From an uncultured Leptospirales bacterium (GTDB lineage: Bacteria > Spirochaetota > UBA4802 > UBA5550), in NCBI GenBank assembly GCA_964654045.1, contig CAZZHU010000007.1, positions 1-50,109 of the forward strand: a stretch of 50,109 nucleotides of DNA, written 5' to 3'. The position numbers were made by a program, and so were the translations under genes. Shown here in pieces: positions 1 through 50,109 of this stretch. The notes below the pieces were generated by a model. That model saw nothing but the letters and a program-made list of their open reading frames with translations. It had not been told where the DNA came from and did no database searches. How positions within the stretch are numbered: position 1 is the first letter of the stretch; each line of letters begins with the position of its first letter.

Positions 1-295
1 CGCCGAGTCCATCCCCGCCCCGGGTCCCGAAGGTCCCGGCCGGGACCGGGGTAAACGCTATATCCTTTCGCGGCCGGCGCTCCTCCCTGCCGCTGATCCA
101 GAGCCATATGGTGTTAAGGAATGAGCCGGGAGACCCCACGCTGGTGGGAACCTGGTTTCGGAACATCGCGCCGCGCCAGTTGACCGACCTGATCTTTTTC
201 TGATCCGGGTCATCGGCGGACCGCGAAGAAGCGTGTATGAGGGACACAAAAATGGCTATTGATATAATGGAAAGGATGAAGATGAGATATTTCAT
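1..295 (-). CDS. hypothetical signal/anchor-bearing protein, C-terminus beyond window edge (not in ORF track)
   Basis: Manual minus-strand translation from the ATG (reverse complement of cat 293-295) gives MKYLIFILSIISIAIFVSLIHASSRSADDPDQKKIRSVNWRGAMFRNQVPTSVGSPGSFLNTIWLWISGREERRPRKDIAFTPVP... It stays open to position 1 and has a hydrophobic N-terminus. A weak by-eye resemblance to N-termini of Lactamase_B_2/NAPE-PLD-like MBL hydrolases is unverified. Confidence 0.45.
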   Translation of the reverse strand, partial: MKYLIFILSIISIAIFVSLIHASSRSADDPDQKKIRSVNWRGAMFRNQVPTSVGSPGSFLNTIWLWISGREERRPRKDIAFTPVPAGTFGTRGGDGLG

Positions 296-347
296 GACTT
301 CTTAAGAGCCTCTCTGAAGATAAGGTTATAGTTTCATTATTTTTAAA

Positions 348-363
348 TTCGATAACTATCGAA
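348..363. promoter_or_regulatory. perfect 7-2-7 palindrome TTCGATA-AC-TATCGAA (candidate operator) in divergent promoter region
   Basis: ttcgataactatcgaa read directly at 348-363, about 50 nt upstream of the minus-strand ATG at 295, in AT-rich DNA. A related TTCGATA-AT-TATCAAA lies at 25617-25632 upstream of the ArsR-family gene. Confidence 0.3.
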
Positions 364-460
364 GTAATATATAAAAATTTTTACCATTCGTCAAGACCCT
401 GATAATTATTTTATCAGAATATTAAGGAAAACCACTCTTCATGCAAAAAAATAATTTTAT

Positions 461-481
461 CCCCCGACCCCCGGAGGGGGC
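461..481 (+). repeat. GC-rich palindromic intergenic repeat, family A copy (CCCCC-GAC-CCCCC-GGAGGGGG-C)
   Basis: cccccgacccccggagggggc matches copies at 33161, 35055, 35209 (reverse complement) and 48610. It contains a CCCCC/GGGGG mini-hairpin. Confidence 0.55.
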
Positions 482-640
482 GCGCGGGAATAGTTTTGTT
501 TTCCGTGAACAGGCGATCCGGATCTGACAATCCGGCAGATCATTGCCATGTTCCGGCATCACCCTCGTTTCATTTCAGAAATTTGTCCAGTCAAAATTAA
601 ATACCGCGATATGTTCCGGTACCCAACAAATAAAATATTA

Positions 641-670
641 TTGACTATTACACGCCTGTTCGGATATAAG
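641..670 (+). promoter_or_regulatory. sigma70-like promoter candidate (TTGACT-N17/18-ATATAA/TATAAG)
   Basis: TTGACT at 641-646 and atataag at 664-670, about 30 nt upstream of the small ORF ATG at 701. Confidence 0.35.
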
Positions 671-700
671 CCCTGTAACTATCAGGAGCCGCCATAACAC

Positions 701-862
701 ATGAAACTTGAAGACTGTAAAGCCTGCTCATTTCATTCAGATTACAGCCGAGGGCAAATATACTGCCGTTACTGGGAGAACAACATCAACAGCGTCGCCA
801 CCTATGAAGACCGCGACGCCGGCACCGTGTATGTCGTGGGATGCCCGAAAGAAAAGCAGTGA
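701..862 (+). CDS. small (53 aa) cysteine-containing protein, below ORF-track cutoff
   Basis: ATG at 701 preceded by aggag (684-688). Translation is MKLEDCKACSFHSDYSRGQIYCRYWENNINSVATYEDRDAGTVYVVGCPKEKQ, ending in tandem TGA TGA. It has a CxxC plus two further Cys. Third-position GC is higher than in the overlapping 708..1205 frame, and there is a promoter candidate upstream. Confidence 0.45.
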   Translation: MKLEDCKACSFHSDYSRGQIYCRYWENNINSVATYEDRDAGTVYVVGCPKEKQ

Positions 863-1249
863 TGACCGCATCCCCTTCTCCGGGGCCGTCACAACCGCGT
901 ACAACCAAGAACACAGCTTACATCAGGGGTGTCGCATCAGCAGGGACGCATTATTTACAAATATGACAATCCCCATGGAATTACAAACAGTAGAATCCAG
1001 AGTAAATGATTTTCTCAATAACGCATCAGATAGCTTATGGACCAGCAGCAGGAACGAAAAGCTATTCGAGCATATAAGCGTAGGCCGGCAATCATCGGAT
1101 CATCCGGTATTCAATACCATCACCGGTCTTCACAAAGACCATCTGCATCCCTGGGATTTTTTACATGGCTGCATGCGGTCTCTGCATGTGCGGGGTTCCC
1201 TGTGACACATCAAAACCATGAAGACGGATAAACATCCCGAGATAAAACC

Positions 1250-2278
1250 ATGAGAATATTCAATGTCGCCTTATCACTGCTGGCAATGACCGTGACGGGC
1301 TGCAACCTTGACGCCATCGCCGGGAATAATTCAAAGAAAAGGGCCCTGCTGTTTGCGTCCTACAGCCAGCCGATCATCGCTGACCATACCATCGTTGCCG
1401 ACTATGACAGGATCCCGGCCCGGTACATGGCCGAGGTCAGGAAGATGATGGTGGCCTTCCCCGGCGAGTCCCATTCGGCGGCGTACCGGACCGGTATGGA
1501 ACTCCTGGAAGCGCAAAATCCCGCCTATGCCTGCAACGTGGGAATCGGAGAAGCACCGACAGATCAATATGTACGGGTCAACAACAGCGGTGCAGGGGAA
1601 GCCCAATGGTTCACATGGTACGCCTACGATGGGCACAATGATGGCGGTGCCAATATGAATACTATTAAAAACATGATAGCGGAATATGCAAGCCACGGGC
1701 ATCCGATACATGCCATTGGATTCGGCTGGTGCTGGGACCTGACACGGGATGGATTTTCTGCGGCTGCAGATCCAGTCTTCGGGTGCAGGTGGGCAGGATC
1801 ATCTGTCGGAGGCCCCGATGGAGACACAGACTGGGGTCTTGATGCCGCTGATTACGCTATAACGCTTAACCGTGTCAGCATGGACACCTATCTCGGGGCA
1901 ACAGATGACTATAATGCATATTGTGCCTTGAATGGATATATCACAAAAGCCGTCTTTACTACCGGCCCCGCAGACCTGTCCGGCGAATCCGGATACCAGG
2001 GTCACTTAAAACACGAGTATATGCGTAATTATGTCAGGGCCAATAAATCGAGAATACTGTTTGATTATGCGGATATCCTTAGCTACGATGATACCGGTGT
2101 TCAAAATACCACATCATGGGACGGACATACCTTTCCGACCATAGCCGACGACAACATGCTTGACATTGACGGTTCATACGCTGAAGACGGTGATCACATA
2201 GGAGAACGTGGTGCAGTGCGGCTCGCCAAGGCACAGTGGTGGATGCTGGCGCGCATCGCAGGCTGGAACGGCAACTGA
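1250..2278 (+). CDS. hypothetical lipoprotein
   Basis: N-terminus MRIFNVALSLLAMTVTGC has a signal peptide plus lipobox (VTG-C). No catalytic motif recognised. Long clean ORF with antisense shadow ORFs only. Confidence 0.7.
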   Translation: MRIFNVALSLLAMTVTGCNLDAIAGNNSKKRALLFASYSQPIIADHTIVADYDRIPARYMAEVRKMMVAFPGESHSAAYRTGMELLEAQNPAYACNVGIGEAPTDQYVRVNNSGAGEAQWFTWYAYDGHNDGGANMNTIKNMIAEYASHGHPIHAIGFGWCWDLTRDGFSAAADPVFGCRWAGSSVGGPDGDTDWGLDAADYAITLNRVSMDTYLGATDDYNAYCALNGYITKAVFTTGPADLSGESGYQGHLKHEYMRNYVRANKSRILFDYADILSYDDTGVQNTTSWDGHTFPTIADDNMLDIDGSYAEDGDHIGERGAVRLAKAQWWMLARIAGWNGN

Positions 2279-2464
2279 TCCCTCATATTTTTTTGCGCTC
2301 ATTATTTAGTTGGACTGAAATAAAAATCAATTGACAGGCAATCAAAAAATTAAACATATAGAGCCCGGGCGGGCGGTTTTCCATTTACTATATCTGTTTG
2401 ATTGACCAGATAATTCCCGGATTGCGGATATGGGAGCGCGATACATTGCCCACATTACAATTAC

Positions 2465-4540
2465 ATGAAAAGATTATTACAACCTGTTATTGTTATTCTT
2501 GTATTCTTTCAGTCAATGCCGCTGTTAGCTTCCGCTATTAATCTCGACAAGGAAATAATATATGTCCGCAAAGGTTTTGACACCGCCTGGCTGGATGTGA
2601 TTCCCTCCCCGGGCGACGGGGAATGGCTCGTAATTCCCGGCATCACGTCAGGCAGCAGGAAAGTCGTCCTTAAAGAGCTTCCCCTCGAGGGTATGCCCAG
2701 ACGGACCTTCCTATCCCCAAAAAAGTATCCGCCGGAAAATTTCACCTTCCTGACCTCTTTCACCATGGACGAAGAGGGCCCGGCGTTGAACAGCTTCCTC
2801 GGAATATTCTTCGCCAATATCGGCGAGAACTGGGCGGTTTACCTCAACGGCCATCTGGTAAGGTCGGAAATCCATGTCAACGGCAGGGGGGAGATAACCA
2901 GTTACCGTCATTCACGGGAAGTGCTCATACCCATTGACCCGCGCATTATGGTGACGGGGAGAAACATTCTCGCCGCCAGGATCATCGGCGATCCCACCAA
3001 CATAGATTCGGGATTTCACCGGAGCACGCCCTTTGTTATCGACACCATAGAACAGCTTCAAAAACTGCGCTCCGAGCAGGCAACCATAATACTGGTATTT
3101 CTCTATCTGTTTTTCGGCATATACCACCTTTTCATTTACATCCGGAGGCGTGACGAGCTGTTCAACCTGTACTACGCCCTGTTTTCCATTCTCCTGTTCG
3201 TTTATATCCTTTCCCGCACCCATGCGGTCTATGAATTCATAAGCGATTCGACCATACTGCACCGCGTCGAATACTGCTCGCTCTACGCCCTGGTGCCCCT
3301 TATCGGCGCCTTCGTCGACCTGCTCCTCACCGGGACCTGCAGCCGCCTTACGAAGATTTACGGCGCATTCTACGCCATCCTTGTTATTATCACGTTGATG
3401 CCGGTCTCCAATCCCTTCGCCATCGACATACTGAGGATATGGCAGGTTTCCGTCATCATCCCCCTTCTCTATTACCTGTTCGCCAGGATCGGATACCAGG
3501 TCTATAGCAACTGGAAAAGGATTTACGACCGCTACCGGGCGCATGCGCTCCCCTGCCGGATCATCAGGACAACAGAGCGCACGATTACGTCCACCACGCC
3601 GGGGAACCTCCTGGCGGGAGCCGTCATACTGGTGGCATGCGCGATTTTTGATATCGCCGATTCCATGTTCTGGGCCTACGATATAGTACTCACCCAGTAC
3701 GGATTTTTTGCCTTTACCATGGGGATAACCCTGATACTGGCCAACCGGTTCCTGAAAACCCACAAGGAACTGGAAAAGGGAAACGAGATCGCCGCCATTG
3801 AGATGGAACTGGCTGCCAACATGCAGAAAATGCTGCTCCCGCCGGTCCCCTCGTCCATAGAACACTGGGACATCGCCATGTCATTCATGCCGAAATACGG
3901 GGCTTCGGGCGATTTTTATGATTTCTACTATTCGGACAACCATCTCCAGGGGATAGCCCTCTTTGACGTATCAGGCCACGGTGTTTCATCGGCCCTCATA
4001 ACCATGATGGTAAAGCCCGTTACCTTCCGTGTTTTCAACACGATGAAGGGGGAAAACCTTGATACGGTCATGAACGTCGTCAATGAACATATCTCCCGGG
4101 ATTTATCCCGCCTTGACAATTTTGTGACCTGCATCCTCCTGCGGTTCCTGGACGACAGGGTCGAATACGTCAACGCCGGGCACCCTGACCTCCTGCACCG
4201 CGTCAGGAAATCGGGAGAGGTGCGGATAATCGATGCGGGGGAAAAAATTTTCCGGGGGGAACCGCTGGGGCTGGATATCAATCGCCACAGGCCTTCAGTC
4301 ATACAGTTCAGCGTGGAGAAAGACGACATCCTCCTGCTTTTCACCGACTGCATCCTGGACGCGAAAAATCCCGGGAAAGAGAGATACGGCATCGACCGGC
4401 TCATGAAATCGCTGGGAGATGCGCCGGATGGTTCCGCTGCCGATATCCTCGATTTTTTGCTGAAGAAATTCAATGCCTTTGTCAGGGACGTCGACCTGAG
4501 GGACGACTTCACGGTTATCCTGGCGAAGAAGACTTCGTAA
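2465..4540 (+). CDS. 7TMR-DISM receptor fused to PP2C/SpoIIE-type serine phosphatase (RsbU-like)
   Basis: Signal peptide, an extracellular region, about 7 hydrophobic helices (residues ~205-430), and a C-terminal SpoIIE signature SGDFYDF...ALFDVSGHGVSSAL...NAGHP...TDC. Confidence 0.85.
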   Translation: MKRLLQPVIVILVFFQSMPLLASAINLDKEIIYVRKGFDTAWLDVIPSPGDGEWLVIPGITSGSRKVVLKELPLEGMPRRTFLSPKKYPPENFTFLTSFTMDEEGPALNSFLGIFFANIGENWAVYLNGHLVRSEIHVNGRGEITSYRHSREVLIPIDPRIMVTGRNILAARIIGDPTNIDSGFHRSTPFVIDTIEQLQKLRSEQATIILVFLYLFFGIYHLFIYIRRRDELFNLYYALFSILLFVYILSRTHAVYEFISDSTILHRVEYCSLYALVPLIGAFVDLLLTGTCSRLTKIYGAFYAILVIITLMPVSNPFAIDILRIWQVSVIIPLLYYLFARIGYQVYSNWKRIYDRYRAHALPCRIIRTTERTITSTTPGNLLAGAVILVACAIFDIADSMFWAYDIVLTQYGFFAFTMGITLILANRFLKTHKELEKGNEIAAIEMELAANMQKMLLPPVPSSIEHWDIAMSFMPKYGASGDFYDFYYSDNHLQGIALFDVSGHGVSSALITMMVKPVTFRVFNTMKGENLDTVMNVVNEHISRDLSRLDNFVTCILLRFLDDRVEYVNAGHPDLLHRVRKSGEVRIIDAGEKIFRGEPLGLDINRHRPSVIQFSVEKDDILLLFTDCILDAKNPGKERYGIDRLMKSLGDAPDGSAADILDFLLKKFNAFVRDVDLRDDFTVILAKKTS

Positions 4541-4556
4541 TAGCGCCTGCCCGGCA

Positions 4557-4943
4557 TTAAAGGGCATGAATAATCTTTTCCATCACCCTCAGGTGGCACC
4601 GGGGTTCATCGGTATCGCAATGACACATGAGGGTCACCTGCTGTTTTTCACTCAACATTTTTATCAGCCTAAAGGTAAACTTCTGCCCGTGATTCATGAC
4701 CGTGGAGTTCTTCCCGTCAACAGCGATGGAGGACAATACCTCATCCTTATATTTCTTTTTAAAATCAGCCCATGATACCCTGTCATTGAGCATGTCTTTC
4801 AGCAGTTTCTCGGAAGGTCCCAGGCTGGGCATCCACACGTCATAGCGCTCCGATTTCATGCCCCTGCCCCGGAACCGCGCGGCCAGGATGCGGATACCGT
4901 CATCATCTTCGATCGGATCGTACACGGATTTGAACTTCAGCAT
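4557..4943 (-). CDS. DUF488 (YeaO-like) family protein
   Basis: MLKFKSVYDPIEDDDGIRILAARFRGRGMKSERYDVWMPSLGPSEKLL matches the YeaO/DUF488 N-terminal pattern. An alternative start lies 4 codons upstream at 4955. Confidence 0.7.
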   Translation of the reverse strand: MLKFKSVYDPIEDDDGIRILAARFRGRGMKSERYDVWMPSLGPSEKLLKDMLNDRVSWADFKKKYKDEVLSSIAVDGKNSTVMNHGQKFTFRLIKMLSEKQQVTLMCHCDTDEPRCHLRVMEKIIHAL

Positions 4944-4999
4944 GGCCGCCTCCATTCATGGCCACAGCATGCCCGGGATTACAATCCCGGCTTATCAGG

Positions 5000-5653
5000 T
5001 CAGGCGCCGCCCCACCGCTCCATCAGCGCGCGGCGTATATCGTTGAAATCGTTCCACTGGATAAATGGCCTCTGCTTCATCTGGAGGTGCTTCATCAGGC
5101 CGTCGCGGGCGAACACGATCGTCGCGCTGCCGGCCATGCTGTTGTCCGTGGAACCGTCGCCGATCGCGACTGTTTCACCGCAATCATACCGTGACATCAC
5201 CACGGCTTTCGCCATCAGTTCCGTGTCCCCCTCGACCGTTTTTGAAACCCTGAGCAGGGGGCCGCCCGTGTCCACATCGACGGCATGGACCGCGTATACC
5301 CGCGGCAGCAGGGGCCCGAGCCTCGTCTCGACCATCCTCCTGAACCCCCCGGATATGATTATCAGGGGAACACGAATTGATTCGAGATAGTCCAATAGTT
5401 CCGTGAAGCCGGGGCGGATCGGAATCGTAAGGGTATATTCCAGGATGTCATTGAATCTATCTGAAGGTATGGATTCTATCAGCTTCCGTACCCCTTCCCT
5501 CAGCGTCATGCGGCCGGTAACCATTTCAGGGGCAACCTTCCTGAAGAGTTCCGGCGTAAACAGGTTGAACATGCCGATAAATGATTCCTGGGAGGTGATG
5601 GTCCCGTCAAAGTCGCAGAATACCGCCCGCTTGAAATAATCCGATGATTTCAT
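5000..5653 (-). CDS. HAD-IB family phosphatase (MtnX/phosphoserine-phosphatase-like)
   Basis: DFDGTIT motif I (AVFCDFDGTITSQESF), ISGG motif, and GDGSTD motif IV. Start chosen at MKSSDYF (ATG 5651-5653), just downstream of the kinase stop. Confidence 0.75.
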   Translation of the reverse strand: MKSSDYFKRAVFCDFDGTITSQESFIGMFNLFTPELFRKVAPEMVTGRMTLREGVRKLIESIPSDRFNDILEYTLTIPIRPGFTELLDYLESIRVPLIIISGGFRRMVETRLGPLLPRVYAVHAVDVDTGGPLLRVSKTVEGDTELMAKAVVMSRYDCGETVAIGDGSTDNSMAGSATIVFARDGLMKHLQMKQRPFIQWNDFNDIRRALMERWGGA

Positions 5654-5666
5654 GGTCCCCGTGTCC

Positions 5667-7256
5667 TTATCGATTGATGCTGTTGAATTCCTTCCTGTTG
5701 TTTTTATACAGCGCCTTGTAGTGGCCGAAAAGACTGTCATACAGCGCCCCGGTGCCGGGATCGGGATCGAAGCGCTTCCCTTTTTTAAGCATCCGTTCTA
5801 TCTCTCCGAAGTCCCGGTAGATCCCCAGGGCCACCATGGCGATGGTCGCGGCCCCCTGGGCGCACGCCATCTGCGGGTTCATCATCTGCACTACCGGCTT
5901 CTGCAGGACATCGGCGAAGATCCGGCACCAGATGGCGCTCTTGGATCCGCCCCCGATCAGCCTGACTTCATCCGTTGATTGCCTTGATTTTTTGAGAGAC
6001 AGCTTTTCCACGTACTGCATGCCCCAGCGGATATTGAAGGCGACCCCCTCCATGACAGCCCGGCAGAGGTCTGCCCTGTTCGTGTCGAGCTCGATGTTGA
6101 ATACCTGGCCCCGCAGGCAGGGATTATTAATCGGCGAACGCTCTCCGTAAAGCCAGGGGGTGAAGATAACGCGGTTCGACCCGGGAGGAGACTGGGCGGC
6201 CATGCGGTCCATGTCCGCGTAGAGCTCTCCGGAGGTTTTTCCCTTCGCATATTCATCGGGATAGAGTATACCCTTGAGCCATTCCAGGGCTGCCCCCAGG
6301 GTCTCCTGCTTGCTGATCAGAAGGTAGACATTCGGGATCCCCGATGCGATCGTTCCCACGTAATGCGCCATGTCAACGGCGACCGCGGGATGGTGCGTGG
6401 CAACCCATCCGGCTGTTCCTATGTTGATATGCATCCGGCCCGCCTCGATAGCGCCCGAGCCGATCGCCGACGTGAGCATGTCGCCGGAACCGTTCACCAC
6501 GGGAAGCCCTTCCGGCACACCCGTTTTCGCGGAGAATTCAGCGGTTACCGTGCCGGCGATAGCGGTCGAGGGCCTCAGCTCCGGCATTTTGCGCGGGTCA
6601 AGGCCGAACATGGCATGGATCGCGCCGGACCATGTCCATTTCCCCTGGTCCCTGTTCCGCGTATCCATGAGCCAGGTGATCCAGGCCATGTCGTAGGAGC
6701 TGACGCAGTTTCCTGTGGCCAGGAACAGCGCGTAGTCCTTCACGTCCAGGAACTTGTGGACCCTGTCATAGAGTTCAGACATGTTCTGTTTCATCCAGGC
6801 AAGCTTGCACACGGTGTCCTTCCCGTTTTTTCCGGGGAGGCCGCCGGTTATGCGCAGGATCCTGATGAGTTTCGTGACCGGGTAGCCCTGGATCCTGGCA
6901 AAGCCCTTGAACATTACCTCCTGGGTGAACCGGGCCGCGCGCTCGTCCATCCAGGAGAGCATGTTCATGAGGGGCTTCCCGTCCTTACCGACCGGTATCG
7001 TGTTCTGCATCTGGCTCGTGAACACCATGCCGGCGAGCCTGCCGGCCAGTTCGGGATGGGCCGCCAGGACATTCCCGCTGGTGCTGTAAACGGCGCCGGC
7101 CAGTTCCTCCGGGGACTGCTCGACGCAGGAATGTTCCGGATAGGCGAGGCTGCATGAAACCTGTCTGGAATCTATGTACCCGTCAGGGCCGACAAGGACC
7201 GCCTTGGTTTCAGTGGTCCCGATGTCGACGGCAAGAATGAGATTCTTTTCGTTCAT
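5667..7256 (-). CDS. FGGY-family carbohydrate kinase (xylulokinase-like)
   Basis: N-terminal ILAVDIGTTETKAVLV and C-terminal GGGSKSAIWCRIFADVLQKPV are typical FGGY_N/FGGY_C motifs. Start at MNEKN (7254-7256). Confidence 0.85.
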   Translation of the reverse strand: MNEKNLILAVDIGTTETKAVLVGPDGYIDSRQVSCSLAYPEHSCVEQSPEELAGAVYSTSGNVLAAHPELAGRLAGMVFTSQMQNTIPVGKDGKPLMNMLSWMDERAARFTQEVMFKGFARIQGYPVTKLIRILRITGGLPGKNGKDTVCKLAWMKQNMSELYDRVHKFLDVKDYALFLATGNCVSSYDMAWITWLMDTRNRDQGKWTWSGAIHAMFGLDPRKMPELRPSTAIAGTVTAEFSAKTGVPEGLPVVNGSGDMLTSAIGSGAIEAGRMHINIGTAGWVATHHPAVAVDMAHYVGTIASGIPNVYLLISKQETLGAALEWLKGILYPDEYAKGKTSGELYADMDRMAAQSPPGSNRVIFTPWLYGERSPINNPCLRGQVFNIELDTNRADLCRAVMEGVAFNIRWGMQYVEKLSLKKSRQSTDEVRLIGGGSKSAIWCRIFADVLQKPVVQMMNPQMACAQGAATIAMVALGIYRDFGEIERMLKKGKRFDPDPGTGALYDSLFGHYKALYKNNRKEFNSINR

Positions 7257-7408
7257 GATCGCCTCCTGATAGCAACGGTTACGACTATGGAACCGGTACA
7301 GCAACAACGCCCTGAACCGGCAAAGTTATCCCGAAACAATGCGCCATGAGCGCGCCCGGGAAGCAGGCTGATATCGGCAGGATCCAGCCCCCCGGCCGGG
7401 AGGGAGGG

Positions 7409-8365
7409 TCAGAGTTCGAATTCCATTCCCTCGTAGGCGATATCGATATAGAGGTCCCCCGTGCGCTTCGGGTTCATGCTCTGGTAGGTACGGGCGTTGA
7501 TGAGGACGTTCTCCAGTTTCTCGTCGTCGTAATTCGGCTCATGGTGAAACAGTACGAGGCGCCTGACGTTGAACATGCCGGCGATGTCTATGGCTATGGC
7601 CGCGGAGGAATGGCCGAACTCCAGCTTGTTGATGGCCTCGTCGAAGGTATACTGGGTGTCGAAAATAACCAGGTCCGCGTCGGAAAAAAAGCTCCGGTAT
7701 TTTTCTATGTTATCAATCTCGTTGATATTGAACTCGCAGTCGCTGGTGTAGACCATAACCGTCCCGTTCTCCTCGATCCGGTACCCGTGGGAACCGCCCG
7801 GATGGGGCATGACCTTGTTCAGCACCATGGTATCGTTGATGTAGATCTCCTCCTCGGCCTGTATCGTGAAGAACTCCTTGGTTGCCTGGAGATAATCGAA
7901 GGTGACCGGGAAATGCGTGAAGACCTGCTGGAGATCAAGGCGCTTTTTCAGATCGGGAAGGGCTGAATAGAAATTGAACCGGTTGCCTCGTATGTAGAAG
8001 GGCACGAAAAAGGGAATCCCCTGTATGTGGTCCCAGTGGGTATGGGACAACAGCACGGTGGCCGTTCCCCTGCCCTTGCCGAAATCTCCCTTCATGAGCT
8101 CCATGCCGAGGGGCTTGAGCCCGCTTCCGCAATCCAGGATGATGAGGTCGCCCCCTGACGTCATCACCTCGATCGTCGTGGTATTACCGCCGTAGGTATT
8201 GCGCACGGAGAAGGGAAGGGAACGGATGAAGGATTCGATTGCTTCTTCCGATGATATGTCGCCCGGTTTGGCGAGGGTCAGGGCCTTCCGGATTTTGTTT
8301 TCTATGGTATACCCGTTCAGGGGGGTCGGAAGCGATCCCCTTACTCCCCACAGCTTTATTCGCAT
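7409..8365 (-). CDS. MBL-fold metallo-hydrolase
   Basis: HTHWDH metal-binding motif. Start is probably MRIKLWGVRGS (8363-8365), typical for this family. The ORF-track start at 8416 would overlap the -10 box of the predicted promoter. Confidence 0.8.
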   Translation of the reverse strand: MRIKLWGVRGSLPTPLNGYTIENKIRKALTLAKPGDISSEEAIESFIRSLPFSVRNTYGGNTTTIEVMTSGGDLIILDCGSGLKPLGMELMKGDFGKGRGTATVLLSHTHWDHIQGIPFFVPFYIRGNRFNFYSALPDLKKRLDLQQVFTHFPVTFDYLQATKEFFTIQAEEEIYINDTMVLNKVMPHPGGSHGYRIEENGTVMVYTSDCEFNINEIDNIEKYRSFFSDADLVIFDTQYTFDEAINKLEFGHSSAAIAIDIAGMFNVRRLVLFHHEPNYDDEKLENVLINARTYQSMNPKRTGDLYIDIAYEGMEFEL

Positions 8366-8417
8366 GTCAACACTCGTGCTATTCTTGATATCCGATACAT
8401 CGGCGCGGATTGTCATA

Positions 8418-8445
8418 AGTATAACATGAATATTGATTTAGTCAA
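8418..8445 (-). promoter_or_regulatory. sigma70-like promoter candidate TTGACT-N16-TATACT
   Basis: Reverse complement of agtcaa (8440-8445) and agtata (8418-8423), upstream of the MBL hydrolase gene. Confidence 0.35.
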
Positions 8446-8500
8446 TATAAATATATGCATATATTGCCCTGAACTAGGGCTGGGCGCGCCCGGGTTCCCC

Positions 8501-8567
8501 GGGCGGGGAGTCACACTTTTCTTTTGTCACCAAAAGAAAATTGTGCAAAAGAAAAGTGCCCCGCCTG
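8501..8567. repeat. long hairpin (GGCGGGG...CACTTTTCTTTTG / CAAAAGAAAAGTG-CCCCGCC)
   Basis: 13-bp perfect inverted repeat cacttttcttttg (8512-8524) / caaaagaaaagtg (8548-8560), extended by ggcgggg/ccccgcc. An inner alternative cttttg-tcac-caaaag hairpin is also possible. Confidence 0.55.
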
Positions 8568-8703
8568 CTGTTTCGGCCTTCGGCTCCCCTGCGCTTCTCG
8601 ACAGACGCGGGGGCTGCGGAACTCGCCTGCCTATGGCAGGCTCAAACAGTCCTCGCCCTTTTCCCGCGTCTGTCTGCGATGCACGGCGAAACAGAGGGCG
8701 GGG
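8559..8703. ncRNA. nested imperfect palindrome: candidate structured RNA or REP-like element (strand undetermined)
   Basis: Nested stems read directly: ccccgcc 8559-8565 / ggcgggg 8697-8703; ctgtttcg 8568-8575 / cgaaacag 8687-8694; gacagacgcggg 8600-8611 / cccgcgtctgtc 8663-8674; apical gcctgcc-tat-ggcaggc 8625-8641. Asymmetric internal loops separate the stems. Confidence 0.3.
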
Positions 8704-9004
8704 GGTGAAGGCATTCTGCAATTTAATACCCTCGGCAAGGGAGGCGTAAATTAATAACCACCTGCAGTCTCTATGCCGCAGGTCCTCATAAATTTATATA
8801 CAAAACCAGTCGCCGGCCACGAGGCCCGGCGGTGCGAGGATGCCACAGGATGTGGCTTCCGGAGCAAAAGCCGACAGGTATTTCTTACATTCTTAAAAAA
8901 AACTAAACACCACAACGCGCTCTTATAAACAGATAACCCAAGAAATCACAAAATACATCAACATTTAGCCCCGCGGCGATGAGCGGCGCGGGTGGTGGGG
9001 GTCC

Positions 9005-9040
9005 GGGGGAGGAGGTGGCCGCGGTGCTACCTCCTCCCCC
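9005..9040. repeat. GC-rich hairpin (12-bp stem GGGGGAGGAGGT / ACCTCCTCCCCC, 12-nt loop)
   Basis: Read directly. No flanking U-run on either strand, so it is not a canonical terminator. Confidence 0.5.
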
Positions 9041-9176
9041 GAATACTTACCCGGCTGGGTCCCAGTCAAAAGTATGATGTTTTTTACATTATATATGAGG
9101 TAAAAAACTTGACACGGTATCTCGGTCTCCCCTGATAGAAGCGATTGAAATTGGAACATATGCTCAGGATACGCCC

Positions 9177-10388
9177 ATGAAATTCTCAGACAGGATACTT
9201 CAGGTAAAACCATCACCGACCCTTGAGGTCAACGCCCTGGCCAATGCCCTCAAGGCTAAAGGGATTGACGTCATCGGGTTCGGCACCGGCGAACCGGACT
9301 TTGACACTCCCGATCACATAAAGGCGGCGGCCATCCGCGCCATCGAATCGGGAAAGACAAAATACACCCCGTCAGGGGGGATCCCTGAGCTTAAAAAGGC
9401 GATCATAGAAAAATTCAAGCGGGACAACAACCTTGAGTATAAGCCGTCGGAGGTTATTGTCAATTCAGGCGGCAAACACTCCTTTTACAACCTGATGCAG
9501 GTGCTCCTGAACCGGGGAGACGAAGTGATCATCCCGGCGCCTTACTGGGTGTCCTATCCGCCCATGACCACGCTGGCCGACGGCACTCCGGTCATCATCG
9601 ACACGGCCGAGGAAGGGGGCTTCAAGATGACCCCGGACCTGCTCGACAGGGCTATCACCCCGCAGACCAGGGCCATTGTCATCAACTCTCCCTCGAACCC
9701 GACGGGGTCAGCTTACACGAAGAAGGACATCCAGGCCATCGCAGAAGTGGTGGGCGACCGCGATATCCTCCTCATATCGGACGACATGTATGAATCCATT
9801 CTCTATGACGGGTTCGAGTTCTACAACATCGCCAACGTGTCAGATAAAATGAAGCAGAAGACGATCGTGATGAACGGCGTGTCCAAGGCCTATTCCATGA
9901 CAGGCTGGCGTATCGGCTATATGGCCGGCGACGCCGCGATCATGGCGCAGGTGGACACGCTCCAGAGCCAGTCCACGTCAAACCCCACGTCCATATCCCA
10001 GTGGGCGGCCGTCGAGGCCCTCAATGGCGAACAGAAGCCCGTGCGGGACATGGTCGAGGCTTTCGCCCGCCGTCGGGCGATCATCGTCGAAGCACTCAAC
10101 AGCATACCGGGATTCACCTGCCTGAGCCCCAATGGCGCCTTTTACGCGTTCCCGGGTGTGGAGAAGGTCTACTCGATGAAGGGCTGGCGGGATATCGCGG
10201 GACAGTATAAGAGCGAATTCAATTCATCCAGGCTCACCTCTTACCTTCTCGAGGAGGCAAAAGTGGCGGTTGTGCCGGGCATCGCCTTCGGTTCGGACAA
10301 GCATATCCGGCTCTCCTTTGCGACGTCGGATAAAAATATCGTTGAAGGTGTCCGGCGGATCGATGAAGCGGTGCGGAAGCTCGCCTGA
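9177..10388 (+). CDS. pyridoxal-phosphate-dependent aspartate aminotransferase (class I)
   Basis: NSPSNPTG, the SKAYSMTGWRIGY PLP-lysine motif, and length of 403 aa. Confidence 0.9.
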   Translation: MKFSDRILQVKPSPTLEVNALANALKAKGIDVIGFGTGEPDFDTPDHIKAAAIRAIESGKTKYTPSGGIPELKKAIIEKFKRDNNLEYKPSEVIVNSGGKHSFYNLMQVLLNRGDEVIIPAPYWVSYPPMTTLADGTPVIIDTAEEGGFKMTPDLLDRAITPQTRAIVINSPSNPTGSAYTKKDIQAIAEVVGDRDILLISDDMYESILYDGFEFYNIANVSDKMKQKTIVMNGVSKAYSMTGWRIGYMAGDAAIMAQVDTLQSQSTSNPTSISQWAAVEALNGEQKPVRDMVEAFARRRAIIVEALNSIPGFTCLSPNGAFYAFPGVEKVYSMKGWRDIAGQYKSEFNSSRLTSYLLEEAKVAVVPGIAFGSDKHIRLSFATSDKNIVEGVRRIDEAVRKLA

Positions 10389-10393
10389 GGGCA

Positions 10394-10813
10394 TCAGCCG
10401 ATACTGTCGAAAAAGAGGCCCTCGCCTTCCTGAATGTGCTTGATGAGATCCGCGAATTCCTGGTGGGTGATATTTTTCCTCTTTACCTCGGCGACGTTGC
10501 CGTTGCCGTCCAGCCTGACCAGATTGATAAAGGTATCTTTCTCCTCCTGGTATATGTAAAACCGGTAGGGTGAATTTCTTTTTTCAAGCTCGTTATTAGC
10601 CTGGTCCGCGGCGATCTTCAGGCTCCCGAAGTGCTTCCCCGCTTCGTCAGGAAGCTCCTCTTTTTTGCCATGACCCCCCTCCCTTCTTTTCGCGTCAGGT
10701 TCAACCAGGGGATCGCGCGACCCGATCAGGTCTGACTTGTTGATTTTCTCAAGGTTTGAGGCCATCGCTTTATCCGATAGTTTTGTCAGTTCAAAATAGG
10801 GGTACAGATCCAT
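10394..10813 (-). CDS. FlaG-like flagellar protein
   Basis: C-terminal RFYIYQEEKDTFINLVRLDGNGNVAEVKRKNITHQEFADLIKHIQEGEGLFFDSIG parallels the FlaG family C-terminus (LKFELHE...VQIVD..T.EV.R.IP....L......GLFVD). By-eye only. Confidence 0.45.
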   Translation of the reverse strand: MDLYPYFELTKLSDKAMASNLEKINKSDLIGSRDPLVEPDAKRREGGHGKKEELPDEAGKHFGSLKIAADQANNELEKRNSPYRFYIYQEEKDTFINLVRLDGNGNVAEVKRKNITHQEFADLIKHIQEGEGLFFDSIG

Positions 10814-10957
10814 TATGTACCTTCCTTTGCTGATTTTCCACTATTAATATCGGCATTTGAGGCACTAAAAATAAGGGGACATGATTACTTGAATTCTCAT
10901 TATAAAACACAATTATTGATGTTTTCTTCATAATTTAATGTGAAACGAATGACAAAT

Positions 10958-10992
10958 CCCCTGTCTCCTTGAGGGGGTGAGGTCTTATCCTC
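10958..10992 (+). repeat. solo fragment of family B repeat (3' module)
   Basis: cccct-gtctccttg-agggg hairpin followed by gggtgaggtctta (10975-10987). This 13-mer is identical to the 3' end of the element at 18779-18791. Confidence 0.4.
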
Positions 10993-11005
10993 ATCCGAAT
11001 TATCT

Positions 11006-11034
11006 TTGACAATTCTTCTAATGAAGCATACCAT
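11006..11034 (+). promoter_or_regulatory. sigma70-like promoter candidate TTGACA-N17-TACCAT
   Basis: TTGACA at 11006-11011 and taccat at 11029-11034, about 55 nt upstream of the ATG at 11090. Confidence 0.35.
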
Positions 11035-11089
11035 GTATGACAACATCTGAAGTCTCCAACTCGGACATTTTCTTTCACGGAAGGCTGTC

Positions 11090-12460
11090 ATGAAAAGAAT
11101 ATCTATCACTATTATACTGGCGTTTATCATTGCCGCAACCCACGGGGCAATGGCCGGTGAACGGGAAGACCGCCTGCTCAATTCGCTGATGAAGGAAACC
11201 TTCATCCCCGAAAAAAGAAAAATCGCCGAGGAACTGGGGCGCCTCGGGACAACCGACGCCAGGACAAAACTGCTCGGGCTTCTTGAGGACAGGTCAGCGT
11301 GGAACCGCATAGCGGCGGTCAAGGGCCTCTTTGCCCTTCCCGACACCAGCGCCGGACCGGAACTTTTCAACCGGATGCTGTCAGATCACATGGTCGATGA
11401 CGATGTTACAAAAGGATTCACTTCCCATATCGGCGCCTATTACGGATTCCTGACCGAGAAGTACCGCACCCTGGCCGACCAGAAAGGCAGGGAACGGATC
11501 ATCAGGATCATCAGTTCATCGAAAACGCCCCGGGGAGAAACCTTACTGAAAGGCATCATCGAAGACAGCGGGTCTCCAGACCGCGAGTGCGCCTTCAGGA
11601 ACCTTATCGCCCATTACCCCGCAGGCAACTACCAGTACATCAAGAACCACCGGGATACCGGCATATTCAGGGCGCATGCCCTGACGCACCTTGTTGAAAA
11701 CGGAACGGCCGAAGAGCTGGTGATTTTCAAGGACATACTCGAAAAGCGGGAAGAAGCAAAATACCGCCTCATCGCCTACAAGGCAGTCAACAAATGGGGA
11801 GACGACACGTTCAAGCACCGGGTATTCATTGAATCTCTCAGGGAAAGCGACGAGAACCTGGCCCAGGGCGGCATGTATGTTTTTACCGGGGTCATCTCCG
11901 GGGCCGTCAAAACCGAGCTCTGCCGGATCGTAAAAAAGGGGACCTACCAGATTACCCGCATGACAGCCGCATTGAGGTTGAGAGAGTACACAACACCGGA
12001 TATTATACCCGCAATGGTAATTATTCTGCGGGAAAACTATATCCGGAGGGAGCGCGGCGGCGCTGACATCTTTGCGACCATCATCACCCTGGGAATTGCT
12101 TCCGTATTCGACGATATCAGCCAGAAGCGCCGGCGTTCGTCATTCGATACCGGCAAGCAGGAAATCGCCGGTCACCTGAAAAAAATAACCGGCGCCGACA
12201 ACGGCGTCTCCTACGGCCGCTGGTACGAATGGGCCGTCCTGAACGGCCATACCATCTGGGGTGATAATATCATACGGCAGCTCTTCTCCGGTTACCGGTC
12301 GAGAAGGCAAAAAGCGGTGGAACATTCATTTAAACTCCTCGGCTATGCATCGGGAAGGGATTTTTACAGCAGGAACGGTAATTTCGCCAGCGATACGGAG
12401 CTGTCCCTGGCGCTGGCGAAGATGCTCATCGCGAAGGGATTTCTGAAGGATGAGGAATGA
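11090..12460 (+). CDS. secreted HEAT/PBS-lyase-like repeat protein (hypothetical)
   Basis: Signal peptide MKRISITIILAFIIAATHGAMA. EELGRLGTTDARTKLLGLLEDRSAWNRIAAVKGL resembles HEAT_2 repeats. Confidence 0.6.
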   Translation: MKRISITIILAFIIAATHGAMAGEREDRLLNSLMKETFIPEKRKIAEELGRLGTTDARTKLLGLLEDRSAWNRIAAVKGLFALPDTSAGPELFNRMLSDHMVDDDVTKGFTSHIGAYYGFLTEKYRTLADQKGRERIIRIISSSKTPRGETLLKGIIEDSGSPDRECAFRNLIAHYPAGNYQYIKNHRDTGIFRAHALTHLVENGTAEELVIFKDILEKREEAKYRLIAYKAVNKWGDDTFKHRVFIESLRESDENLAQGGMYVFTGVISGAVKTELCRIVKKGTYQITRMTAALRLREYTTPDIIPAMVIILRENYIRRERGGADIFATIITLGIASVFDDISQKRRRSSFDTGKQEIAGHLKKITGADNGVSYGRWYEWAVLNGHTIWGDNIIRQLFSGYRSRRQKAVEHSFKLLGYASGRDFYSRNGNFASDTELSLALAKMLIAKGFLKDEE

Positions 12461-12464
12461 TAAT

Positions 12465-12504
12465 GAAATTGAAGGCGGGGTCACGTGACCCCGCCTTCAA
12501 TTTC
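12465..12504. terminator. bidirectional hairpin between convergent genes
   Basis: gaaattgaaggcggggtcac|gtgaccccgccttcaatttc is a perfect palindrome of about 40 nt. It has short T stretches on both sides and overlaps the M23 peptidase stop codon. Confidence 0.55.
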
Positions 12505-13507
12505 ACCGCAGATATGCCTCAGGGTCGCAGGAGAAGCCTCCCCGGCGCACTTCAAAATGCAGATGCGCCCCGGTGGCGTTCCCGGTCCTGCCCACGGTGC
12601 CGATGACCTCGCCGCGCCGGACCTTCCGGCCTTTCTCCACCATGATTTCCGACAGGTGGCCGTAATAGGTTGACAGCTCTTTCTCGTGCTCGATGATGAC
12701 CAGCTTTCCGTAGCCGTTCCTGAGGTACTCCGCTTTCACAACGGTCCCGTCGGCCGACGCCCTGACCGGCGCGCCCTCCCTCGCCGCTATATCCAGGCCC
12801 CCGTGGAACGATTCCCTCCGCTTCGTCACGGGATGGACCCGGTATCCGTACCGGCTCGTTATCCTGCCGGCCAGGGGCGCGCTGAAATCCCGCCCCTTCT
12901 TTTCCCTGTCAAAGGTGCTGTAATCCTCTTTGCGGTCAGGCTTCTTCTTCTGCAAAAACGCCCCGAAGACCCAGCCTTCATCGCCGCTGTCCCGCCGCAC
13001 CAGGACCCAGGGGGCCTCGACATCCCGTATCGAGTCAATCCGTTCAGTCTGTGCGACCACCTCGACTTTCTCACGGAAATCGAGGCGCCCGGCCGTAGCG
13101 CTCCCGGCGCTCCCTTCCGACCTCATGACGACGCCCTCGCCGTTTACGTAAGCGAATTCCCGCGGCGGGATTTTCTTCCGTGAATGAAAGTGATCCATGC
13201 GTTCAATCTCTTCGATGAAGTCAATATCGACGGGATCATCGATGCGGATCCTGTTATCGGTGTTCAGCCGTTTGTTGATTTCATCCTTGAAAGCGCCGAG
13301 CTTTCTTTTTATGCCCTCAATGCGCGCCAGGTCCGCCGCATGATGCCGGTCCACGGTCTCTTTGTCCGCGGCGTATCTCTTTTTCACGATCCCCTGGCCC
13401 GAAAGCCCGGGACCGGCCAGGACCGCGGAAAGGAGAATAATGACGGTGAATAGATTGAAACCCTTAAACATACGCATCCCTCCCGTCACCATTCCAATGA
13501 TTCCCAT
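12503..13507 (-). CDS. M23 family metallopeptidase with SH3-like domain
   Basis: HGGLDIAA...YGHLSEI...GNATGAHLHFEV is the LytM/M23 signature. N-terminal hydrophobic anchor. Start is ambiguous among several Met between 13471 and 13507. Confidence 0.85.
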   Translation of the reverse strand: MGIIGMVTGGMRMFKGFNLFTVIILLSAVLAGPGLSGQGIVKKRYAADKETVDRHHAADLARIEGIKRKLGAFKDEINKRLNTDNRIRIDDPVDIDFIEEIERMDHFHSRKKIPPREFAYVNGEGVVMRSEGSAGSATAGRLDFREKVEVVAQTERIDSIRDVEAPWVLVRRDSGDEGWVFGAFLQKKKPDRKEDYSTFDREKKGRDFSAPLAGRITSRYGYRVHPVTKRRESFHGGLDIAAREGAPVRASADGTVVKAEYLRNGYGKLVIIEHEKELSTYYGHLSEIMVEKGRKVRRGEVIGTVGRTGNATGAHLHFEVRRGGFSCDPEAYLR

Positions 13508-13577
13508 TGTCTTTATCCGGCCTCCGGCCGGACAGCGGAGCGCATCTGACGGCCGGGACCACCGGTTTTATCCTGTA

Positions 13578-13610
13578 CCAAAAAACAGTGCCGGGGCTGC
13601 CGGCACTGTT
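13578..13610 (-). terminator. rho-independent terminator of small lipoprotein gene 1
   Basis: Stem aacagtgccgg (13584-13594) / ccggcactgtt (13600-13610), followed on the minus strand by TTTTT. Confidence 0.7.
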
Positions 13611-13662
13611 TCTGACATCTGGATTACGATACCCAGATGGCTTTTCTGTACGGTCGCCCCTT

Positions 13663-13902
13663 CTATTTGGCACCGTATTCCTTCGCGCATTTATCAATAC
13701 ATTTCTGTGCAACAGCGTCGCAAGCGGCTTTTTTCGTTTCGTTGACCTTCCCCTGCTTGTCTTTGGCCAGCTTGTCAACACATTGTTTTTTTGCCGTCTC
13801 GCATGCCTTATCGCATGATTCCCGTTTTACATTGACGCTTTTGCATGATATCATGCCCATTGTGAATAATACAGCCACTGCGATTATCAGTACTTTTTTC
13901 AT
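13663..13902 (-). CDS. small lysine-rich, cysteine-rich lipoprotein (paralog 1)
   Basis: MKKVLIIAVAVLFTMGMISC lipobox; mature part has C-x3-C-x6-C ... C-x6-C-x3-C. Strong RBS aaaggagg and its own terminator. Closely similar to the ORF at 14182-14418. Confidence 0.75.
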   Translation of the reverse strand: MKKVLIIAVAVLFTMGMISCKSVNVKRESCDKACETAKKQCVDKLAKDKQGKVNETKKAACDAVAQKCIDKCAKEYGAK

Positions 13903-14100
13903 CGAATCCTCCTTTCTGTTTTTTTCAAGTATTGTTGTTCAAATTATGATTCCCGGAGTAAAACCTTTTGCATTCCTGTTGGGATGCCCGGAATCTTATA
14001 CGATAATTTCACAACATGTAGAGTATTATAACAACACCCGGTATAATGCAATAATTTTTTTATTATTCCCGGCAAGTCTGCCACCGCTACATTTCCTCCT

Positions 14101-14138
14101 AAAAAAAGCAGTGCCGCTTTTACCGGCACTGCTTTTTT
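14101..14138 (-). terminator. rho-independent (bidirectional) terminator of small lipoprotein gene 2
   Basis: aaaaaa-agcagtgccg-cttttac-cggcactgct-ttttt read directly. Confidence 0.75.
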
Positions 14139-14181
14139 AGAATTAGATTTCGCATTACAACTGCGTGCTGTTATTACAATC

Positions 14182-14418
14182 CTACTTGGCACCATACTTC
14201 TTCGCGCACTCATTAATGCATTTCTGCGCAGCAGCATCGCATGCCGCTTTTTTAGCTGCGGGAATGTTTCCCTTTTTGTCTTTTGCTTTATCATAGCATT
14301 CTTTTTTAGCTGTTTCGCAGCCCTTGTCGCATGATTCCCGTTTTACATTGACGCTTTTGCATGATATCATGCTCATCATGAATACTGCCGCCATAGTGGT
14401 TATTATGATTTTTTTCAT
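14182..14418 (-). CDS. small lysine-rich, cysteine-rich lipoprotein (paralog 2)
   Basis: MKKIIITTMAAVFMMSMISC lipobox. KSVNVKRESCDK is identical to paralog 1, with the same Cys spacing. RBS aaggagg. Confidence 0.75.
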   Translation of the reverse strand: MKKIIITTMAAVFMMSMISCKSVNVKRESCDKGCETAKKECYDKAKDKKGNIPAAKKAACDAAAQKCINECAKKYGAK

Positions 14419-14449
14419 TTACTCCTCCTTTTGATTTTTTCCTGGATAT

Positions 14450-14478
14450 TTTATAAAATAAGGTTTTAATTTTTGCAA
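14450..14478 (-). promoter_or_regulatory. sigma70-like promoter candidate TTGCAA-N17-TATAAA
   Basis: ttgcaa at 14473-14478 and reverse complement of tttata at 14450-14455, about 30 nt upstream of the ATG at 14418. Confidence 0.4.
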
Positions 14479-14577
14479 CAATTTTTTTATCATCATTGTA
14501 GAATTCAAATTTTTATAGATTTCCTGCTGCATTGATCAATAGACTTCAGTGCAACAGCTTCCCGGCTGAACCATTCA

Positions 14578-15567
14578 TTAAATAATTTCATTAACCGAAA
14601 TTCTTCCCGGGAAACGGGCCCCCACCTGCGCCACAACCTTCGACGAAACATAACTTCCGATTTTTCCGCACCGCTCCGGGCTGAAACCATGCGCAAGACC
14701 GTATAACACTCCGGCCGCGTACATGTCGCCGGCGCCATTGGTATTCACCAGGGCTGTCCTGTAAGCCGGGATGCGGTAGACCTCTCCGGCGCTTTTTATG
14801 ATACTCCCCTCGGAGCCGAGCTTGACCACGGCAAAATCGCAGTACCGTCCGATCTGGTCCAGCGCGTCGCGGCTCTCCCTGCCGGTATAGGCCCTGGCTT
14901 CATCCTCGTTGACGAACAGTATATTGGCGTACTCATGGATCACCTGGTCGAATACCGGCTTGATCCTCCCTATCAGGCCGGGGTCTGACAGGTCTAATGA
15001 CACGAGGACATTGTTATTTCGCGCCGCTTCCAGCGCTGCCATGCACGCCTCCCGCAGGCCCGGCGGCTCGAAGAGATATCCTTCAAGATGGATGATCTTG
15101 CTGTTGCTGATATGGCTGTGGCTTACATCGTCCCTGGTGAGCTGGAGCGCCGCTCCCAGGTGCGTGGCGAAGGTCCTCTCCGAATCGGGCGTGATAAAGG
15201 TTATGGCGTGGCCGGTCATGCTGTCATGCCTGCCGATTTCCGTCTTGACCCCGCTCAGTTCCGTGTCCTCGATGTAGCGGTCGCCATGGGAATCGCTGCC
15301 CACCTTGCCCAGGAAAATGCCCTTTCCTCCCAGGACCGATATGCCGGCCAGGGTGTTGGCCGAGCTCCCGCCCGGCGTGATCACCATCGGCTTCCCCGCC
15401 AGGCCTGACTGGATCTCCCTGCTGCGGTCAGCGTCAATGAGAAGCATTTCCCCTTTTATGAGTCCCAGCCCGGCAAGGTCATCATCGTTCACCATCACGG
15501 TGAAATCCAGCAGGGCGGAACCCATGCCCAGTACGTCATATTCAGCGCTTTTATTCAATATGTTCAT
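14578..15567 (-). CDS. PfkB-family carbohydrate/adenosine kinase
   Basis: GGSSANT near the N-terminus and the TNGAGDMYAAG ATP-binding motif near the C-terminus. Confidence 0.85.
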   Translation of the reverse strand: MNILNKSAEYDVLGMGSALLDFTVMVNDDDLAGLGLIKGEMLLIDADRSREIQSGLAGKPMVITPGGSSANTLAGISVLGGKGIFLGKVGSDSHGDRYIEDTELSGVKTEIGRHDSMTGHAITFITPDSERTFATHLGAALQLTRDDVSHSHISNSKIIHLEGYLFEPPGLREACMAALEAARNNNVLVSLDLSDPGLIGRIKPVFDQVIHEYANILFVNEDEARAYTGRESRDALDQIGRYCDFAVVKLGSEGSIIKSAGEVYRIPAYRTALVNTNGAGDMYAAGVLYGLAHGFSPERCGKIGSYVSSKVVAQVGARFPGRISVNEII

Positions 15568-15593
15568 TATTCGATTCTCGTTATCTATCCCTA

Positions 15594-15986
15594 TTAATTT
15601 TCCGGTTTGCCGTCAGTCTTATTTTCCGGTTTTACCATTCTTTTCAGGCCAGTCTTGCGCACCACATAATGGAGAACGGCATGATCACTCGTGACTTCAA
15701 TTTTTTCCGTTTTTCCGTCTTTATCCGGAGCCACCGATTCATTGAACGTTTCTTTTATGTAGTAATAGGCGCTCAACAATGCCGCCCTCTTTGATGATTC
15801 GATCTTCTGTATGCCCTTCAACCCATCCAGCGGATATCCGCGGCACACTATTTTGTATGTATTGTCATCGATAAATCCCCTGCTGATGAGCGACTCCCGG
15901 GGTCCCCCGCTTGTAACGCCTGCCTGGTCACAGCCTGCTACGACCGCCACGAACACCATTAAAACCAACAGCGATTTGATTTTCAT
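15594..15986 (-). CDS. hypothetical lipoprotein
   Basis: MKIKSLLVLMVFVAVVAGC is a signal peptide plus lipobox. No function recognised. Confidence 0.65.
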   Translation of the reverse strand: MKIKSLLVLMVFVAVVAGCDQAGVTSGGPRESLISRGFIDDNTYKIVCRGYPLDGLKGIQKIESSKRAALLSAYYYIKETFNESVAPDKDGKTEKIEVTSDHAVLHYVVRKTGLKRMVKPENKTDGKPEN

Positions 15987-16336
15987 TTATATCCTCCTCT
16001 ATAGATAATACGATGGGCTGATATCACCTGTTTAATACCAATAGCCTGACCACCCGAGCGCCAGAAAAATGAGCTGAACGACCGAGGACTGCCTGAGTCT
16101 TCATCTTCTATCCTGTAACGCAGGCTGTGAGGCTTTTTTCTGGCGCATCACAGTTACGGAAAAACTTATATCGGGATAGGCTCCAGGCGGAATCGGACAA
16201 GATTTAAAATCATCTAACAGGAATCACAATATCAAATCGCCCCGCCCGAGTCAAGTAAATGGAAAAAATGTATTGATTAATTTACGCCTCATCTCATTCA
16301 GTATCACCAGCATGCCCTTCAAAGAGGCGTTGCGCA

Positions 16337-17041
16337 ATGCGCACCGGAGGCTTTATCATCAAAGCGGTTTTATTCGATATCGACGGCACCCTTCTCAAGT
16401 GCTTCGGCGCGGGAAAGAAGTCGCTCATCGAGGCGTGCCGGGAGGTATTCGGCACGGTGGGGTCCATGCACGCCGTAGATTTCCAGGGCAAAACCGACCC
16501 CCTCATCCTCCTCGAATCCCTGGGCATTATGGGCTACCGGGAGGAGGACATACACCGTAACATCGACAAGCTGAAAAGCCGCTATTTCGAGCACCTGAGG
16601 ACGAACATCTACGACAGCTCCTCGGTCCTGCTGCCGGGCGTGGAGGAACTCCTCGTGCGTCTCTCCGGCAGCGACTCGGTCATGGTGGGACTCCTGACAG
16701 GCAACTTCAGGGAAAGCGCCCGCATCAAGCTTGACCGCTTCAACCTGAACCGTTTCTTCACCTTCGGCGTCTTCGGTGACGACGCCTCGTACCGAAACGA
16801 CATGCCTCCCATAGCCCGCTCCCTCATCCGGGAAAGTTTCAATATCGATGTGCCGTTTCACAACATCATCATCATTGGCGACACGGTGCACGATATCGCC
16901 TGCGCCAAATCGTCCGGCGCGGTTTCCATCTCGGTCGGCACCGGCTGGGTCGACCGGAAGGTGCTCCTCGCACTTGACCCCGATCATTTTTTTGAGGACC
17001 TGAGCGACGTCGACGGCGTCATGAAAGCCATCCTCGGCTGA
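16337..17041 (+). CDS. HAD-superfamily hydrolase (phosphoglycolate-phosphatase-like)
   Basis: LFDIDGTLL motif I, LTGN motif II region, and GDTVHDI motif IV. Confidence 0.8.
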   Translation: MRTGGFIIKAVLFDIDGTLLKCFGAGKKSLIEACREVFGTVGSMHAVDFQGKTDPLILLESLGIMGYREEDIHRNIDKLKSRYFEHLRTNIYDSSSVLLPGVEELLVRLSGSDSVMVGLLTGNFRESARIKLDRFNLNRFFTFGVFGDDASYRNDMPPIARSLIRESFNIDVPFHNIIIIGDTVHDIACAKSSGAVSISVGTGWVDRKVLLALDPDHFFEDLSDVDGVMKAILG

Positions 17042-17042
17042 A

Positions 17043-18590
17043 TCATCTTCTGCGGAGCAATGTATCAAGCATGTACCGCGCCTCCGGCGCGCGCAGGACC
17101 AGGCACGCGGCCAGGTATGCCGCGCCGCCGGCGATGACCAGGGCGGCAATGAACAGCAGTCTCACGGCAAAGGCGTCACCGACCCAGTCGACGAAGTTCG
17201 CGATGAACCATACCAGGGCGCCCATGAATACCGCGGCGGCGAGGTGTTTCACGGCCGACCGTATAATCTCCCCGCCGTCGATCGGCACAGCTTTTTTCTT
17301 CAGCAACGCCACCAGGACGGCCATCTGCGCCGTCGCGGCAATGGAAACGGAGAGGGTCAGCCCGGCATGCTCCAGGGGGGTCCTCATCAGGAAGTACCCG
17401 CAGGCGGCATTGAGCGCGAAGGAAAACAGGGCCGCGTACAGGGGGGTTCGCGGATCTCGGAGCGCGTAATAGACCGGGACGGTGATCCTGCTCACGGCGA
17501 TGCTGACGATGCCCGCGCTGGCGCACAAGAGGGCGCGGTAGGTCATTGTTGCCTCGTGTGCCGTGAACCTGTTGTGCATCAATATGACTGACACGATCGG
17601 GAACCCGACAACCATCAGCGCCACGGTCGCCGGCACCGCCAGGAAGAGCGCCGACCGCATTGAAATAGAATAGAGCTTACCCAGCTTTTCATAGTCCTTT
17701 CGCGCCGCAAGCTGCGACATCTCCGGAAAGACCACGCTGCCGATGGAGACGACGGTAATACCCAGTACCAGTTCGTGGAGCCTGTCTGAAAAATATATGA
17801 AGGAGACGCTGCCCGGCGCCAGGAACGACGCCATCAGGGTCGCGACGAGAATGTTGATCTGCTGGCTCCCCATGCCGGGTATTCCCAGGAGGCCGAGGCG
17901 GAATATTCTTTTCAGCTCCGGATGATTTAAGGCGGCGGAAAGGCGTATCCTGAAGCCGGCCCGCGCCAGGTATGGTAACTGAAGAACCACCTGGAGCAGG
18001 CCTCCCGCCAGGACGCCCGCGCACACGCCATAGAGCGGCTCGGCAAAAAGCCCGCTGAAGAAAAGGATCCCGGCCATGATGCCGACATTCAGGAGAACCG
18101 GCGCGAAAGCCGGGGCGAAGAAGAATTTATGGGAGTTGAGGAATCCCGTGGAAAAGGCCAGAAACCCGGCCGCGAGGAGGAAGGGAAACATGATCCTGAA
18201 CATCACAACGGTCAAATCCACCCGGGAGGCATCATCGAAGCCCATGGCGAGAACGCGTACCACGCCGGGAGCGAAAACCATTCCCAGCGCCACCAGGACC
18301 GCGAGGGCGGCCATCAGCGCGGTGAGAGTCTTCCGCGCAAGGTCGAAGGCCTCGGCGGTTCCCCTGTCGACGAGGTATTCCGTGTATACGGGTATGAATG
18401 ATACCGTGAAGACGCCCTCCCCCACCAGCCGGCGAGCCAGGTTGGGAATGCGAAAGGCGATGTAGTAGGCGTCGGTGGCGCCCGTCGCGCTGAAGAAGGC
18501 CGCCATGAGCATGTCCCGGACAAGGCCCAGGATCCTGCTTGCCAGAGTTGATACTGCCACCACGCCTGTTGATCGTACAAGGCCGCTCAT
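17043..18590 (-). CDS. murJ: lipid II flippase MurJ (MviN)
   Basis: N-terminus TLASRILGLVRDMLMAAFFSATGATDAYYIAFRIPNLARRLVGEGVFTVSFIPVY is the classic MurJ signature. Polytopic, 515 aa. Confidence 0.9.
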   Translation of the reverse strand: MSGLVRSTGVVAVSTLASRILGLVRDMLMAAFFSATGATDAYYIAFRIPNLARRLVGEGVFTVSFIPVYTEYLVDRGTAEAFDLARKTLTALMAALAVLVALGMVFAPGVVRVLAMGFDDASRVDLTVVMFRIMFPFLLAAGFLAFSTGFLNSHKFFFAPAFAPVLLNVGIMAGILFFSGLFAEPLYGVCAGVLAGGLLQVVLQLPYLARAGFRIRLSAALNHPELKRIFRLGLLGIPGMGSQQINILVATLMASFLAPGSVSFIYFSDRLHELVLGITVVSIGSVVFPEMSQLAARKDYEKLGKLYSISMRSALFLAVPATVALMVVGFPIVSVILMHNRFTAHEATMTYRALLCASAGIVSIAVSRITVPVYYALRDPRTPLYAALFSFALNAACGYFLMRTPLEHAGLTLSVSIAATAQMAVLVALLKKKAVPIDGGEIIRSAVKHLAAAVFMGALVWFIANFVDWVGDAFAVRLLFIAALVIAGGAAYLAACLVLRAPEARYMLDTLLRRR

Positions 18591-18636
18591 CGGACAAGGT
18601 TAGTGCGGCATGGCTGGTTTATACAAGCATTTTACG

Positions 18637-18836
18637 CCCTCACCCGCACTCCGTCACCCCCTCTCCGCTATTTTTCCTCACTCCCCTGCCCCCTCTCCGC
18701 AAAGCGGAGAGGGGGAAAAAGAAATAAATATTTATAACTGAAGCCCTCTCCTTACCAAGGAGAGGGCGCGCGGAGCGCGGGTGAGGTCTTACCAAGGAAA
18801 GGGCGCGCGGAGCACCGGGTAGGACAGGTGAGCACA
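18637..18836 (+). repeat. family B composite palindromic (MITE-like) element, copy 1, with partial internal duplications
   Basis: Terminal inverted repeats cctcacccgc (18638-18647) / gcgggtgagg (18777-18786). Hairpin 1 is ccccctctccgc-aaa-gcggagaggggg (18689-18715); hairpin 2 is ccctctcctt-acc-aaggagaggg (18744-18766). Collinear with 46141-46253. Confidence 0.7.
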
Positions 18837-18938
18837 ATCACACAAATATCTTGACATTTACCGTGATAATTTGAAACAATGTGCAAGTCCCTTTTTCCCA
18901 GTATACTATATATTCCGGTGAGAAATCCCTCAAATACA

Positions 18939-20504
18939 ATGAAAAAAATAATAACACCAATCGCGCTTGCCCTGGCGCTGGCAGTATCACAACAGCTATT
19001 GGCCGCCGGCTATTACGACCAGGGACGGCGCCTGTACATCCGGAAGCAATACGAAAGGGCCAAGGATATGTTCCAGAAGGCCGCTGAATCGGGTGAATCA
19101 GGCAACGCCTATTATTTCCTCGGGGAGATCGAGAAAATCCAGGGGAACTACCGCGAAGCGGAGAACTACTACAAGACCGCGATAACAAAAAAAGGGATTT
19201 CCCGACAGTACCTGCTCAATTCCTACTGGAACGCCCTCCTCATGGCGGAACAGCGGAACGATTACGAAAGCGTGGTATCCACCTGCCGCTCGATGTGGCT
19301 CAAGACCGGGGACGCGTCGGCGCGCCAGAAGATCGAGTCGCTCATCAACAAGTTTCTCTGGTCCGACAACAACGAGGCCATTGATAAATACAACGAAGGC
19401 ATCACGCTCAAGAGGGCCGGGAAAACGGAGGATGCCATGAAGAGCTTTAACGACGCCCTGGGCATCGACGGCGCCTTCCTGGCCCCGAAATTCGAACTCG
19501 GCATGGCGGCTTACAAGAGCGGCGACCTCGACCGTGCCGCCGGCTACCTGGGGGACATCGCGGCAAAGATCCCCTTCTATACCGAGGTACAGCACGTGCT
19601 GGCGGACATACAGTTTAACAGGCACAACTACCGGGGCGCCATCAATTACTACGACAGGGTCATCGAGTTCGGCTTCCTGGGCGGCGCAACGGAGAACGAC
19701 ATACGCATCAGGCGCGGCACCTGCTACTACAACCTTGACGATTATCCGAACGCGGAAAAAGACATAGACAGGGCGATACGGAACAACGACAGATCGATTG
19801 ACGCGATGCTCCTCCTCTCGGCGATAAAGATCAAGATGGGAAAATACGGCGAGGCCATGAAAACCCTGCAGCATGCGAAAGCGGTCAGCCCCGACAATCC
19901 TGAAATACAATACCAGATCGGCAGCATCCACTACAAGGAAAACAACCCGCGCTACGTCGCCTCCTACGACCGGCTCTTCTCGCTGACAGCGGAAAAAAAG
20001 GACACCCCGTCCAGGTACAGGAAAGTCTTCCTCATACTGGCAAAAAACCACCATGAGAACAGGAACCACGCCCGGACGATCACGATTCTAAAGACCTTCG
20101 ACGAGAAATCCCAGACTTTCGAGACCCGCCTCCTGGCGGCAAAGGCATATTACGCTCTTAAAGAGTTCGACAAGGCCATCGATCACTTTGAAAAACTGTC
20201 GCTCGGAAATGACGACAAGTTCACCCTCTGCAAGGCATACGCGCAGAGCGGCAGGAGGGAAAAAGCGAAGAGCCTCCTCTCGGAGTTGTCAATGGGCGGC
20301 GACTATCTTGCCCGAGCCAGGCGGGACCCCCTGCTGTCGGGAATCGCCCGTGACCTGGAAGGCGGAAGCACGGTGAATAAACCGGAGCCGGAAAAAAAAG
20401 AGCCCGAGAAGAAGAAAGAACCGGAACCGCAGAAGAAAAAGAGCGCGGAAAAAGACGATTCCGATGACGAGGAAGATGATGACGATGAGGATAACCAGGA
20501 CTGA
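18939..20504 (+). CDS. secreted TPR-repeat protein with Lys/Glu/Pro-rich and poly-acidic C-terminal tail
   Basis: Start at MKKIITPIALALALAVSQQLLAAG (signal peptide; ATG 18939). Multiple TPR-like A/Y/G patterns. Tail is KPEPEKKEPEKKKEPEPQKKKSAEKDDSDDEEDDDDEDNQD. Confidence 0.8.
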   Translation: MKKIITPIALALALAVSQQLLAAGYYDQGRRLYIRKQYERAKDMFQKAAESGESGNAYYFLGEIEKIQGNYREAENYYKTAITKKGISRQYLLNSYWNALLMAEQRNDYESVVSTCRSMWLKTGDASARQKIESLINKFLWSDNNEAIDKYNEGITLKRAGKTEDAMKSFNDALGIDGAFLAPKFELGMAAYKSGDLDRAAGYLGDIAAKIPFYTEVQHVLADIQFNRHNYRGAINYYDRVIEFGFLGGATENDIRIRRGTCYYNLDDYPNAEKDIDRAIRNNDRSIDAMLLLSAIKIKMGKYGEAMKTLQHAKAVSPDNPEIQYQIGSIHYKENNPRYVASYDRLFSLTAEKKDTPSRYRKVFLILAKNHHENRNHARTITILKTFDEKSQTFETRLLAAKAYYALKEFDKAIDHFEKLSLGNDDKFTLCKAYAQSGRREKAKSLLSELSMGGDYLARARRDPLLSGIARDLEGGSTVNKPEPEKKEPEKKKEPEPQKKKSAEKDDSDDEEDDDDEDNQD

Positions 20505-21381
20505 CGCTGTCCCCATCGTGCTCCTCGCGACAGCGGCAGTGTCTGTCTGCGCTGTTAATCTCCTGATGAACGCCGCACCCGCGCACATGGTCTTCACCCT
20601 TATCGGCATCGGGGCGTATGCAGCCCTGGTCCGGCTCGGCGATTACGATCCGCACCTGGTATGCGACACCGTCCAGAGCGGCGAAGCCGCGGTGGGGACC
20701 TTCATCCTGTACGTCGCGGCGTTGTTCATTACCGCGAACCCGTACCTGCTCATGGCCCTCACCTTCACGGCCCTCGTCCTGTACCAGATCTTCATGAAGG
20801 GGGTCCTTGCCCCGGTCAAGAAGGAGATTGCCCTCAGCGGAGCTGCGGCGCAGGGCATCCTCGCCGTCATAGCCCTGTTTATTGTCGCCGGCGGGGCGCC
20901 TCTCCGGATACCCCTGGCGGGGACGGTCTTCACCGGGTATTTCTCAGCCATCGAGGTCCCGGCCGCCATACCGGCGTCTTCGCTTGCGATCGCGGTGATC
21001 ATCCCCGTTATATTGAAGGCATTGAACCCGGAAATGCGGCTCCTGTCACAGGGACCGCCCTTCTCCCGGGGCACGCGCCGGTCCCGCGCCGGCGCCGCCG
21101 TTGGACTCATCGCGGCCCGCAGCCTTCTGGCGGCGGTTTCGCTCCTTTTTGCCGGATGGACCTGCGGCATCGGGATCAGCATGCGGCGCCTCCACCGGGG
21201 CGCGCTGCCGGACCCGGTCATGGTCCTTTCCCTGGTCTGTCTCGGGCAGATCGCGGTCCTGGTAGAAATTCTCTCCGGGCCCCTCCAGGCCGCAGCCGCT
21301 TCATGGGTCATATCATACGCGATTTTTTTCCTGTACTACAGCAGGAGGGTTCATTTATATGATCGATATCAGCAATCTTAG
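20464..21381 (+). CDS. polytopic membrane protein, diverged FecCD/BtuC-like ABC permease
   Basis: MRLLSQGPPFSRGTR...LFAGWTCGIGISMRRLHRGALPD parallels BtuC MNMLALGEISARQLG...[24 protein letters not shown] (by eye). Start is probably an internal Met (20476-20485). Overlaps neighbours at both ends, indicating an operon. Confidence 0.5.
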   Translation: MTRKMMTMRITRTDAVPIVLLATAAVSVCAVNLLMNAAPAHMVFTLIGIGAYAALVRLGDYDPHLVCDTVQSGEAAVGTFILYVAALFITANPYLLMALTFTALVLYQIFMKGVLAPVKKEIALSGAAAQGILAVIALFIVAGGAPLRIPLAGTVFTGYFSAIEVPAAIPASSLAIAVIIPVILKALNPEMRLLSQGPPFSRGTRRSRAGAAVGLIAARSLLAAVSLLFAGWTCGIGISMRRLHRGALPDPVMVLSLVCLGQIAVLVEILSGPLQAAAASWVISYAIFFLYYSRRVHLYDRYQQS

Positions 21382-22129
21382 TTTATCGATAAACGGCTCC
21401 GGGATCCTTACAGAGATCAGCCTCTCGATGAATGACGGCGAGATAGTCGGATTGATAGGGAGGTCCGGATCCGGCAAGACGGTCTTTCTCAAGAGCATTG
21501 CCGGCCTGATACGATCCTACGAGGGGACGGTCGCGATAAACAGCACCGCCGCGCCGGGGAAAAAGCCGGGAACGGGGAACATGGTTTCCTATTACGGCGC
21601 CGCGGTGCCGCAGAACCCGGAGGAGAGCCTTTACAATTTCCTGCTGCTGGCCCGCGTGCCCTTCAAGAAGCCCTTCAGGCCCTTTTCAGATTACGACCGC
21701 CAGGTGACCGACGAGTACCTGACGTCGCTCGGCCTCGACCCGTACAGCGGCGTGCGGATCAGTGCCCTCCCCGACGGCATATTCAGGATGGCGATGCTCG
21801 CCCATGCCCTGATCGGGGAATCCCACGTTGTGATTTTCGACAACCCGACCAATGACCTGGACATCATGTCAATCCGGCTTCTCCAGAAAGCCCTGTCGCG
21901 GTATGTCATGGGCGGCCACCGCATCGCCGTTATCAGCTCGAACGACCTCAACTTCATTTCCCAGACGGTGGACCGCATCTTCGTCATGGAGGGCGGCCGC
22001 ATCACTGAATCCGGCACGGTCGACATCCTTGATCCGGACACCATCAAGCGCCATTTCGGCATTGACGTGCTGATTTCGAGAAACATATACAACGGGAGGC
22101 CGGAAATACACCTCTTCCCCGACACATAG
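21359..22129 (+). CDS. ABC-transporter ATPase homolog (FhuC/FepC-like) with degenerate catalytic motifs
   Basis: Walker A GRSGSGKT is intact. The signature is LPDGI instead of LSGGE/Q. Walker B is VVIFDNPT (catalytic Glu replaced by Asn). The H-loop is SSNDLN instead of xxHDLN. Confidence 0.8.
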   Translation: MIDISNLSLSINGSGILTEISLSMNDGEIVGLIGRSGSGKTVFLKSIAGLIRSYEGTVAINSTAAPGKKPGTGNMVSYYGAAVPQNPEESLYNFLLLARVPFKKPFRPFSDYDRQVTDEYLTSLGLDPYSGVRISALPDGIFRMAMLAHALIGESHVVIFDNPTNDLDIMSIRLLQKALSRYVMGGHRIAVISSNDLNFISQTVDRIFVMEGGRITESGTVDILDPDTIKRHFGIDVLISRNIYNGRPEIHLFPDT

Positions 22130-22189
22130 GCCGCGGCCAATCATGACAGTATTGTCATGGACGGCGCTGATAGTGAAGCCGCCGGCTCC

Positions 22190-22756
22190 CTAAAACTCGT
22201 TTCCGATCTTGTAGGCCTTGCCGATCGCTGCGCCGATTCCATAATAGGCCAGGCTGGAAAAATCAAACACAAACGGTTTTACTTTACGTATGTCGGGCTT
22301 GCCGCCTTCGCCGATAACATCCTCTTCGACCTTAACGTCCATAATCTCGCCTATGAACTGCGTGTGCAATCCAAGTTCATACTGATGAAGCAGCTTGCAC
22401 TCCAGCACAACCGGGAACTCTTTAACATAGGGAGCGTCAACGATATCGCTTTTCACGGGGGTGAGCTTCACCGCCGAAAGCTTGTCCTCATCCTTTCCTG
22501 ATTTTATACCGAAACGATCCGCATGTTTAACATATTGTTCCGATGGTATGCTGATGGTAAAGGCCCTGCGCTCCGCTATATTGCCAAAGGTATAAGTCGC
22601 TTTCCGCAACGATACCGCGACACAGGGAGGGCTCGAACAAACAATGCCGCCCCATGCCGCGGTCATCACATTCGCCCGACCGTCTTTGTCGTATGACCCC
22701 ACGATCAAAACCGGATTGGGATAAATCAGAGTTTGCGCTCCCATTGATTTTTTCAT
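22190..22756 (-). CDS. flavin reductase-like (FMN-binding split-barrel) protein
   Basis: YPNPVLIVGSYDKDGRANVMTAAWGG...PPCVAVSLR is typical of the Flavin_Reduct family. Start at MKKSMG (22754-22756). Confidence 0.8.
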   Translation of the reverse strand: MKKSMGAQTLIYPNPVLIVGSYDKDGRANVMTAAWGGIVCSSPPCVAVSLRKATYTFGNIAERRAFTISIPSEQYVKHADRFGIKSGKDEDKLSAVKLTPVKSDIVDAPYVKEFPVVLECKLLHQYELGLHTQFIGEIMDVKVEEDVIGEGGKPDIRKVKPFVFDFSSLAYYGIGAAIGKAYKIGNEF

Positions 22757-22889
22757 GAATGGTACCTCCTGCGGGGCTTTGCAAGGGGCTTCGCCCCTAA
22801 AACCCCGTGAATAATTAAGTTCTGCACTATGTCCGGTATACGGCATCCGGACACAAACAATAGAATGCCGCTTACCATTGCTGGTTCTC

Positions 22890-24047
22890 TCACCCCATGA
22901 TCCACTGCAGGGAGCCGCGCTTCAGCGATATGGCGGCCTGGGGGCAGATTTCCTTGCAGCAGTAGCAGCGTATGCACTTACGGTAGTCGTATTCCGGCAC
23001 TTTCTTTTTTCCGGCGGAATCGCCGATTGCTCCGGCGGGGCATATCCTTTTGCACTGATAACAGAGGGTGCAATCGCCCTCGACCGGGACCGGTTTTTCC
23101 GTGAAGAGGTTCTTGAAGGCCACGGTATTTGCCGGCCATCGAGCGCCGAAGCTGGTCAGATACCCATGGCTGGTTGGAATAAAGCCGTCGATCCTCATCT
23201 CGTCGATGCGGTCGCCGATGACCTCGATCTCATCGGGGGAAGACACGCCCAGGTCCCGCCTGAATCCGCCGGTTATGGTGCGCACCTTGTCAATATCAAG
23301 ACCGGCCACACTGACCGCGACAAAATCAACGGCGACGGGGCTTTCTCCGATTATGACGGCCCCGATCTTTCTGGGGCTCCCCGAAGGGCCCGGCCCGTCC
23401 TTCTCCTGGGTTACGATGGCGTCCATGACATGGAGGATCCGTTTCTGTTTCTCAAATCCATGGAGCAACGCTTCATTCAGGTCCAACAAGAACTCCGAGA
23501 AGTCGGCCGGCGTAGACGCCTTCATGTGCCATTTCGACTTGTCAAGGCCGGGGATCGTCCCGAAAAGGTTCTTCACCGCGCCCGTAACATAGGTAATGCC
23601 GTGGGTCTTGAATTTCGGCAGGTTGATGATGATGTCGACGTCAAACAGGGCCTTCGATATCTCAAAGCGCTTGTATCTTGAACATCCCTCATGGAAGAGA
23701 ACCTTCGCCCCGGTGACATCGGCAACCTCTATGCCCTGGCCTGTTACCATGTCCATGTAACCGGATTTTTTCAGGGTCCCTTCGAGTCCGGTCATGGCCG
23801 GAGACTCAATGATGACAGGGTACCCGCCATGATCCCTGACAATTTCAGCCACGGCCCCGACAAGGACCGGGTGCGTGACAATGGCCCGTTCAGGCTTGGC
23901 CGGCATCAGGAGGTTCGGCTTCAGGGCGACGCGCCTGTCCCTAAATCCCTTCAGGTCAAATCCGATCCCGGTCAGTCCTTCCTGTATTATTTCCTTCAGG
24001 CTGCCGTGATCGTATTCCGGGCAGCGCGATAAAAATACTTTATTCAT
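22890..24047 (-). CDS. DUF362 domain protein with C-terminal 2x[4Fe-4S] ferredoxin domain
   Basis: VALKPNLLMPAKPERAIVTHP is the DUF362 N-terminal pattern. Cluster motifs are CTLCYQCKRICP and CIRCYCCKEICP. Confidence 0.8.
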   Translation of the reverse strand: MNKVFLSRCPEYDHGSLKEIIQEGLTGIGFDLKGFRDRRVALKPNLLMPAKPERAIVTHPVLVGAVAEIVRDHGGYPVIIESPAMTGLEGTLKKSGYMDMVTGQGIEVADVTGAKVLFHEGCSRYKRFEISKALFDVDIIINLPKFKTHGITYVTGAVKNLFGTIPGLDKSKWHMKASTPADFSEFLLDLNEALLHGFEKQKRILHVMDAIVTQEKDGPGPSGSPRKIGAVIIGESPVAVDFVAVSVAGLDIDKVRTITGGFRRDLGVSSPDEIEVIGDRIDEMRIDGFIPTSHGYLTSFGARWPANTVAFKNLFTEKPVPVEGDCTLCYQCKRICPAGAIGDSAGKKKVPEYDYRKCIRCYCCKEICPQAAISLKRGSLQWIMG

Positions 24048-24113
24048 GCATCATTCTCCTGTATACCCCGGCAGGCACGGCCGGCGCGCCTTCACCGCTC
24101 CGCATGGCGGGTC

Positions 24114-24983
24114 CTATATTCCTTTCCAGGATACGATGTATTCGCGTTCCCCTGCCGGGAGAACAATCTCCGGCATTTCAACCGACCATCTCCCCTTCAG
24201 TTTCAATTCGGCCGCCGCAGCCTCAAAGTGGTACATGGCTATCCCCATGTCAACGCGCTGGAGGTCCTCCATGCCTATGATCTTCCAGTTCCGATAATAG
24301 TTTTTAGACCTCTCCAGAATGAAATGGTAGGTGTTGCCGCCCTTTTCCCGGAGGATACGCCAGGGCTGCTTGTTGGAAGCCGACGGCGCGCGGCGCACCA
24401 TCTCAATGGGAACACGGTACGCTCCGGCTGAATCCCCGGTCATCGCGGTATTGAAGTCACCGTCGAAAAAAAGCTCGTTCCACGGCTTCCTGTGCTTCGA
24501 GCCCGCGCCGAAACGCATGATTGAATCCAGGAGACCCGGTTTATCCGCGGAATAGCCGGTGGCAATTACCGCCGGTATAGCCTCGTCCTTCCCGGGGGTA
24601 ATGCTCCGCGCGAAGCCGCTCTTGCTGAAAGTCCCGCCGAGCCAGCAGGTGCCGAGACCGAGCGCGGTGGCGTAGAGCACGGCTCGTTCCAGGAGATACC
24701 CATAATCCTCCAGGTAATGATCCGATTTCCCGATCGCGCCGGCGATGAACGCCGCCGGGTTCTTGATAACACCGTATGTACCGAGGTCTCTGAGGGACGA
24801 TACATCTTCAGCGGAGACCGCAATAAGTTTGTACCGCGCAGCGCCTCCAAAGGGACCGGATACTTTCCGTGCGAGATATTCATCAAGCATGTCACGGTGT
24901 CCATTGCTGATCGGTTCTTTACGGTAAGTTCTGTTGGCGTAACGCTTACCGATGATCTCTGTTATGCTCCCCGTTCTATCCAT
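24114..24983 (-). CDS. nitroreductase-family protein (TM1586-like)
   Basis: RRAPSASNKQPWR motif and GTCWLGG. Start at MDRTGS (24981-24983). Confidence 0.8.
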   Translation of the reverse strand: MDRTGSITEIIGKRYANRTYRKEPISNGHRDMLDEYLARKVSGPFGGAARYKLIAVSAEDVSSLRDLGTYGVIKNPAAFIAGAIGKSDHYLEDYGYLLERAVLYATALGLGTCWLGGTFSKSGFARSITPGKDEAIPAVIATGYSADKPGLLDSIMRFGAGSKHRKPWNELFFDGDFNTAMTGDSAGAYRVPIEMVRRAPSASNKQPWRILREKGGNTYHFILERSKNYYRNWKIIGMEDLQRVDMGIAMYHFEAAAAELKLKGRWSVEMPEIVLPAGEREYIVSWKGI

Positions 24984-25146
24984 TCTGAATTCCTCCGGTG
25001 GCGAACGCATTGACCGGTTGCGCGGAAGACTGATATATTTCCTCTGTAATCTCCAATATTTCCATCAGGGCAAGGCTTACCCTCTCGATCGGATAATCCC
25101 CGGGCTGTTTTAGGATTTCAATGATTCTTCTTGTCTGATCATTCAT
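24976..25146 (-). CDS. small hypothetical protein (56 aa from MNDQTRR)
   Basis: ATG at 25144-25146 preceded by aggaga. Overlaps the nitroreductase start by 8 nt (coupling). No recognisable family. Confidence 0.3.
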   Translation of the reverse strand: MNDQTRRIIEILKQPGDYPIERVSLALMEILEITEEIYQSSAQPVNAFATGGIQNG

Positions 25147-25276
25147 GTTGATGCTTCTCCTGTCTAATTTAGCTCTTTTAGAGATATATCTATATAACAC
25201 CATTTGCGCCGGCAAATGTCACGATCATATTTAATTTAACACTTTAACAACTATCGAATTATATGGTGAAATTTTT

Positions 25277-25591
25277 TTACTTTTTATGCTTCTGCTTCGC
25301 ATGTACCGAAAGAATCGCATTCACCTCATCGATGGTTCTTTCATTGATACGCGCCACGAGGAACTTTCCCTTCCGCTCCGTGGTGATCAGGTCCGCGTTG
25401 GCAAGCTCTTTCAAATGATGGGAAATCGTCGGCGCCCCTATATTGAATGAGCACATGACATCGCTGACAAGACACTCCCTCTCTTCGGCTTCAAAGCTGG
25501 CCTCGCATTTCTTCAATATCTCCAGGTACAATTCAAGTCTATTCGGATTCGACAACGCTTTCATGACCCGGGCAATCTGTTTGGTATCCAT
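25277..25591 (-). CDS. ArsR/SmtB-family transcriptional regulator
   Basis: ALSNPNRLELYLEIL and ISHHLKELANADLITTERKGKFLV form a winged helix-turn-helix. It also has Cys residues at CEASFEAEERECLVSDVMC. Confidence 0.85.
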   Translation of the reverse strand: MDTKQIARVMKALSNPNRLELYLEILKKCEASFEAEERECLVSDVMCSFNIGAPTISHHLKELANADLITTERKGKFLVARINERTIDEVNAILSVHAKQKHKK

Positions 25592-25705
25592 TTAATCGAT
25601 CCGATAAATTTTATATTTCGATAATTATCAAATTATCAATATTATTCAAAAATGTCAATAGGTTTCACTACTTTTTTTACAAAAAGCAGAAATTTTTCAG
25701 CCCTG

Positions 25706-26047
25706 TCAGGTAAAAAATTTCAACTTCATCTTCGCCTCGTCGACGCTATGGGCAAAAATCAGGTAGTTGTAGACACCCAGGGTCTCGGCCATCTTCAGCA
25801 ATTCCTTTTCCGGCCAGAGGATGATGACCCGCTTGTCATGCTCCTTGGCGAAAAAAGAAACGTCCACCAGCGCGTTCATCCCCGCGGATGTGACCAGCGT
25901 CACGTTTTCAAAATTTATGATCAGGCTTTCGCGGTCGGTCACCTGCCGCACGATCGATTTAAAATTCTCGTTCGTGTCGGCGGTGAGACTGCCGCTCATG
26001 ACGAGGACCTTGACGCCTTCCAGTTCGTTGATTGAATAGTTCAGCAT
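25706..26047 (-). CDS. STAS-domain protein (anti-sigma-factor antagonist, SpoIIAA/RsbV-like)
   Basis: Size of 113 aa. VTLVTSAGMNALVD corresponds to the DSSGL phospho-serine loop. Confidence 0.7.
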   Translation of the reverse strand: MLNYSINELEGVKVLVMSGSLTADTNENFKSIVRQVTDRESLIINFENVTLVTSAGMNALVDVSFFAKEHDKRVIILWPEKELLKMAETLGVYNYLIFAHSVDEAKMKLKFFT

Positions 26048-26058
26048 GGCAGACCGGC

Positions 26059-27153
26059 TTATTTTCCCACGATTTCCTTCATCACTTCCTTCAGCAGATC
26101 GATTGATATCCGCTGATTAATAAACGGCTTCCCGAGCCCTTTCAGCAAGACAAAATTGATCGACCCGCCGAAATTTTTCTTGTCATACTCCATGTGGCCG
26201 ATGACGCCGTCCATGTCGAGGTCCCACCGTTCCCGCATCAACCCGTACCTGTCGATAATGTCCCGCGCCCGCGACGCCTCGACATCGGTGAGGAACCCGA
26301 GGCGCCGGGATATCTCCGTTTTAACGCGCATCCCCGCGGCCACCGCCTCGCCGTGCGACACGCCCCGGTACCCCAGGTACGACTCGATGGCATGGCCGAT
26401 GGTATGACCGAAGTTCAATATGGCCCTGAGATCGTTTTCCCGCTCGTCACGCGCCACGACGTCCGTTTTGAACGAAACGGAACGCGCCACAAGGCCGGCA
26501 GCTTCATCCCCCTTCCTGATCGACTGCGGGTCATTGCGCTCCAGCATCGCGAGGGTGGAAGCCTCTCCTATCAGGGCGTGCTTCAACGCTTCCGCGAGCC
26601 CGTTCCGGAACTCGCTGTCGGGCAGCGTATCAAGAAACCGCATGTCGCTCACGACCATCGCCGGCTGGTGAAAGATGCCCGCGATATTCTTTCCGACCGA
26701 AAGATTCACCGCCGCCTTCCCGCCGATGCTCGAATCGACCATGGCAAGGAGCGTCGTCGGCACATGCAGCACCGGGATCCCCCGCATATACACGCCGGCG
26801 CAGAACCCGGCAAAATCTCCCGTCACGCCGCCGCCGATGCCGATGACGGCCGACCTGCGGTTCATTTTAATCCCGATGAACTTTTCCAGGAACTCCCCGG
26901 CGCGGGCGTAGCTCTTGTCCTCCTCGCTGTCGTCATACAGGAGGAGACGTCCCCGCCCGCCGAGAACCGAGAGCGATTCGTCAATATAGTCGCGGTGAAG
27001 GCGGTATACCCGGGAGCTGGCGATGACGGCCACCAGTTCGAAAGCGCCCAGCTCTTTCCGGGCCAGTGAAACGGGCAGGATCGAGTTTCCTATGAGGATA
27101 TCATAGGACCTGCCTCCAGCCGCGGCGGTAATCGTTCGAGTCAGCTCTGCCAT
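26059..27153 (-). CDS. aroB: 3-dehydroquinate synthase
   Basis: GGGVTGDFAGF, LNFGHTIGHAIE and SHGEAVAAGM motifs. Confidence 0.9.
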   Translation of the reverse strand: MAELTRTITAAAGGRSYDILIGNSILPVSLARKELGAFELVAVIASSRVYRLHRDYIDESLSVLGGRGRLLLYDDSEEDKSYARAGEFLEKFIGIKMNRRSAVIGIGGGVTGDFAGFCAGVYMRGIPVLHVPTTLLAMVDSSIGGKAAVNLSVGKNIAGIFHQPAMVVSDMRFLDTLPDSEFRNGLAEALKHALIGEASTLAMLERNDPQSIRKGDEAAGLVARSVSFKTDVVARDERENDLRAILNFGHTIGHAIESYLGYRGVSHGEAVAAGMRVKTEISRRLGFLTDVEASRARDIIDRYGLMRERWDLDMDGVIGHMEYDKKNFGGSINFVLLKGLGKPFINQRISIDLLKEVMKEIVGK

Positions 27154-27605
27154 ACGCTACCCAGATAAAAATCATGCGCTTTCCCCTCGAGGATTGATAC
27201 CAGTGTCTCGTTGACGGGAGGATAAATCCGCATCGAGGAAACCTCCTGCTTCCGGAAGAACCCGTAATCATGAAGGCGCCGTTCCCTGCCGATACGGTAT
27301 TCCCCGTCGCGGTGCTCGCAGCTGAACGATATATTCAGGATGTGCCGCTTCCCGCGGGGATCAATTGAATCGCACATGAATGCCGGCCTGCCGACGCTGA
27401 TGGCGACGCCCAGCTCCTCCCGGAATTCCCGGCAGAGCGCCTCTGACAGCGACTCGCCGCGCTGGACACCGCCCCCCGGGAGAAGCCAGTATGTTTCATC
27501 TTTTTTCCTGTGTTCAATCAGAAGCAGGGCATCGTCCCGCATGATTATGCCGGACACGCGGACCGTGACATTTTTCCTGAAAATATCAAATATCAATGTC
27601 CCCAT
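27141..27605 (-). CDS. NUDIX hydrolase
   Basis: Nudix box GGGVQRGESLSEALCREFREELGV. Confidence 0.85.
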   Translation of the reverse strand: MGTLIFDIFRKNVTVRVSGIIMRDDALLLIEHRKKDETYWLLPGGGVQRGESLSEALCREFREELGVAISVGRPAFMCDSIDPRGKRHILNISFSCEHRDGEYRIGRERRLHDYGFFRKQEVSSMRIYPPVNETLVSILEGKAHDFYLGSVWQS

Positions 27606-28344
27606 CCTCGATCTTCTTCAGCGATGCCCGTGCCGCGTTCATTTCGGCTTTCCGTTTGCTGGGCCCTTCACCGGTCATGATCTCCCTGCCGTTGACAACA
27701 AGCCTGACGGTAAATTCCTTCATGTGATCGGGGCCCCGTTCCTCGATTACCTGGTAGACGGGCCGCTCCTTGTATTTTTTCTGGACATACTCCTGCAGGG
27801 CGGTCTTGGGGTCGCGCAGGTAGGTGAGATTATTGACACTGTCAATCTCTTCGCGGAGAAGCGAAAGGACGAATTTCCGGCTCATCTTCAGCCCCGAGTC
27901 CAGGTAGAGGGCGCCGATTACGGCCTCCAGGGTGTTCGCCAGTATCGAGGACCGCTCCCGGCCCCCGCTGTGCTCCTCGCCCCTGCCCATGAGGATGAAC
28001 TCACCCAGGTTCATCTCCCGCGCGATTTTCGCAAGGGTCGCCTCGGAAACGACGGCGGACTTGATCTTTGCCAGCTTCCCTTCCCGGTAGTCCTCGAAAA
28101 CCTTGAACAGGTACTCGTTGACCACAAGCCCGAGGACCGAATCACCCAGGTACTCCAGGCGCTCATTGTCTTTGACTGTTCTTCCTGATTCGTTGACGAA
28201 GGAACGGTGGGTCAGTGCCCGTTGAAGAAGGCTCTTGTTCTTAAACTTGATGCGTAAGCTTTTTTGAAGCCGGTCAATATTCCTGTTTTCGATCTTCTTT
28301 TTTTTCCGGTGGTCTTCTATAGTATGGTTGCTTTCCCGTAACAT
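27586..28344 (-). CDS. rnc: ribonuclease III
   Basis: ERLEYLGDSVL catalytic signature and a C-terminal dsRBD. Start chosen at MLRESNH (28342-28344); the ORF-track start at 28395 would overlap acpP. Confidence 0.9.
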   Translation of the reverse strand: MLRESNHTIEDHRKKKKIENRNIDRLQKSLRIKFKNKSLLQRALTHRSFVNESGRTVKDNERLEYLGDSVLGLVVNEYLFKVFEDYREGKLAKIKSAVVSEATLAKIAREMNLGEFILMGRGEEHSGGRERSSILANTLEAVIGALYLDSGLKMSRKFVLSLLREEIDSVNNLTYLRDPKTALQEYVQKKYKERPVYQVIEERGPDHMKEFTVRLVVNGREIMTGEGPSKRKAEMNAARASLKKIEDGDIDI

Positions 28345-28373
28345 TCGATTCCATCGGCCCCTCGGTACGGAGC

Positions 28374-28619
28374 CTATTTCTGATTTCCGATGCACGATTC
28401 CAGATATTTGACTACATCGTCGACCTTCTGAAAACCCTCGGCATCCTTTTCAAGTATGTCCAGTTTGAATTCGGCCTCAAAGGCCATCACCAGCTCAACG
28501 GAATCGATTGAGTCGGCCCCGAGATCATCGACGAACACCGCGTCGCGCGTGATCTGCTCTTCATCCACGTTAAGCTGTTTCATAATGATCTTCTGCACCC
28601 GTTCAAACACAGTCGCCAT
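28374..28619 (-). CDS. acpP: acyl carrier protein
   Basis: 81 aa with LGADSIDSVELVMAFE (phosphopantetheine Ser). Confidence 0.9.
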   Translation of the reverse strand: MATVFERVQKIIMKQLNVDEEQITRDAVFVDDLGADSIDSVELVMAFEAEFKLDILEKDAEGFQKVDDVVKYLESCIGNQK

Positions 28620-28724
28620 GGTATTCCTCCCTGACTGATGAAAACCGGCATGAAAAAGGCGTCCGCCACCATGCTATTGTTATGGGGCAATATAAAATTG
28701 TCAAGCAATTGTGCAATGATATGC

Positions 28725-28766
28725 GTTTCTGTTAGGGTGGGGTTTAAACCCCACCCTAACAGAAAC
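28725..28766. repeat. perfect 42-bp palindrome between rpmF terminator and acpP promoter
   Basis: gtttctgttagggtggggttt|aaaccccaccctaacagaaac has 21-bp arms, no mismatches and a TTTAAA centre. It lies about 20 nt upstream of a TTGACA (reverse complement of 28699-28704) -35 candidate for acpP. Confidence 0.8.
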
Positions 28767-28769
28767 GAC

Positions 28770-28801
28770 AAAAAAAGGATGCCTGCCGGGCATCCTTTTT
28801 G
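28770..28801 (-). terminator. rho-independent terminator downstream of rpmF
   Basis: aaaaaaa-ggatgcc-tgccg-ggcatcc-ttttt. The minus strand reads the hairpin followed by TTTTTTT. Confidence 0.7.
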
Positions 28802-28822
28802 ATGATTTCGATACTCGAGATA

Positions 28823-29014
28823 TTATTCTTTTATCTTGACCTTCTTTTCAACAATAACTTCTCCCTTGTATGAACCGCACTCGGGGCATACCCGGTGGGG
28901 GAGCACATACGCGCCGCACCTCGGGCAGGGACGCAGATTGGGTGCCCCGATCGCATCATGCGATCTTCTCATTCTCGATTTAGACTTGGATTTTCTTCTC
29001 TTTGGTAATGCCAC
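28823..29014 (-). CDS. rpmF: 50S ribosomal protein L32
   Basis: [19 protein letters not shown] followed by the CPRCG...CPECG zinc ribbon. GTG start at 29012-29014 with ggag upstream. Confidence 0.9.
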
Positions 29015-29128
29015 GTTAAAACTCCATAATTACTATTTAATATGACGGCGCGGTATCAGGGATTCTCAATATTTTGCCGAAATTCTGTCAAGATATTTTT
29101 TTCTTTAAAATCCCCCGGCCCTCATCGA

Positions 29129-29839
29129 TCAGAGAGATCCCAGCATGAAGAGGCGCTTCCGCGCCTGCTGCGCATATACCGAATCCGGGAAGGACGCTAT
29201 CACCCTGTTGTAATAATTGCGGGAACTGACGATGTCCTTTTTCTTGCCATGAACCCGGGCAACATTGAAAAAGATCTGGTCCGCGATGATGCTGTCCGAA
29301 TAGCGGTCCTCGAGGCGCTTGTATATCTCAAGGGCCCCTTTCAGGTCATCGGCCTCTTCAAGGGCAATGGCGGCTTTTAACAGCGCCAGGGGCGCCAGGT
29401 TCGTCTTCGGCTTCTTATCGGCGAATGCTACCAGGTTCTTGTGCGCATCCCGGTATTCTTTCTGACCGTAGAGGATGTTCCCCAGGAGGTAATATGCCAT
29501 GGTATGGGAAAATCCGAAATAGGTGGAATCGATGAAGTTCTTCAGCTCCCCGGCCACTCCCTTGAGACTTTTGGCGTCCCCCACGGACGTATATTTCGCA
29601 TAATCGTTCATGATCTTCTCAAACTTCTTATCATTGCGCGTGCTGATCGTATCGACGACGACAATCGCCGCCACGACTATGACGCATGCGCCGAGCAGGC
29701 CGAGCATGGAATAGAGAACAACGGCGCGCTTTTTCTGGACGAATTCCTTCGTGTCCATGAGGAACTGTTCGATGACGTTCCGTTCGATTTCGATTTTTTT
29801 AGTTTCCCGTTCGGGTCTGTTACGCTGTTTCCGTGCCAT
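29129..29839 (-). CDS. membrane-anchored TPR-like protein (YfgM-like architecture)
   Basis: Basic N-terminus, a single TM helix (VVLYSMLGLLGACVIVVAAIVVV), then TPR-like helical repeats. Architecture-level call only. Confidence 0.55.
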   Translation of the reverse strand: MARKQRNRPERETKKIEIERNVIEQFLMDTKEFVQKKRAVVLYSMLGLLGACVIVVAAIVVVDTISTRNDKKFEKIMNDYAKYTSVGDAKSLKGVAGELKNFIDSTYFGFSHTMAYYLLGNILYGQKEYRDAHKNLVAFADKKPKTNLAPLALLKAAIALEEADDLKGALEIYKRLEDRYSDSIIADQIFFNVARVHGKKKDIVSSRNYYNRVIASFPDSVYAQQARKRLFMLGSL

Positions 29840-29842
29840 TAA

Positions 29843-31513
29843 TCACTTGTTCTCCAGGTTGATATTGACGAAATCGCCCAGCGTGACGGTGCTCGGTCTC
29901 GTCCCTTTCATGATCTTTTCCAGCTCTTCCTTCTCGGAGGCCGATTCGAAGCTCTTGATGCTGAGGGAAAGCCGCTTCTTCTCAACGTCCACGTCGAGTA
30001 CAACGGCGCTTACCGCGTCGCCGATTTTATAATGTTCTTCAAGGTTTTCGATGCGCTTTCTCGAGATCTCGGAAATGTGCACAAGCCCCTCGATATCGCT
30101 GTCCAGTTTCACAAACAGCCCGAAGAGGGTGATGCCGGAAACGGTCCCCTCGACCCGCGTCCGCGGAGGGTATTTCCGCTTGATCTCCTCCCACGGCGAT
30201 TTGGTAAGGTGCTTGATGCCGCAGGCTATCTTCATGTCGCTCGTATTGATTTCGAGGATCTTGAATTCAACCTCATCACCGGCCGCGTAGGTGCCCGGGA
30301 CGCTCTTTACATTGTCATCCCAGCATATGTCCGAGATATGGATAAGCCCGTCAATGCCTTCTTCCAGCTCGACGAACATGCCGAACTTCACTATCTTTTT
30401 TATCTTCTTGCGGTGTATCGAACCGATGGGGAACCGATCGTTGATGGTATCCCAGGGATTTGCCCTGAGCTGTTTGTATCCCAGCGTCAGTTTCCGGTCT
30501 GTCTGGTTTATATCCATGACCATGAACTCGTACGATTCACCCTTGATCAGCACGTCCTTGGCGCTGAAGCTGTTTTTATTCCACGTCAGGTCCGAGTTGT
30601 TGACAAAGCCCTCTATACCGTCGTCAATTTCAACGAAGGCGCCATGGCTCGTAAGGGTCACGACCTTTCCGGTCACCCGGTCGCTTGGCTTGTACCGCTC
30701 ATGTATGGAAAGCCACGGATCATCGGCCAGCTGTTTCAGGCCCAGTGAAATCCGGTGGTCGGCCCGGTTGATGTCAAGTATCACGAACTCCTGTTCCTTG
30801 CCGAGTTTCAGGACCTTCCGCTGCTTGAATACTTTTTTCCAGGACATGTCGTTCCGGTGCAGGAGGGCGTCAAGGCCTTCCACGCGCACGAATATCCCGA
30901 ACTCGACATACTTGACGCCCTCGCCCTTGACGACGTCGCCCGGCTTGTATTTTGCCGTGAAATTCTCCCACCGCGCTTCCAGTTCCTCGTCGAGGAATTC
31001 CTTGCGGGACAGGACGACCGACTTTTTTTTCTTGTCGATGCTTTTTATCTTGAATTCATATTCCGTGTCAGATTCGTTCTTGTTCTTCAGATCGGCCGTG
31101 AGGGAAAAGGGGAGGAAGGCTACGAGGCCGTTGCAGTCGATCAGCTTTCCCTTGTTGATGGAGCTCTTGATTCTCCCCATGATCGTTTTGTTCCCTTCGT
31201 TATACCAGTCCATGAAGGTCTTCCAGTGAAGCTCGGCGCTGGCCGAATTCTTGGAAAACTGCAGCATGCCGTCGATCAATCTCTTGTTCTGCAGCATCAC
31301 GGGGATGATGTCGCCGATGACAGGCTTATCCTCGAACTCATGGAGCGGGATCCTGCCGTCGGTCTTGGTGCCGACGTTCACGTAGGCGTATTCGCTGTCT
31401 ATGGTTACGATTTCACCCTGAACGATCATTCCAGGCTGAATATCATCCATGGTCGAATCAGCAACGTGTTCCATGTCGATGTTTTCATTTATTTCAGGTG
31501 TGAGATTCTCCAT
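29843..31513 (-). CDS. rpsA: 30S ribosomal protein S1
   Basis: Six S1-domain repeats (G.V..G.V..I...GAFV.I..G.EGL.H.S). Start at MENLTPE (31511-31513). Confidence 0.9.
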   Translation of the reverse strand: MENLTPEINENIDMEHVADSTMDDIQPGMIVQGEIVTIDSEYAYVNVGTKTDGRIPLHEFEDKPVIGDIIPVMLQNKRLIDGMLQFSKNSASAELHWKTFMDWYNEGNKTIMGRIKSSINKGKLIDCNGLVAFLPFSLTADLKNKNESDTEYEFKIKSIDKKKKSVVLSRKEFLDEELEARWENFTAKYKPGDVVKGEGVKYVEFGIFVRVEGLDALLHRNDMSWKKVFKQRKVLKLGKEQEFVILDINRADHRISLGLKQLADDPWLSIHERYKPSDRVTGKVVTLTSHGAFVEIDDGIEGFVNNSDLTWNKNSFSAKDVLIKGESYEFMVMDINQTDRKLTLGYKQLRANPWDTINDRFPIGSIHRKKIKKIVKFGMFVELEEGIDGLIHISDICWDDNVKSVPGTYAAGDEVEFKILEINTSDMKIACGIKHLTKSPWEEIKRKYPPRTRVEGTVSGITLFGLFVKLDSDIEGLVHISEISRKRIENLEEHYKIGDAVSAVVLDVDVEKKRLSLSIKSFESASEKEELEKIMKGTRPSTVTLGDFVNINLENK

Positions 31514-31608
31514 AGCATTCCATCCTGGCGTGTTTAATAACGGAACCGGATAACAGCTGCCATTACCCGTCAGGCGAGGCAGTCCCCTGTTCCCGGCCCC
31601 ATCCGGCA

Positions 31609-32280
31609 TTACCGTATTTGAAGAACCAGTTCCTTGATGCGGTCAACGACTTGATGCATCAGCATGTTCGAGGTATCGATATACACTGCATCGCCTGCCC
31701 TGACCAGCGCGCCGAAAGGCCGCCGCGAGTCCTGTTCATCACGCTGTATAATCTGTTTTTTGATTAGATTTTCGTCAACATTTTTTCCCAATTCCCGGTA
31801 CTCTTTAATCCGCCGCTCAGCCCTCACCTCCACCGAAGCGTCAAGGTAAATTTTGAGGTTCGCATCGGGGAAAACGACCGATCCTATGTCCCTCCCGTCC
31901 ATGATGATGGAATCCTCCCGGGCCCATGACCTGAGCATGGCGTTGACGTGGTTCCGGACGTCCCGGTTGTCCGATATTATGCCGATATTTCGCGCAATCA
32001 CCTCGTCCCGGATCAGTCTCGTGACATCGGTGCCGTTAACATAGGTCAGGGAGGAGCCGTCAGGCAGGAATTTCTGGCTGATATTCATCGCCGCTATATC
32101 GGGGGAGAAGGCAAAATTGCCGTTTATCGCGCCGTCCCGCTCCAGGACATACCAGGTTATCGAGCGGTACAATGCGCCTGAGTCGATGTATGTAAGCCCC
32201 AGGCCGACAGCGGCCTGCCGTGAAACGCTGCTCTTGCCCGAACCGGCCGGGCCGTCAACGGCGACTACGATTTTCTTCAT
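31609..32280 (-). CDS. cmk: cytidylate kinase
   Basis: VAVDGPAGSGKSSVSR P-loop and YIDSGALYR. Its ATG overlaps the tyrA stop (TAATG). Confidence 0.9.
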   Translation of the reverse strand: MKKIVVAVDGPAGSGKSSVSRQAAVGLGLTYIDSGALYRSITWYVLERDGAINGNFAFSPDIAAMNISQKFLPDGSSLTYVNGTDVTRLIRDEVIARNIGIISDNRDVRNHVNAMLRSWAREDSIIMDGRDIGSVVFPDANLKIYLDASVEVRAERRIKEYRELGKNVDENLIKKQIIQRDEQDSRRPFGALVRAGDAVYIDTSNMLMHQVVDRIKELVLQIR

Positions 32281-33152
32281 TATTTCAATCCGTCCCTGAT
32301 CTTTTTAGCGCGTAATAAATATTCATGGACCTGGCCCCCGTCGGGACCGGACCCGGAGATAACCTGTTTAAGGTGATTGAGTTCTTCGATCATACGGTCG
32401 ACCGCCCCGGAAATATTATCCCGGTTCTGGATAACGATGTCACGCCACATGTCCGGGGAACCGGATGAGATGCGGGTCACGTCACGGAATCCGTTCCCGA
32501 TAAAAGCATCTATGCCGGAGGGCGGCTCGTTGTCCCTGCGGAAAGAATGGAACACCTCGACGAGGGAACTGGCGACCACGTGCGGCAGATGGCTGGTGTA
32601 GGCAACGATGCGATCATGCTCTTCGGGGCTGACCGTGACGGTACGGGCGCCAAGCGATTCCCAGAAATCAGTCACGGCGGCGATATCGCTTTCCCGGTTA
32701 CCGGCGTGCGGCGTGATGATGACCGAGGAGCCGTTATAGAGATCATCCCGGCTGTACCCGTATCCGGTCTTCTCGGAGCCGGCCATAGGGTGGCACCCGA
32801 TGAACTGGGCGGCCCGGTCAAGGTCCCGGACCTCTCTGATGATTTTTTCCTTTACGCTGCCGACGTCAATCACGATCGTCCGGGGGTCCAGCTCGGCGTG
32901 GGCAAGGATCCTCCTGGTGATGCCGATGGATGAATCCACCGGCGTTGAAACGATGGCCAGTTCCACGCCGGAAAGGGAGATGCGCTCAAAGGTCCCGGCG
33001 GTATCTACGGTTTTTTCCGCTATGGCCTGCTGGAGCCGGCCGGCATCCCGTCCGTACGCGGCTATATTGATTGCGGGATTCAATTTTTTCAGTGCCCGGC
33101 AGATTGAACCGCTGAGCAGGCCAAGGCCGAATATGGCGACGTTATTGAACAT
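32280..33152 (-). CDS. tyrA: prephenate dehydrogenase
   Basis: N-terminal Rossmann motif VAIFGLGLLSG, GCHPMAGSE and SHLPH motifs. Confidence 0.85.
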   Translation of the reverse strand: MFNNVAIFGLGLLSGSICRALKKLNPAINIAAYGRDAGRLQQAIAEKTVDTAGTFERISLSGVELAIVSTPVDSSIGITRRILAHAELDPRTIVIDVGSVKEKIIREVRDLDRAAQFIGCHPMAGSEKTGYGYSRDDLYNGSSVIITPHAGNRESDIAAVTDFWESLGARTVTVSPEEHDRIVAYTSHLPHVVASSLVEVFHSFRRDNEPPSGIDAFIGNGFRDVTRISSGSPDMWRDIVIQNRDNISGAVDRMIEELNHLKQVISGSGPDGGQVHEYLLRAKKIRDGLK

Positions 33153-33160
33153 ATCTGATA

Positions 33161-33336
33161 CCCCCCTGTCCCCCGAGGGGGCATGTAGGATGGAACCTCA
33201 CTCGTTATATTGAATTCTACGAATCATTGTGCCTTGCACCCCCGTCCCCCGGAAGGAGAGCGGGGGAGCTGTCAATCTCTCACTAATTCAGCTGCCCACC
33301 CCTTTATTCGCGCCTCCTACGGGGGTCAGGGGGGGG
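33161..33336. repeat. cluster of three family A GC-rich palindromic modules between tyrA and pheA
   Basis: cccccctgtcccccgagggggc (33161-33182, +), cccccgtcccccggaaggagagcggggg (33239-33266, +), and cgcctcctacgggggtcagggggggg (33311-33336, inverted orientation). Confidence 0.65.
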
Positions 33337-33346
33337 TCATTCTGTC

Positions 33347-34396
33347 TTAGCTGCCGATCGGATACGAGCCGAGTATCTTGAGGAAAATCGTTTCTTCCTT
33401 CACCTTCTTCAGCGCCTTACGGACCGCCTCGTCTTCCGCGTGGCCCAGTATATCAATAAAAAAATTGTATTCCCACATCTTCTTTTTGTCGGGCCGCGAC
33501 TCGATCCTGGTCATGTTAATGCCGGCCTTGTTGAAAGGCCTGAGCAGATCCAGAAGTGCACCCGGCCTGTCCTTGACGGCGCAGACCAGGGAGGTCCTGT
33601 CGCGGCCGGTCGGTGCAACGGCCTTTTTCCCGATAAGGAAAAACCTGGTGTAATTCTGCCGGGAATCCTCGATCATCGAAGCGAGGGTGCCCAGCGTGTA
33701 TATCTCGCCTGCGAGCCCCGACGCGATGGCGGCGGCCCCCTCTTCCTGCGCCGCAATCTCTGCCGCGCGCGATGTGGAATCGACGCTCACGATCTCCGCG
33801 TGGGGGAGGTTTGCCCTGATCCACCCCTTGCACTGCCCCAGTGTCTGGGGGTGAGTATATATTTTTTTTACGGAGGATATCTCCCTGCTCCGTGACAGCA
33901 GACTGTAGGTTATGCGCACGTACTGCTCGGCCATGATCACCAGGCTCGTTTCCATGAGTTCGTCCATCGTGTAGGTGACCGCGCCCTCGGTGCTGTTTTC
34001 TATCGGCACGACGCCGTAGCCAGCCGCGCCGGACTCAACCTGGAGAAACACGTCCTGTATGGTACGCTGGGGAAGCGGCGTTATGGATTCGCCGAAGATC
34101 CCCTTGACGGCGATGGCGGTAAAGGTGCCCTCCGGTCCCAGAAAAGCGACATGGACCGGCGCAACGGCCGCCATGGATGCGGAGAGTATATCGGTATAGA
34201 TCCGCTTGATGGTGTCGCTGGCGAGGGGCCCGGCGTTGCATGATTCTATAAGGTCAAAAAGCCTGCTCCGGTCCTCCGCGGCAAAGTAATCGCCCTCCGG
34301 TCTTTTCCGGAGCCGCTGTATGTACAGCTCGGTCCTCCGCGATATCAGGTCGATGATCTCCCTGTCCATGTTCTCTATGTCGTCACGTTCCGCCAT
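33347..34396 (-). CDS. pheA: bifunctional chorismate mutase / prephenate dehydratase
   Basis: N-terminal CM_2 helix region, PDT domain (VAFLGPEGTFT) and ACT domain (TRIESRP...YNFFIDILGH). Confidence 0.9.
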   Translation of the reverse strand: MAERDDIENMDREIIDLISRRTELYIQRLRKRPEGDYFAAEDRSRLFDLIESCNAGPLASDTIKRIYTDILSASMAAVAPVHVAFLGPEGTFTAIAVKGIFGESITPLPQRTIQDVFLQVESGAAGYGVVPIENSTEGAVTYTMDELMETSLVIMAEQYVRITYSLLSRSREISSVKKIYTHPQTLGQCKGWIRANLPHAEIVSVDSTSRAAEIAAQEEGAAAIASGLAGEIYTLGTLASMIEDSRQNYTRFFLIGKKAVAPTGRDRTSLVCAVKDRPGALLDLLRPFNKAGINMTRIESRPDKKKMWEYNFFIDILGHAEDEAVRKALKKVKEETIFLKILGSYPIGS

Positions 34397-34397
34397 G

Positions 34398-35006
34398 CTA
34401 TTCGTCCCAGTTCAGGGAAAATTCCTTTATCTCCGAAAGCTTCGGAAGATCCGAGAGCTTGTTCAGCCCGAAATATCGTAAAAACTCATTGGTCGTTCCG
34501 TACGCCAGGGGCCGACCCGGCAGTTCTTTGCGCCCGACCGGCTTGACCAGTGTCCGCTCCATCAATTTCACCACCATCATGCGGGATGAGACCCCGCGGA
34601 GCTCGTCAATTTCGGCCAGTACGATGGGCTGCTTGTAGGCGATTATCGCCAGCGTTTCCAGCATGCCCTTGGAGAGGCCCTCCCGTTTCCTGACGCCGAT
34701 GACGCGCCGCAGCTGTTCCCCATACCGCTGGCTGGTGACGAACTGGTAGCCCTTGGCGATCTCCTGGAGCTTGATGCCGCCGTCGCGGTCCTCGTATTCG
34801 TCAACAAGCGAATCAAGGAGTATCTTTGCGTGGGTCGGTTCTATGGAAAAGCTGTTCACGAAGAATGACAGCGGCACCGGTTCGTTACTCAGGAAGAGCA
34901 CCGCCTCCAGCAGTCCTTTTATTGAATCATCATCCTTGTGGCTGTCATCCGGTTCGGATTCCCGGCCGTTCTTTTCGATGACATCATCTTGTATATTTTT
35001 TGCCAT
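34398..35006 (-). CDS. scpB: segregation and condensation protein B
   Basis: LEAVLFLSNEPVPL and GRPLAYGTTNEFLRYFGL motifs. Start at MAKNIQ (35004-35006). Confidence 0.85.
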   Translation of the reverse strand: MAKNIQDDVIEKNGRESEPDDSHKDDDSIKGLLEAVLFLSNEPVPLSFFVNSFSIEPTHAKILLDSLVDEYEDRDGGIKLQEIAKGYQFVTSQRYGEQLRRVIGVRKREGLSKGMLETLAIIAYKQPIVLAEIDELRGVSSRMMVVKLMERTLVKPVGRKELPGRPLAYGTTNEFLRYFGLNKLSDLPKLSEIKEFSLNWDE

Positions 35007-35054
35007 GCTACTGTTCCTTATCACGCGCGGTTCAATTATGGGACACCTCAAAAG

Positions 35055-35234
35055 CCCCTACATCCCCCGGAGGGGGACTTGTTTTTATCAACGAGCCCTG
35101 GAAGCCCCCCTATGGGGCCAACGCATTCGGCACATCCTGTGCCTGCGTTGGCATCAACCTCATCCTGAGAACGCGGGTTTGGGGGGTGTTCCGAGACGGC
35201 CTGTCCTTTCGCGCCCCCTCAGGGGGTCGGGGGG
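35055..35234. repeat. cluster of family A GC-rich palindromic modules between scpA and scpB
   Basis: cccctacatcccccggaggggg (35055-35076, +), cccccctatgggg (35105-35117), and tcgcgccccctcagggggtcgggggg (35209-35234). The reverse complement of the last closely matches the copy at 461-488. Confidence 0.65.
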
Positions 35235-35998
35235 ACCTCGGCCGCCACATGCTTCACGATGCGGATGATCCCGAATATCTTATGCTGCAGCAGCTTGATG
35301 ATCCGTGTCCTTGCCAGCTCCAGGATGGCCATAAAAGTCACCACGATCTCCATCCTTGACGGCTTCGCGGTAAAGATATCGGGAAAATGGATAACGTCCA
35401 TTTTCGAGAGCATGTTCCTGATGTGCTCAATCCTGTCGCTCACCAGTATCTCGTCAAACACAATTTCCTTCTCATCAACCGCCTTCTGCGACTCTATGAC
35501 CTCCGCGAAGGCCTTCAGCAGGTCGAAGAGCGAGACCTCCCCGAAATCATCTATTTCGATTATATCATCCAGCCTGTTTTCCCTGGTGTAGCGGTTCGCG
35601 CTGGATTCGAACTCTTCCATGAGCTTCCGGGAGGCATTCTGGAACTTCTTGAATTCCAGCAGCTTCTGCACCAGCTCCGGCGGCAGGGGAGGCACGAAAT
35701 ACTCATCCTCGATCTGGCCCGCCGGAAGGAGCGCGCAGCTTTTATAAAAAAGGAGCTCCGACGCCATCCGGATAAAATCGGTCGCGACGCGCACGTTCAG
35801 CTTTTCCATCAGCTTGAGGTAGCCCAGATACTGCTCGGTGATATGGGAAATGGTAATTTCAGTTATATCGATTTTGGCTTTTTTTATCAAATCCCACAGC
35901 AGATCGAGGGGGCCGTTAAAATTATCAATATGGATAATAGGGTTATTCTCAGGATTATCGCCTGATTCCGCTTCTATTTTTTCTTCTGTATCGCTCAT
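35219..35998 (-). CDS. scpA: segregation and condensation protein A
   Basis: FNGPLDLLWDLIKKAKIDITEITISHITEQYL. The last 8 codons (AAEVPPTP) and the TGA stop lie inside a family A repeat. Confidence 0.85.
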   Translation of the reverse strand: MSDTEEKIEAESGDNPENNPIIHIDNFNGPLDLLWDLIKKAKIDITEITISHITEQYLGYLKLMEKLNVRVATDFIRMASELLFYKSCALLPAGQIEDEYFVPPLPPELVQKLLEFKKFQNASRKLMEEFESSANRYTRENRLDDIIEIDDFGEVSLFDLLKAFAEVIESQKAVDEKEIVFDEILVSDRIEHIRNMLSKMDVIHFPDIFTAKPSRMEIVVTFMAILELARTRIIKLLQHKIFGIIRIVKHVAAEVPPTP

Positions 35999-36246
35999 AC
36001 CTATATGCCAGAGTACAATTATGCTCTTCTTTAACCGGCGGGGCCGCCTATCCTGCGCCGCTCGCCTTCCCTTCTCTTCCCCGGCGAAACCGGGACCCGA
36101 CTGTCAGGACCCGGTATCCGTTGTAAAATCGCTTCACTAGAATATACACAAGTATAATCACGGAAATTTAGATCCCGTTTTTATCAACCCCTGTTCACCA
36201 TGAATGCTTTCGCACACTCCCGCAGGAAGATAGGGGTCTGTACATG

Positions 36247-36276
36247 AAAAACCCCTCTATAATGGAGGGGTTTTTT
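36247..36276 (-). terminator. rho-independent (bidirectional) terminator downstream of cheY
   Basis: aaaaa-cccctc-tataatg-gagggg-tttttt read directly. Confidence 0.7.
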
Positions 36277-36310
36277 ATATAACCGATATATATTATGTCA
36301 ATCAGTTTAT

Positions 36311-36670
36311 TTAGGCGAGAGCCTTCTCGGCAGCTTTCTGGAGCCGTTCGGGCGGGAATGGTTTGACAACAAAGTCCCGTACTCCCAGTTTAATGGCCTT
36401 GGTAAGGAGATTTTCCTGTCCTAGCGCCGTTACCATGATAATCCGCGCGTTCGGATCCTGGCGAAGGATTTCTTCAGCGGCTTCGATCCCGTCCTTTTCA
36501 CGCATCGTGATATCCATGGTGACGAGATTGGGCTTCAGCCGCTTATATAATTCAATGGCCTCGTTTCCATTTTCAGCTTCGCCGATAATTTCATGCCCCG
36601 CCGGTACCAGCGCGTCCTTGACGAGGGTCCTCATGAATTTCGCATCATCTACTATTAAAATGGTCGCCAT
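36311..36670 (-). CDS. cheY: chemotaxis response regulator CheY
   Basis: 119-aa single receiver domain: ILIVDDAKFMR, LVTMDITM and VVKPF. Confidence 0.85.
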   Translation of the reverse strand: MATILIVDDAKFMRTLVKDALVPAGHEIIGEAENGNEAIELYKRLKPNLVTMDITMREKDGIEAAEEILRQDPNARIIMVTALGQENLLTKAIKLGVRDFVVKPFPPERLQKAAEKALA

Positions 36671-36940
36671 GCACCTACCCCATTTATTGTTTCGTCATAA
36701 GAAAGAGAAAAATCAATTATTTATATTCAAATTGTAAGAGTTTTTTATAATTTCAATAATAGTTAAAATATTAATAGAATTATAAAAAAAGCAACAAAAA
36801 AATTAAATCAGACATATAACGAAACTGTATTCTTGCATCCGCAGAGCTGTTCCGCGGCGCTATTCCAGGAACTTCACCCCTGAAACACCATCGTAAAAAA
36901 CCGACATGCAGCTTCTTTATAGTCATAATACCGCATCGTG

Positions 36941-38014
36941 TTAAATATATTCAACAATTTTTTTTGGAATTTCAGATAAAGGGACAATATCATCGATACC
37001 GCCCTTTTCCACGGCAACGCGATTCATGCCATAGACAATGGAGGTTTCCTCGTTCTGGGCTATGGTTTTCCCTCCGGCTTCCCTGATCCTGGTTATGCCT
37101 TCCGCGCCATCGCGTCCCATCCCGGTCATTATGACTGCCACCGTGTTCCTGCCGGTGGTCGCCGCCATTGAGTCAAAAAGCACGTCAATCGAGGGCCGAT
37201 GCCCGCTGACCTTTTCTCCCTGAAAAACCCTGACATAGCGGTTGTTGTTTTTTTCTTCTATGGCGATGTGCTGGTTGCCCGGGGCAACATAGGCGCATCC
37301 GGGAAGGACCTGGTCCATATCCTGGGCTTCCTTTACCTTGAGCTGAGACATGGTATCAAGCCGTTCGGCAAAGGCCCTGGTAAAACCTTCCGGCATGTGC
37401 TGCACCACCAGTATCGACGAAGGAAAATTGGGCGGAATATTCGTGAACACCTGCATGAGGGCCGCCGGTCCGCCGGTCGACGTGCCGATCCCCACGATCC
37501 GCGAACTGGCGCTCTTCCTGTCAGCGGGAAAGGCGGGCTTTTTATCGGCTGCCGTGCCGGCCGCCTCCACGGCCGTTCTTTTTCTGAGCGGTGTTTCCCC
37601 GCTGTCTACCCTGGACTGGCTGACCGATTTGACCTTTGAGCGCAGCAGTTCGGCTATATCATTGATCGACAGGGAAACCATCGAAGACGGCTTGGGGATG
37701 AAATCGACCGCTCCGTATTCCAGCGCCTTGAAGGTCTCCTCGGCGCCGTGCTGCGTGAAAACGCTCAGCATGATGACCGGCTTTGGATTTGTTGATATTA
37801 TGGTCCGCAGGGCAGTAAGCCCGTCCATGACGGGCATCTCGATATCCATGGTAATGACGTCCGGGTTGAGCTCTTTCGTCAGCTTGACCGCCATCTCGCC
37901 GTTCTCGGCGGCGCCAACAACCTTGATCAGGGGGTCGCTCTCCAGACTTTCGGTAATGATTTTCCTTACCAGGGTCGAATCATCGACCACCAGTACCTTA
38001 ATTGGACCCGACAT
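36941..38014 (-). CDS. cheB: protein-glutamate methylesterase/deamidase CheB
   Basis: Receiver domain (VLVVDDS, TMDIEMP) plus methylesterase domain (GTSTGGPAAL, VVQHMP, GMGRDGA). Its start overlaps the cheA stop by 17 nt. Confidence 0.9.
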   Translation of the reverse strand: MSGPIKVLVVDDSTLVRKIITESLESDPLIKVVGAAENGEMAVKLTKELNPDVITMDIEMPVMDGLTALRTIISTNPKPVIMLSVFTQHGAEETFKALEYGAVDFIPKPSSMVSLSINDIAELLRSKVKSVSQSRVDSGETPLRKRTAVEAAGTAADKKPAFPADRKSASSRIVGIGTSTGGPAALMQVFTNIPPNFPSSILVVQHMPEGFTRAFAERLDTMSQLKVKEAQDMDQVLPGCAYVAPGNQHIAIEEKNNNRYVRVFQGEKVSGHRPSIDVLFDSMAATTGRNTVAVIMTGMGRDGAEGITRIREAGGKTIAQNEETSIVYGMNRVAVEKGGIDDIVPLSEIPKKIVEYI

Positions 38015-41000
38015 TAGACCTCATGCGCTCAACAATAATCTTAAGTGAATCGGACTCAGGAAGGAAAAGGAGGTTTCCGATGATCTTGTCATTCGCCAGA
38101 TAGAATGCCGTATCCATTATTACCGCGTAATCGCTCAGCATGTTATGAAGAACCAGGATCGAATCTATCACCGATTGCAGATAGTCGTGCACGATGGTGG
38201 GCAGGCCGGCACGAATGACCAGGTTCGATTTCTCGGCAATGACGTTGATAACTGAAGAACCAACGATATTTGTCAATTCCTGAAGTGCTGATTGACCGTC
38301 CTCGTTGAACTCATGGGTTGTTTTGGACGCGAGACCGTATAATAAATCTATCACCTCGAAACCGGTGTTTTCCTTGAATATGAACAGCACGGTTCCCCGG
38401 GTATCGCCGAGGATGGGCATCATGATGCCCATGTAGATGCTGTCGATATCGCCGATATGCTTGGGTATCTGCTCGATGGGCATGACCGTGACTTCCGGTA
38501 TCGAAAGGTCGATCTGCTTGTTCAGTATCTTTGAAAGGGACTCCGCGGCGTTGGCGGCCCCGATATTCGCAACGAGCTGGAATTCCCGCAATTCATCCTT
38601 GGTCAGAGAAATGGAATCAGCCATATGTTCCGACGGAAGACCGGTTTCCGCCGTTGACTTGATGCTCTCGCGCAGTTCATCCCTGAATTCATCAAGGGCC
38701 CTGTGTACCCTCAGCTCGATTTTGGCGTCGGATTCCGGGGCCCCTGCCTGCGGTTTACCCGGTTCCGGCTGCGAGAACGCCCGAACGACATTATCCGGCT
38801 TTTTCTCGACGAATTCCCGTGCCGCCGGTTCAGGTTTTTTCTCTTCCGCGGGCGCCGGTTTCTTCGCTTCAGCTGCCTTTGCCTCGGAGAAAAGTCTCAC
38901 GCCGGTCTTCTCCTTCTGCCCGACCGCGGGCGCCGCTTCGCGGACGGCAGGCCTGCCGACCGTCACCTTCGGCTGTATCTCTTCATCGGGTATCTCTTCC
39001 ACATCGGCTTCGTCCACTTCGACGATCCGCTTGTGGTCATACTTCGTTATCTTATCCTGCTCGAGGATAACCTTGTTTATCATCGAGGAAATATCCAGTA
39101 TCAGGCATATGCTGCCGTCGCCCAGGATCGAGGCCCCCGCGAGGCCCTCGACGGTCTTATAATTCTGCTCAAGGGACTTGATGACAATCTCCAGTTTTCC
39201 CTCGAGATAGTCGACGATGAGCCCTATCTTCCGGTTGCCGAACCCGACAACCACGACCGGCATCTTGTCGTCGGGGCCGAGGGCGCTTTCCTGTTTGACA
39301 AAGCGCGACAGGCGCAGCAGTGACAGGATCTCGCCCCTGAGGTTGATAACCTCATGGCCTTCAATGGTGGTTATGTCCGACTGCGAAATCTTTATGGTCT
39401 CGATAACGTCGGTAAGCGGTATCGCGTACATCTCGTTGCGCACCTTCACCATGATGGCGGGAATGATCGCCAGCGTTATGGGGAAGGAAAGGACGAAACG
39501 CGTCCCCATGCCCCACTCCGTCTCGATGGAGACTGAGCCGTTCAGTTCGCTCACGATCTCCTTCACGACGTTCATGCCGACGCCGCGTCCCGAAATGTCC
39601 GTTATCTTCTCGGCCGTGGAGAAACCGGGCATAAAAATATAATTATAGATATCCGTGTCGTCCATGGCGGCAATCATTTCCGGGGTCGCCAGCCCCGTGG
39701 CCACCGCCTTCCGCTTTATCTGGTCGAGGTTGAGCCCGCGGCCGTCATCGCTGACATCGACGAAGATCTGGTTGCCGCTCTGGTACGCGTTCATGGTGAT
39801 GTGGGCCATTTCCGATTTGCCCAGTTTTTTCCTCTCCCCGGCGGATTCAATGCCGTGGTCGACGGCGTTCCGCAGCAGGTGCAGAAGGGGTTCGCCGATG
39901 GAATCAATGACCTTCTTGTCGAGCTCGGTGTCCTCGCCCTTGATGGTGAGTTCCACCTCCTTGTTGAATTCCTTGGCAAGGTCCCTGACCAGCCGCCGGA
40001 ACCGGGTGAACACCTGGCCTATGGGAACCATCCTGGTTTTCATGATACCGCTTTGCAAATCCTTGGCGATGCGCGACATCTGCTCCATGCGGCTCTTGAA
40101 TTCGTTGATAATCGATTTTTCTTCGCTGATCTTCCGCATCTCTTCATACAGCTTGAAGAAGCCGGAGTTAGCGATGACCAGTTCCCCGACATTATTGAGC
40201 AGCAGGTCGAGTTTATCGATGGAGACCTTCACGGTCTTGAGCATCATGACTTTTTTCTTTCCGTCTTTATCGGCGCCCTTGCCGGCACCCGCTTCAACGT
40301 CAACCCCTTCCTCTTCGTCATCTTCATCTTCACCGGCATCATCGGCTTCTTCTATCCCGAAGGTCTCCCTGCCTGCAAGTGAGCCGCCTTCGGCCCGCAT
40401 TTCTCCCTGTTCGGGCTCGCCGGAATCACCGTAGAAGGATTCACTGTCGCTGAACTGAAGAACCAGCTTGTCGTCTTTCCGGTTCAAACGTATCGTCCGT
40501 ATATCAATCCGGTGTATCAGGTCTATGTTGGCGGTGCGCCGCAACTCCTCGCTGGACTGCTCCGTCAGGATGACTATTTTAACGACATTGTTCATCCCGT
40601 CATCGCTCATATCCTCCATGGAGGGAAACGTGGCCACGATGTCTCCCAACTTTCCCAGGTTGTTGACGACCAGCTGGGCCTTGACCCATTTCATCTGGGC
40701 CTTGTCGTCAATGAACACGGTCACCTCGCAGCAGGAATAACCTTTGTCCAGGCCGTCCTTTATCTGCCTGCGCATGCCGGCATCGAGCATCGTCTTGGGC
40801 ACCTCGTACTCATGCTGGCCGTCAGTGACGATCTCTTTTGCAGCCTTCTTTTCCCCTTTTTTCGGCCGCGTCGATTTATCGCAGATGGCCTTGATGTCGT
40901 CGATGAGCCACTGCAGGTCCTGTTCCGGTTTCTCGCCGGAGGCTATGGTGTCGATGACATTGTGTATCTCGTCGAAACACTTGAAGATGATGTCTATTAT

Positions 41001-41258
41001 TTCAGGAGTAATGCCCATGCTGCCGTCCCGGATGCCCTGAAGAAGGTTCTCCATCATGTGGGCAAGATCGCTGAGCTCGTTCAGGCCGACGAAAGCGGCC
41101 GAGCTTTTCAGCGAATGGGCGGCCCGGAAAATGTTGTTTATGATTTCGAGATTCTCCGGGTTTTTCTCCAGTTCCAGCAGGTTCTGGTTCAATTCCTGGA
41201 GCTGTTCGTCAGCTTCTTCGAGAAAGATATCCTGGTATTCGCCAAGAGAGAAAGCCAT
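37998..41258 (-). CDS. cheA: chemotaxis histidine kinase CheA with extra C-terminal CheC/CheX-like domain
   Basis: P1 Hpt (FRAAHSLKSSAAF), P2-like region, P3, P4 (HLLRNAVDHGIE, DDGRGL, GRGVGMNVV), P5 CheW-like domain, a Pro/Ala/Lys/Glu-rich linker, then about 200 aa with NIGAANAAESLSKIL and SALQELTN-x22-P. ATG at 41256-41258 is preceded by ggaga; the ORF-track TTG at 41279 is less likely. Confidence 0.9.
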   Translation of the reverse strand: MAFSLGEYQDIFLEEADEQLQELNQNLLELEKNPENLEIINNIFRAAHSLKSSAAFVGLNELSDLAHMMENLLQGIRDGSMGITPEIIDIIFKCFDEIHNVIDTIASGEKPEQDLQWLIDDIKAICDKSTRPKKGEKKAAKEIVTDGQHEYEVPKTMLDAGMRRQIKDGLDKGYSCCEVTVFIDDKAQMKWVKAQLVVNNLGKLGDIVATFPSMEDMSDDGMNNVVKIVILTEQSSEELRRTANIDLIHRIDIRTIRLNRKDDKLVLQFSDSESFYGDSGEPEQGEMRAEGGSLAGRETFGIEEADDAGEDEDDEEEGVDVEAGAGKGADKDGKKKVMMLKTVKVSIDKLDLLLNNVGELVIANSGFFKLYEEMRKISEEKSIINEFKSRMEQMSRIAKDLQSGIMKTRMVPIGQVFTRFRRLVRDLAKEFNKEVELTIKGEDTELDKKVIDSIGEPLLHLLRNAVDHGIESAGERKKLGKSEMAHITMNAYQSGNQIFVDVSDDGRGLNLDQIKRKAVATGLATPEMIAAMDDTDIYNYIFMPGFSTAEKITDISGRGVGMNVVKEIVSELNGSVSIETEWGMGTRFVLSFPITLAIIPAIMVKVRNEMYAIPLTDVIETIKISQSDITTIEGHEVINLRGEILSLLRLSRFVKQESALGPDDKMPVVVVGFGNRKIGLIVDYLEGKLEIVIKSLEQNYKTVEGLAGASILGDGSICLILDISSMINKVILEQDKITKYDHKRIVEVDEADVEEIPDEEIQPKVTVGRPAVREAAPAVGQKEKTGVRLFSEAKAAEAKKPAPAEEKKPEPAAREFVEKKPDNVVRAFSQPEPGKPQAGAPESDAKIELRVHRALDEFRDELRESIKSTAETGLPSEHMADSISLTKDELREFQLVANIGAANAAESLSKILNKQIDLSIPEVTVMPIEQIPKHIGDIDSIYMGIMMPILGDTRGTVLFIFKENTGFEVIDLLYGLASKTTHEFNEDGQSALQELTNIVGSSVINVIAEKSNLVIRAGLPTIVHDYLQSVIDSILVLHNMLSDYAVIMDTAFYLANDKIIGNLLFLPESDSLKIIVERMRSNVGSN

Positions 41259-41398
41259 AATCGGTCTCCACGATTTCAATTAACAGGCCGCTATCGATAC
41301 ATTGCCTGGCACCGGTACCGCGATCACCGCGTCACCGGTAAAAACGAGCGGCGTCTGGAAGCCATCTTCATGGTGTCCCAAACCCGGACACTACTGCA

Positions 41399-41926
41399 TC
41401 ACTTCTGCTCTGTGTCTTCTTCGAGGAAAAGGATATTCGACAGATTCAGTATGACTATCAATCGGTCCTTCAACCTTCCAATGCCCCATATATACTCTTC
41501 CGACACTCCCTCGATCAACTCGGAAGGAGGATCGATATTATTCCGCGAAATCCTGACAACCTGGTGAACGTTATCAACCATCAATCCCGTCAGCTTATCG
41601 CTCGTCTCTATAACGATAATGCGGGTCAGGTCCGTGATCCTTGCCCGGGAAAAGCCGAACCTCTTCCGGACGTCAACCACGGGGATCACGTTGCCCCTCA
41701 GGTTGATGACCCCCTTGATGAAATCAGGAGTATTCGGCAGGCGGGTAATTTCCGGAAACCGCAGGATCTCATGAACCGCAAGGATATCCACCCCGTATTC
41801 CACATCTTCAAGAACGAAACTTACCAGCTGAATGATGGAGCCCTCGGAAATAAACTCCTCTTCCTCTTCACCGGATATTTTAACATTCAACTGTTCCTGC
41901 TTGTCTATCAGTTCATTCAGATCCAT
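41399..41926 (-). CDS. cheW: chemotaxis coupling protein CheW
   Basis: VSFVLEDVEYGVDILAVHEILRFPEITRLPNTPDFIKGVINLRGNVIPVVDVRKRFG. Confidence 0.9.
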   Translation of the reverse strand: MDLNELIDKQEQLNVKISGEEEEEFISEGSIIQLVSFVLEDVEYGVDILAVHEILRFPEITRLPNTPDFIKGVINLRGNVIPVVDVRKRFGFSRARITDLTRIIVIETSDKLTGLMVDNVHQVVRISRNNIDPPSELIEGVSEEYIWGIGRLKDRLIVILNLSNILFLEEDTEQK

Positions 41927-41967
41927 ATGGGTTTTCCTGATATTTATGATATGCCCTTAAACAATTT

Positions 41968-41995
41968 AGTGTAAAATAAAAGCCGTACTTTTCAA
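41968..41995 (-). promoter_or_regulatory. sigma70-like promoter candidate TTGAAA-N16-TACACT upstream of cheW
   Basis: Reverse complement of tttcaa (41990-41995) and agtgta (41968-41973). Confidence 0.3.
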
Positions 41996-42068
41996 GCATT
42001 TTTTTTAAATAAATAGGGGGGATGACGGGGCTGTTATCAGGCATAAGGGCGGGTTACAGCGCGAGATA

Positions 42069-44024
42069 TCACTTTTTAAGACTGGAGAGTCTCTTTTTAC
42101 CTGTCTCGAAATAAATATGCCCCTTTGACACGACCACATTGCTCGAGGTAATCCGCGGCAGCAGAAGGGACCAGGTTACGTCGCCGGTCATTTTATCCAC
42201 GACAAACAGGGTCTCGCTGGCCGGCACGTAGAAACTTGCGGCATCTTCCGAAGGCCTCTGCATAATGGGAATGCCGATATCGCGGCTCCAGACCAGATCC
42301 CCCCCGTCGCTGATCCGGTGGATCCGCCCGCTCCGCCCGAAAAGATACACGGAATGTCCGGTAACGGCCATGTCGCACGCGATGGCGTCATTGACCTGGT
42401 ATTCCCACAGCATTTCATCGTCACCGTAATTATAGCAGTACAAACGGCCCGCGTCGGTGGCAATGTAAATCTCACGATTCCCGGCCGCTATTGAAACGAT
42501 GCTTCCGCGGATACTGACCCTGATGACCTTCAAACCGCTGGACTTGTCAAACCCGAAGAGGCTCCCCTTCCGGGTCGAGATAAAAACAAGATTGTCCGCT
42601 ATCACGGGCACCGTTGAAATGATCTCGTCCGTCTTCACGCTCCACACTACCCCGCCGCCACGGTCGATCTTGCACAGTGTCCCCCCTGATGTCGCGCAAT
42701 AGATCCCGCTGCCGTCAAGCTTCAGGGTGGCACTCCCGGTCCTTCCGCCCGGGATCCGGACGCGCCATCGTGTCCCGCCGGTTAACAGATCAAACCTGGA
42801 GATACTGTCCGTGCCTGCGGCAATATAAAGCGACATTTCTTCATGAACGGGATAAGACAGAATCGGGACGTCAAGCGGCACGGACCATTGCACATTATTG
42901 GACCGGATTGACATCAGTCGCCCGTTGCCGATCTTGATGACGCTGTCCAGAACGGGAATATACATGAGGAACACGTTGCCGGGACCGGGCGCGGCATCGC
43001 GCCCCGCTGACGGCTTCATCCGCGCGTCCCGCCCGGCGGCGTCGAATTTCACGCCGCTGCCGGATGAAGATTTGACCAGGCGGTCCATATCATCCCGCAT
43101 TACCGTCATGCCCCGGACCGGCACCGGCAGTTTCAGCGTCGCCATAACGCGGACCGCCTCCATTCCGGTAATGGATTCCAGCTGGACAGGATCAACACCG
43201 ATCGCGCATGCCTGGTCCCGCGACACTTCAAGGGCATGGTCCCGGAAGTACCGGTCAAGGACCTTCGCGGTCTCCGTGTCCGCCGGCATATCCGCCGGCA
43301 GGCATCTCCTCACGCGCACCCTTCCCTCGTAAACTTCGAAGCGGACTCCGCCCCTGCCGTCAACCATGACGCCGAACCTGGTGCCCCGCACGACGGCAAC
43401 GGACGCGGGCGTATGGACTGAAACCGAATCCCCGCGCCCCAGCCTGCTCACGTCCAGGACGCAACCGCCGCCGGTCACCAGGGCATCGAAAACCCGCTCG
43501 CGGCCGTTCAGTGTAATGGTCCGGAGCGCGACCCGGCTGCCGCCGAGGATCCGCATCCGCAATAAATTCGTGAATTGTATTTCGGCTGAAGAACCGGCCC
43601 CGGCGACAACCACGTCGCCGCCGGACACGGGATCGCCGGCCCGCAGGACCCGCTCGCCCCCGCCGCGGCTCACCGTCACATCGCCTGAAACAATACCGGC
43701 GGAGCCGGAGCGTCCGGCGCGCATGAAGTCCAGCGTGCCCGTCAGGACCAGGACGATGATCGACGCGGCGACACCGGCCGGGACCAGCGCCCACCGGGCC
43801 TTTTTCGGTATCCGGGCCGCCGCGCGGGCGCGCTGCGACAGGGAACGGCGCCGCCCTGCCATGACCCGCGGATCGAGGGCAATCCCCGGCCACGATTCGG
43901 GAACGTTCAGCTCGGCGCATTCCAGGATGCGGGCCAGCTTCGCGTGATGGATCTCCCGGTACCGCCTTTTCGAGCGGAGAGCCTCAAGCGCGTCTCTCAT
44001 GTCAGGTCCCTCTTTCATCATCAT
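42069..44024 (-). CDS. putative anti-sigma factor: N-terminal cytoplasmic segment, TM helix, FecR-like domain and PQQ/BamB-like beta-propeller repeats
   Basis: Immediately downstream of the ECF sigma gene. TM helix WALVPAGVAASIIVLVLTG. GDVTVSRGG...LRAGDPVSGGDVVVAGAGSSAEIQF is FecR-like. The C-terminal half has repeated W-containing beta-strand units (VQWSV, TRWRV, VVWSV, MLWEY, LVWSR, VTWSL). Confidence 0.6.
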   Translation of the reverse strand: MMMKEGPDMRDALEALRSKRRYREIHHAKLARILECAELNVPESWPGIALDPRVMAGRRRSLSQRARAAARIPKKARWALVPAGVAASIIVLVLTGTLDFMRAGRSGSAGIVSGDVTVSRGGGERVLRAGDPVSGGDVVVAGAGSSAEIQFTNLLRMRILGGSRVALRTITLNGRERVFDALVTGGGCVLDVSRLGRGDSVSVHTPASVAVVRGTRFGVMVDGRGGVRFEVYEGRVRVRRCLPADMPADTETAKVLDRYFRDHALEVSRDQACAIGVDPVQLESITGMEAVRVMATLKLPVPVRGMTVMRDDMDRLVKSSSGSGVKFDAAGRDARMKPSAGRDAAPGPGNVFLMYIPVLDSVIKIGNGRLMSIRSNNVQWSVPLDVPILSYPVHEEMSLYIAAGTDSISRFDLLTGGTRWRVRIPGGRTGSATLKLDGSGIYCATSGGTLCKIDRGGGVVWSVKTDEIISTVPVIADNLVFISTRKGSLFGFDKSSGLKVIRVSIRGSIVSIAAGNREIYIATDAGRLYCYNYGDDEMLWEYQVNDAIACDMAVTGHSVYLFGRSGRIHRISDGGDLVWSRDIGIPIMQRPSEDAASFYVPASETLFVVDKMTGDVTWSLLLPRITSSNVVVSKGHIYFETGKKRLSSLKK

Positions 44025-44033
44025 GCGCCCGTT

Positions 44034-44603
44034 TCAGAGAACTCCCTTCTCCGATAAATAGTGCGCTATTTTCTCCAGCGCCTTCTCCATCCGCCATTTT
44101 GCCGTCCGCTCGGAACAGTTCATGATAGCGGCTATTTCAGAATATTTCATCCTGTGGTCATGCCTCAATATGAACACCGTTTTGAATTTATCCTTCAGGT
44201 TTTCAACCGAGCGGCTCAATTCCTCCAGGTCATGCTCCGTTATGCATATATCCTCGGGCGATTCCTGCTGCTGGCGCCCGCCGGCCATCCTGTAGCGTTC
44301 CTGCTCCATCAGCCGGATCTCCCGCCCCCTTTTGCCGATGAAATTCTTGCTGCAATTGACCGCAATCTGGTAAATCCACGAGGAAAAGGATTTCCTCACA
44401 TCGAATGTTTCAATATGCCTGAATACCCGTATGACGGCATCCTGGAGCACATCGTTCGCTTCGTCGACATTGGGAATATAGTAGTAGATAAGGCGCTTGA
44501 GCTTCTGTTCATACCGGCCGTATAACTCGGTAAAGGCATGTTCGTTTCCGGCCTTATACGCCAGCACAAGCTCCTCGTCGGTAAACAGCTTTAAATCCTG
44601 CAT
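44034..44603 (-). CDS. ECF-type RNA polymerase sigma-70 family factor
   Basis: Region 2 (FTELYGRYEQKL...DVLQDAVIRVFRHIETFD...SWIYQIAVN) and region 4 HTH (MKYSEIAAIMNCSERTAKWRMEKA). Confidence 0.85.
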   Translation of the reverse strand: MQDLKLFTDEELVLAYKAGNEHAFTELYGRYEQKLKRLIYYYIPNVDEANDVLQDAVIRVFRHIETFDVRKSFSSWIYQIAVNCSKNFIGKRGREIRLMEQERYRMAGGRQQQESPEDICITEHDLEELSRSVENLKDKFKTVFILRHDHRMKYSEIAAIMNCSERTAKWRMEKALEKIAHYLSEKGVL

Positions 44604-44775
44604 CGACTTACCTAGTATACCTCGGACCAGGGTAAAAGTGTAAATTAATCCGCCGCATTCTGGCGCGGGCCGGAACGCAGGGCACCGGGCCGATAAACCC
44701 GGATGGGCGGCCTCCAGTCGGCATATGGAAATGCATGCGGCCGGTAGAAAGCACCGGCCGGGAAGGGATTATTTT

Positions 44776-45114
44776 TTAATTTTTCGCGGCCTGAGCGGTC
44801 CTGGAAAAAACATCACCGATAAGCCCTTCATCGAGCATGGATATAAGGGCCATGGCCCTCCGCTCCACTTCGCTGTCAACGCCCGATTTCAGGTTTTTCA
44901 ACTGGAAGTATTCATCCGCAACATTCAGCGCGGCAAGTATGGCCACCTGCGTCGGATTGGTAATTGCGCAATTGTTCCGCACTTCCTCCATCTTGCCGTC
45001 AAGGTATTCGGCGATCTGGTGAATGTAGTCGCGAGGGGCTTCACCATTAATGGTATATGTCTGACCGAATATCGTTACTTTTACGCTGTTTCCTTCCACG
45101 GCACACCTCGCCAC
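44776..45114 (-). CDS. zapA: cell division protein ZapA
   Basis: VKVTIFGQTYTINGEAPRDYIHQIAEYLDGKMEEV...VAILAALNVADEYFQLK. Confidence 0.8.
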   Translation of the reverse strand: MARCAVEGNSVKVTIFGQTYTINGEAPRDYIHQIAEYLDGKMEEVRNNCAITNPTQVAILAALNVADEYFQLKNLKSGVDSEVERRAMALISMLDEGLIGDVFSRTAQAAKN

Positions 45115-45118
45115 AGGC

Positions 45119-45871
45119 TTACTTGTCGTCTTCGATGATCAGGAATTCATCATCCCTGCTCTTGCTCTTATTTTTATCTTTGCCGCGGGGCGCCCGTTCA
45201 TCTTCGTCAATGATGATGGTGTCATGATCGACATCCTCGATGATGATCTCCTCGTCCTTCTCGTCGAGCAGTATGATATCGTCGTCTTTTTCACGCACGG
45301 TCTCCAGGGCAACACCGTCGCTCCCCTTCTTGCCCAGGTCCCCCTCGTCATCGATGATTATGATATCTTCATCGTCGTCAATGCTGACGGTCTCCGACTT
45401 TTTGACAGTCTCGACCTTCACTTCCTCTTCTCTATAATCATCCATCGGTTCATCGAGGATAATGGTGTCATCGTCCTCGACCGGTGCTTTCGCTTCTTTC
45501 CTCTGGGGCGCGCGGAGCGACGCGGGCCTCGCGGTGTCAAAGGTCTTCTTCTCTATTTTTACACCGGCCGGGATACTCCCTCCCGGTGCGAGCGTGTCGA
45601 GTTTTCCGAGAAGACCGATAACCTTCTTCTCCAGGACCTCTTCTTTGGCGTTTAATTCCTCAAGCTCGCGGGTGGCCTCGTCGAGCTCTTTCCTTATCTT
45701 TTCAACTTCCTGCTCTTTTTCCTCAAGGGTGAGTCGGGCTTCTTCAAGTTCGCCCTTGATCTCTTCATTTTCGTTTTCAAGCTTCGAATTTTCGGTCCGT
45801 AAATCGCCTATCAGCTGCAGGGCCTTGACAACACGGCTTTCAAGCTCTTCAAGTTGCTGCATGGAAATCAT
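45119..45871 (-). CDS. ZapB-like coiled-coil protein with repetitive hydrophobic-acidic C-terminal region
   Basis: N-terminus MQQLEELESRVVKALQLIGDLRTENSKLENENEEIK resembles ZapB. It lies directly upstream of zapA. The C-terminal half has six [TIF][IL][IL][IL][DE][DEV] motifs in acidic context. Confidence 0.55.
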   Translation of the reverse strand: MISMQQLEELESRVVKALQLIGDLRTENSKLENENEEIKGELEEARLTLEEKEQEVEKIRKELDEATRELEELNAKEEVLEKKVIGLLGKLDTLAPGGSIPAGVKIEKKTFDTARPASLRAPQRKEAKAPVEDDDTIILDEPMDDYREEEVKVETVKKSETVSIDDDEDIIIIDDEGDLGKKGSDGVALETVREKDDDIILLDEKDEEIIIEDVDHDTIIIDEDERAPRGKDKNKSKSRDDEFLIIEDDK

Positions 45872-46140
45872 TGTGTTACCTCCGTTACCCTGCGTTTGAT
45901 GGTCGCAAGGAAGTAAATCGCTGTAATTATATTTTCGGCTGATCTGGCAGCCGGCATTAATATTATCCGCACATAAATGCCCTGAAAACAGATAATAACA
46001 CTTAATTAATACTAATACTTGTTTATTAAGTCAAGCCATATTTTGAGAGGACCTTTTCATGCCCGTAGGCGGGATTCTGTTTAGCGTGTAGGAACATTTC
46101 CGAGGCGTCTGTAGGAGCAATTTGGCGCCGGTCCAATTCA

Positions 46141-46253
46141 ACCTCACCCCCTAACCCCCTCTCCATACAATGGCGAGGGGGAATAGAATCAATTCATAAT
46201 TGTGGAAACCCTCTCCTTTATAAGGAGAGGGTGCGCGAGGCGCGGGTGAGGTC
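46141..46253 (+). repeat. family B composite palindromic (MITE-like) element, copy 2
   Basis: TIRs acctcaccc (46141-46149) / gggtgaggt (46244-46252). Hairpin 1 is ccccctctccat-acaa-tggcgaggggg (46155-46181); hairpin 2 is ccctctcctt-tat-aaggagaggg (46209-46231). Collinear with 18676-18788. Confidence 0.7.
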
Positions 46254-46258
46254 GTAAG

Positions 46259-47179
46259 CTATATCTGCATGCTCATTTCAATACCGTAGATGGCCTGGAT
46301 GAAATTATGCTGCGACGCCCGGAGCGGATTCTGCACCGTATAGACCCCCAGGTACAGGGCCTCCATGAAAAAATACCGGAGCCCGGCGCTCATTAAAAAG
46401 GTGTTATACCGGGCGGCCTCGATGGGGACATCGCCGGTATTGATATAATCACCGGTGACCCTGACTGACCCGTTACACTCAATGTACGGCACGAAGGGAT
46501 AAAAATAATTCGTATTCCACGCCATTGAGAAGGTCAGGTAATCATTCTTGATCCTGTCAATGTTCAGGAATGTATTTTTCGCCTTCGGGTTCAGGCCAAA
46601 CACCTTCTCCCACGTTTCACTTTTTGTTATGTTCAGGTAGAAGCCGCCCCAGAAGTCCTCCGCGTTGCCTTCGCGGAAGGTGTAGAACATGTTCAGGTGG
46701 ATGAAAAAAACGTCCAGGACATCAAAGCGGAAGAAGGGCCCCATCTTCAATTCATACTTGCCCAGGGCGAGATTACGCCATTCTTCGTTGGCATAGGCGT
46801 TCTTGGCCAGCGGGAACCGCAGGCTTATCAGGAAGCCCAGGTGAACCTGATTGCGGGCGAAATCGCCGATATAGAATTTTCCCTTAATAAAAAGGTCGCC
46901 TATATCCGCCCTGTTTATCCTGAAGGCGCTCTGGCTCAGGATATCAAAGTTGAGCCAGAGGGAAAATTCATCTGTCGCGCCGAATCCCAGGCCGATGCTG
47001 TCCTTTCTGGACCAGCGGTCGGTCTGACACACCTCATCGCGGAGATAAATCTCGACGGCATACTCCGGGACCATGTAGATCGTTTCGGTGAGCGGCAGGG
47101 CATCGGCCCTGTTCACGGCGGTCAGAAACAGAATTAGCGCTATACCGATAGCGCTAACCTTCTGTTTCATGAGAATCAT
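46259..47179 (-). CDS. secreted, probably beta-barrel outer-membrane-like hypothetical protein
   Basis: Start at MILMKQKVSAIGIALILFLTAVNRADA (signal peptide; 47177-47179 or 47168-47170). Aromatic-rich alternating pattern. The ORF-track N-terminal extension overlaps rplT and is rejected. Confidence 0.55.
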   Translation of the reverse strand: MILMKQKVSAIGIALILFLTAVNRADALPLTETIYMVPEYAVEIYLRDEVCQTDRWSRKDSIGLGFGATDEFSLWLNFDILSQSAFRINRADIGDLFIKGKFYIGDFARNQVHLGFLISLRFPLAKNAYANEEWRNLALGKYELKMGPFFRFDVLDVFFIHLNMFYTFREGNAEDFWGGFYLNITKSETWEKVFGLNPKAKNTFLNIDRIKNDYLTFSMAWNTNYFYPFVPYIECNGSVRVTGDYINTGDVPIEAARYNTFLMSAGLRYFFMEALYLGVYTVQNPLRASQHNFIQAIYGIEMSMQI

Positions 47180-47199
47180 GGCGGGATTTGCTGCTGCGG

Positions 47200-47556
47200 C
47201 TATGCCGCCGTTTCCTTTACCTTGTCGACTATTTGCTGAAACGCGGTCATATCCTTCGCGGCCAGTTCGGCCAGCATTTTCCGGTTGATCTCGATGTTGG
47301 ACGATTTCAGGCCGGCTATGAATTTGCTGTATGATATGCCGCACAGCCTGGCCGCGGCGGCAATCCGAATGATCCACAGCGCCCTGAAGTCACGCTTCTT
47401 TTTCCGCCGGTCGATGAAGGAATTCTGCAGGGCCCGTCTCCGGGCGTCCTTCGCTGTCCGGAAAATGGTGCTCCGGGCGCCGATAAATCCCTTGGCGTCC
47501 TTTAATATTTTTTTGCTTCGCTTGCGATGCACTCTACCAGTTGTTGCTCTCGGCAT
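47200..47556 (-). CDS. rplT: 50S ribosomal protein L20
   Basis: MPRATTGRVHRKRSKKILKDAKGFIGARS...RRKKKRDFRALWIIRIAAAAR. Confidence 0.92.
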   Translation of the reverse strand: MPRATTGRVHRKRSKKILKDAKGFIGARSTIFRTAKDARRRALQNSFIDRRKKKRDFRALWIIRIAAAARLCGISYSKFIAGLKSSNIEINRKMLAELAAKDMTAFQQIVDKVKETAA

Positions 47557-47690
47557 AGTGGTACTCTCCCTCGTATCATATTAATAGTATATTTCTGTTT
47601 ATCCAGGTCGGGATCCGGGGACGACGGCGGCGATGCGCTCCGGCTGCCGCATATACATCAGGCGCCCCGCTCCATTGCAACGGATATCAT

Positions 47691-47882
47691 TTATAAGGAA
47701 TCATCCTCTTGATCCGCTTGGTCTCGGTCGCTCGTAACCGTTGTTCCGCGGAGCTGCCGCTTGCGTTTCGATGATTTTGACTCCAGCAGATGGCTTTTAA
47801 AGCCCTGCGCGCGGACGGCTTTCCCTTTTTTGGTTATGCGGAACCTTTTTTTAGCTCCGCTGTTTGATTTCACCTTTGGCAT
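47691..47882 (-). CDS. rpmI: 50S ribosomal protein L35
   Basis: MPKVKSNSGAKKRFRITKKGKAVRAQGFKSHLL. Confidence 0.9.
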   Translation of the reverse strand: MPKVKSNSGAKKRFRITKKGKAVRAQGFKSHLLESKSSKRKRQLRGTTVTSDRDQADQEDDSL

Positions 47883-47904
47883 CTCGCTACCCCTTGTGCG
47901 GTTA

Positions 47905-48462
47905 TTATTTCGTTTTGACTCCGCTCACCTTGGCGGAAACAATCATCGTTATATTTCTTCCTTCCTGCGACATGTCCTTTTCTATCTGGACGAAACTCTC
48001 TATCTGCTCCTTCACCTTTTTCATGACATCGAACCCGAGTTCGGGGTGGACCATCTCCCGGCCCCTGAACATGAGGGTGAATTTCACCTTGTCTCCACCA
48101 TCCAGAAATTCTTTCGCGTGCTTAATCTTGTGTTCAAAATCGTGCGAATCTATGTTCGGCCGCATTTTGATCTCTTTAACATGGATGACTTTCTGCTTTT
48201 TCTTGGCCTCCTTGGCCTTTTTCAGCTGCTCGAACTTGAACTTGCTGTAGTCAATGATCTTCACAACCGGCGGGTCCTGGTTCGGGGAAATCTCCACGAG
48301 ATCAAGCTCCCTCTCTCTTGCCATCTTCAGTGCGTCTTCGGTCGGTACGACCTTTGGTTCTCCCTCCTCCCCGACGAGCCTGACCTGCTGCGATTTTATA
48401 CCCTCGTTGACATTGTACTTATCAAACTTATCCAAGTTGGATCGTCTTCCTTTGTCTATCAA
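47905..48462 (-). CDS. infC: translation initiation factor IF-3 (non-ATG start)
   Basis: INEGIKSQQVRLVGEEGE...ARERELDLVEISPNQDPPVVKIIDYSKFKFE. An in-frame TAA lies 2 codons upstream of the TTG (48460-48462), with ATA as the next codon. The first in-frame ATG is far inside the conserved N-domain. Confidence 0.9.
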   Translation of the reverse strand: MIDKGRRSNLDKFDKYNVNEGIKSQQVRLVGEEGEPKVVPTEDALKMARERELDLVEISPNQDPPVVKIIDYSKFKFEQLKKAKEAKKKQKVIHVKEIKMRPNIDSHDFEHKIKHAKEFLDGGDKVKFTLMFRGREMVHPELGFDVMKKVKEQIESFVQIEKDMSQEGRNITMIVSAKVSGVKTK

Positions 48463-48542
48463 GCGTTAAACACCCCCTGAATGATTGTTATAATATGCGA
48501 CCCGATGTTACCTGCCTCTTTTATATCGTATGATATTTAAGA

Positions 48543-48572
48543 ATTTTACAAAATTGCTACACTCCATGTCAA
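48543..48572 (-). promoter_or_regulatory. sigma70-like promoter candidate TTGACA-N18-TAAAAT upstream of infC
   Basis: Reverse complement of tgtcaa (48567-48572) and atttta (48543-48548). Confidence 0.35.
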
Positions 48573-48609
48573 AATCAACTAGTTTTTATAAATTTTATCT
48601 TTTTTAGAT

Positions 48610-48683
48610 CCCCCAGGCCCCCTGAGGGGGCATTTAGCAAAATTACATTATTTTTCACATACCCCCATCGGGGAACAAGGGGG
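48610..48683 (+). repeat. two family A GC-rich palindromic modules between thrS and infC
   Basis: cccccaggccccctgagggggc (48610-48631), followed by catttag as in the 33161 copy (gcatgtag), and cccccatcggggaacaaggggg (48662-48683). Confidence 0.6.
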
Positions 48684-48725
48684 ATTCCGGGAGTGATACA
48701 CGGATTTTAATTTACATCACATTTT

Positions 48726-50109
48726 TTACCGTTTGTTTTTAACATCTTCATTGATAAGGCTGATAAGGTCGTCCACCTTCATGGATTCGGACTTGTTCTC
48801 CCCCCGTTTCCGAACGGAAACCATGTTTTCCGCGACCTCCTTTTTCCCGATGACGCCGATATAGGGGACCTTGTGCGCAATGGCGTCCCGCACCCGGTAT
48901 CCCATGGTCTCGTCCCTGCGGTCCGTCTCGGGCCTGAGTCCCAGTTCAACCATGCGGAGCCGCAGCTGCCCGGTCGCATCAGCCTCCTCGTCGGAAACGT
49001 TTATGAGCACTACCTGCACCGGCGCGAGCCACACCGGGAATTTGCCGCCGTAGTGTTCGACCAGGACGCCTATGAAGCGTTCCAGCGATCCCAGGAGGGC
49101 CCGGTGTATCATATAGGGACGGTGCTTCTTGCCGTCGGAATCAACATAGGTCAGATCGAACCGCTCGGGGAGGTTAAAATCAAACTGTATGGTGGAGCAC
49201 TGCCACTCGCGGTTGAGAATGTCTTTTATCTTGATGTCTATTTTCGGGCCGTAAAAGGCGCCGCCGCCCTCGTCGACCTCGTACTCGATCCCCGCGCGCC
49301 TGACCGACGCCTCGAGGGCCTTGATTGCCTCCTGCCACATCGACTCGTCGCCGACCGATTTTTCAGCCGGACGGGTTGCCAGGTAGACCTTGAAGTCCTC
49401 GAACCCGAACGCGCGCAGCATGTAGAGGCAGAAAGCAAGGACGCGGTCGATCTCGTCGGGCATCTGGTCAGGGCGGCAGAAGAGGTGCGCGTCGTCCTGG
49501 GTGAAGCCGCGCACCCTGAGGAGCCCGTGGAGCACGCCGCTCCGCTCGTACCGGTACACGGTGCCGAGCTCGGCCCACCGGAGCGGAAGCTCGCGGTACG
49601 ACCACCCTTTATTCTGGTAGATCTTGATATGGAAAGGGCAGTTCATGGGTTGACGTAATAGGGCTGCCCGTCGATGTCCATGGATGAATACATGTTCTCG
49701 GTGTAGAAGTCGAGGTGACCGCTCGTCTCCCATAGCTGGGATTTTCCGATATGGGGGGTGCCCACCAGGTCATAGCCGTTCCTGAAATGCTCTTTACGCC
49801 AGAAGTCTTCTATAATATTCTTTAAACAGGCTCCCTTCGGGTGCCAGAGTACGAGACCCGCGCCGGTTTCGTCGTGGATAGAATAGAGGTCGAGCTCTTT
49901 GCCGAGGCGGCGGTGGTCCCGGCGCTTCGCCTCCTCGAGAAATTCGAGATGGGCGGCAAGCAGTTTCTTGTCGGGGAAGGCGATGCCGTAGATGCGCTGG
50001 AGCATCGGGTTGGTCTCGGTGCCGCGCCAGTAGGCGCCGGAGGTCGAGGTCAGCTTGAGGGCCTTGAGGGCGCCGGTGGAGGGCAGGTGCGGCCCGCGGC
50101 AGAGGTCGG
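48726..50109 (-). CDS. thrS: threonine--tRNA ligase, N-terminal part beyond window edge, reading frame interrupted by apparent 1-nt shift near 49645
   Basis: The upstream frame, open to the window edge, reads [29 protein letters not shown]...[14 protein letters not shown]...DGQPYYVNP, then TGA at 49643-45. The -1 frame continues [11 protein letters not shown]...[14 protein letters not shown]... to the stop at 48726. Together they form a collinear ThrRS catalytic plus anticodon-binding region. Confidence 0.85.

Follow-up and report, generated by a model that had tools for sequence, protein, structure and literature searches.

A rare Spirochaetota family of small, probably exported proteins with six invariant cysteines and a predicted alpha-hairpin fold

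Introduction

The window analyzed here is a stretch of 50,109 nucleotides from an uncultured Leptospirales bacterium (contig CAZZHU010000007.1 of assembly GCA_964654045.1). It contains two neighboring minus-strand genes, A and B, which encode small lysine-rich proteins with signal peptides and with cysteines arranged in a mirrored pattern. The locus raises the questions of whether such short reading frames are genes, how their cysteines are placed in the folded protein, and whether these residues are bonded to each other or to a metal.

Genes A and B are paralogs under purifying selection

The products of genes A and B (Table 1) are identical in 56 of 79 residues (71%, E = 5e-30) and have the stretch MISCKSVNVKRESCDK in common, which bears out the paralogy. 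Both reading frames have the coordinates given in the initial annotation. Gene B lacks L45 and has an altered loop (GNIPAA). The dN/dS ratio between the genes is 0.075 across the mature part, at saturated synonymous sites, and the selection between them is purifying, not diversifying. Across all six reading frames of the 50-kb window, the six-cysteine motif was detected in A and B only.

The shortness of the reading frames, and a word-indexed single-sequence search in which the query was the sole match, could mean that the genes are spurious or that low-complexity sequence produced the cysteine pattern by chance. The relatives surfaced only in an exhaustive HMMER search; the family is discrete and comprises about 45 conserved sequence clusters among billions of proteins. 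The six cysteines, whose conservation in relatives had been named as a check on the pattern, are invariant in every relative found and are the only invariant residues of the family. Because of this invariance and the low dN/dS ratio, A and B are more than chance reading frames. The position of gene A is also kept among its relatives, and an RNA-derived contig covers the gene. The conservation data refute the chance explanation, to which we assign a negligible probability, and judging from sequence comparison A and B are real paralogous genes and functional copies.

Table 1 Features of the A/B locus, in coordinates of the window
Feature	Position	Strand	Description
Gene A	13663..13902	-	79 aa; ancestral-position ortholog
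Gene B	14182..14418	-	78 aa; lineage-specific tandem duplicate
Shine-Dalgarno sequence, gene A	13908..13915	-	AAAGGAGG, 5 nt ahead of ATG; direct sequence reading
Shine-Dalgarno sequence, gene B	14424..14431	-	AAAGGAGG, 5 nt ahead of ATG; direct sequence reading
Promoter-like block, gene A	14025..14062	-	A-tract, ATTGCA (14047-14052), N16, TG-extended TATAAT (14025-14030)
Promoter-like block, gene B	14450..14490	-	A-tract, TTGCAA (14473-14478), N17, TATAAA (14450-14455)
Intrinsic terminator, gene A	13579..13613	-	GC-rich stem and T6 tract; region folds at -36.6 kcal/mol
Intrinsic terminator, gene B	14101..14138	-	9-bp GC-rich stem and T7 tract; region folds at -32.2 kcal/mol
Predicted helix 1, gene A	13765..13830	-	Residues 25-46, with C30, C34 and C41; AlphaFold2
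Predicted helix 2, gene A	13675..13740	-	Residues 55-76, with C61, C68 and C72; AlphaFold2

Expression signals

Each gene had been described as having its own strong ribosome-binding site, promoter region and terminator, and all three were located for both A and B (Table 1). The promoter-like sites and terminators were read by hand on the minus strand, and the terminators were folded by hand; the automatic promoter and terminator scan listed no minus-strand sites. The promoter-like block of gene A is conserved upstream of its orthologs in three related lineages (L002, L013 and L014), and the L002 ortholog is likewise followed by a comparable hairpin. Similar upstream blocks, composed of an A-tract, TTGCA[AT] and a -10 element, were recognized by eye ahead of the distant family genes of L006 and L008. 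A hairpin in the leader of gene A was rejected as a family feature: it is an insertion common to L002 alone. Rfam yielded no matches in the locus or in the whole window.

A sediment metatranscriptome contains an RNA-derived contig that is about 93% identical to gene A and has the greatest depth among the listed contigs of the neighborhood, contig depth being a weak proxy. The strong expression signals suggest that the proteins are abundant components of the envelope rather than enzymes.

Export signals and family

The product of gene A is composed of a signal peptide (residues 1-19), a lipobox-like sequence G-M-I-S-C20 and a 59-residue six-cysteine domain. Both paralogs begin with MKK, followed by a 13-residue hydrophobic stretch and by G/S-M-I-S-C20. 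The features of the lipoprotein-type signal peptides that had been proposed for them, namely a basic n-region, a hydrophobic h-region and a lipobox-like end with Cys20, are therefore present. The lipobox is non-canonical under the rules of E. coli; those of spirochaetes are looser. We infer that the proteins are exported and that Cys20 is probably lipid-modified in the A/B clade. Including Cys20, the mature parts of A and B comprise 60 and 59 residues, respectively, and contain 15 lysines each, with net charges of +7 (A) and +8 (B).

Signal peptides are found in family members throughout, and 19 of the first 31 members have a lipobox-like cysteine about ten residues ahead of the first cysteine of the motif. 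Across the family, the loop is 13-23 residues long, the net charge ranges from -7 to +9, and lipid anchoring is not universal; some members are acidic, with a net charge of -7, and some have no lipobox. Lipid anchoring and lysine-richness are traits of the A/B clade and not of the whole family, so the description of the peptides as lysine-rich holds for A and B but does not extend to their relatives.

The family search ended in a clean gap from E = 5e-9 to E = 10. All named members are labeled "hypothetical protein" and come from metagenome-assembled genomes of Spirochaetota. No model of Pfam, NCBIfam, PHROGs or PADLOC scored above threshold, and no known family was common to many members; the Pfam scans covered A, B and 25 aligned members. 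A comparison with the sequences of the PDB gave no significant relative, and a literature search on bacterial alpha-hairpin lipoproteins and Leptospira cysteine-rich lipoproteins returned nothing relevant. The impression that the proteins belong to no described bacterial family was thus upheld by the databases. A scan of viral contigs found no relatives and hence no sign of a phage origin. Three candidate clusters (P0014, P0016 and P0017) were left out of the family as unrelated repeat proteins without the cysteine motif, and the one match of a scan of reference genomes (L001) was discarded as spurious, as it lies within a 1062-residue reading frame on the opposite strand and aligns signal-peptide residues only. 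As delimited by these searches, the family is rare, specific to Spirochaetota and hitherto without a name.

Genomic context

Single-copy orthologs of 79 residues are present at the same place, between the genes for PfkB and an M23/SH3 peptidase, in L002, L013 and L014. These orthologs have the L45 and the DKLAKDKQGKV loop of gene A. L005 has a 76-residue copy in this position. A second copy was sought in the four syntenic relatives and was absent. Because the four related lineages hold one copy here, the single copy is, on this comparison, the ancestral state, and gene B is a duplicate particular to its own lineage.

The gene lies directly upstream of the M23/SH3 peptidase gene, both in the window and in the same four lineages. 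This arrangement could indicate that the hairpin serves as a scaffold for binding a hydrolase and for regulating or inhibiting it. The target may be the adjacent M23/SH3 peptidoglycan endopeptidase or else a protease or lysozyme of foreign origin. An invariant scaffold with a variable surface is typical of binding modules, and, going by the reference list of a preprint, protease inhibitors exist among disulfide-stabilized helical hairpins (bioRxiv 10.1101/2020.05.26.118075). Some plant alpha-hairpin peptides inhibit trypsin in a similar manner. However, the adjacency is lost in the more distant L006, L008, L009 and L011, and therefore looks like inherited synteny. Furthermore, each of the two genes has a promoter-like site and a terminator of its own and stands outside any operon with the peptidase, and the selection between A and B, which is purifying and not diversifying, also speaks against this reading. 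We consider the regulation of a hydrolase improbable. No conserved partner gene was found across the neighborhoods compared. A recurring upstream gene of about 130-137 codons was dismissed as a partner, since its product in L006/L007 has no relationship to the 130-residue lipoprotein of the window.

Predicted helical hairpin

Cysteines occupy positions 20, 30, 34, 41, 61, 68 and 72 in A, and 20, 30, 34, 41, 60, 67 and 71 in B. Past Cys20, the pattern is C-x3-C-x6-C-x19-C-x6-C-x3-C in A, with a central spacer of x18 in B; the mirrored six-cysteine arrangement that had been noticed behind the lipobox is confirmed in both proteins. The index sum of the cysteine pairs is constant, 102 in A and 101 in B, which would bring the paired cysteines face to face if the hairpin is antiparallel. 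The constant sum is consistent with a ladder connectivity of disulfides.

The AlphaFold2 model of A, calculated from an alignment of 25 sequences, contains two helices (Table 1), with a mean pLDDT of 91 at residues 31-40 and 93 at residues 61-70. The prediction agrees with the antiparallel helix-loop-helix with cysteines on facing sides that had been envisaged from the sequence. Each helix has a seam with 4-3-4-4 spacing made of cysteine, alanine and other small residues, and the in-register pairs 30-72, 34-68 and 41-61 are predicted to lie on one Cys/Ala seam. The six-cysteine domain has nearly no hydrophobic core, and one modest hydrophobic ridge flanks the seam. Therefore, covalent or metal staples would be needed for stability. 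Foldseek searches of the PDB with both models matched generic helical hairpins only, with a best E of 0.9.

Small size, a probable lipid anchor and a C-terminal lysine could also indicate a tether of the Braun-lipoprotein type, anchored by lipid at Cys20 and bound covalently to peptidoglycan through Lys79. Lpp of E. coli is a 78-residue precursor with a 58-residue mature form that ends in lysine. Like Lpp, A and B are small, probable lipoproteins of similar mature length that are predicted to be helical, are probably abundant, end in lysine and are encoded by monocistronic genes with a strong Shine-Dalgarno sequence and a terminator. The C-terminal lysine is present in 16 of the 19 lipobox-bearing proteins among the first 31 members, and the neighbors of the genes include MurJ and the M23 peptidase, both of which act on the cell wall. 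However, a terminal lysine is unsurprising in proteins containing about 25% lysine; it tracks clades, also occurs in the FDLNL clade, which has no lipobox, and is missing from lipobox-bearing P0013, P0015, P0029 and P0059. The N and C termini of the predicted hairpin share one end, which would make it impossible to span a gap. Lpp is a parallel trimeric coiled coil, whereas A and B lack the hydrophobic heptad core of such an assembly, are predicted to be cysteine-seamed hairpins, and are not homologous to Lpp, with no match to the LPP family in Pfam. We regard a tethering function as very unlikely.

Disulfides or metal

The six cysteines fit three cross-links between the helices. We therefore favor the reading that A and B are exported alpha-hairpins with a cystine ladder and give it a probability of roughly 55%, with the predicted model as its structural basis. 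The same two-helix hairpin could, however, hold a soft metal (Cu(I), Zn or Cd) between its helices by six reduced cysteines. In that case it would serve in the periplasm of anaerobic spirochaetes as a minimal buffer, store or chaperone for metal, lipid-anchored in some of them. Metal-binding analogues are the polycopper form of Cox17, metallothioneins and the cysteine-lined Csp copper-storage bundles. Cysteines as the sole invariant residues of the family would suit a metal site, and three clusters (P0015, P0032 and P0033) have a seventh cysteine on the same helical face; the resulting odd number of cysteines is better suited to a thiolate site than to disulfides.

The host provides further arguments against disulfides. 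Its recovery from a bioreactor metagenome, together with the genes for Fer4/DUF362 and nitroreductase proteins in the window, makes it look anaerobic, and such a habitat disfavors routine periplasmic disulfides (PMC12453122). Obligate anaerobes tend to keep cysteine out of the proteins they export, and Leptospira is the only spirochaete to which one source assigns a DsbA/VKOR pathway (PMC12453122). The 50-kb window contains no Dsb-type gene.

Against a metal site, the one-to-one mirrored register and the small-residue seam are what direct cross-links between helices require. There are no histidine or methionine co-ligands and no CxxC motif, and the eight genomic contexts inspected have no metal-homeostasis gene close by. 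Matches to the zinc-ribbon and zinc-finger models DUF2614 (E = 0.0049) and phrog_24502 (E = 0.0013) and to vanabin2 (E = 6.2) point towards metal, but all are below significance. The core of Csp proteins is a cysteine-lined four-helix bundle; in contrast, A and B have two helices, each with one narrow cysteine stripe flanked by polar positions, which cannot line such a core, and no match to Csp was found in sequence or fold. We consider metal binding unlikely. If it were true, the protein would effectively be a bacterial "two-helix metallothionein", with, for example, a Cu(I) cluster clamped by the helices. If the cysteines form disulfides instead, these anaerobes must possess periplasmic oxidative folding, which has hitherto been undescribed for them. 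Either answer would provide new information on the redox or metal chemistry of the envelope in uncultured Spirochaetota.

Proposed role in the envelope

Based on the cystine-ladder reading, the following mechanism can be proposed. The proteins would be exported by the Sec pathway, after which the signal peptide would be removed. In the A/B clade, the probable lipidation of Cys20 would tether the protein to the periplasmic face of a membrane through a linker of about ten residues. The other approximately 50 residues would form a helix-loop-helix with antiparallel helices and a length of about 3 nm, its narrow interface being formed by the seam of cysteines and small residues. The cysteines of helix 1 would face those of helix 2 in exact register, the likeliest disulfides being C30-C72, C34-C68 and C41-C61. 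The outcome would be a rigid, protease-resistant mini-scaffold of the cystine-stabilized alpha-hairpin type, present in the envelope in quantity and presumably without enzymatic activity. In the A/B clade, its lysine-rich surface would most plausibly bind an anionic component of the envelope, for instance peptidoglycan or the head groups of lipids. A binding or structural role of A and B in the envelope is possible, and we propose it tentatively. Since some members of the family are acidic or have no lipobox, neither charge-based binding nor membrane anchoring can be the function of the family as a whole.

Comparison with known cysteine-stapled proteins

Plant alpha-hairpinins and mitochondrial twin-Cx3C and twin-Cx9C proteins had been named as comparable folds, but they are not the closest in cysteine framework; the nemertean neurotoxin B-IV comes first, followed by the "hinge" protein of the bc1 complex. 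The structure of B-IV of Cerebratulus lacteus has been solved (PDB 1VIB) and shows a helical hairpin with four disulfide cross-links (PMC6410017; bioRxiv 10.1101/2020.05.26.118075), and the ladder connectivity is reported for every known disulfide-linked helical hairpin (bioRxiv 10.1101/2020.05.26.118075). B-IV resembles A and B in its size (55 residues) and lysine-richness. Its framework, C-x3-C-x6-C-x2-C-x10-C-x3-C-x6-C-x3-C, contains the bacterial C-x3-C-x6-C-x17-C-x6-C-x3-C, and the six cysteine columns align; six of the eight positions of the B-neurotoxin framework are present in the A/B family, and the inner pair is missing. Unlike A and B, B-IV has this additional inner disulfide and is a secreted animal toxin without a lipid anchor. 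Homology to B-II/B-IV is not supported, with E = 2.5 in the comparison with PDB sequences and an hhalign probability of 14%.

The hinge protein (QCR6/UQCRH) resides in the mitochondrial intermembrane space, which is topologically equivalent to the periplasm. In PDB entries 8ZNO and 9F5X, it has the mirrored six-cysteine pattern C-x3-C-x9-C-x13-C-x9-C-x3-C. It differs in having x9 where A and B have x6, and in being a subunit of a respiratory complex. Membership of the UCR_hinge family was rejected (E = 1.1-1.9, hhalign probability 4.8%), with no match to the Pfam model in A, B or the 25 members. CHCH (twin-Cx9C) and small Tim (twin-Cx3C) proteins are helix-loop-helix structures with mirrored cysteine pairs and interhelix disulfides in an oxidizing compartment of extracytoplasmic type. 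They are eukaryotic, depend on Mia40 and have two cysteines per helix, whereas A and B have three, with x3 and x6 spacing. A, B and the aligned members matched no CHCH or Tim model of Pfam.

Plant alpha-hairpinins and vicilin-buried peptides are helix-loop-helix peptides with ladder disulfides and a CX3C motif in each helix, and they are often cationic (PMC11591084; bioRxiv 10.1101/2020.05.26.118075). The predicted helix-loop-helix of A (residues 25-46 and 55-76) has their fold. However, the cysteine motifs of alpha-hairpinins are CX3C-X4-20-CX3C (4C) and CX3CX3C-X4-20-CX3CX3C (6C) (PMC11591084), whereas that of the bacterial family is CX3CX6C-X13-23-CX6CX3C, with at least 27 residues between the CX3C pairs. 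The plant peptides are also shorter, many are cut from larger precursors, and they have no sequence homology to A and B. An aromatic residue four positions past the last cysteine is conserved in the spirochaete family; a residue of this kind is also conserved at that position in plant hairpin peptides (bioRxiv 10.1101/2020.05.26.118075).

Among curated models, the best-scoring for the A/B family are those of Leptospira proteins: TIGR04454 (Lepto_4Cys), TIGR04453 (Lepto_8Cys) and NF047434 (LA_0364). These proteins likewise come from spirochaetes, are small, and combine several conserved cysteines with a signal peptide or lipobox. A scored 21.5, 17.8 and 18.2 bits, respectively, against NCBIfam cut-offs of 35, 34 and 40, and membership was rejected. 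The best E over 14 members was 5e-5, with the signal peptide supplying part of each score, and searches seeded with the family recovered no Leptospira proteins of the three types.

Practical stakes are modest, as the family is rare and nothing connects it with disease or with an important unsolved problem. In the literature consulted, disulfide-laddered alpha-helical hairpins are described only from eukaryotes, as animal toxins, plant defense peptides and proteins of the mitochondrial intermembrane space (PMC6410017; PMC11591084; bioRxiv 10.1101/2020.05.26.118075). The A/B family appears to be a bacterial version of this structural kind, and its likeness to the B-IV framework is probably non-homologous. 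If so, the hairpin mini-fold, a very small and genetically simple scaffold, arose in the bacterial periplasm too.

Genes A and B

The two neighbouring minus-strand genes A and B are located exactly where the initial annotation placed them, and their products, which it described as paralogs, are 71% identical (E 5e-30) and have MISCKSVNVKRESCDK in common. Cysteines occupy positions 20, 30, 34, 41, 61, 68, and 72 in A (used for numbering below) and 20, 30, 34, 41, 60, 67, and 71 in B. The reported mirror-symmetric arrangement can be read from both sequences: the lipobox-like Cys20 is followed by C-x3-C-x6-C-x19-C-x6-C-x3-C in A, and the central gap of B is x18. The mature parts, starting at Cys20, contain fifteen lysines each and have net charges of +7 (A) and +8 (B). 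The nucleotide similarity of the genes (78%) is confined to the ribosome-binding site and coding region. The dN/dS ratio between A and B is 0.134 overall and 0.075 in the mature part, and codons 33-79 show synonymous saturation (pS 0.79). Therefore, the duplication occurred long ago, and strong purifying selection acts on A as well as on B. A and B are real genes.

A and B share a 46-nt stretch (GCATGATATCATGCAAAAGCGTCAATGTAAAACGGGAATCATGCGA) without a mismatch; the dS here is 0.11, in contrast to the saturation in codons 33-79, and a short gene-conversion tract is the most likely explanation. Both copies of this stretch coincide with breaks in the short-read assembly of the source run. Contigs from the 2016 sequencing run X2 match both flanks at ≥99% identity but end on either side of copy B and its promoter, which are uncovered. 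Copy B may be absent or different in the X2 strain, or this may simply be an assembly break.

Coordinates of features in the window, and of one transposase gene in L002
Feature	Position	Strand	Description
A	13663-13902	minus	79-aa ORF
B	14182-14418	minus	78-aa ORF
Identical A/B stretch	13811-13856 / 14327-14372		codons 16-31
Leader of A	13903-14024
Inverted repeat in A leader	13948-13995
Uncovered in X2	14000-14495
Predicted lipoprotein	15594-15986	minus	130 aa; lipobox VAGC
CheB	36941-38014
CheA	37998-41279	minus	1093 aa; Hpt, P2, dimerisation, ATPase, CheW, and C-terminal CheC-like domains
CheW	41399-41926
ECF-type sigma factor	44034-44603	minus	first gene of 42069-44603
FecR-domain protein	42069-44024	minus	651 aa; PQQ/BamB-like beta-propeller
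ORF	1250-2278	plus	342 aa; begins with lipoprotein-like signal LAMTVTGC
ORF	10394-10813	minus	139 aa
ORF	20464-21381	plus	305 aa
ORF	46259-47377	minus	372 aa
Y1 transposase (IS200/IS605-type)	L002, 2899-3489		between TPR gene and murJ

Expression signals

Each gene has its own ribosome-binding site, promoter-like site, and terminator, as originally noted. AAAGGAGG is located 5 nt upstream of the ATG in both genes, and the regions 3' of them, which contain a GC-rich stem-loop and then a T-tract, fold at -36.6 (A) and -32.2 kcal/mol (B). The promoter-like block of A consists of an A-tract, ATTGCA, N16, and a TG-extended TATAAT, and is kept in L002, L013, and L014, loci of related genomes carrying family members. 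Similar blocks precede B and the family genes of two further loci, L006 and L008. The minus-strand promoter and terminator sites of A and B were checked by hand; the automatic scan missed minus-strand sites. The promoter blocks, consensus Shine-Dalgarno sequences, and strong terminators suggest high constitutive expression.

A metatranscriptome contig, ~93% identical, spans the 3' part of A and the 3' untranslated region up to the terminator. In a sediment metatranscriptome, the A-matching contig has a depth of 10; the other contigs listed for the 19-kb neighbourhood have depths of 2.1-5.5, the near-identical (≥95%) ones among them 3.5-4.1. This excess is only a hint because contig depth is a poor measure of expression. 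The leader of A contains a ~85-95-nt insertion between the promoter and ribosome-binding site, which is also present in the L002 ortholog and absent from the L013 and L014 leaders. The insertion has no match in Rfam and includes an inverted repeat, GATTCCGGG...CCGGGAATC, for which the covariation support is minimal because there are only two sequences (A and L002).

A rare family defined by its cysteine framework

A word-indexed search with A alone returned only A itself. When 1.84 billion representatives were searched exhaustively by HMMER with an A+B profile, sixteen proteins were identified at E ≤ 1e-3, three of which were rejected as unrelated repeat proteins; the other thirteen, 68-79 aa long, combine a signal peptide with these six cysteines. 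Iteration with the family alignment resulted in ~45 clusters in all (90% identity), and the family is discrete: the range from E 5e-9 to E 10 is empty in the profile search. All members bearing a name come from Spirochaetota or Spirochaetes MAGs and are listed as "hypothetical protein"; the source of the window is a bioreactor metagenome. No members were found in the viral contigs scanned.

The six cysteines are invariant in alignments of 14 and 25 sequences. A script matched C-x3-C-x6-C-(13 to 23)-C-x6-C-x3-C in 31 of 31 members, with loops of 13, 17-19, or 23 residues, and fourteen later members fit the pattern as judged by eye. Net charge spans -7 to +9, and a lipobox-like cysteine ~10 residues before the first motif cysteine occurs in 19 of the 31 members, the remainder having ordinary signal peptides. 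Therefore, lysine-richness and lipid anchoring are traits of the window's clade; the cationic character emphasised in the initial annotation applies to this clade and not to the family as a whole. Judged from the alignments, the signature of the family is its cysteine framework.

Pfam yielded nothing above threshold and no family common to more than three of 25 members. The NCBIfam matches were all sub-threshold and to Leptospira small Cys-rich lipoprotein models (TIGR04454, 21.5 bits against a cut-off of 35; TIGR04453, 17.8 against 34; NF047434, 18.2 against 40), and PHROGs and PADLOC searches gave nothing meaningful. The family is unnamed and rare, in agreement with the initial failure to recognise a described bacterial one.

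Genomic context

The window is an ordinary chromosomal stretch encoding chemotaxis, aromatic amino-acid biosynthesis, ribosomal protein S1, ScpA/B, MurJ, a Fer4/DUF362 protein, and a nitroreductase. The host is a motile, probably anaerobic spirochaete. The window contains no Dsb or metal-homeostasis genes. The local order (130-aa lipoprotein, PfkB kinase, B, A, M23/SH3 peptidoglycan peptidase, HEAT-repeat protein) recurs in four related lineages, L002 (GCA_041753395.1), L005, L013, and L014, each of which has only one Cys-rich gene there. The copies in L002, L013, and L014 match A in length (79 aa), L45, and the DKLAKDKQGKV loop, which identifies A as the ancestral-position ortholog and B as a lineage-specific duplicate. 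More distant members are always stand-alone genes in unrelated neighbourhoods, and a recurring upstream gene was rejected as a partner since it is not homologous between loci. Thus, the context offers no functional partner, and the adjacency of A and the M23 peptidase looks like inherited synteny.

The predicted 130-aa lipoprotein belongs to no Pfam or NCBIfam family. Its counterparts in L002 and L005 share 56-74% identity with it, and proteins resembling it are encoded at this position in L013 and L014. The lipoprotein has one conserved non-lipobox cysteine, in the motif K(I/V)VCRG(Y/F)PL. The intergenic region corresponding to the L002 transposase site contains no long ORF in the window. The genes for CheA, CheW, and CheB are clustered, and the ECF-type sigma factor and the FecR-domain protein encoded after it are probably a sigma/anti-sigma sensing pair. 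The four unnamed ORFs in the table lack Pfam matches at E ≤ 1e-5.

Predicted structure and its analogues

AlphaFold2 predicted helices 21-47 and 55-76 from two sequences (mean pLDDT 70.8) and 25-46 and 55-76 from 25 sequences (mean pLDDT 75.6, with ten-residue means of 91 at 31-40 and 93 at 61-70, the cysteine-bearing cores). The proposed antiparallel helix-loop-helix is thus reproduced by the prediction, with the cysteines in mirrored register. Position-by-position analysis showed one narrow conserved face per helix, formed by C30, C34, A37, C41, and a near-invariant alanine (A46 in A) in helix 1, and by C61, F/A/Y at 65, C68, C72, and Y/F at 76 in helix 2. Both seams are spaced 4-3-4-4 and flanked by small residues (Ala/Ser/Gly), and the remaining surface is polar. 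The residue-number sums 30+72, 34+68, and 41+61 are each 102 (101 in B), so that every cysteine would face a partner in an antiparallel hairpin turning near residue 51, in agreement with the predicted loop. The narrow Cys/Ala seam and near-absent hydrophobic core fit a tightly packed two-helix unit needing staples; a four-helix bundle was rejected as a misfit with both features.

Homology searches identified no known family with another fold. Foldseek found no significant match in the PDB (best E 2.9 and 0.93, all generic hairpins), and the family profile gave only non-significant matches to PDB sequences, which are informative as analogues. The cytochrome bc1 subunit 6 "hinge" protein (E 1.1-1.9) has aligned chains with C-x3-C-x9-C-x13-C-x9-C-x3-C. 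Neurotoxin B-IV of the ribbon worm Cerebratulus (1VIB, E 2.5), with C-x3-C-x6-C-x2-C-x10-C-x3-C-x6-C-x3-C, holds the entire bacterial framework (17-residue gap) and one additional inner cysteine pair. B-IV is lysine-rich and forms a well-defined helical hairpin with four disulfides in solution (PMC6410017). With hhalign probabilities of 14% (B-IV) and 4.8% (hinge protein), both were rejected as homologs. The suggested likeness to plant alpha-hairpinins extends to the predicted helix-loop-helix, but the bacterial pattern fits neither of their definitions, CX3C-X4-20-CX3C or CX3CX3C-X4-20-CX3CX3C (PMC11591084).

Proposed maturation and function

An A/B-type protein would be exported by Sec, probably lipidated at Cys20 in the window's clade, fold into an alpha-hairpin ~3 nm long, and be stapled across the cysteine seam. 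We favour a model with three ladder disulfides, 30-72, 34-68, and 41-61, because of the exact mirrored register and the small-residue seam, and because the framework is identical with that of a solved hairpin with ladder disulfides. Its main rival, a metal-thiolate site, would have the same geometry. Three points support the rival. The hosts are likely to be anaerobic. Obligate anaerobes generally avoid cysteines in exported proteins, and Leptospira is the only spirochaete named with a DsbA/VKOR pathway (PMC12453122). In addition, three clusters carry a seventh cysteine, which lies on this face of the helix.

The stapled hairpin may be associated with the envelope as an abundant and rigid module with a binding or structural role, and in the window's clade its cationic surface may engage anionic envelope material. 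A hydrolase inhibitor is a lesser alternative, as is a Braun-lipoprotein-like tether, for which the C-terminal lysine is clade-specific and both termini lie at one end of a hairpin, which argues against spanning.

The initial observation was correct, and every test run agreed with its interpretation. The point of real interest is in which chemical state the six invariant cysteines occur in the periplasm of apparent anaerobes. Eukaryotic peptides already provide well-known examples of the predicted architecture. A survey of the helical-hairpin fold, the text of which does not contain the word "bacteria", reported ladder-like disulfide connectivity in all observed cases (bioRxiv 10.1101/2020.05.26.118075). 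Based on the predicted model, the family can be classified as a new, bacterial type of cystine-stabilised helical hairpin with three rungs and, in some members, a lipid anchor.

Follow-up and report, generated by a model that had tools for sequence, protein, structure and literature searches.

CheA proteins with a C-terminal CheC or CheX domain have been catalogued in Leptospirae by Berry, Andrianova and Zhulin (2023, Microbiol Spectr, PMC10782961), who placed these kinases in class F1 and proposed a dual kinase/phosphatase role for them; their archaeal table also holds CheAs ending in CheW-CheC, e.g., in Methanospirillum. The fusion analyzed here has the same domain order as the Leptospirae proteins (Hpt-P2-dimerization-HATPase-CheW-CheC) and differs from them in nothing essential. 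It comes from the same phylum and apparently from the same class, based on the labels of its relatives, which are metagenome-assembled genomes named "uncultured Leptospirales" or "Spirochaetota." The novelty that a first, sequence-only reading had seen in this architecture is therefore withdrawn, since both the fusion and the same hypothesis were in print in 2023. The published account is one paragraph of a domain census, without the single active site, the linker, the selection acting on the protein, the synteny, the link to CheD, or the split relative. Our additions are a separate cheR-cheD locus, the kept CheD-contact residues with a possible role in CheD-dependent adaptation, and a relative with split genes. 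No experimental or biochemical work on any member of the CheA-CheC fusions was found in the literature.

One CheA-family polypeptide that makes and destroys CheY-P is also said to exist in Rhodobacter sphaeroides, where CheA3 has reportedly been characterized experimentally as a bifunctional kinase-phosphatase, in work attributed to Porter et al. in PNAS in 2008, a reference found in PMC10782961. A CheC-like domain is reportedly absent from CheA3, which has its phosphatase activity in a different region. The principle of a phosphatase placed at the kinase is shared with E. coli, for which passages of PMC2673030 and PMC1447658 describe CheZ on short CheA at the receptor cluster; CheZ is not related in fold and associates non-covalently, via the short isoform of CheA.

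The fused domain itself can be compared with the stand-alone CheC of T. maritima and B. subtilis (1XKR; 2F9Z with CheD), a 200-aa protein with two intact sites. The two share fold, length, topology, the second-repeat consensus and the Asp of the CheD interface, and the Met-Phe of the CheD partner is present in the clade, whereas the domain studied here is attached to CheA and has lost the first Glu. CheX of Borrelia burgdorferi and T. maritima (3HZH, 1XKO), which serves spirochaetes as a CheY-P phosphatase, belongs to the same superfamily (clan CL0355) and has one site per chain, but it is a single repeat of ~155 aa whereas the fused domain has two repeats.

A five-domain CheA continuing into a CheC domain

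The window, i.e., the whole stretch of 50,109 nt that was analyzed, carries a chemotaxis operon with the following features:

41946..41975, minus strand: best sigma-70-like promoter match, TTTACA-18-TATCAT (10/12, consensus match only), just upstream of cheW
41399..41926, minus strand: cheW, operon gene 1 (Pfam CheW, E = 7e-39), syntenic in relatives
37998..41258, minus strand: cheA::cheC fusion gene, 1,086 aa from the conserved ATG
36941..38014, minus strand: cheB, receiver domain and methylesterase (Pfam CheB_methylest, E = 5e-67)
36311..36670, minus strand: cheY, 119 aa (Pfam Response_reg, E = 4e-28)

The gene order cheW-cheA::cheC-cheB-cheY is kept among relatives, and cheB starts inside the end of cheA::cheC, with an overlap of 17 nt. 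The open reading frame list starts the fusion gene at a TTG at 41279 (37998..41279, minus strand, 1,093 aa); the conserved ATG lies 7 codons inside this frame, and the MAFSLGEY start is common to all orthologs. Residue numbers of the fusion follow the 1,093-aa numbering (from the TTG), except for His48. The translated CheY has D8, D9, D53, T81, and K103, and the operon CheY is the likely substrate. We found no cheD, cheR, cheX, or MCP gene within the 50-kb window, and no Rfam family or tRNA. The fusion protein is divided as follows:

40944..41237, minus strand: P1 (Hpt), residues 15-112 (Pfam Hpt, E = 2.8e-19)
40497..40727, minus strand: P2, CheY-binding domain, residues 185-261 (Pfam P2, E = 2.6e-14)
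40035..40238, minus strand: P3, dimerization, residues 348-415 (Pfam H-kinase_dim, E = 3e-17)
39477..39890, minus strand: P4, ATP-binding kinase domain, residues 464-601 (Pfam HATPase_c, E = 1.3e-17)
39072..39455, minus strand: P5, CheW-like receptor coupling domain, residues 609-736 (Pfam CheW, E = 7.9e-29)
38730..39023, minus strand: hypervariable Pro/Ala/Lys/Glu-rich linker, ~residues 753-850, ~100 aa
38601..38729, minus strand: pre-CheC segment, residues 851-893, ~43 aa, beginning DAKIELRVHRALDEFRDELRESIKSTA, conserved in all orthologs
38001..38600, minus strand: CheC domain, residues 894-1093, two pseudo-symmetric alpha/beta repeats
38496..38588, minus strand: degenerate first-half site, R-x3-L-x2-N-x22-P (REFQLVAN-x22-P; Asn and Pro kept)
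38199..38291, minus strand: intact second-half motif, S-ALQ-E-LT-N-x22-P, translating to SALQELTNIVGSSVINVIAEKSNLVIRAGLP

All five domains from P1 to P5 scored above their Pfam cutoffs, in agreement with the full CheA histidine kinase that had been read upstream of the tail. The phospho-accepting histidine of P1, as read from the translation, is His48 counted from the ATG, within AAHSLKSSAAF. The best NCBIfam CheA match of the kinase part was an archaeal model; this match, the presence of CheC and CheD, and the assignment in PMC10782961 give indirect support to class F1 for the kinase part.

The tail had been proposed to belong to the CheC family, and the profile searches agreed. Pfam CheC (PF04509) scored 44.5 bits with the full protein, in two stretches, and 49.5 bits with the tail alone, the cutoff being 22. 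The NCBIfam Thermotogales CheC model (NF041093) aligned to residues 894-1086 over model positions 5-199 of 201 (E = 2e-33). Its score of 116-120 bits was below the 250-bit equivalog cutoff of this model; the fused domain is a homolog, not an equivalog, of this family. In a PDB profile search, 1XKR residues 2-202 were matched full length (E = 1.3e-24). The AlphaFold2 model of the tail (pLDDT 77, pTM 0.70) has the duplicated helix-strand topology, and its best Foldseek match was 1XKR (TM 0.81, E = 1e-17). Based on the PDB (1e-24) and Foldseek (1e-17) E-values, the match to CheC is far beyond chance.

We have also considered CheX and rejected it as the identity of the tail, which has two repeats and 200 aa and matched CheX in the PDB with E = 0.03 vs. 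1e-24 for CheC. Pfam CheX (PF13690) scored 22.9 bits with the full protein, below its cutoff of 27, and 28.9 bits with the isolated tail, and CheX structures reached a query-normalized TM of 0.45-0.49 on the tail model. A search for FliY features in the tail revealed no FliN domain, and the FliY models matched partially and far below cutoff.

The second-half consensus S-x3-E-x2-N-x22-P lies at the exact codons that the sequence-only reading had given, and its Ser, Glu (residue 1001), Asn (residue 1004), and Pro do not vary in any of the relatives, down to 29% identity. The loss of the first-half Glu was also borne out, with Leu in its place in the window and Leu, Ile, or Val at this position in every relative. 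The comparison to CheX that had been drawn from this loss thus holds for the number of sites, one, and fails for the domain, which is a two-repeat CheC. Canonical CheC has two sites, and the example of the one-site CheX means that the lost first site does not bar membership of the family.

The linker had been estimated at roughly 130 aa, which was close: ~100 hypervariable residues are followed by ~43 conserved ones. The hypervariable part is probably disordered. Over 12 orthologs, its column conservation was 0.19-0.40 with many in-frame indels, all of them multiples of three, and its dN/dS was 0.11-0.75 (over residues 753-860). In the pre-CheC segment, AlphaFold2 predicted two helical stretches (8-34 and 39-46 in the numbering of the model), with a pLDDT of 50-79. 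No internal start codon that would yield CheC on its own is conserved, Met886 being Ile in some orthologs, and the window's linker contains no slippery heptamers or long homopolymers. Slippery heptamers are scattered by chance elsewhere in these genes.

Probable CheY-P hydrolysis and CheD binding by the tethered domain

The gene encodes a real CheA-CheC polypeptide, and we consider it probable, on balance, that its CheC domain hydrolyses CheY-P at the array and also binds CheD. A complete, apparently active CheA carries the C-terminal CheC on a flexible linker and a helical segment. Since CheA is integrated in the chemoreceptor array via P5, the CheC domain is held within a few nanometres of the place where CheY-P is produced. 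There it would most likely bind CheY-P and speed its hydrolysis via the Glu and Asn in its second-repeat site, the fusion then being a covalent version of the co-localization of kinase and phosphatase that E. coli obtains with CheZ on short CheA. The tethered CheC would probably also bind CheD in a CheY-P-dependent manner, and through this capture the output of the kinase would act back on the receptors, in the manner of the CheC/CheD/CheY-P adaptation of B. subtilis. A phosphatase tethered beside its kinase risks a futile cycle, which counts against the phosphatase reading.

In at least 9 of the 13 clade genomes, cheD was observed in the assemblies that carry the fusion, e.g., at 4001-4480 of L048. 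The gene sits at a separate cheR-cheD locus, outside the fusion operon in most lineages, and in the closest relative no further cheA or cheC gene flanks this pair. The GGARMF of the clade CheD aligns with GGASMF of the T. maritima CheD from the CheC-CheD crystal complex, and the Met-Phe pair of CheD is conserved only in CheC-bearing species (PMC3513319). In CheC of the Bacillus/Thermotoga type, CheD is bound by the helix that comes after the second motif, and D149 of the B. subtilis protein contacts CheD (PMC3513319). The equivalent Asp, mapped through the alignment to T. maritima CheC and not through a structure of the fusion, is that of PTIVHD (D1032), five residues past the motif Pro and aligned to PQLVID of 1XKR; it is invariant in the family. 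Given the contact residues of the clade CheD and this conserved Asp, the tethered CheC probably binds CheD.

With the Met-Phe of CheD and the D149-equivalent Asp both kept, CheD-dependent adaptation, and not the role of main phosphatase, may be what the tethered CheC mainly serves. CheC of B. subtilis is a minor phosphatase, with 6% of the activity of FliY, and CheD binding is what matters (PMC3513319). The earlier proposal of a kinase and a CheY-P phosphatase on one polypeptide thus stands for the CheA and the CheC-family domain, while dephosphorylation may not be the main role. Taken to its full extent, this alternative makes the tethered CheC an adaptation module that captures CheD at high CheY-P, pulls it off the receptors and lowers kinase activity, its phosphatase being minor as in B. 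subtilis and the real phosphatase being a CheX or FliY encoded elsewhere. We regard this as possible, although rather unlikely. The CheD and CheC contact residues agree with it, as does the divergent fusion L020, which keeps a separate cheX besides its fused CheC and is directly followed by cheD. Every member has, moreover, lost one of the two catalytic sites, and a dead first site together with a weak stand-alone CheC could leave catalysis marginal. However, the invariance of the surviving Ser, Glu, Asn, and Pro is hard to square with dispensable catalysis, and cheD lies mostly outside the operon. The residues of the second motif may be needed for CheY-P binding too, which softens the argument from invariance.

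The CheC domain could also be an inert, FliM-like module that binds CheY-P or acts as a scaffold, retaining CheY-P near the array or mediating array contacts. The dead first site would suit such a role, and FliM middle domains do resemble the tail model (Foldseek TM 0.72-0.77), with a weak Pfam FliM match to the fusion (E = 0.0012-0.024). Yet FliM is without the Glu/Asn motif, which is complete and invariant in the second half here, and the best sequence and fold matches were catalytic CheCs, well ahead of FliM; we consider this account very unlikely.

Fused and split frames among relatives

A single cheA::cheC frame of 1,042-1,104 aa was found in 11 of the 13 species-level genomes, which had been assembled with SPAdes, MEGAHIT, and other assemblers, and an uninterrupted fusion frame was also present in four divergent orthologs (L020, L022, L023, and L024). 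This supported that the fusion is genuine, as the sequence-only reading had held. The strongest purifying selection in the fusion protein falls on the CheC domain, with a dN/dS of 0.018-0.066 vs. 0.066-0.105 for P1-P5. An NJ tree suggested a position for P0068/L020 outside the main fused clade. No species-level relatives came from scans with P0035 and P0036.

It is extremely improbable that the fusion is an artefact in which separate cheA and cheC genes were joined by an overlooked stop codon, a frameshift, or assembly chimerism: a truly split species does exist and separate calls were made in some relatives (L001, with 830 aa and 266 aa in overlapping frames, L002, and L004), but the one open frame recurs in 11 independent assemblies of different species and in the four divergent orthologs, the linker indels always preserve it, L002 and L004 look like long-read contigs, in which frameshifts affect many genes or interrupt the HATPase domain, and in L001 the DAHP synthase is also split and C5 and A6 runs lie at the cheA/cheC junction. 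Close database matches to the tail are nearly all of 130-360 aa and named "CheC," as separate genes would be; these were rejected as such, being cut at contig ends, located in indel-rich long-read contigs, or flagged "partial."

In one related species, cheA, cheC, and cheB are separate genes. The Rosetta-stone partner is, hence, a cheC and not the cheX that had been supposed. In this split species (L025-L029), which has an A10 run, a -1 slip at the heptamer A_AAA_AAG could determine how much plain CheA is made relative to CheA-CheC. A hairpin is present downstream of the L025 slippery site, with z = -0.68, which is not significant.

In a more speculative reading, which we think unlikely and to which the slip of L025-L029 is a related possibility, CheA's own CheC would sense CheY-P in cis and capture CheD from adjacent receptors. 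If true, a Bacillus-type CheC/CheD/CheY-P loop would be hard-wired in the array, and feedback would operate per core unit and not cell-wide.

The value of these results lies in confirmation and added detail and not in discovery, the architecture and the basic hypothesis having been published already. The phosphatase and the adaptation ideas are both directly testable with a few recombinant proteins. A covalent kinase-phosphatase pair at the array would offer a natural test of a design principle that has long been discussed, by which placing the source and the sink of CheY-P together flattens intracellular CheY-P gradients, and such co-placement could be of particular importance in spirochaetes, long and thin cells that carry motors at each end. 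The link to CheD suggests an alternative, in which adaptation feedback would be local to each signalling unit.

The fused gene and the CheC nature of its tail

The cheA::cheC fusion is encoded by an ORF of 1093 aa counted from the first TTG, the numbering used here. Its true start is most likely the ATG seven codons into the ORF (MAFSLGEY, at 41258), since this start is common to all orthologs. The main features are:

37998..41279, minus strand: cheA::cheC ORF
Residues 15-112: Hpt (Pfam)
Residues 185-261: P2 (Pfam)
Residues 348-415: H-kinase_dim (Pfam)
Residues 464-601: HATPase_c (Pfam)
Residues 609-736: CheW (Pfam)
38601-38729, minus strand: segment, conserved and predicted to be helical (DAKIELRVHRALDEFRDELRESIKSTA...), that separates the hypervariable linker from the CheC domain
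42069-44024, minus strand: FecR plus PQQ-like beta-propeller protein, likely anti-sigma factor, upstream of cheW
44034-44603, minus strand: ECF sigma factor, upstream of cheW

All five CheA domains were present, and the C-terminal Pfam CheC match scored 44.5 bits against a cutoff of 22, confirming the sequence-only reading that a CheA and a CheC-family tail share one polypeptide. The NCBIfam Thermotogales CheC model covered residues 894-1086 (model positions 5-199 of 201, E 2e-33), with a score below the model's equivalog cutoff despite the end-to-end alignment. Translation of 38199-38291 (minus strand) gave SALQELTNIVGSSVINVIAEKSNLVIRAGLP, an exact match, also in its coordinates, to the S-x3-E-x2-N-x22-P motif that had been read by eye in the second half. 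The proposed loss of the first-half site was likewise borne out, with Asn-x22-Pro kept and Leu in place of the catalytic Glu.

A profile of the tail and its relatives matched T. maritima CheC (1XKR; 2F9Z, the CheC-CheD complex) over the full length with an E-value of ~1e-24, and CheX with 0.03 at best. The AlphaFold2 model of the tail (pLDDT 77, pTM 0.70) displayed a duplicated helix-strand topology and had 1XKR as top PDB match (TM 0.81, E 1e-17), followed by a Haloarcula CheC-like protein, FliY, and then FliM and CheX. Taken together, the profile E-values, the modelled topology and the order of the PDB matches indicate that the tail is a complete two-repeat CheC, sharing fold and full-length alignment with T. 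maritima CheC and having one predicted live site. Hence, from the earlier "CheC/CheX-like" assignment the CheC part stood and CheX was ruled out. Structures of stand-alone CheC contain nothing equivalent to the segment at 38601-38729.

The linker (about residues 753-850) is unalignable and varies in length through indels that are in-frame only. Nei-Gojobori dN/dS values between the window gene and six orthologs were 0.018-0.066 for the CheC domain, 0.066-0.105 for P1-P5 and 0.11-0.75 for the linker. Constraint within the protein is thus strongest in the CheC part, which has the lowest values of the three.

Authenticity and distribution of the fusion

The fusion was at first doubtful, since each of the tail's 23 close homologs in databases had 130-360 aa and two syntenic contigs annotate cheA and cheC as separate genes. 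These cases resolved as fragments and were rejected as evidence of separate genes: some are cut by contig ends, some carry the NCBI "partial" flag and others lie in long-read-style contigs with abundant frameshifts. Among the related loci, L002 has the majority of its genes broken, L004 is interrupted within its HATPase domain, and in L001 the DAHP synthase is split as well, with C5 and A6 runs at the cheA/cheC junction. The whole gene is a single frame of 1042-1104 aa in 11 of 13 GTDB species-representative genomes, obtained with different assemblers, which together with the in-frame linker indels argues against a stop or frameshift separating the tail. In public protein collections the family consists mostly of fragments named "chemotaxis protein CheC", owing to contig ends and long-read frameshifts; protein-level searches thus hide the fusion, which was revealed only by inspecting loci at the DNA level.

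An exhaustive phmmer search of 1.84 billion representatives retrieved 2852 CheC-like proteins, and for nearly all of the best 19 of these (E < 1e-30) the domain was C-terminal in a longer protein. The full P1-P5 plus CheC layout was found in five divergent clusters (P0025, P0032, P0033, P0042 and P0068). Down to 31% tail identity the operon keeps the order cheW-cheA::cheC-cheB-cheY, in many cases with scpA-scpB after it. The named fusion members are Spirochaetota or Leptospirales MAGs, the divergent locus L020 being labelled Spirochaetia.

In the window, scpA, scpB and pheA (PDT-ACT) lie downstream of cheY (33347-35998, minus strand), an order shared with most relatives (L001, L016, L017, L022, L023); synteny between the che operon and the chromosome-segregation genes is unusually stable. 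The ECF sigma/FecR pair (42069-44603, minus strand) is directly upstream of cheW and has the same position in L001, L002 and L024, so its adjacency to the operon is conserved. Elsewhere in the window, the 239-372-aa ORFs at 1250-2278 (+), 20464-21381 (+), 27340-28188 (+), 46259-47377 (-) and 47761-48480 (+) had no Pfam match at E 1e-5, and 28189-29128 (about 940 nt) had no ORF of at least 90 aa and no Rfam or tRNA match.

Other CheC fusions were also retrieved. P0035 (644 aa) and P0039 (640 aa) are a short kinase variant in which Hpt, dimerization and HATPase_c domains are followed directly by CheC with an intact second motif; lacking P2 and the CheW-like P5, they would be unable to join receptor arrays by the usual route. 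CheW precedes tandem CheC domains in P0126 (676 aa) and P0161 (658 aa) and a CheC in P0153 (464 aa), four CBS domains precede CheC in P0062 (454 aa), and P0109 (279 aa) combines a Pfam CBS match with a CheC-like region seen by phmmer only. CheC is thus coupled to array or sensor modules by more than one route.

A split cheA and cheC counterpart

In one related species (L025-L029; five assemblies from five samples, three strains, 98-99% identical), cheA, cheC and cheB are three distinct genes, their order unchanged. Its CheA (741 aa) is 46% identical to the P1-P5 of the window, and 104 nt further lies the gene of a CheC homolog of 273 aa (36% identity) with the second motif intact and the first degenerate. 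The actual Rosetta-stone partner is therefore this separate cheC and not the cheX that had been presumed.

The split junction (L025, 4256-4490) is identical in all five assemblies. An A10 run (in frame GAA-AAA-AAA-AAG) lies 15 nt before the cheA stop and includes the dnaX-type heptamer A_AAA_AAG. Because the reading frame of cheC stays open for 130 nt ahead of the cheA stop, a -1 slip, or an A11 transcript, would give a CheA-CheC fusion. Such recoding remains a lead, since the hairpin downstream of the L025 heptamer was not significant (z = -0.68), these Lys-rich genes contain similar heptamers at other places by chance, and no second species with the split arrangement was found. The window's own cheA::cheC has no slippery site of this kind.

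CheD and the role of the tethered CheC

No cheD, cheR, cheX or MCP genes were found in the 50-kb window. At L020 the gene order is fusion, cheD, cheB, a separate cheX and cheY, so that the fusion takes the place of cheC in a cheA-cheC-cheD layout, alongside a dedicated CheX. The L020 cluster (1-9364) comprises MCP, a REC-SpoIIE(PP2C)-HATPase_c_2 protein, cheW, cheA::cheC, cheD, cheB, cheX and cheY; a 691-aa SpoIIE-domain protein is encoded in the window at 2465-4540 (+), distant from the che operon.

For at least 9 of 13 clade genomes, a CheD-seeded scan detected cheD in an assembly that also carries the fusion. In the closest relative, DAONAJ01, cheD is paired with cheR and has neither a second cheA nor a second cheC close by, and the GGARMF of this CheD aligns with GGASMF in the T. 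maritima CheD crystal structure. This Met-Phe pair is reported to be conserved only where the species also has CheC, and D149 of B. subtilis CheC touches CheD (PMC3513319). An Asp five residues past the motif Pro (PTIVHD in the window tail, PQLVID in 1XKR) is invariant across the tail family. Moreover, B. subtilis CheC is a weak phosphatase (6% of FliY's activity) for which CheD binding matters far more (PMC3513319). Based on these sequence features and the B. subtilis analogy, the tethered CheC is plausibly both a local CheY-P phosphatase and the CheD partner, and CheD-linked adaptation has to be taken seriously as a competing or further role.

[quoted passage not shown] Both the architecture, catalogued for this clade, and the kinase/phosphatase proposal were therefore already published; our literature search found no experimental study of any CheA-CheC fusion. 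The original observation is confirmed and its interpretation was largely right, and the system is now described well enough for direct testing.
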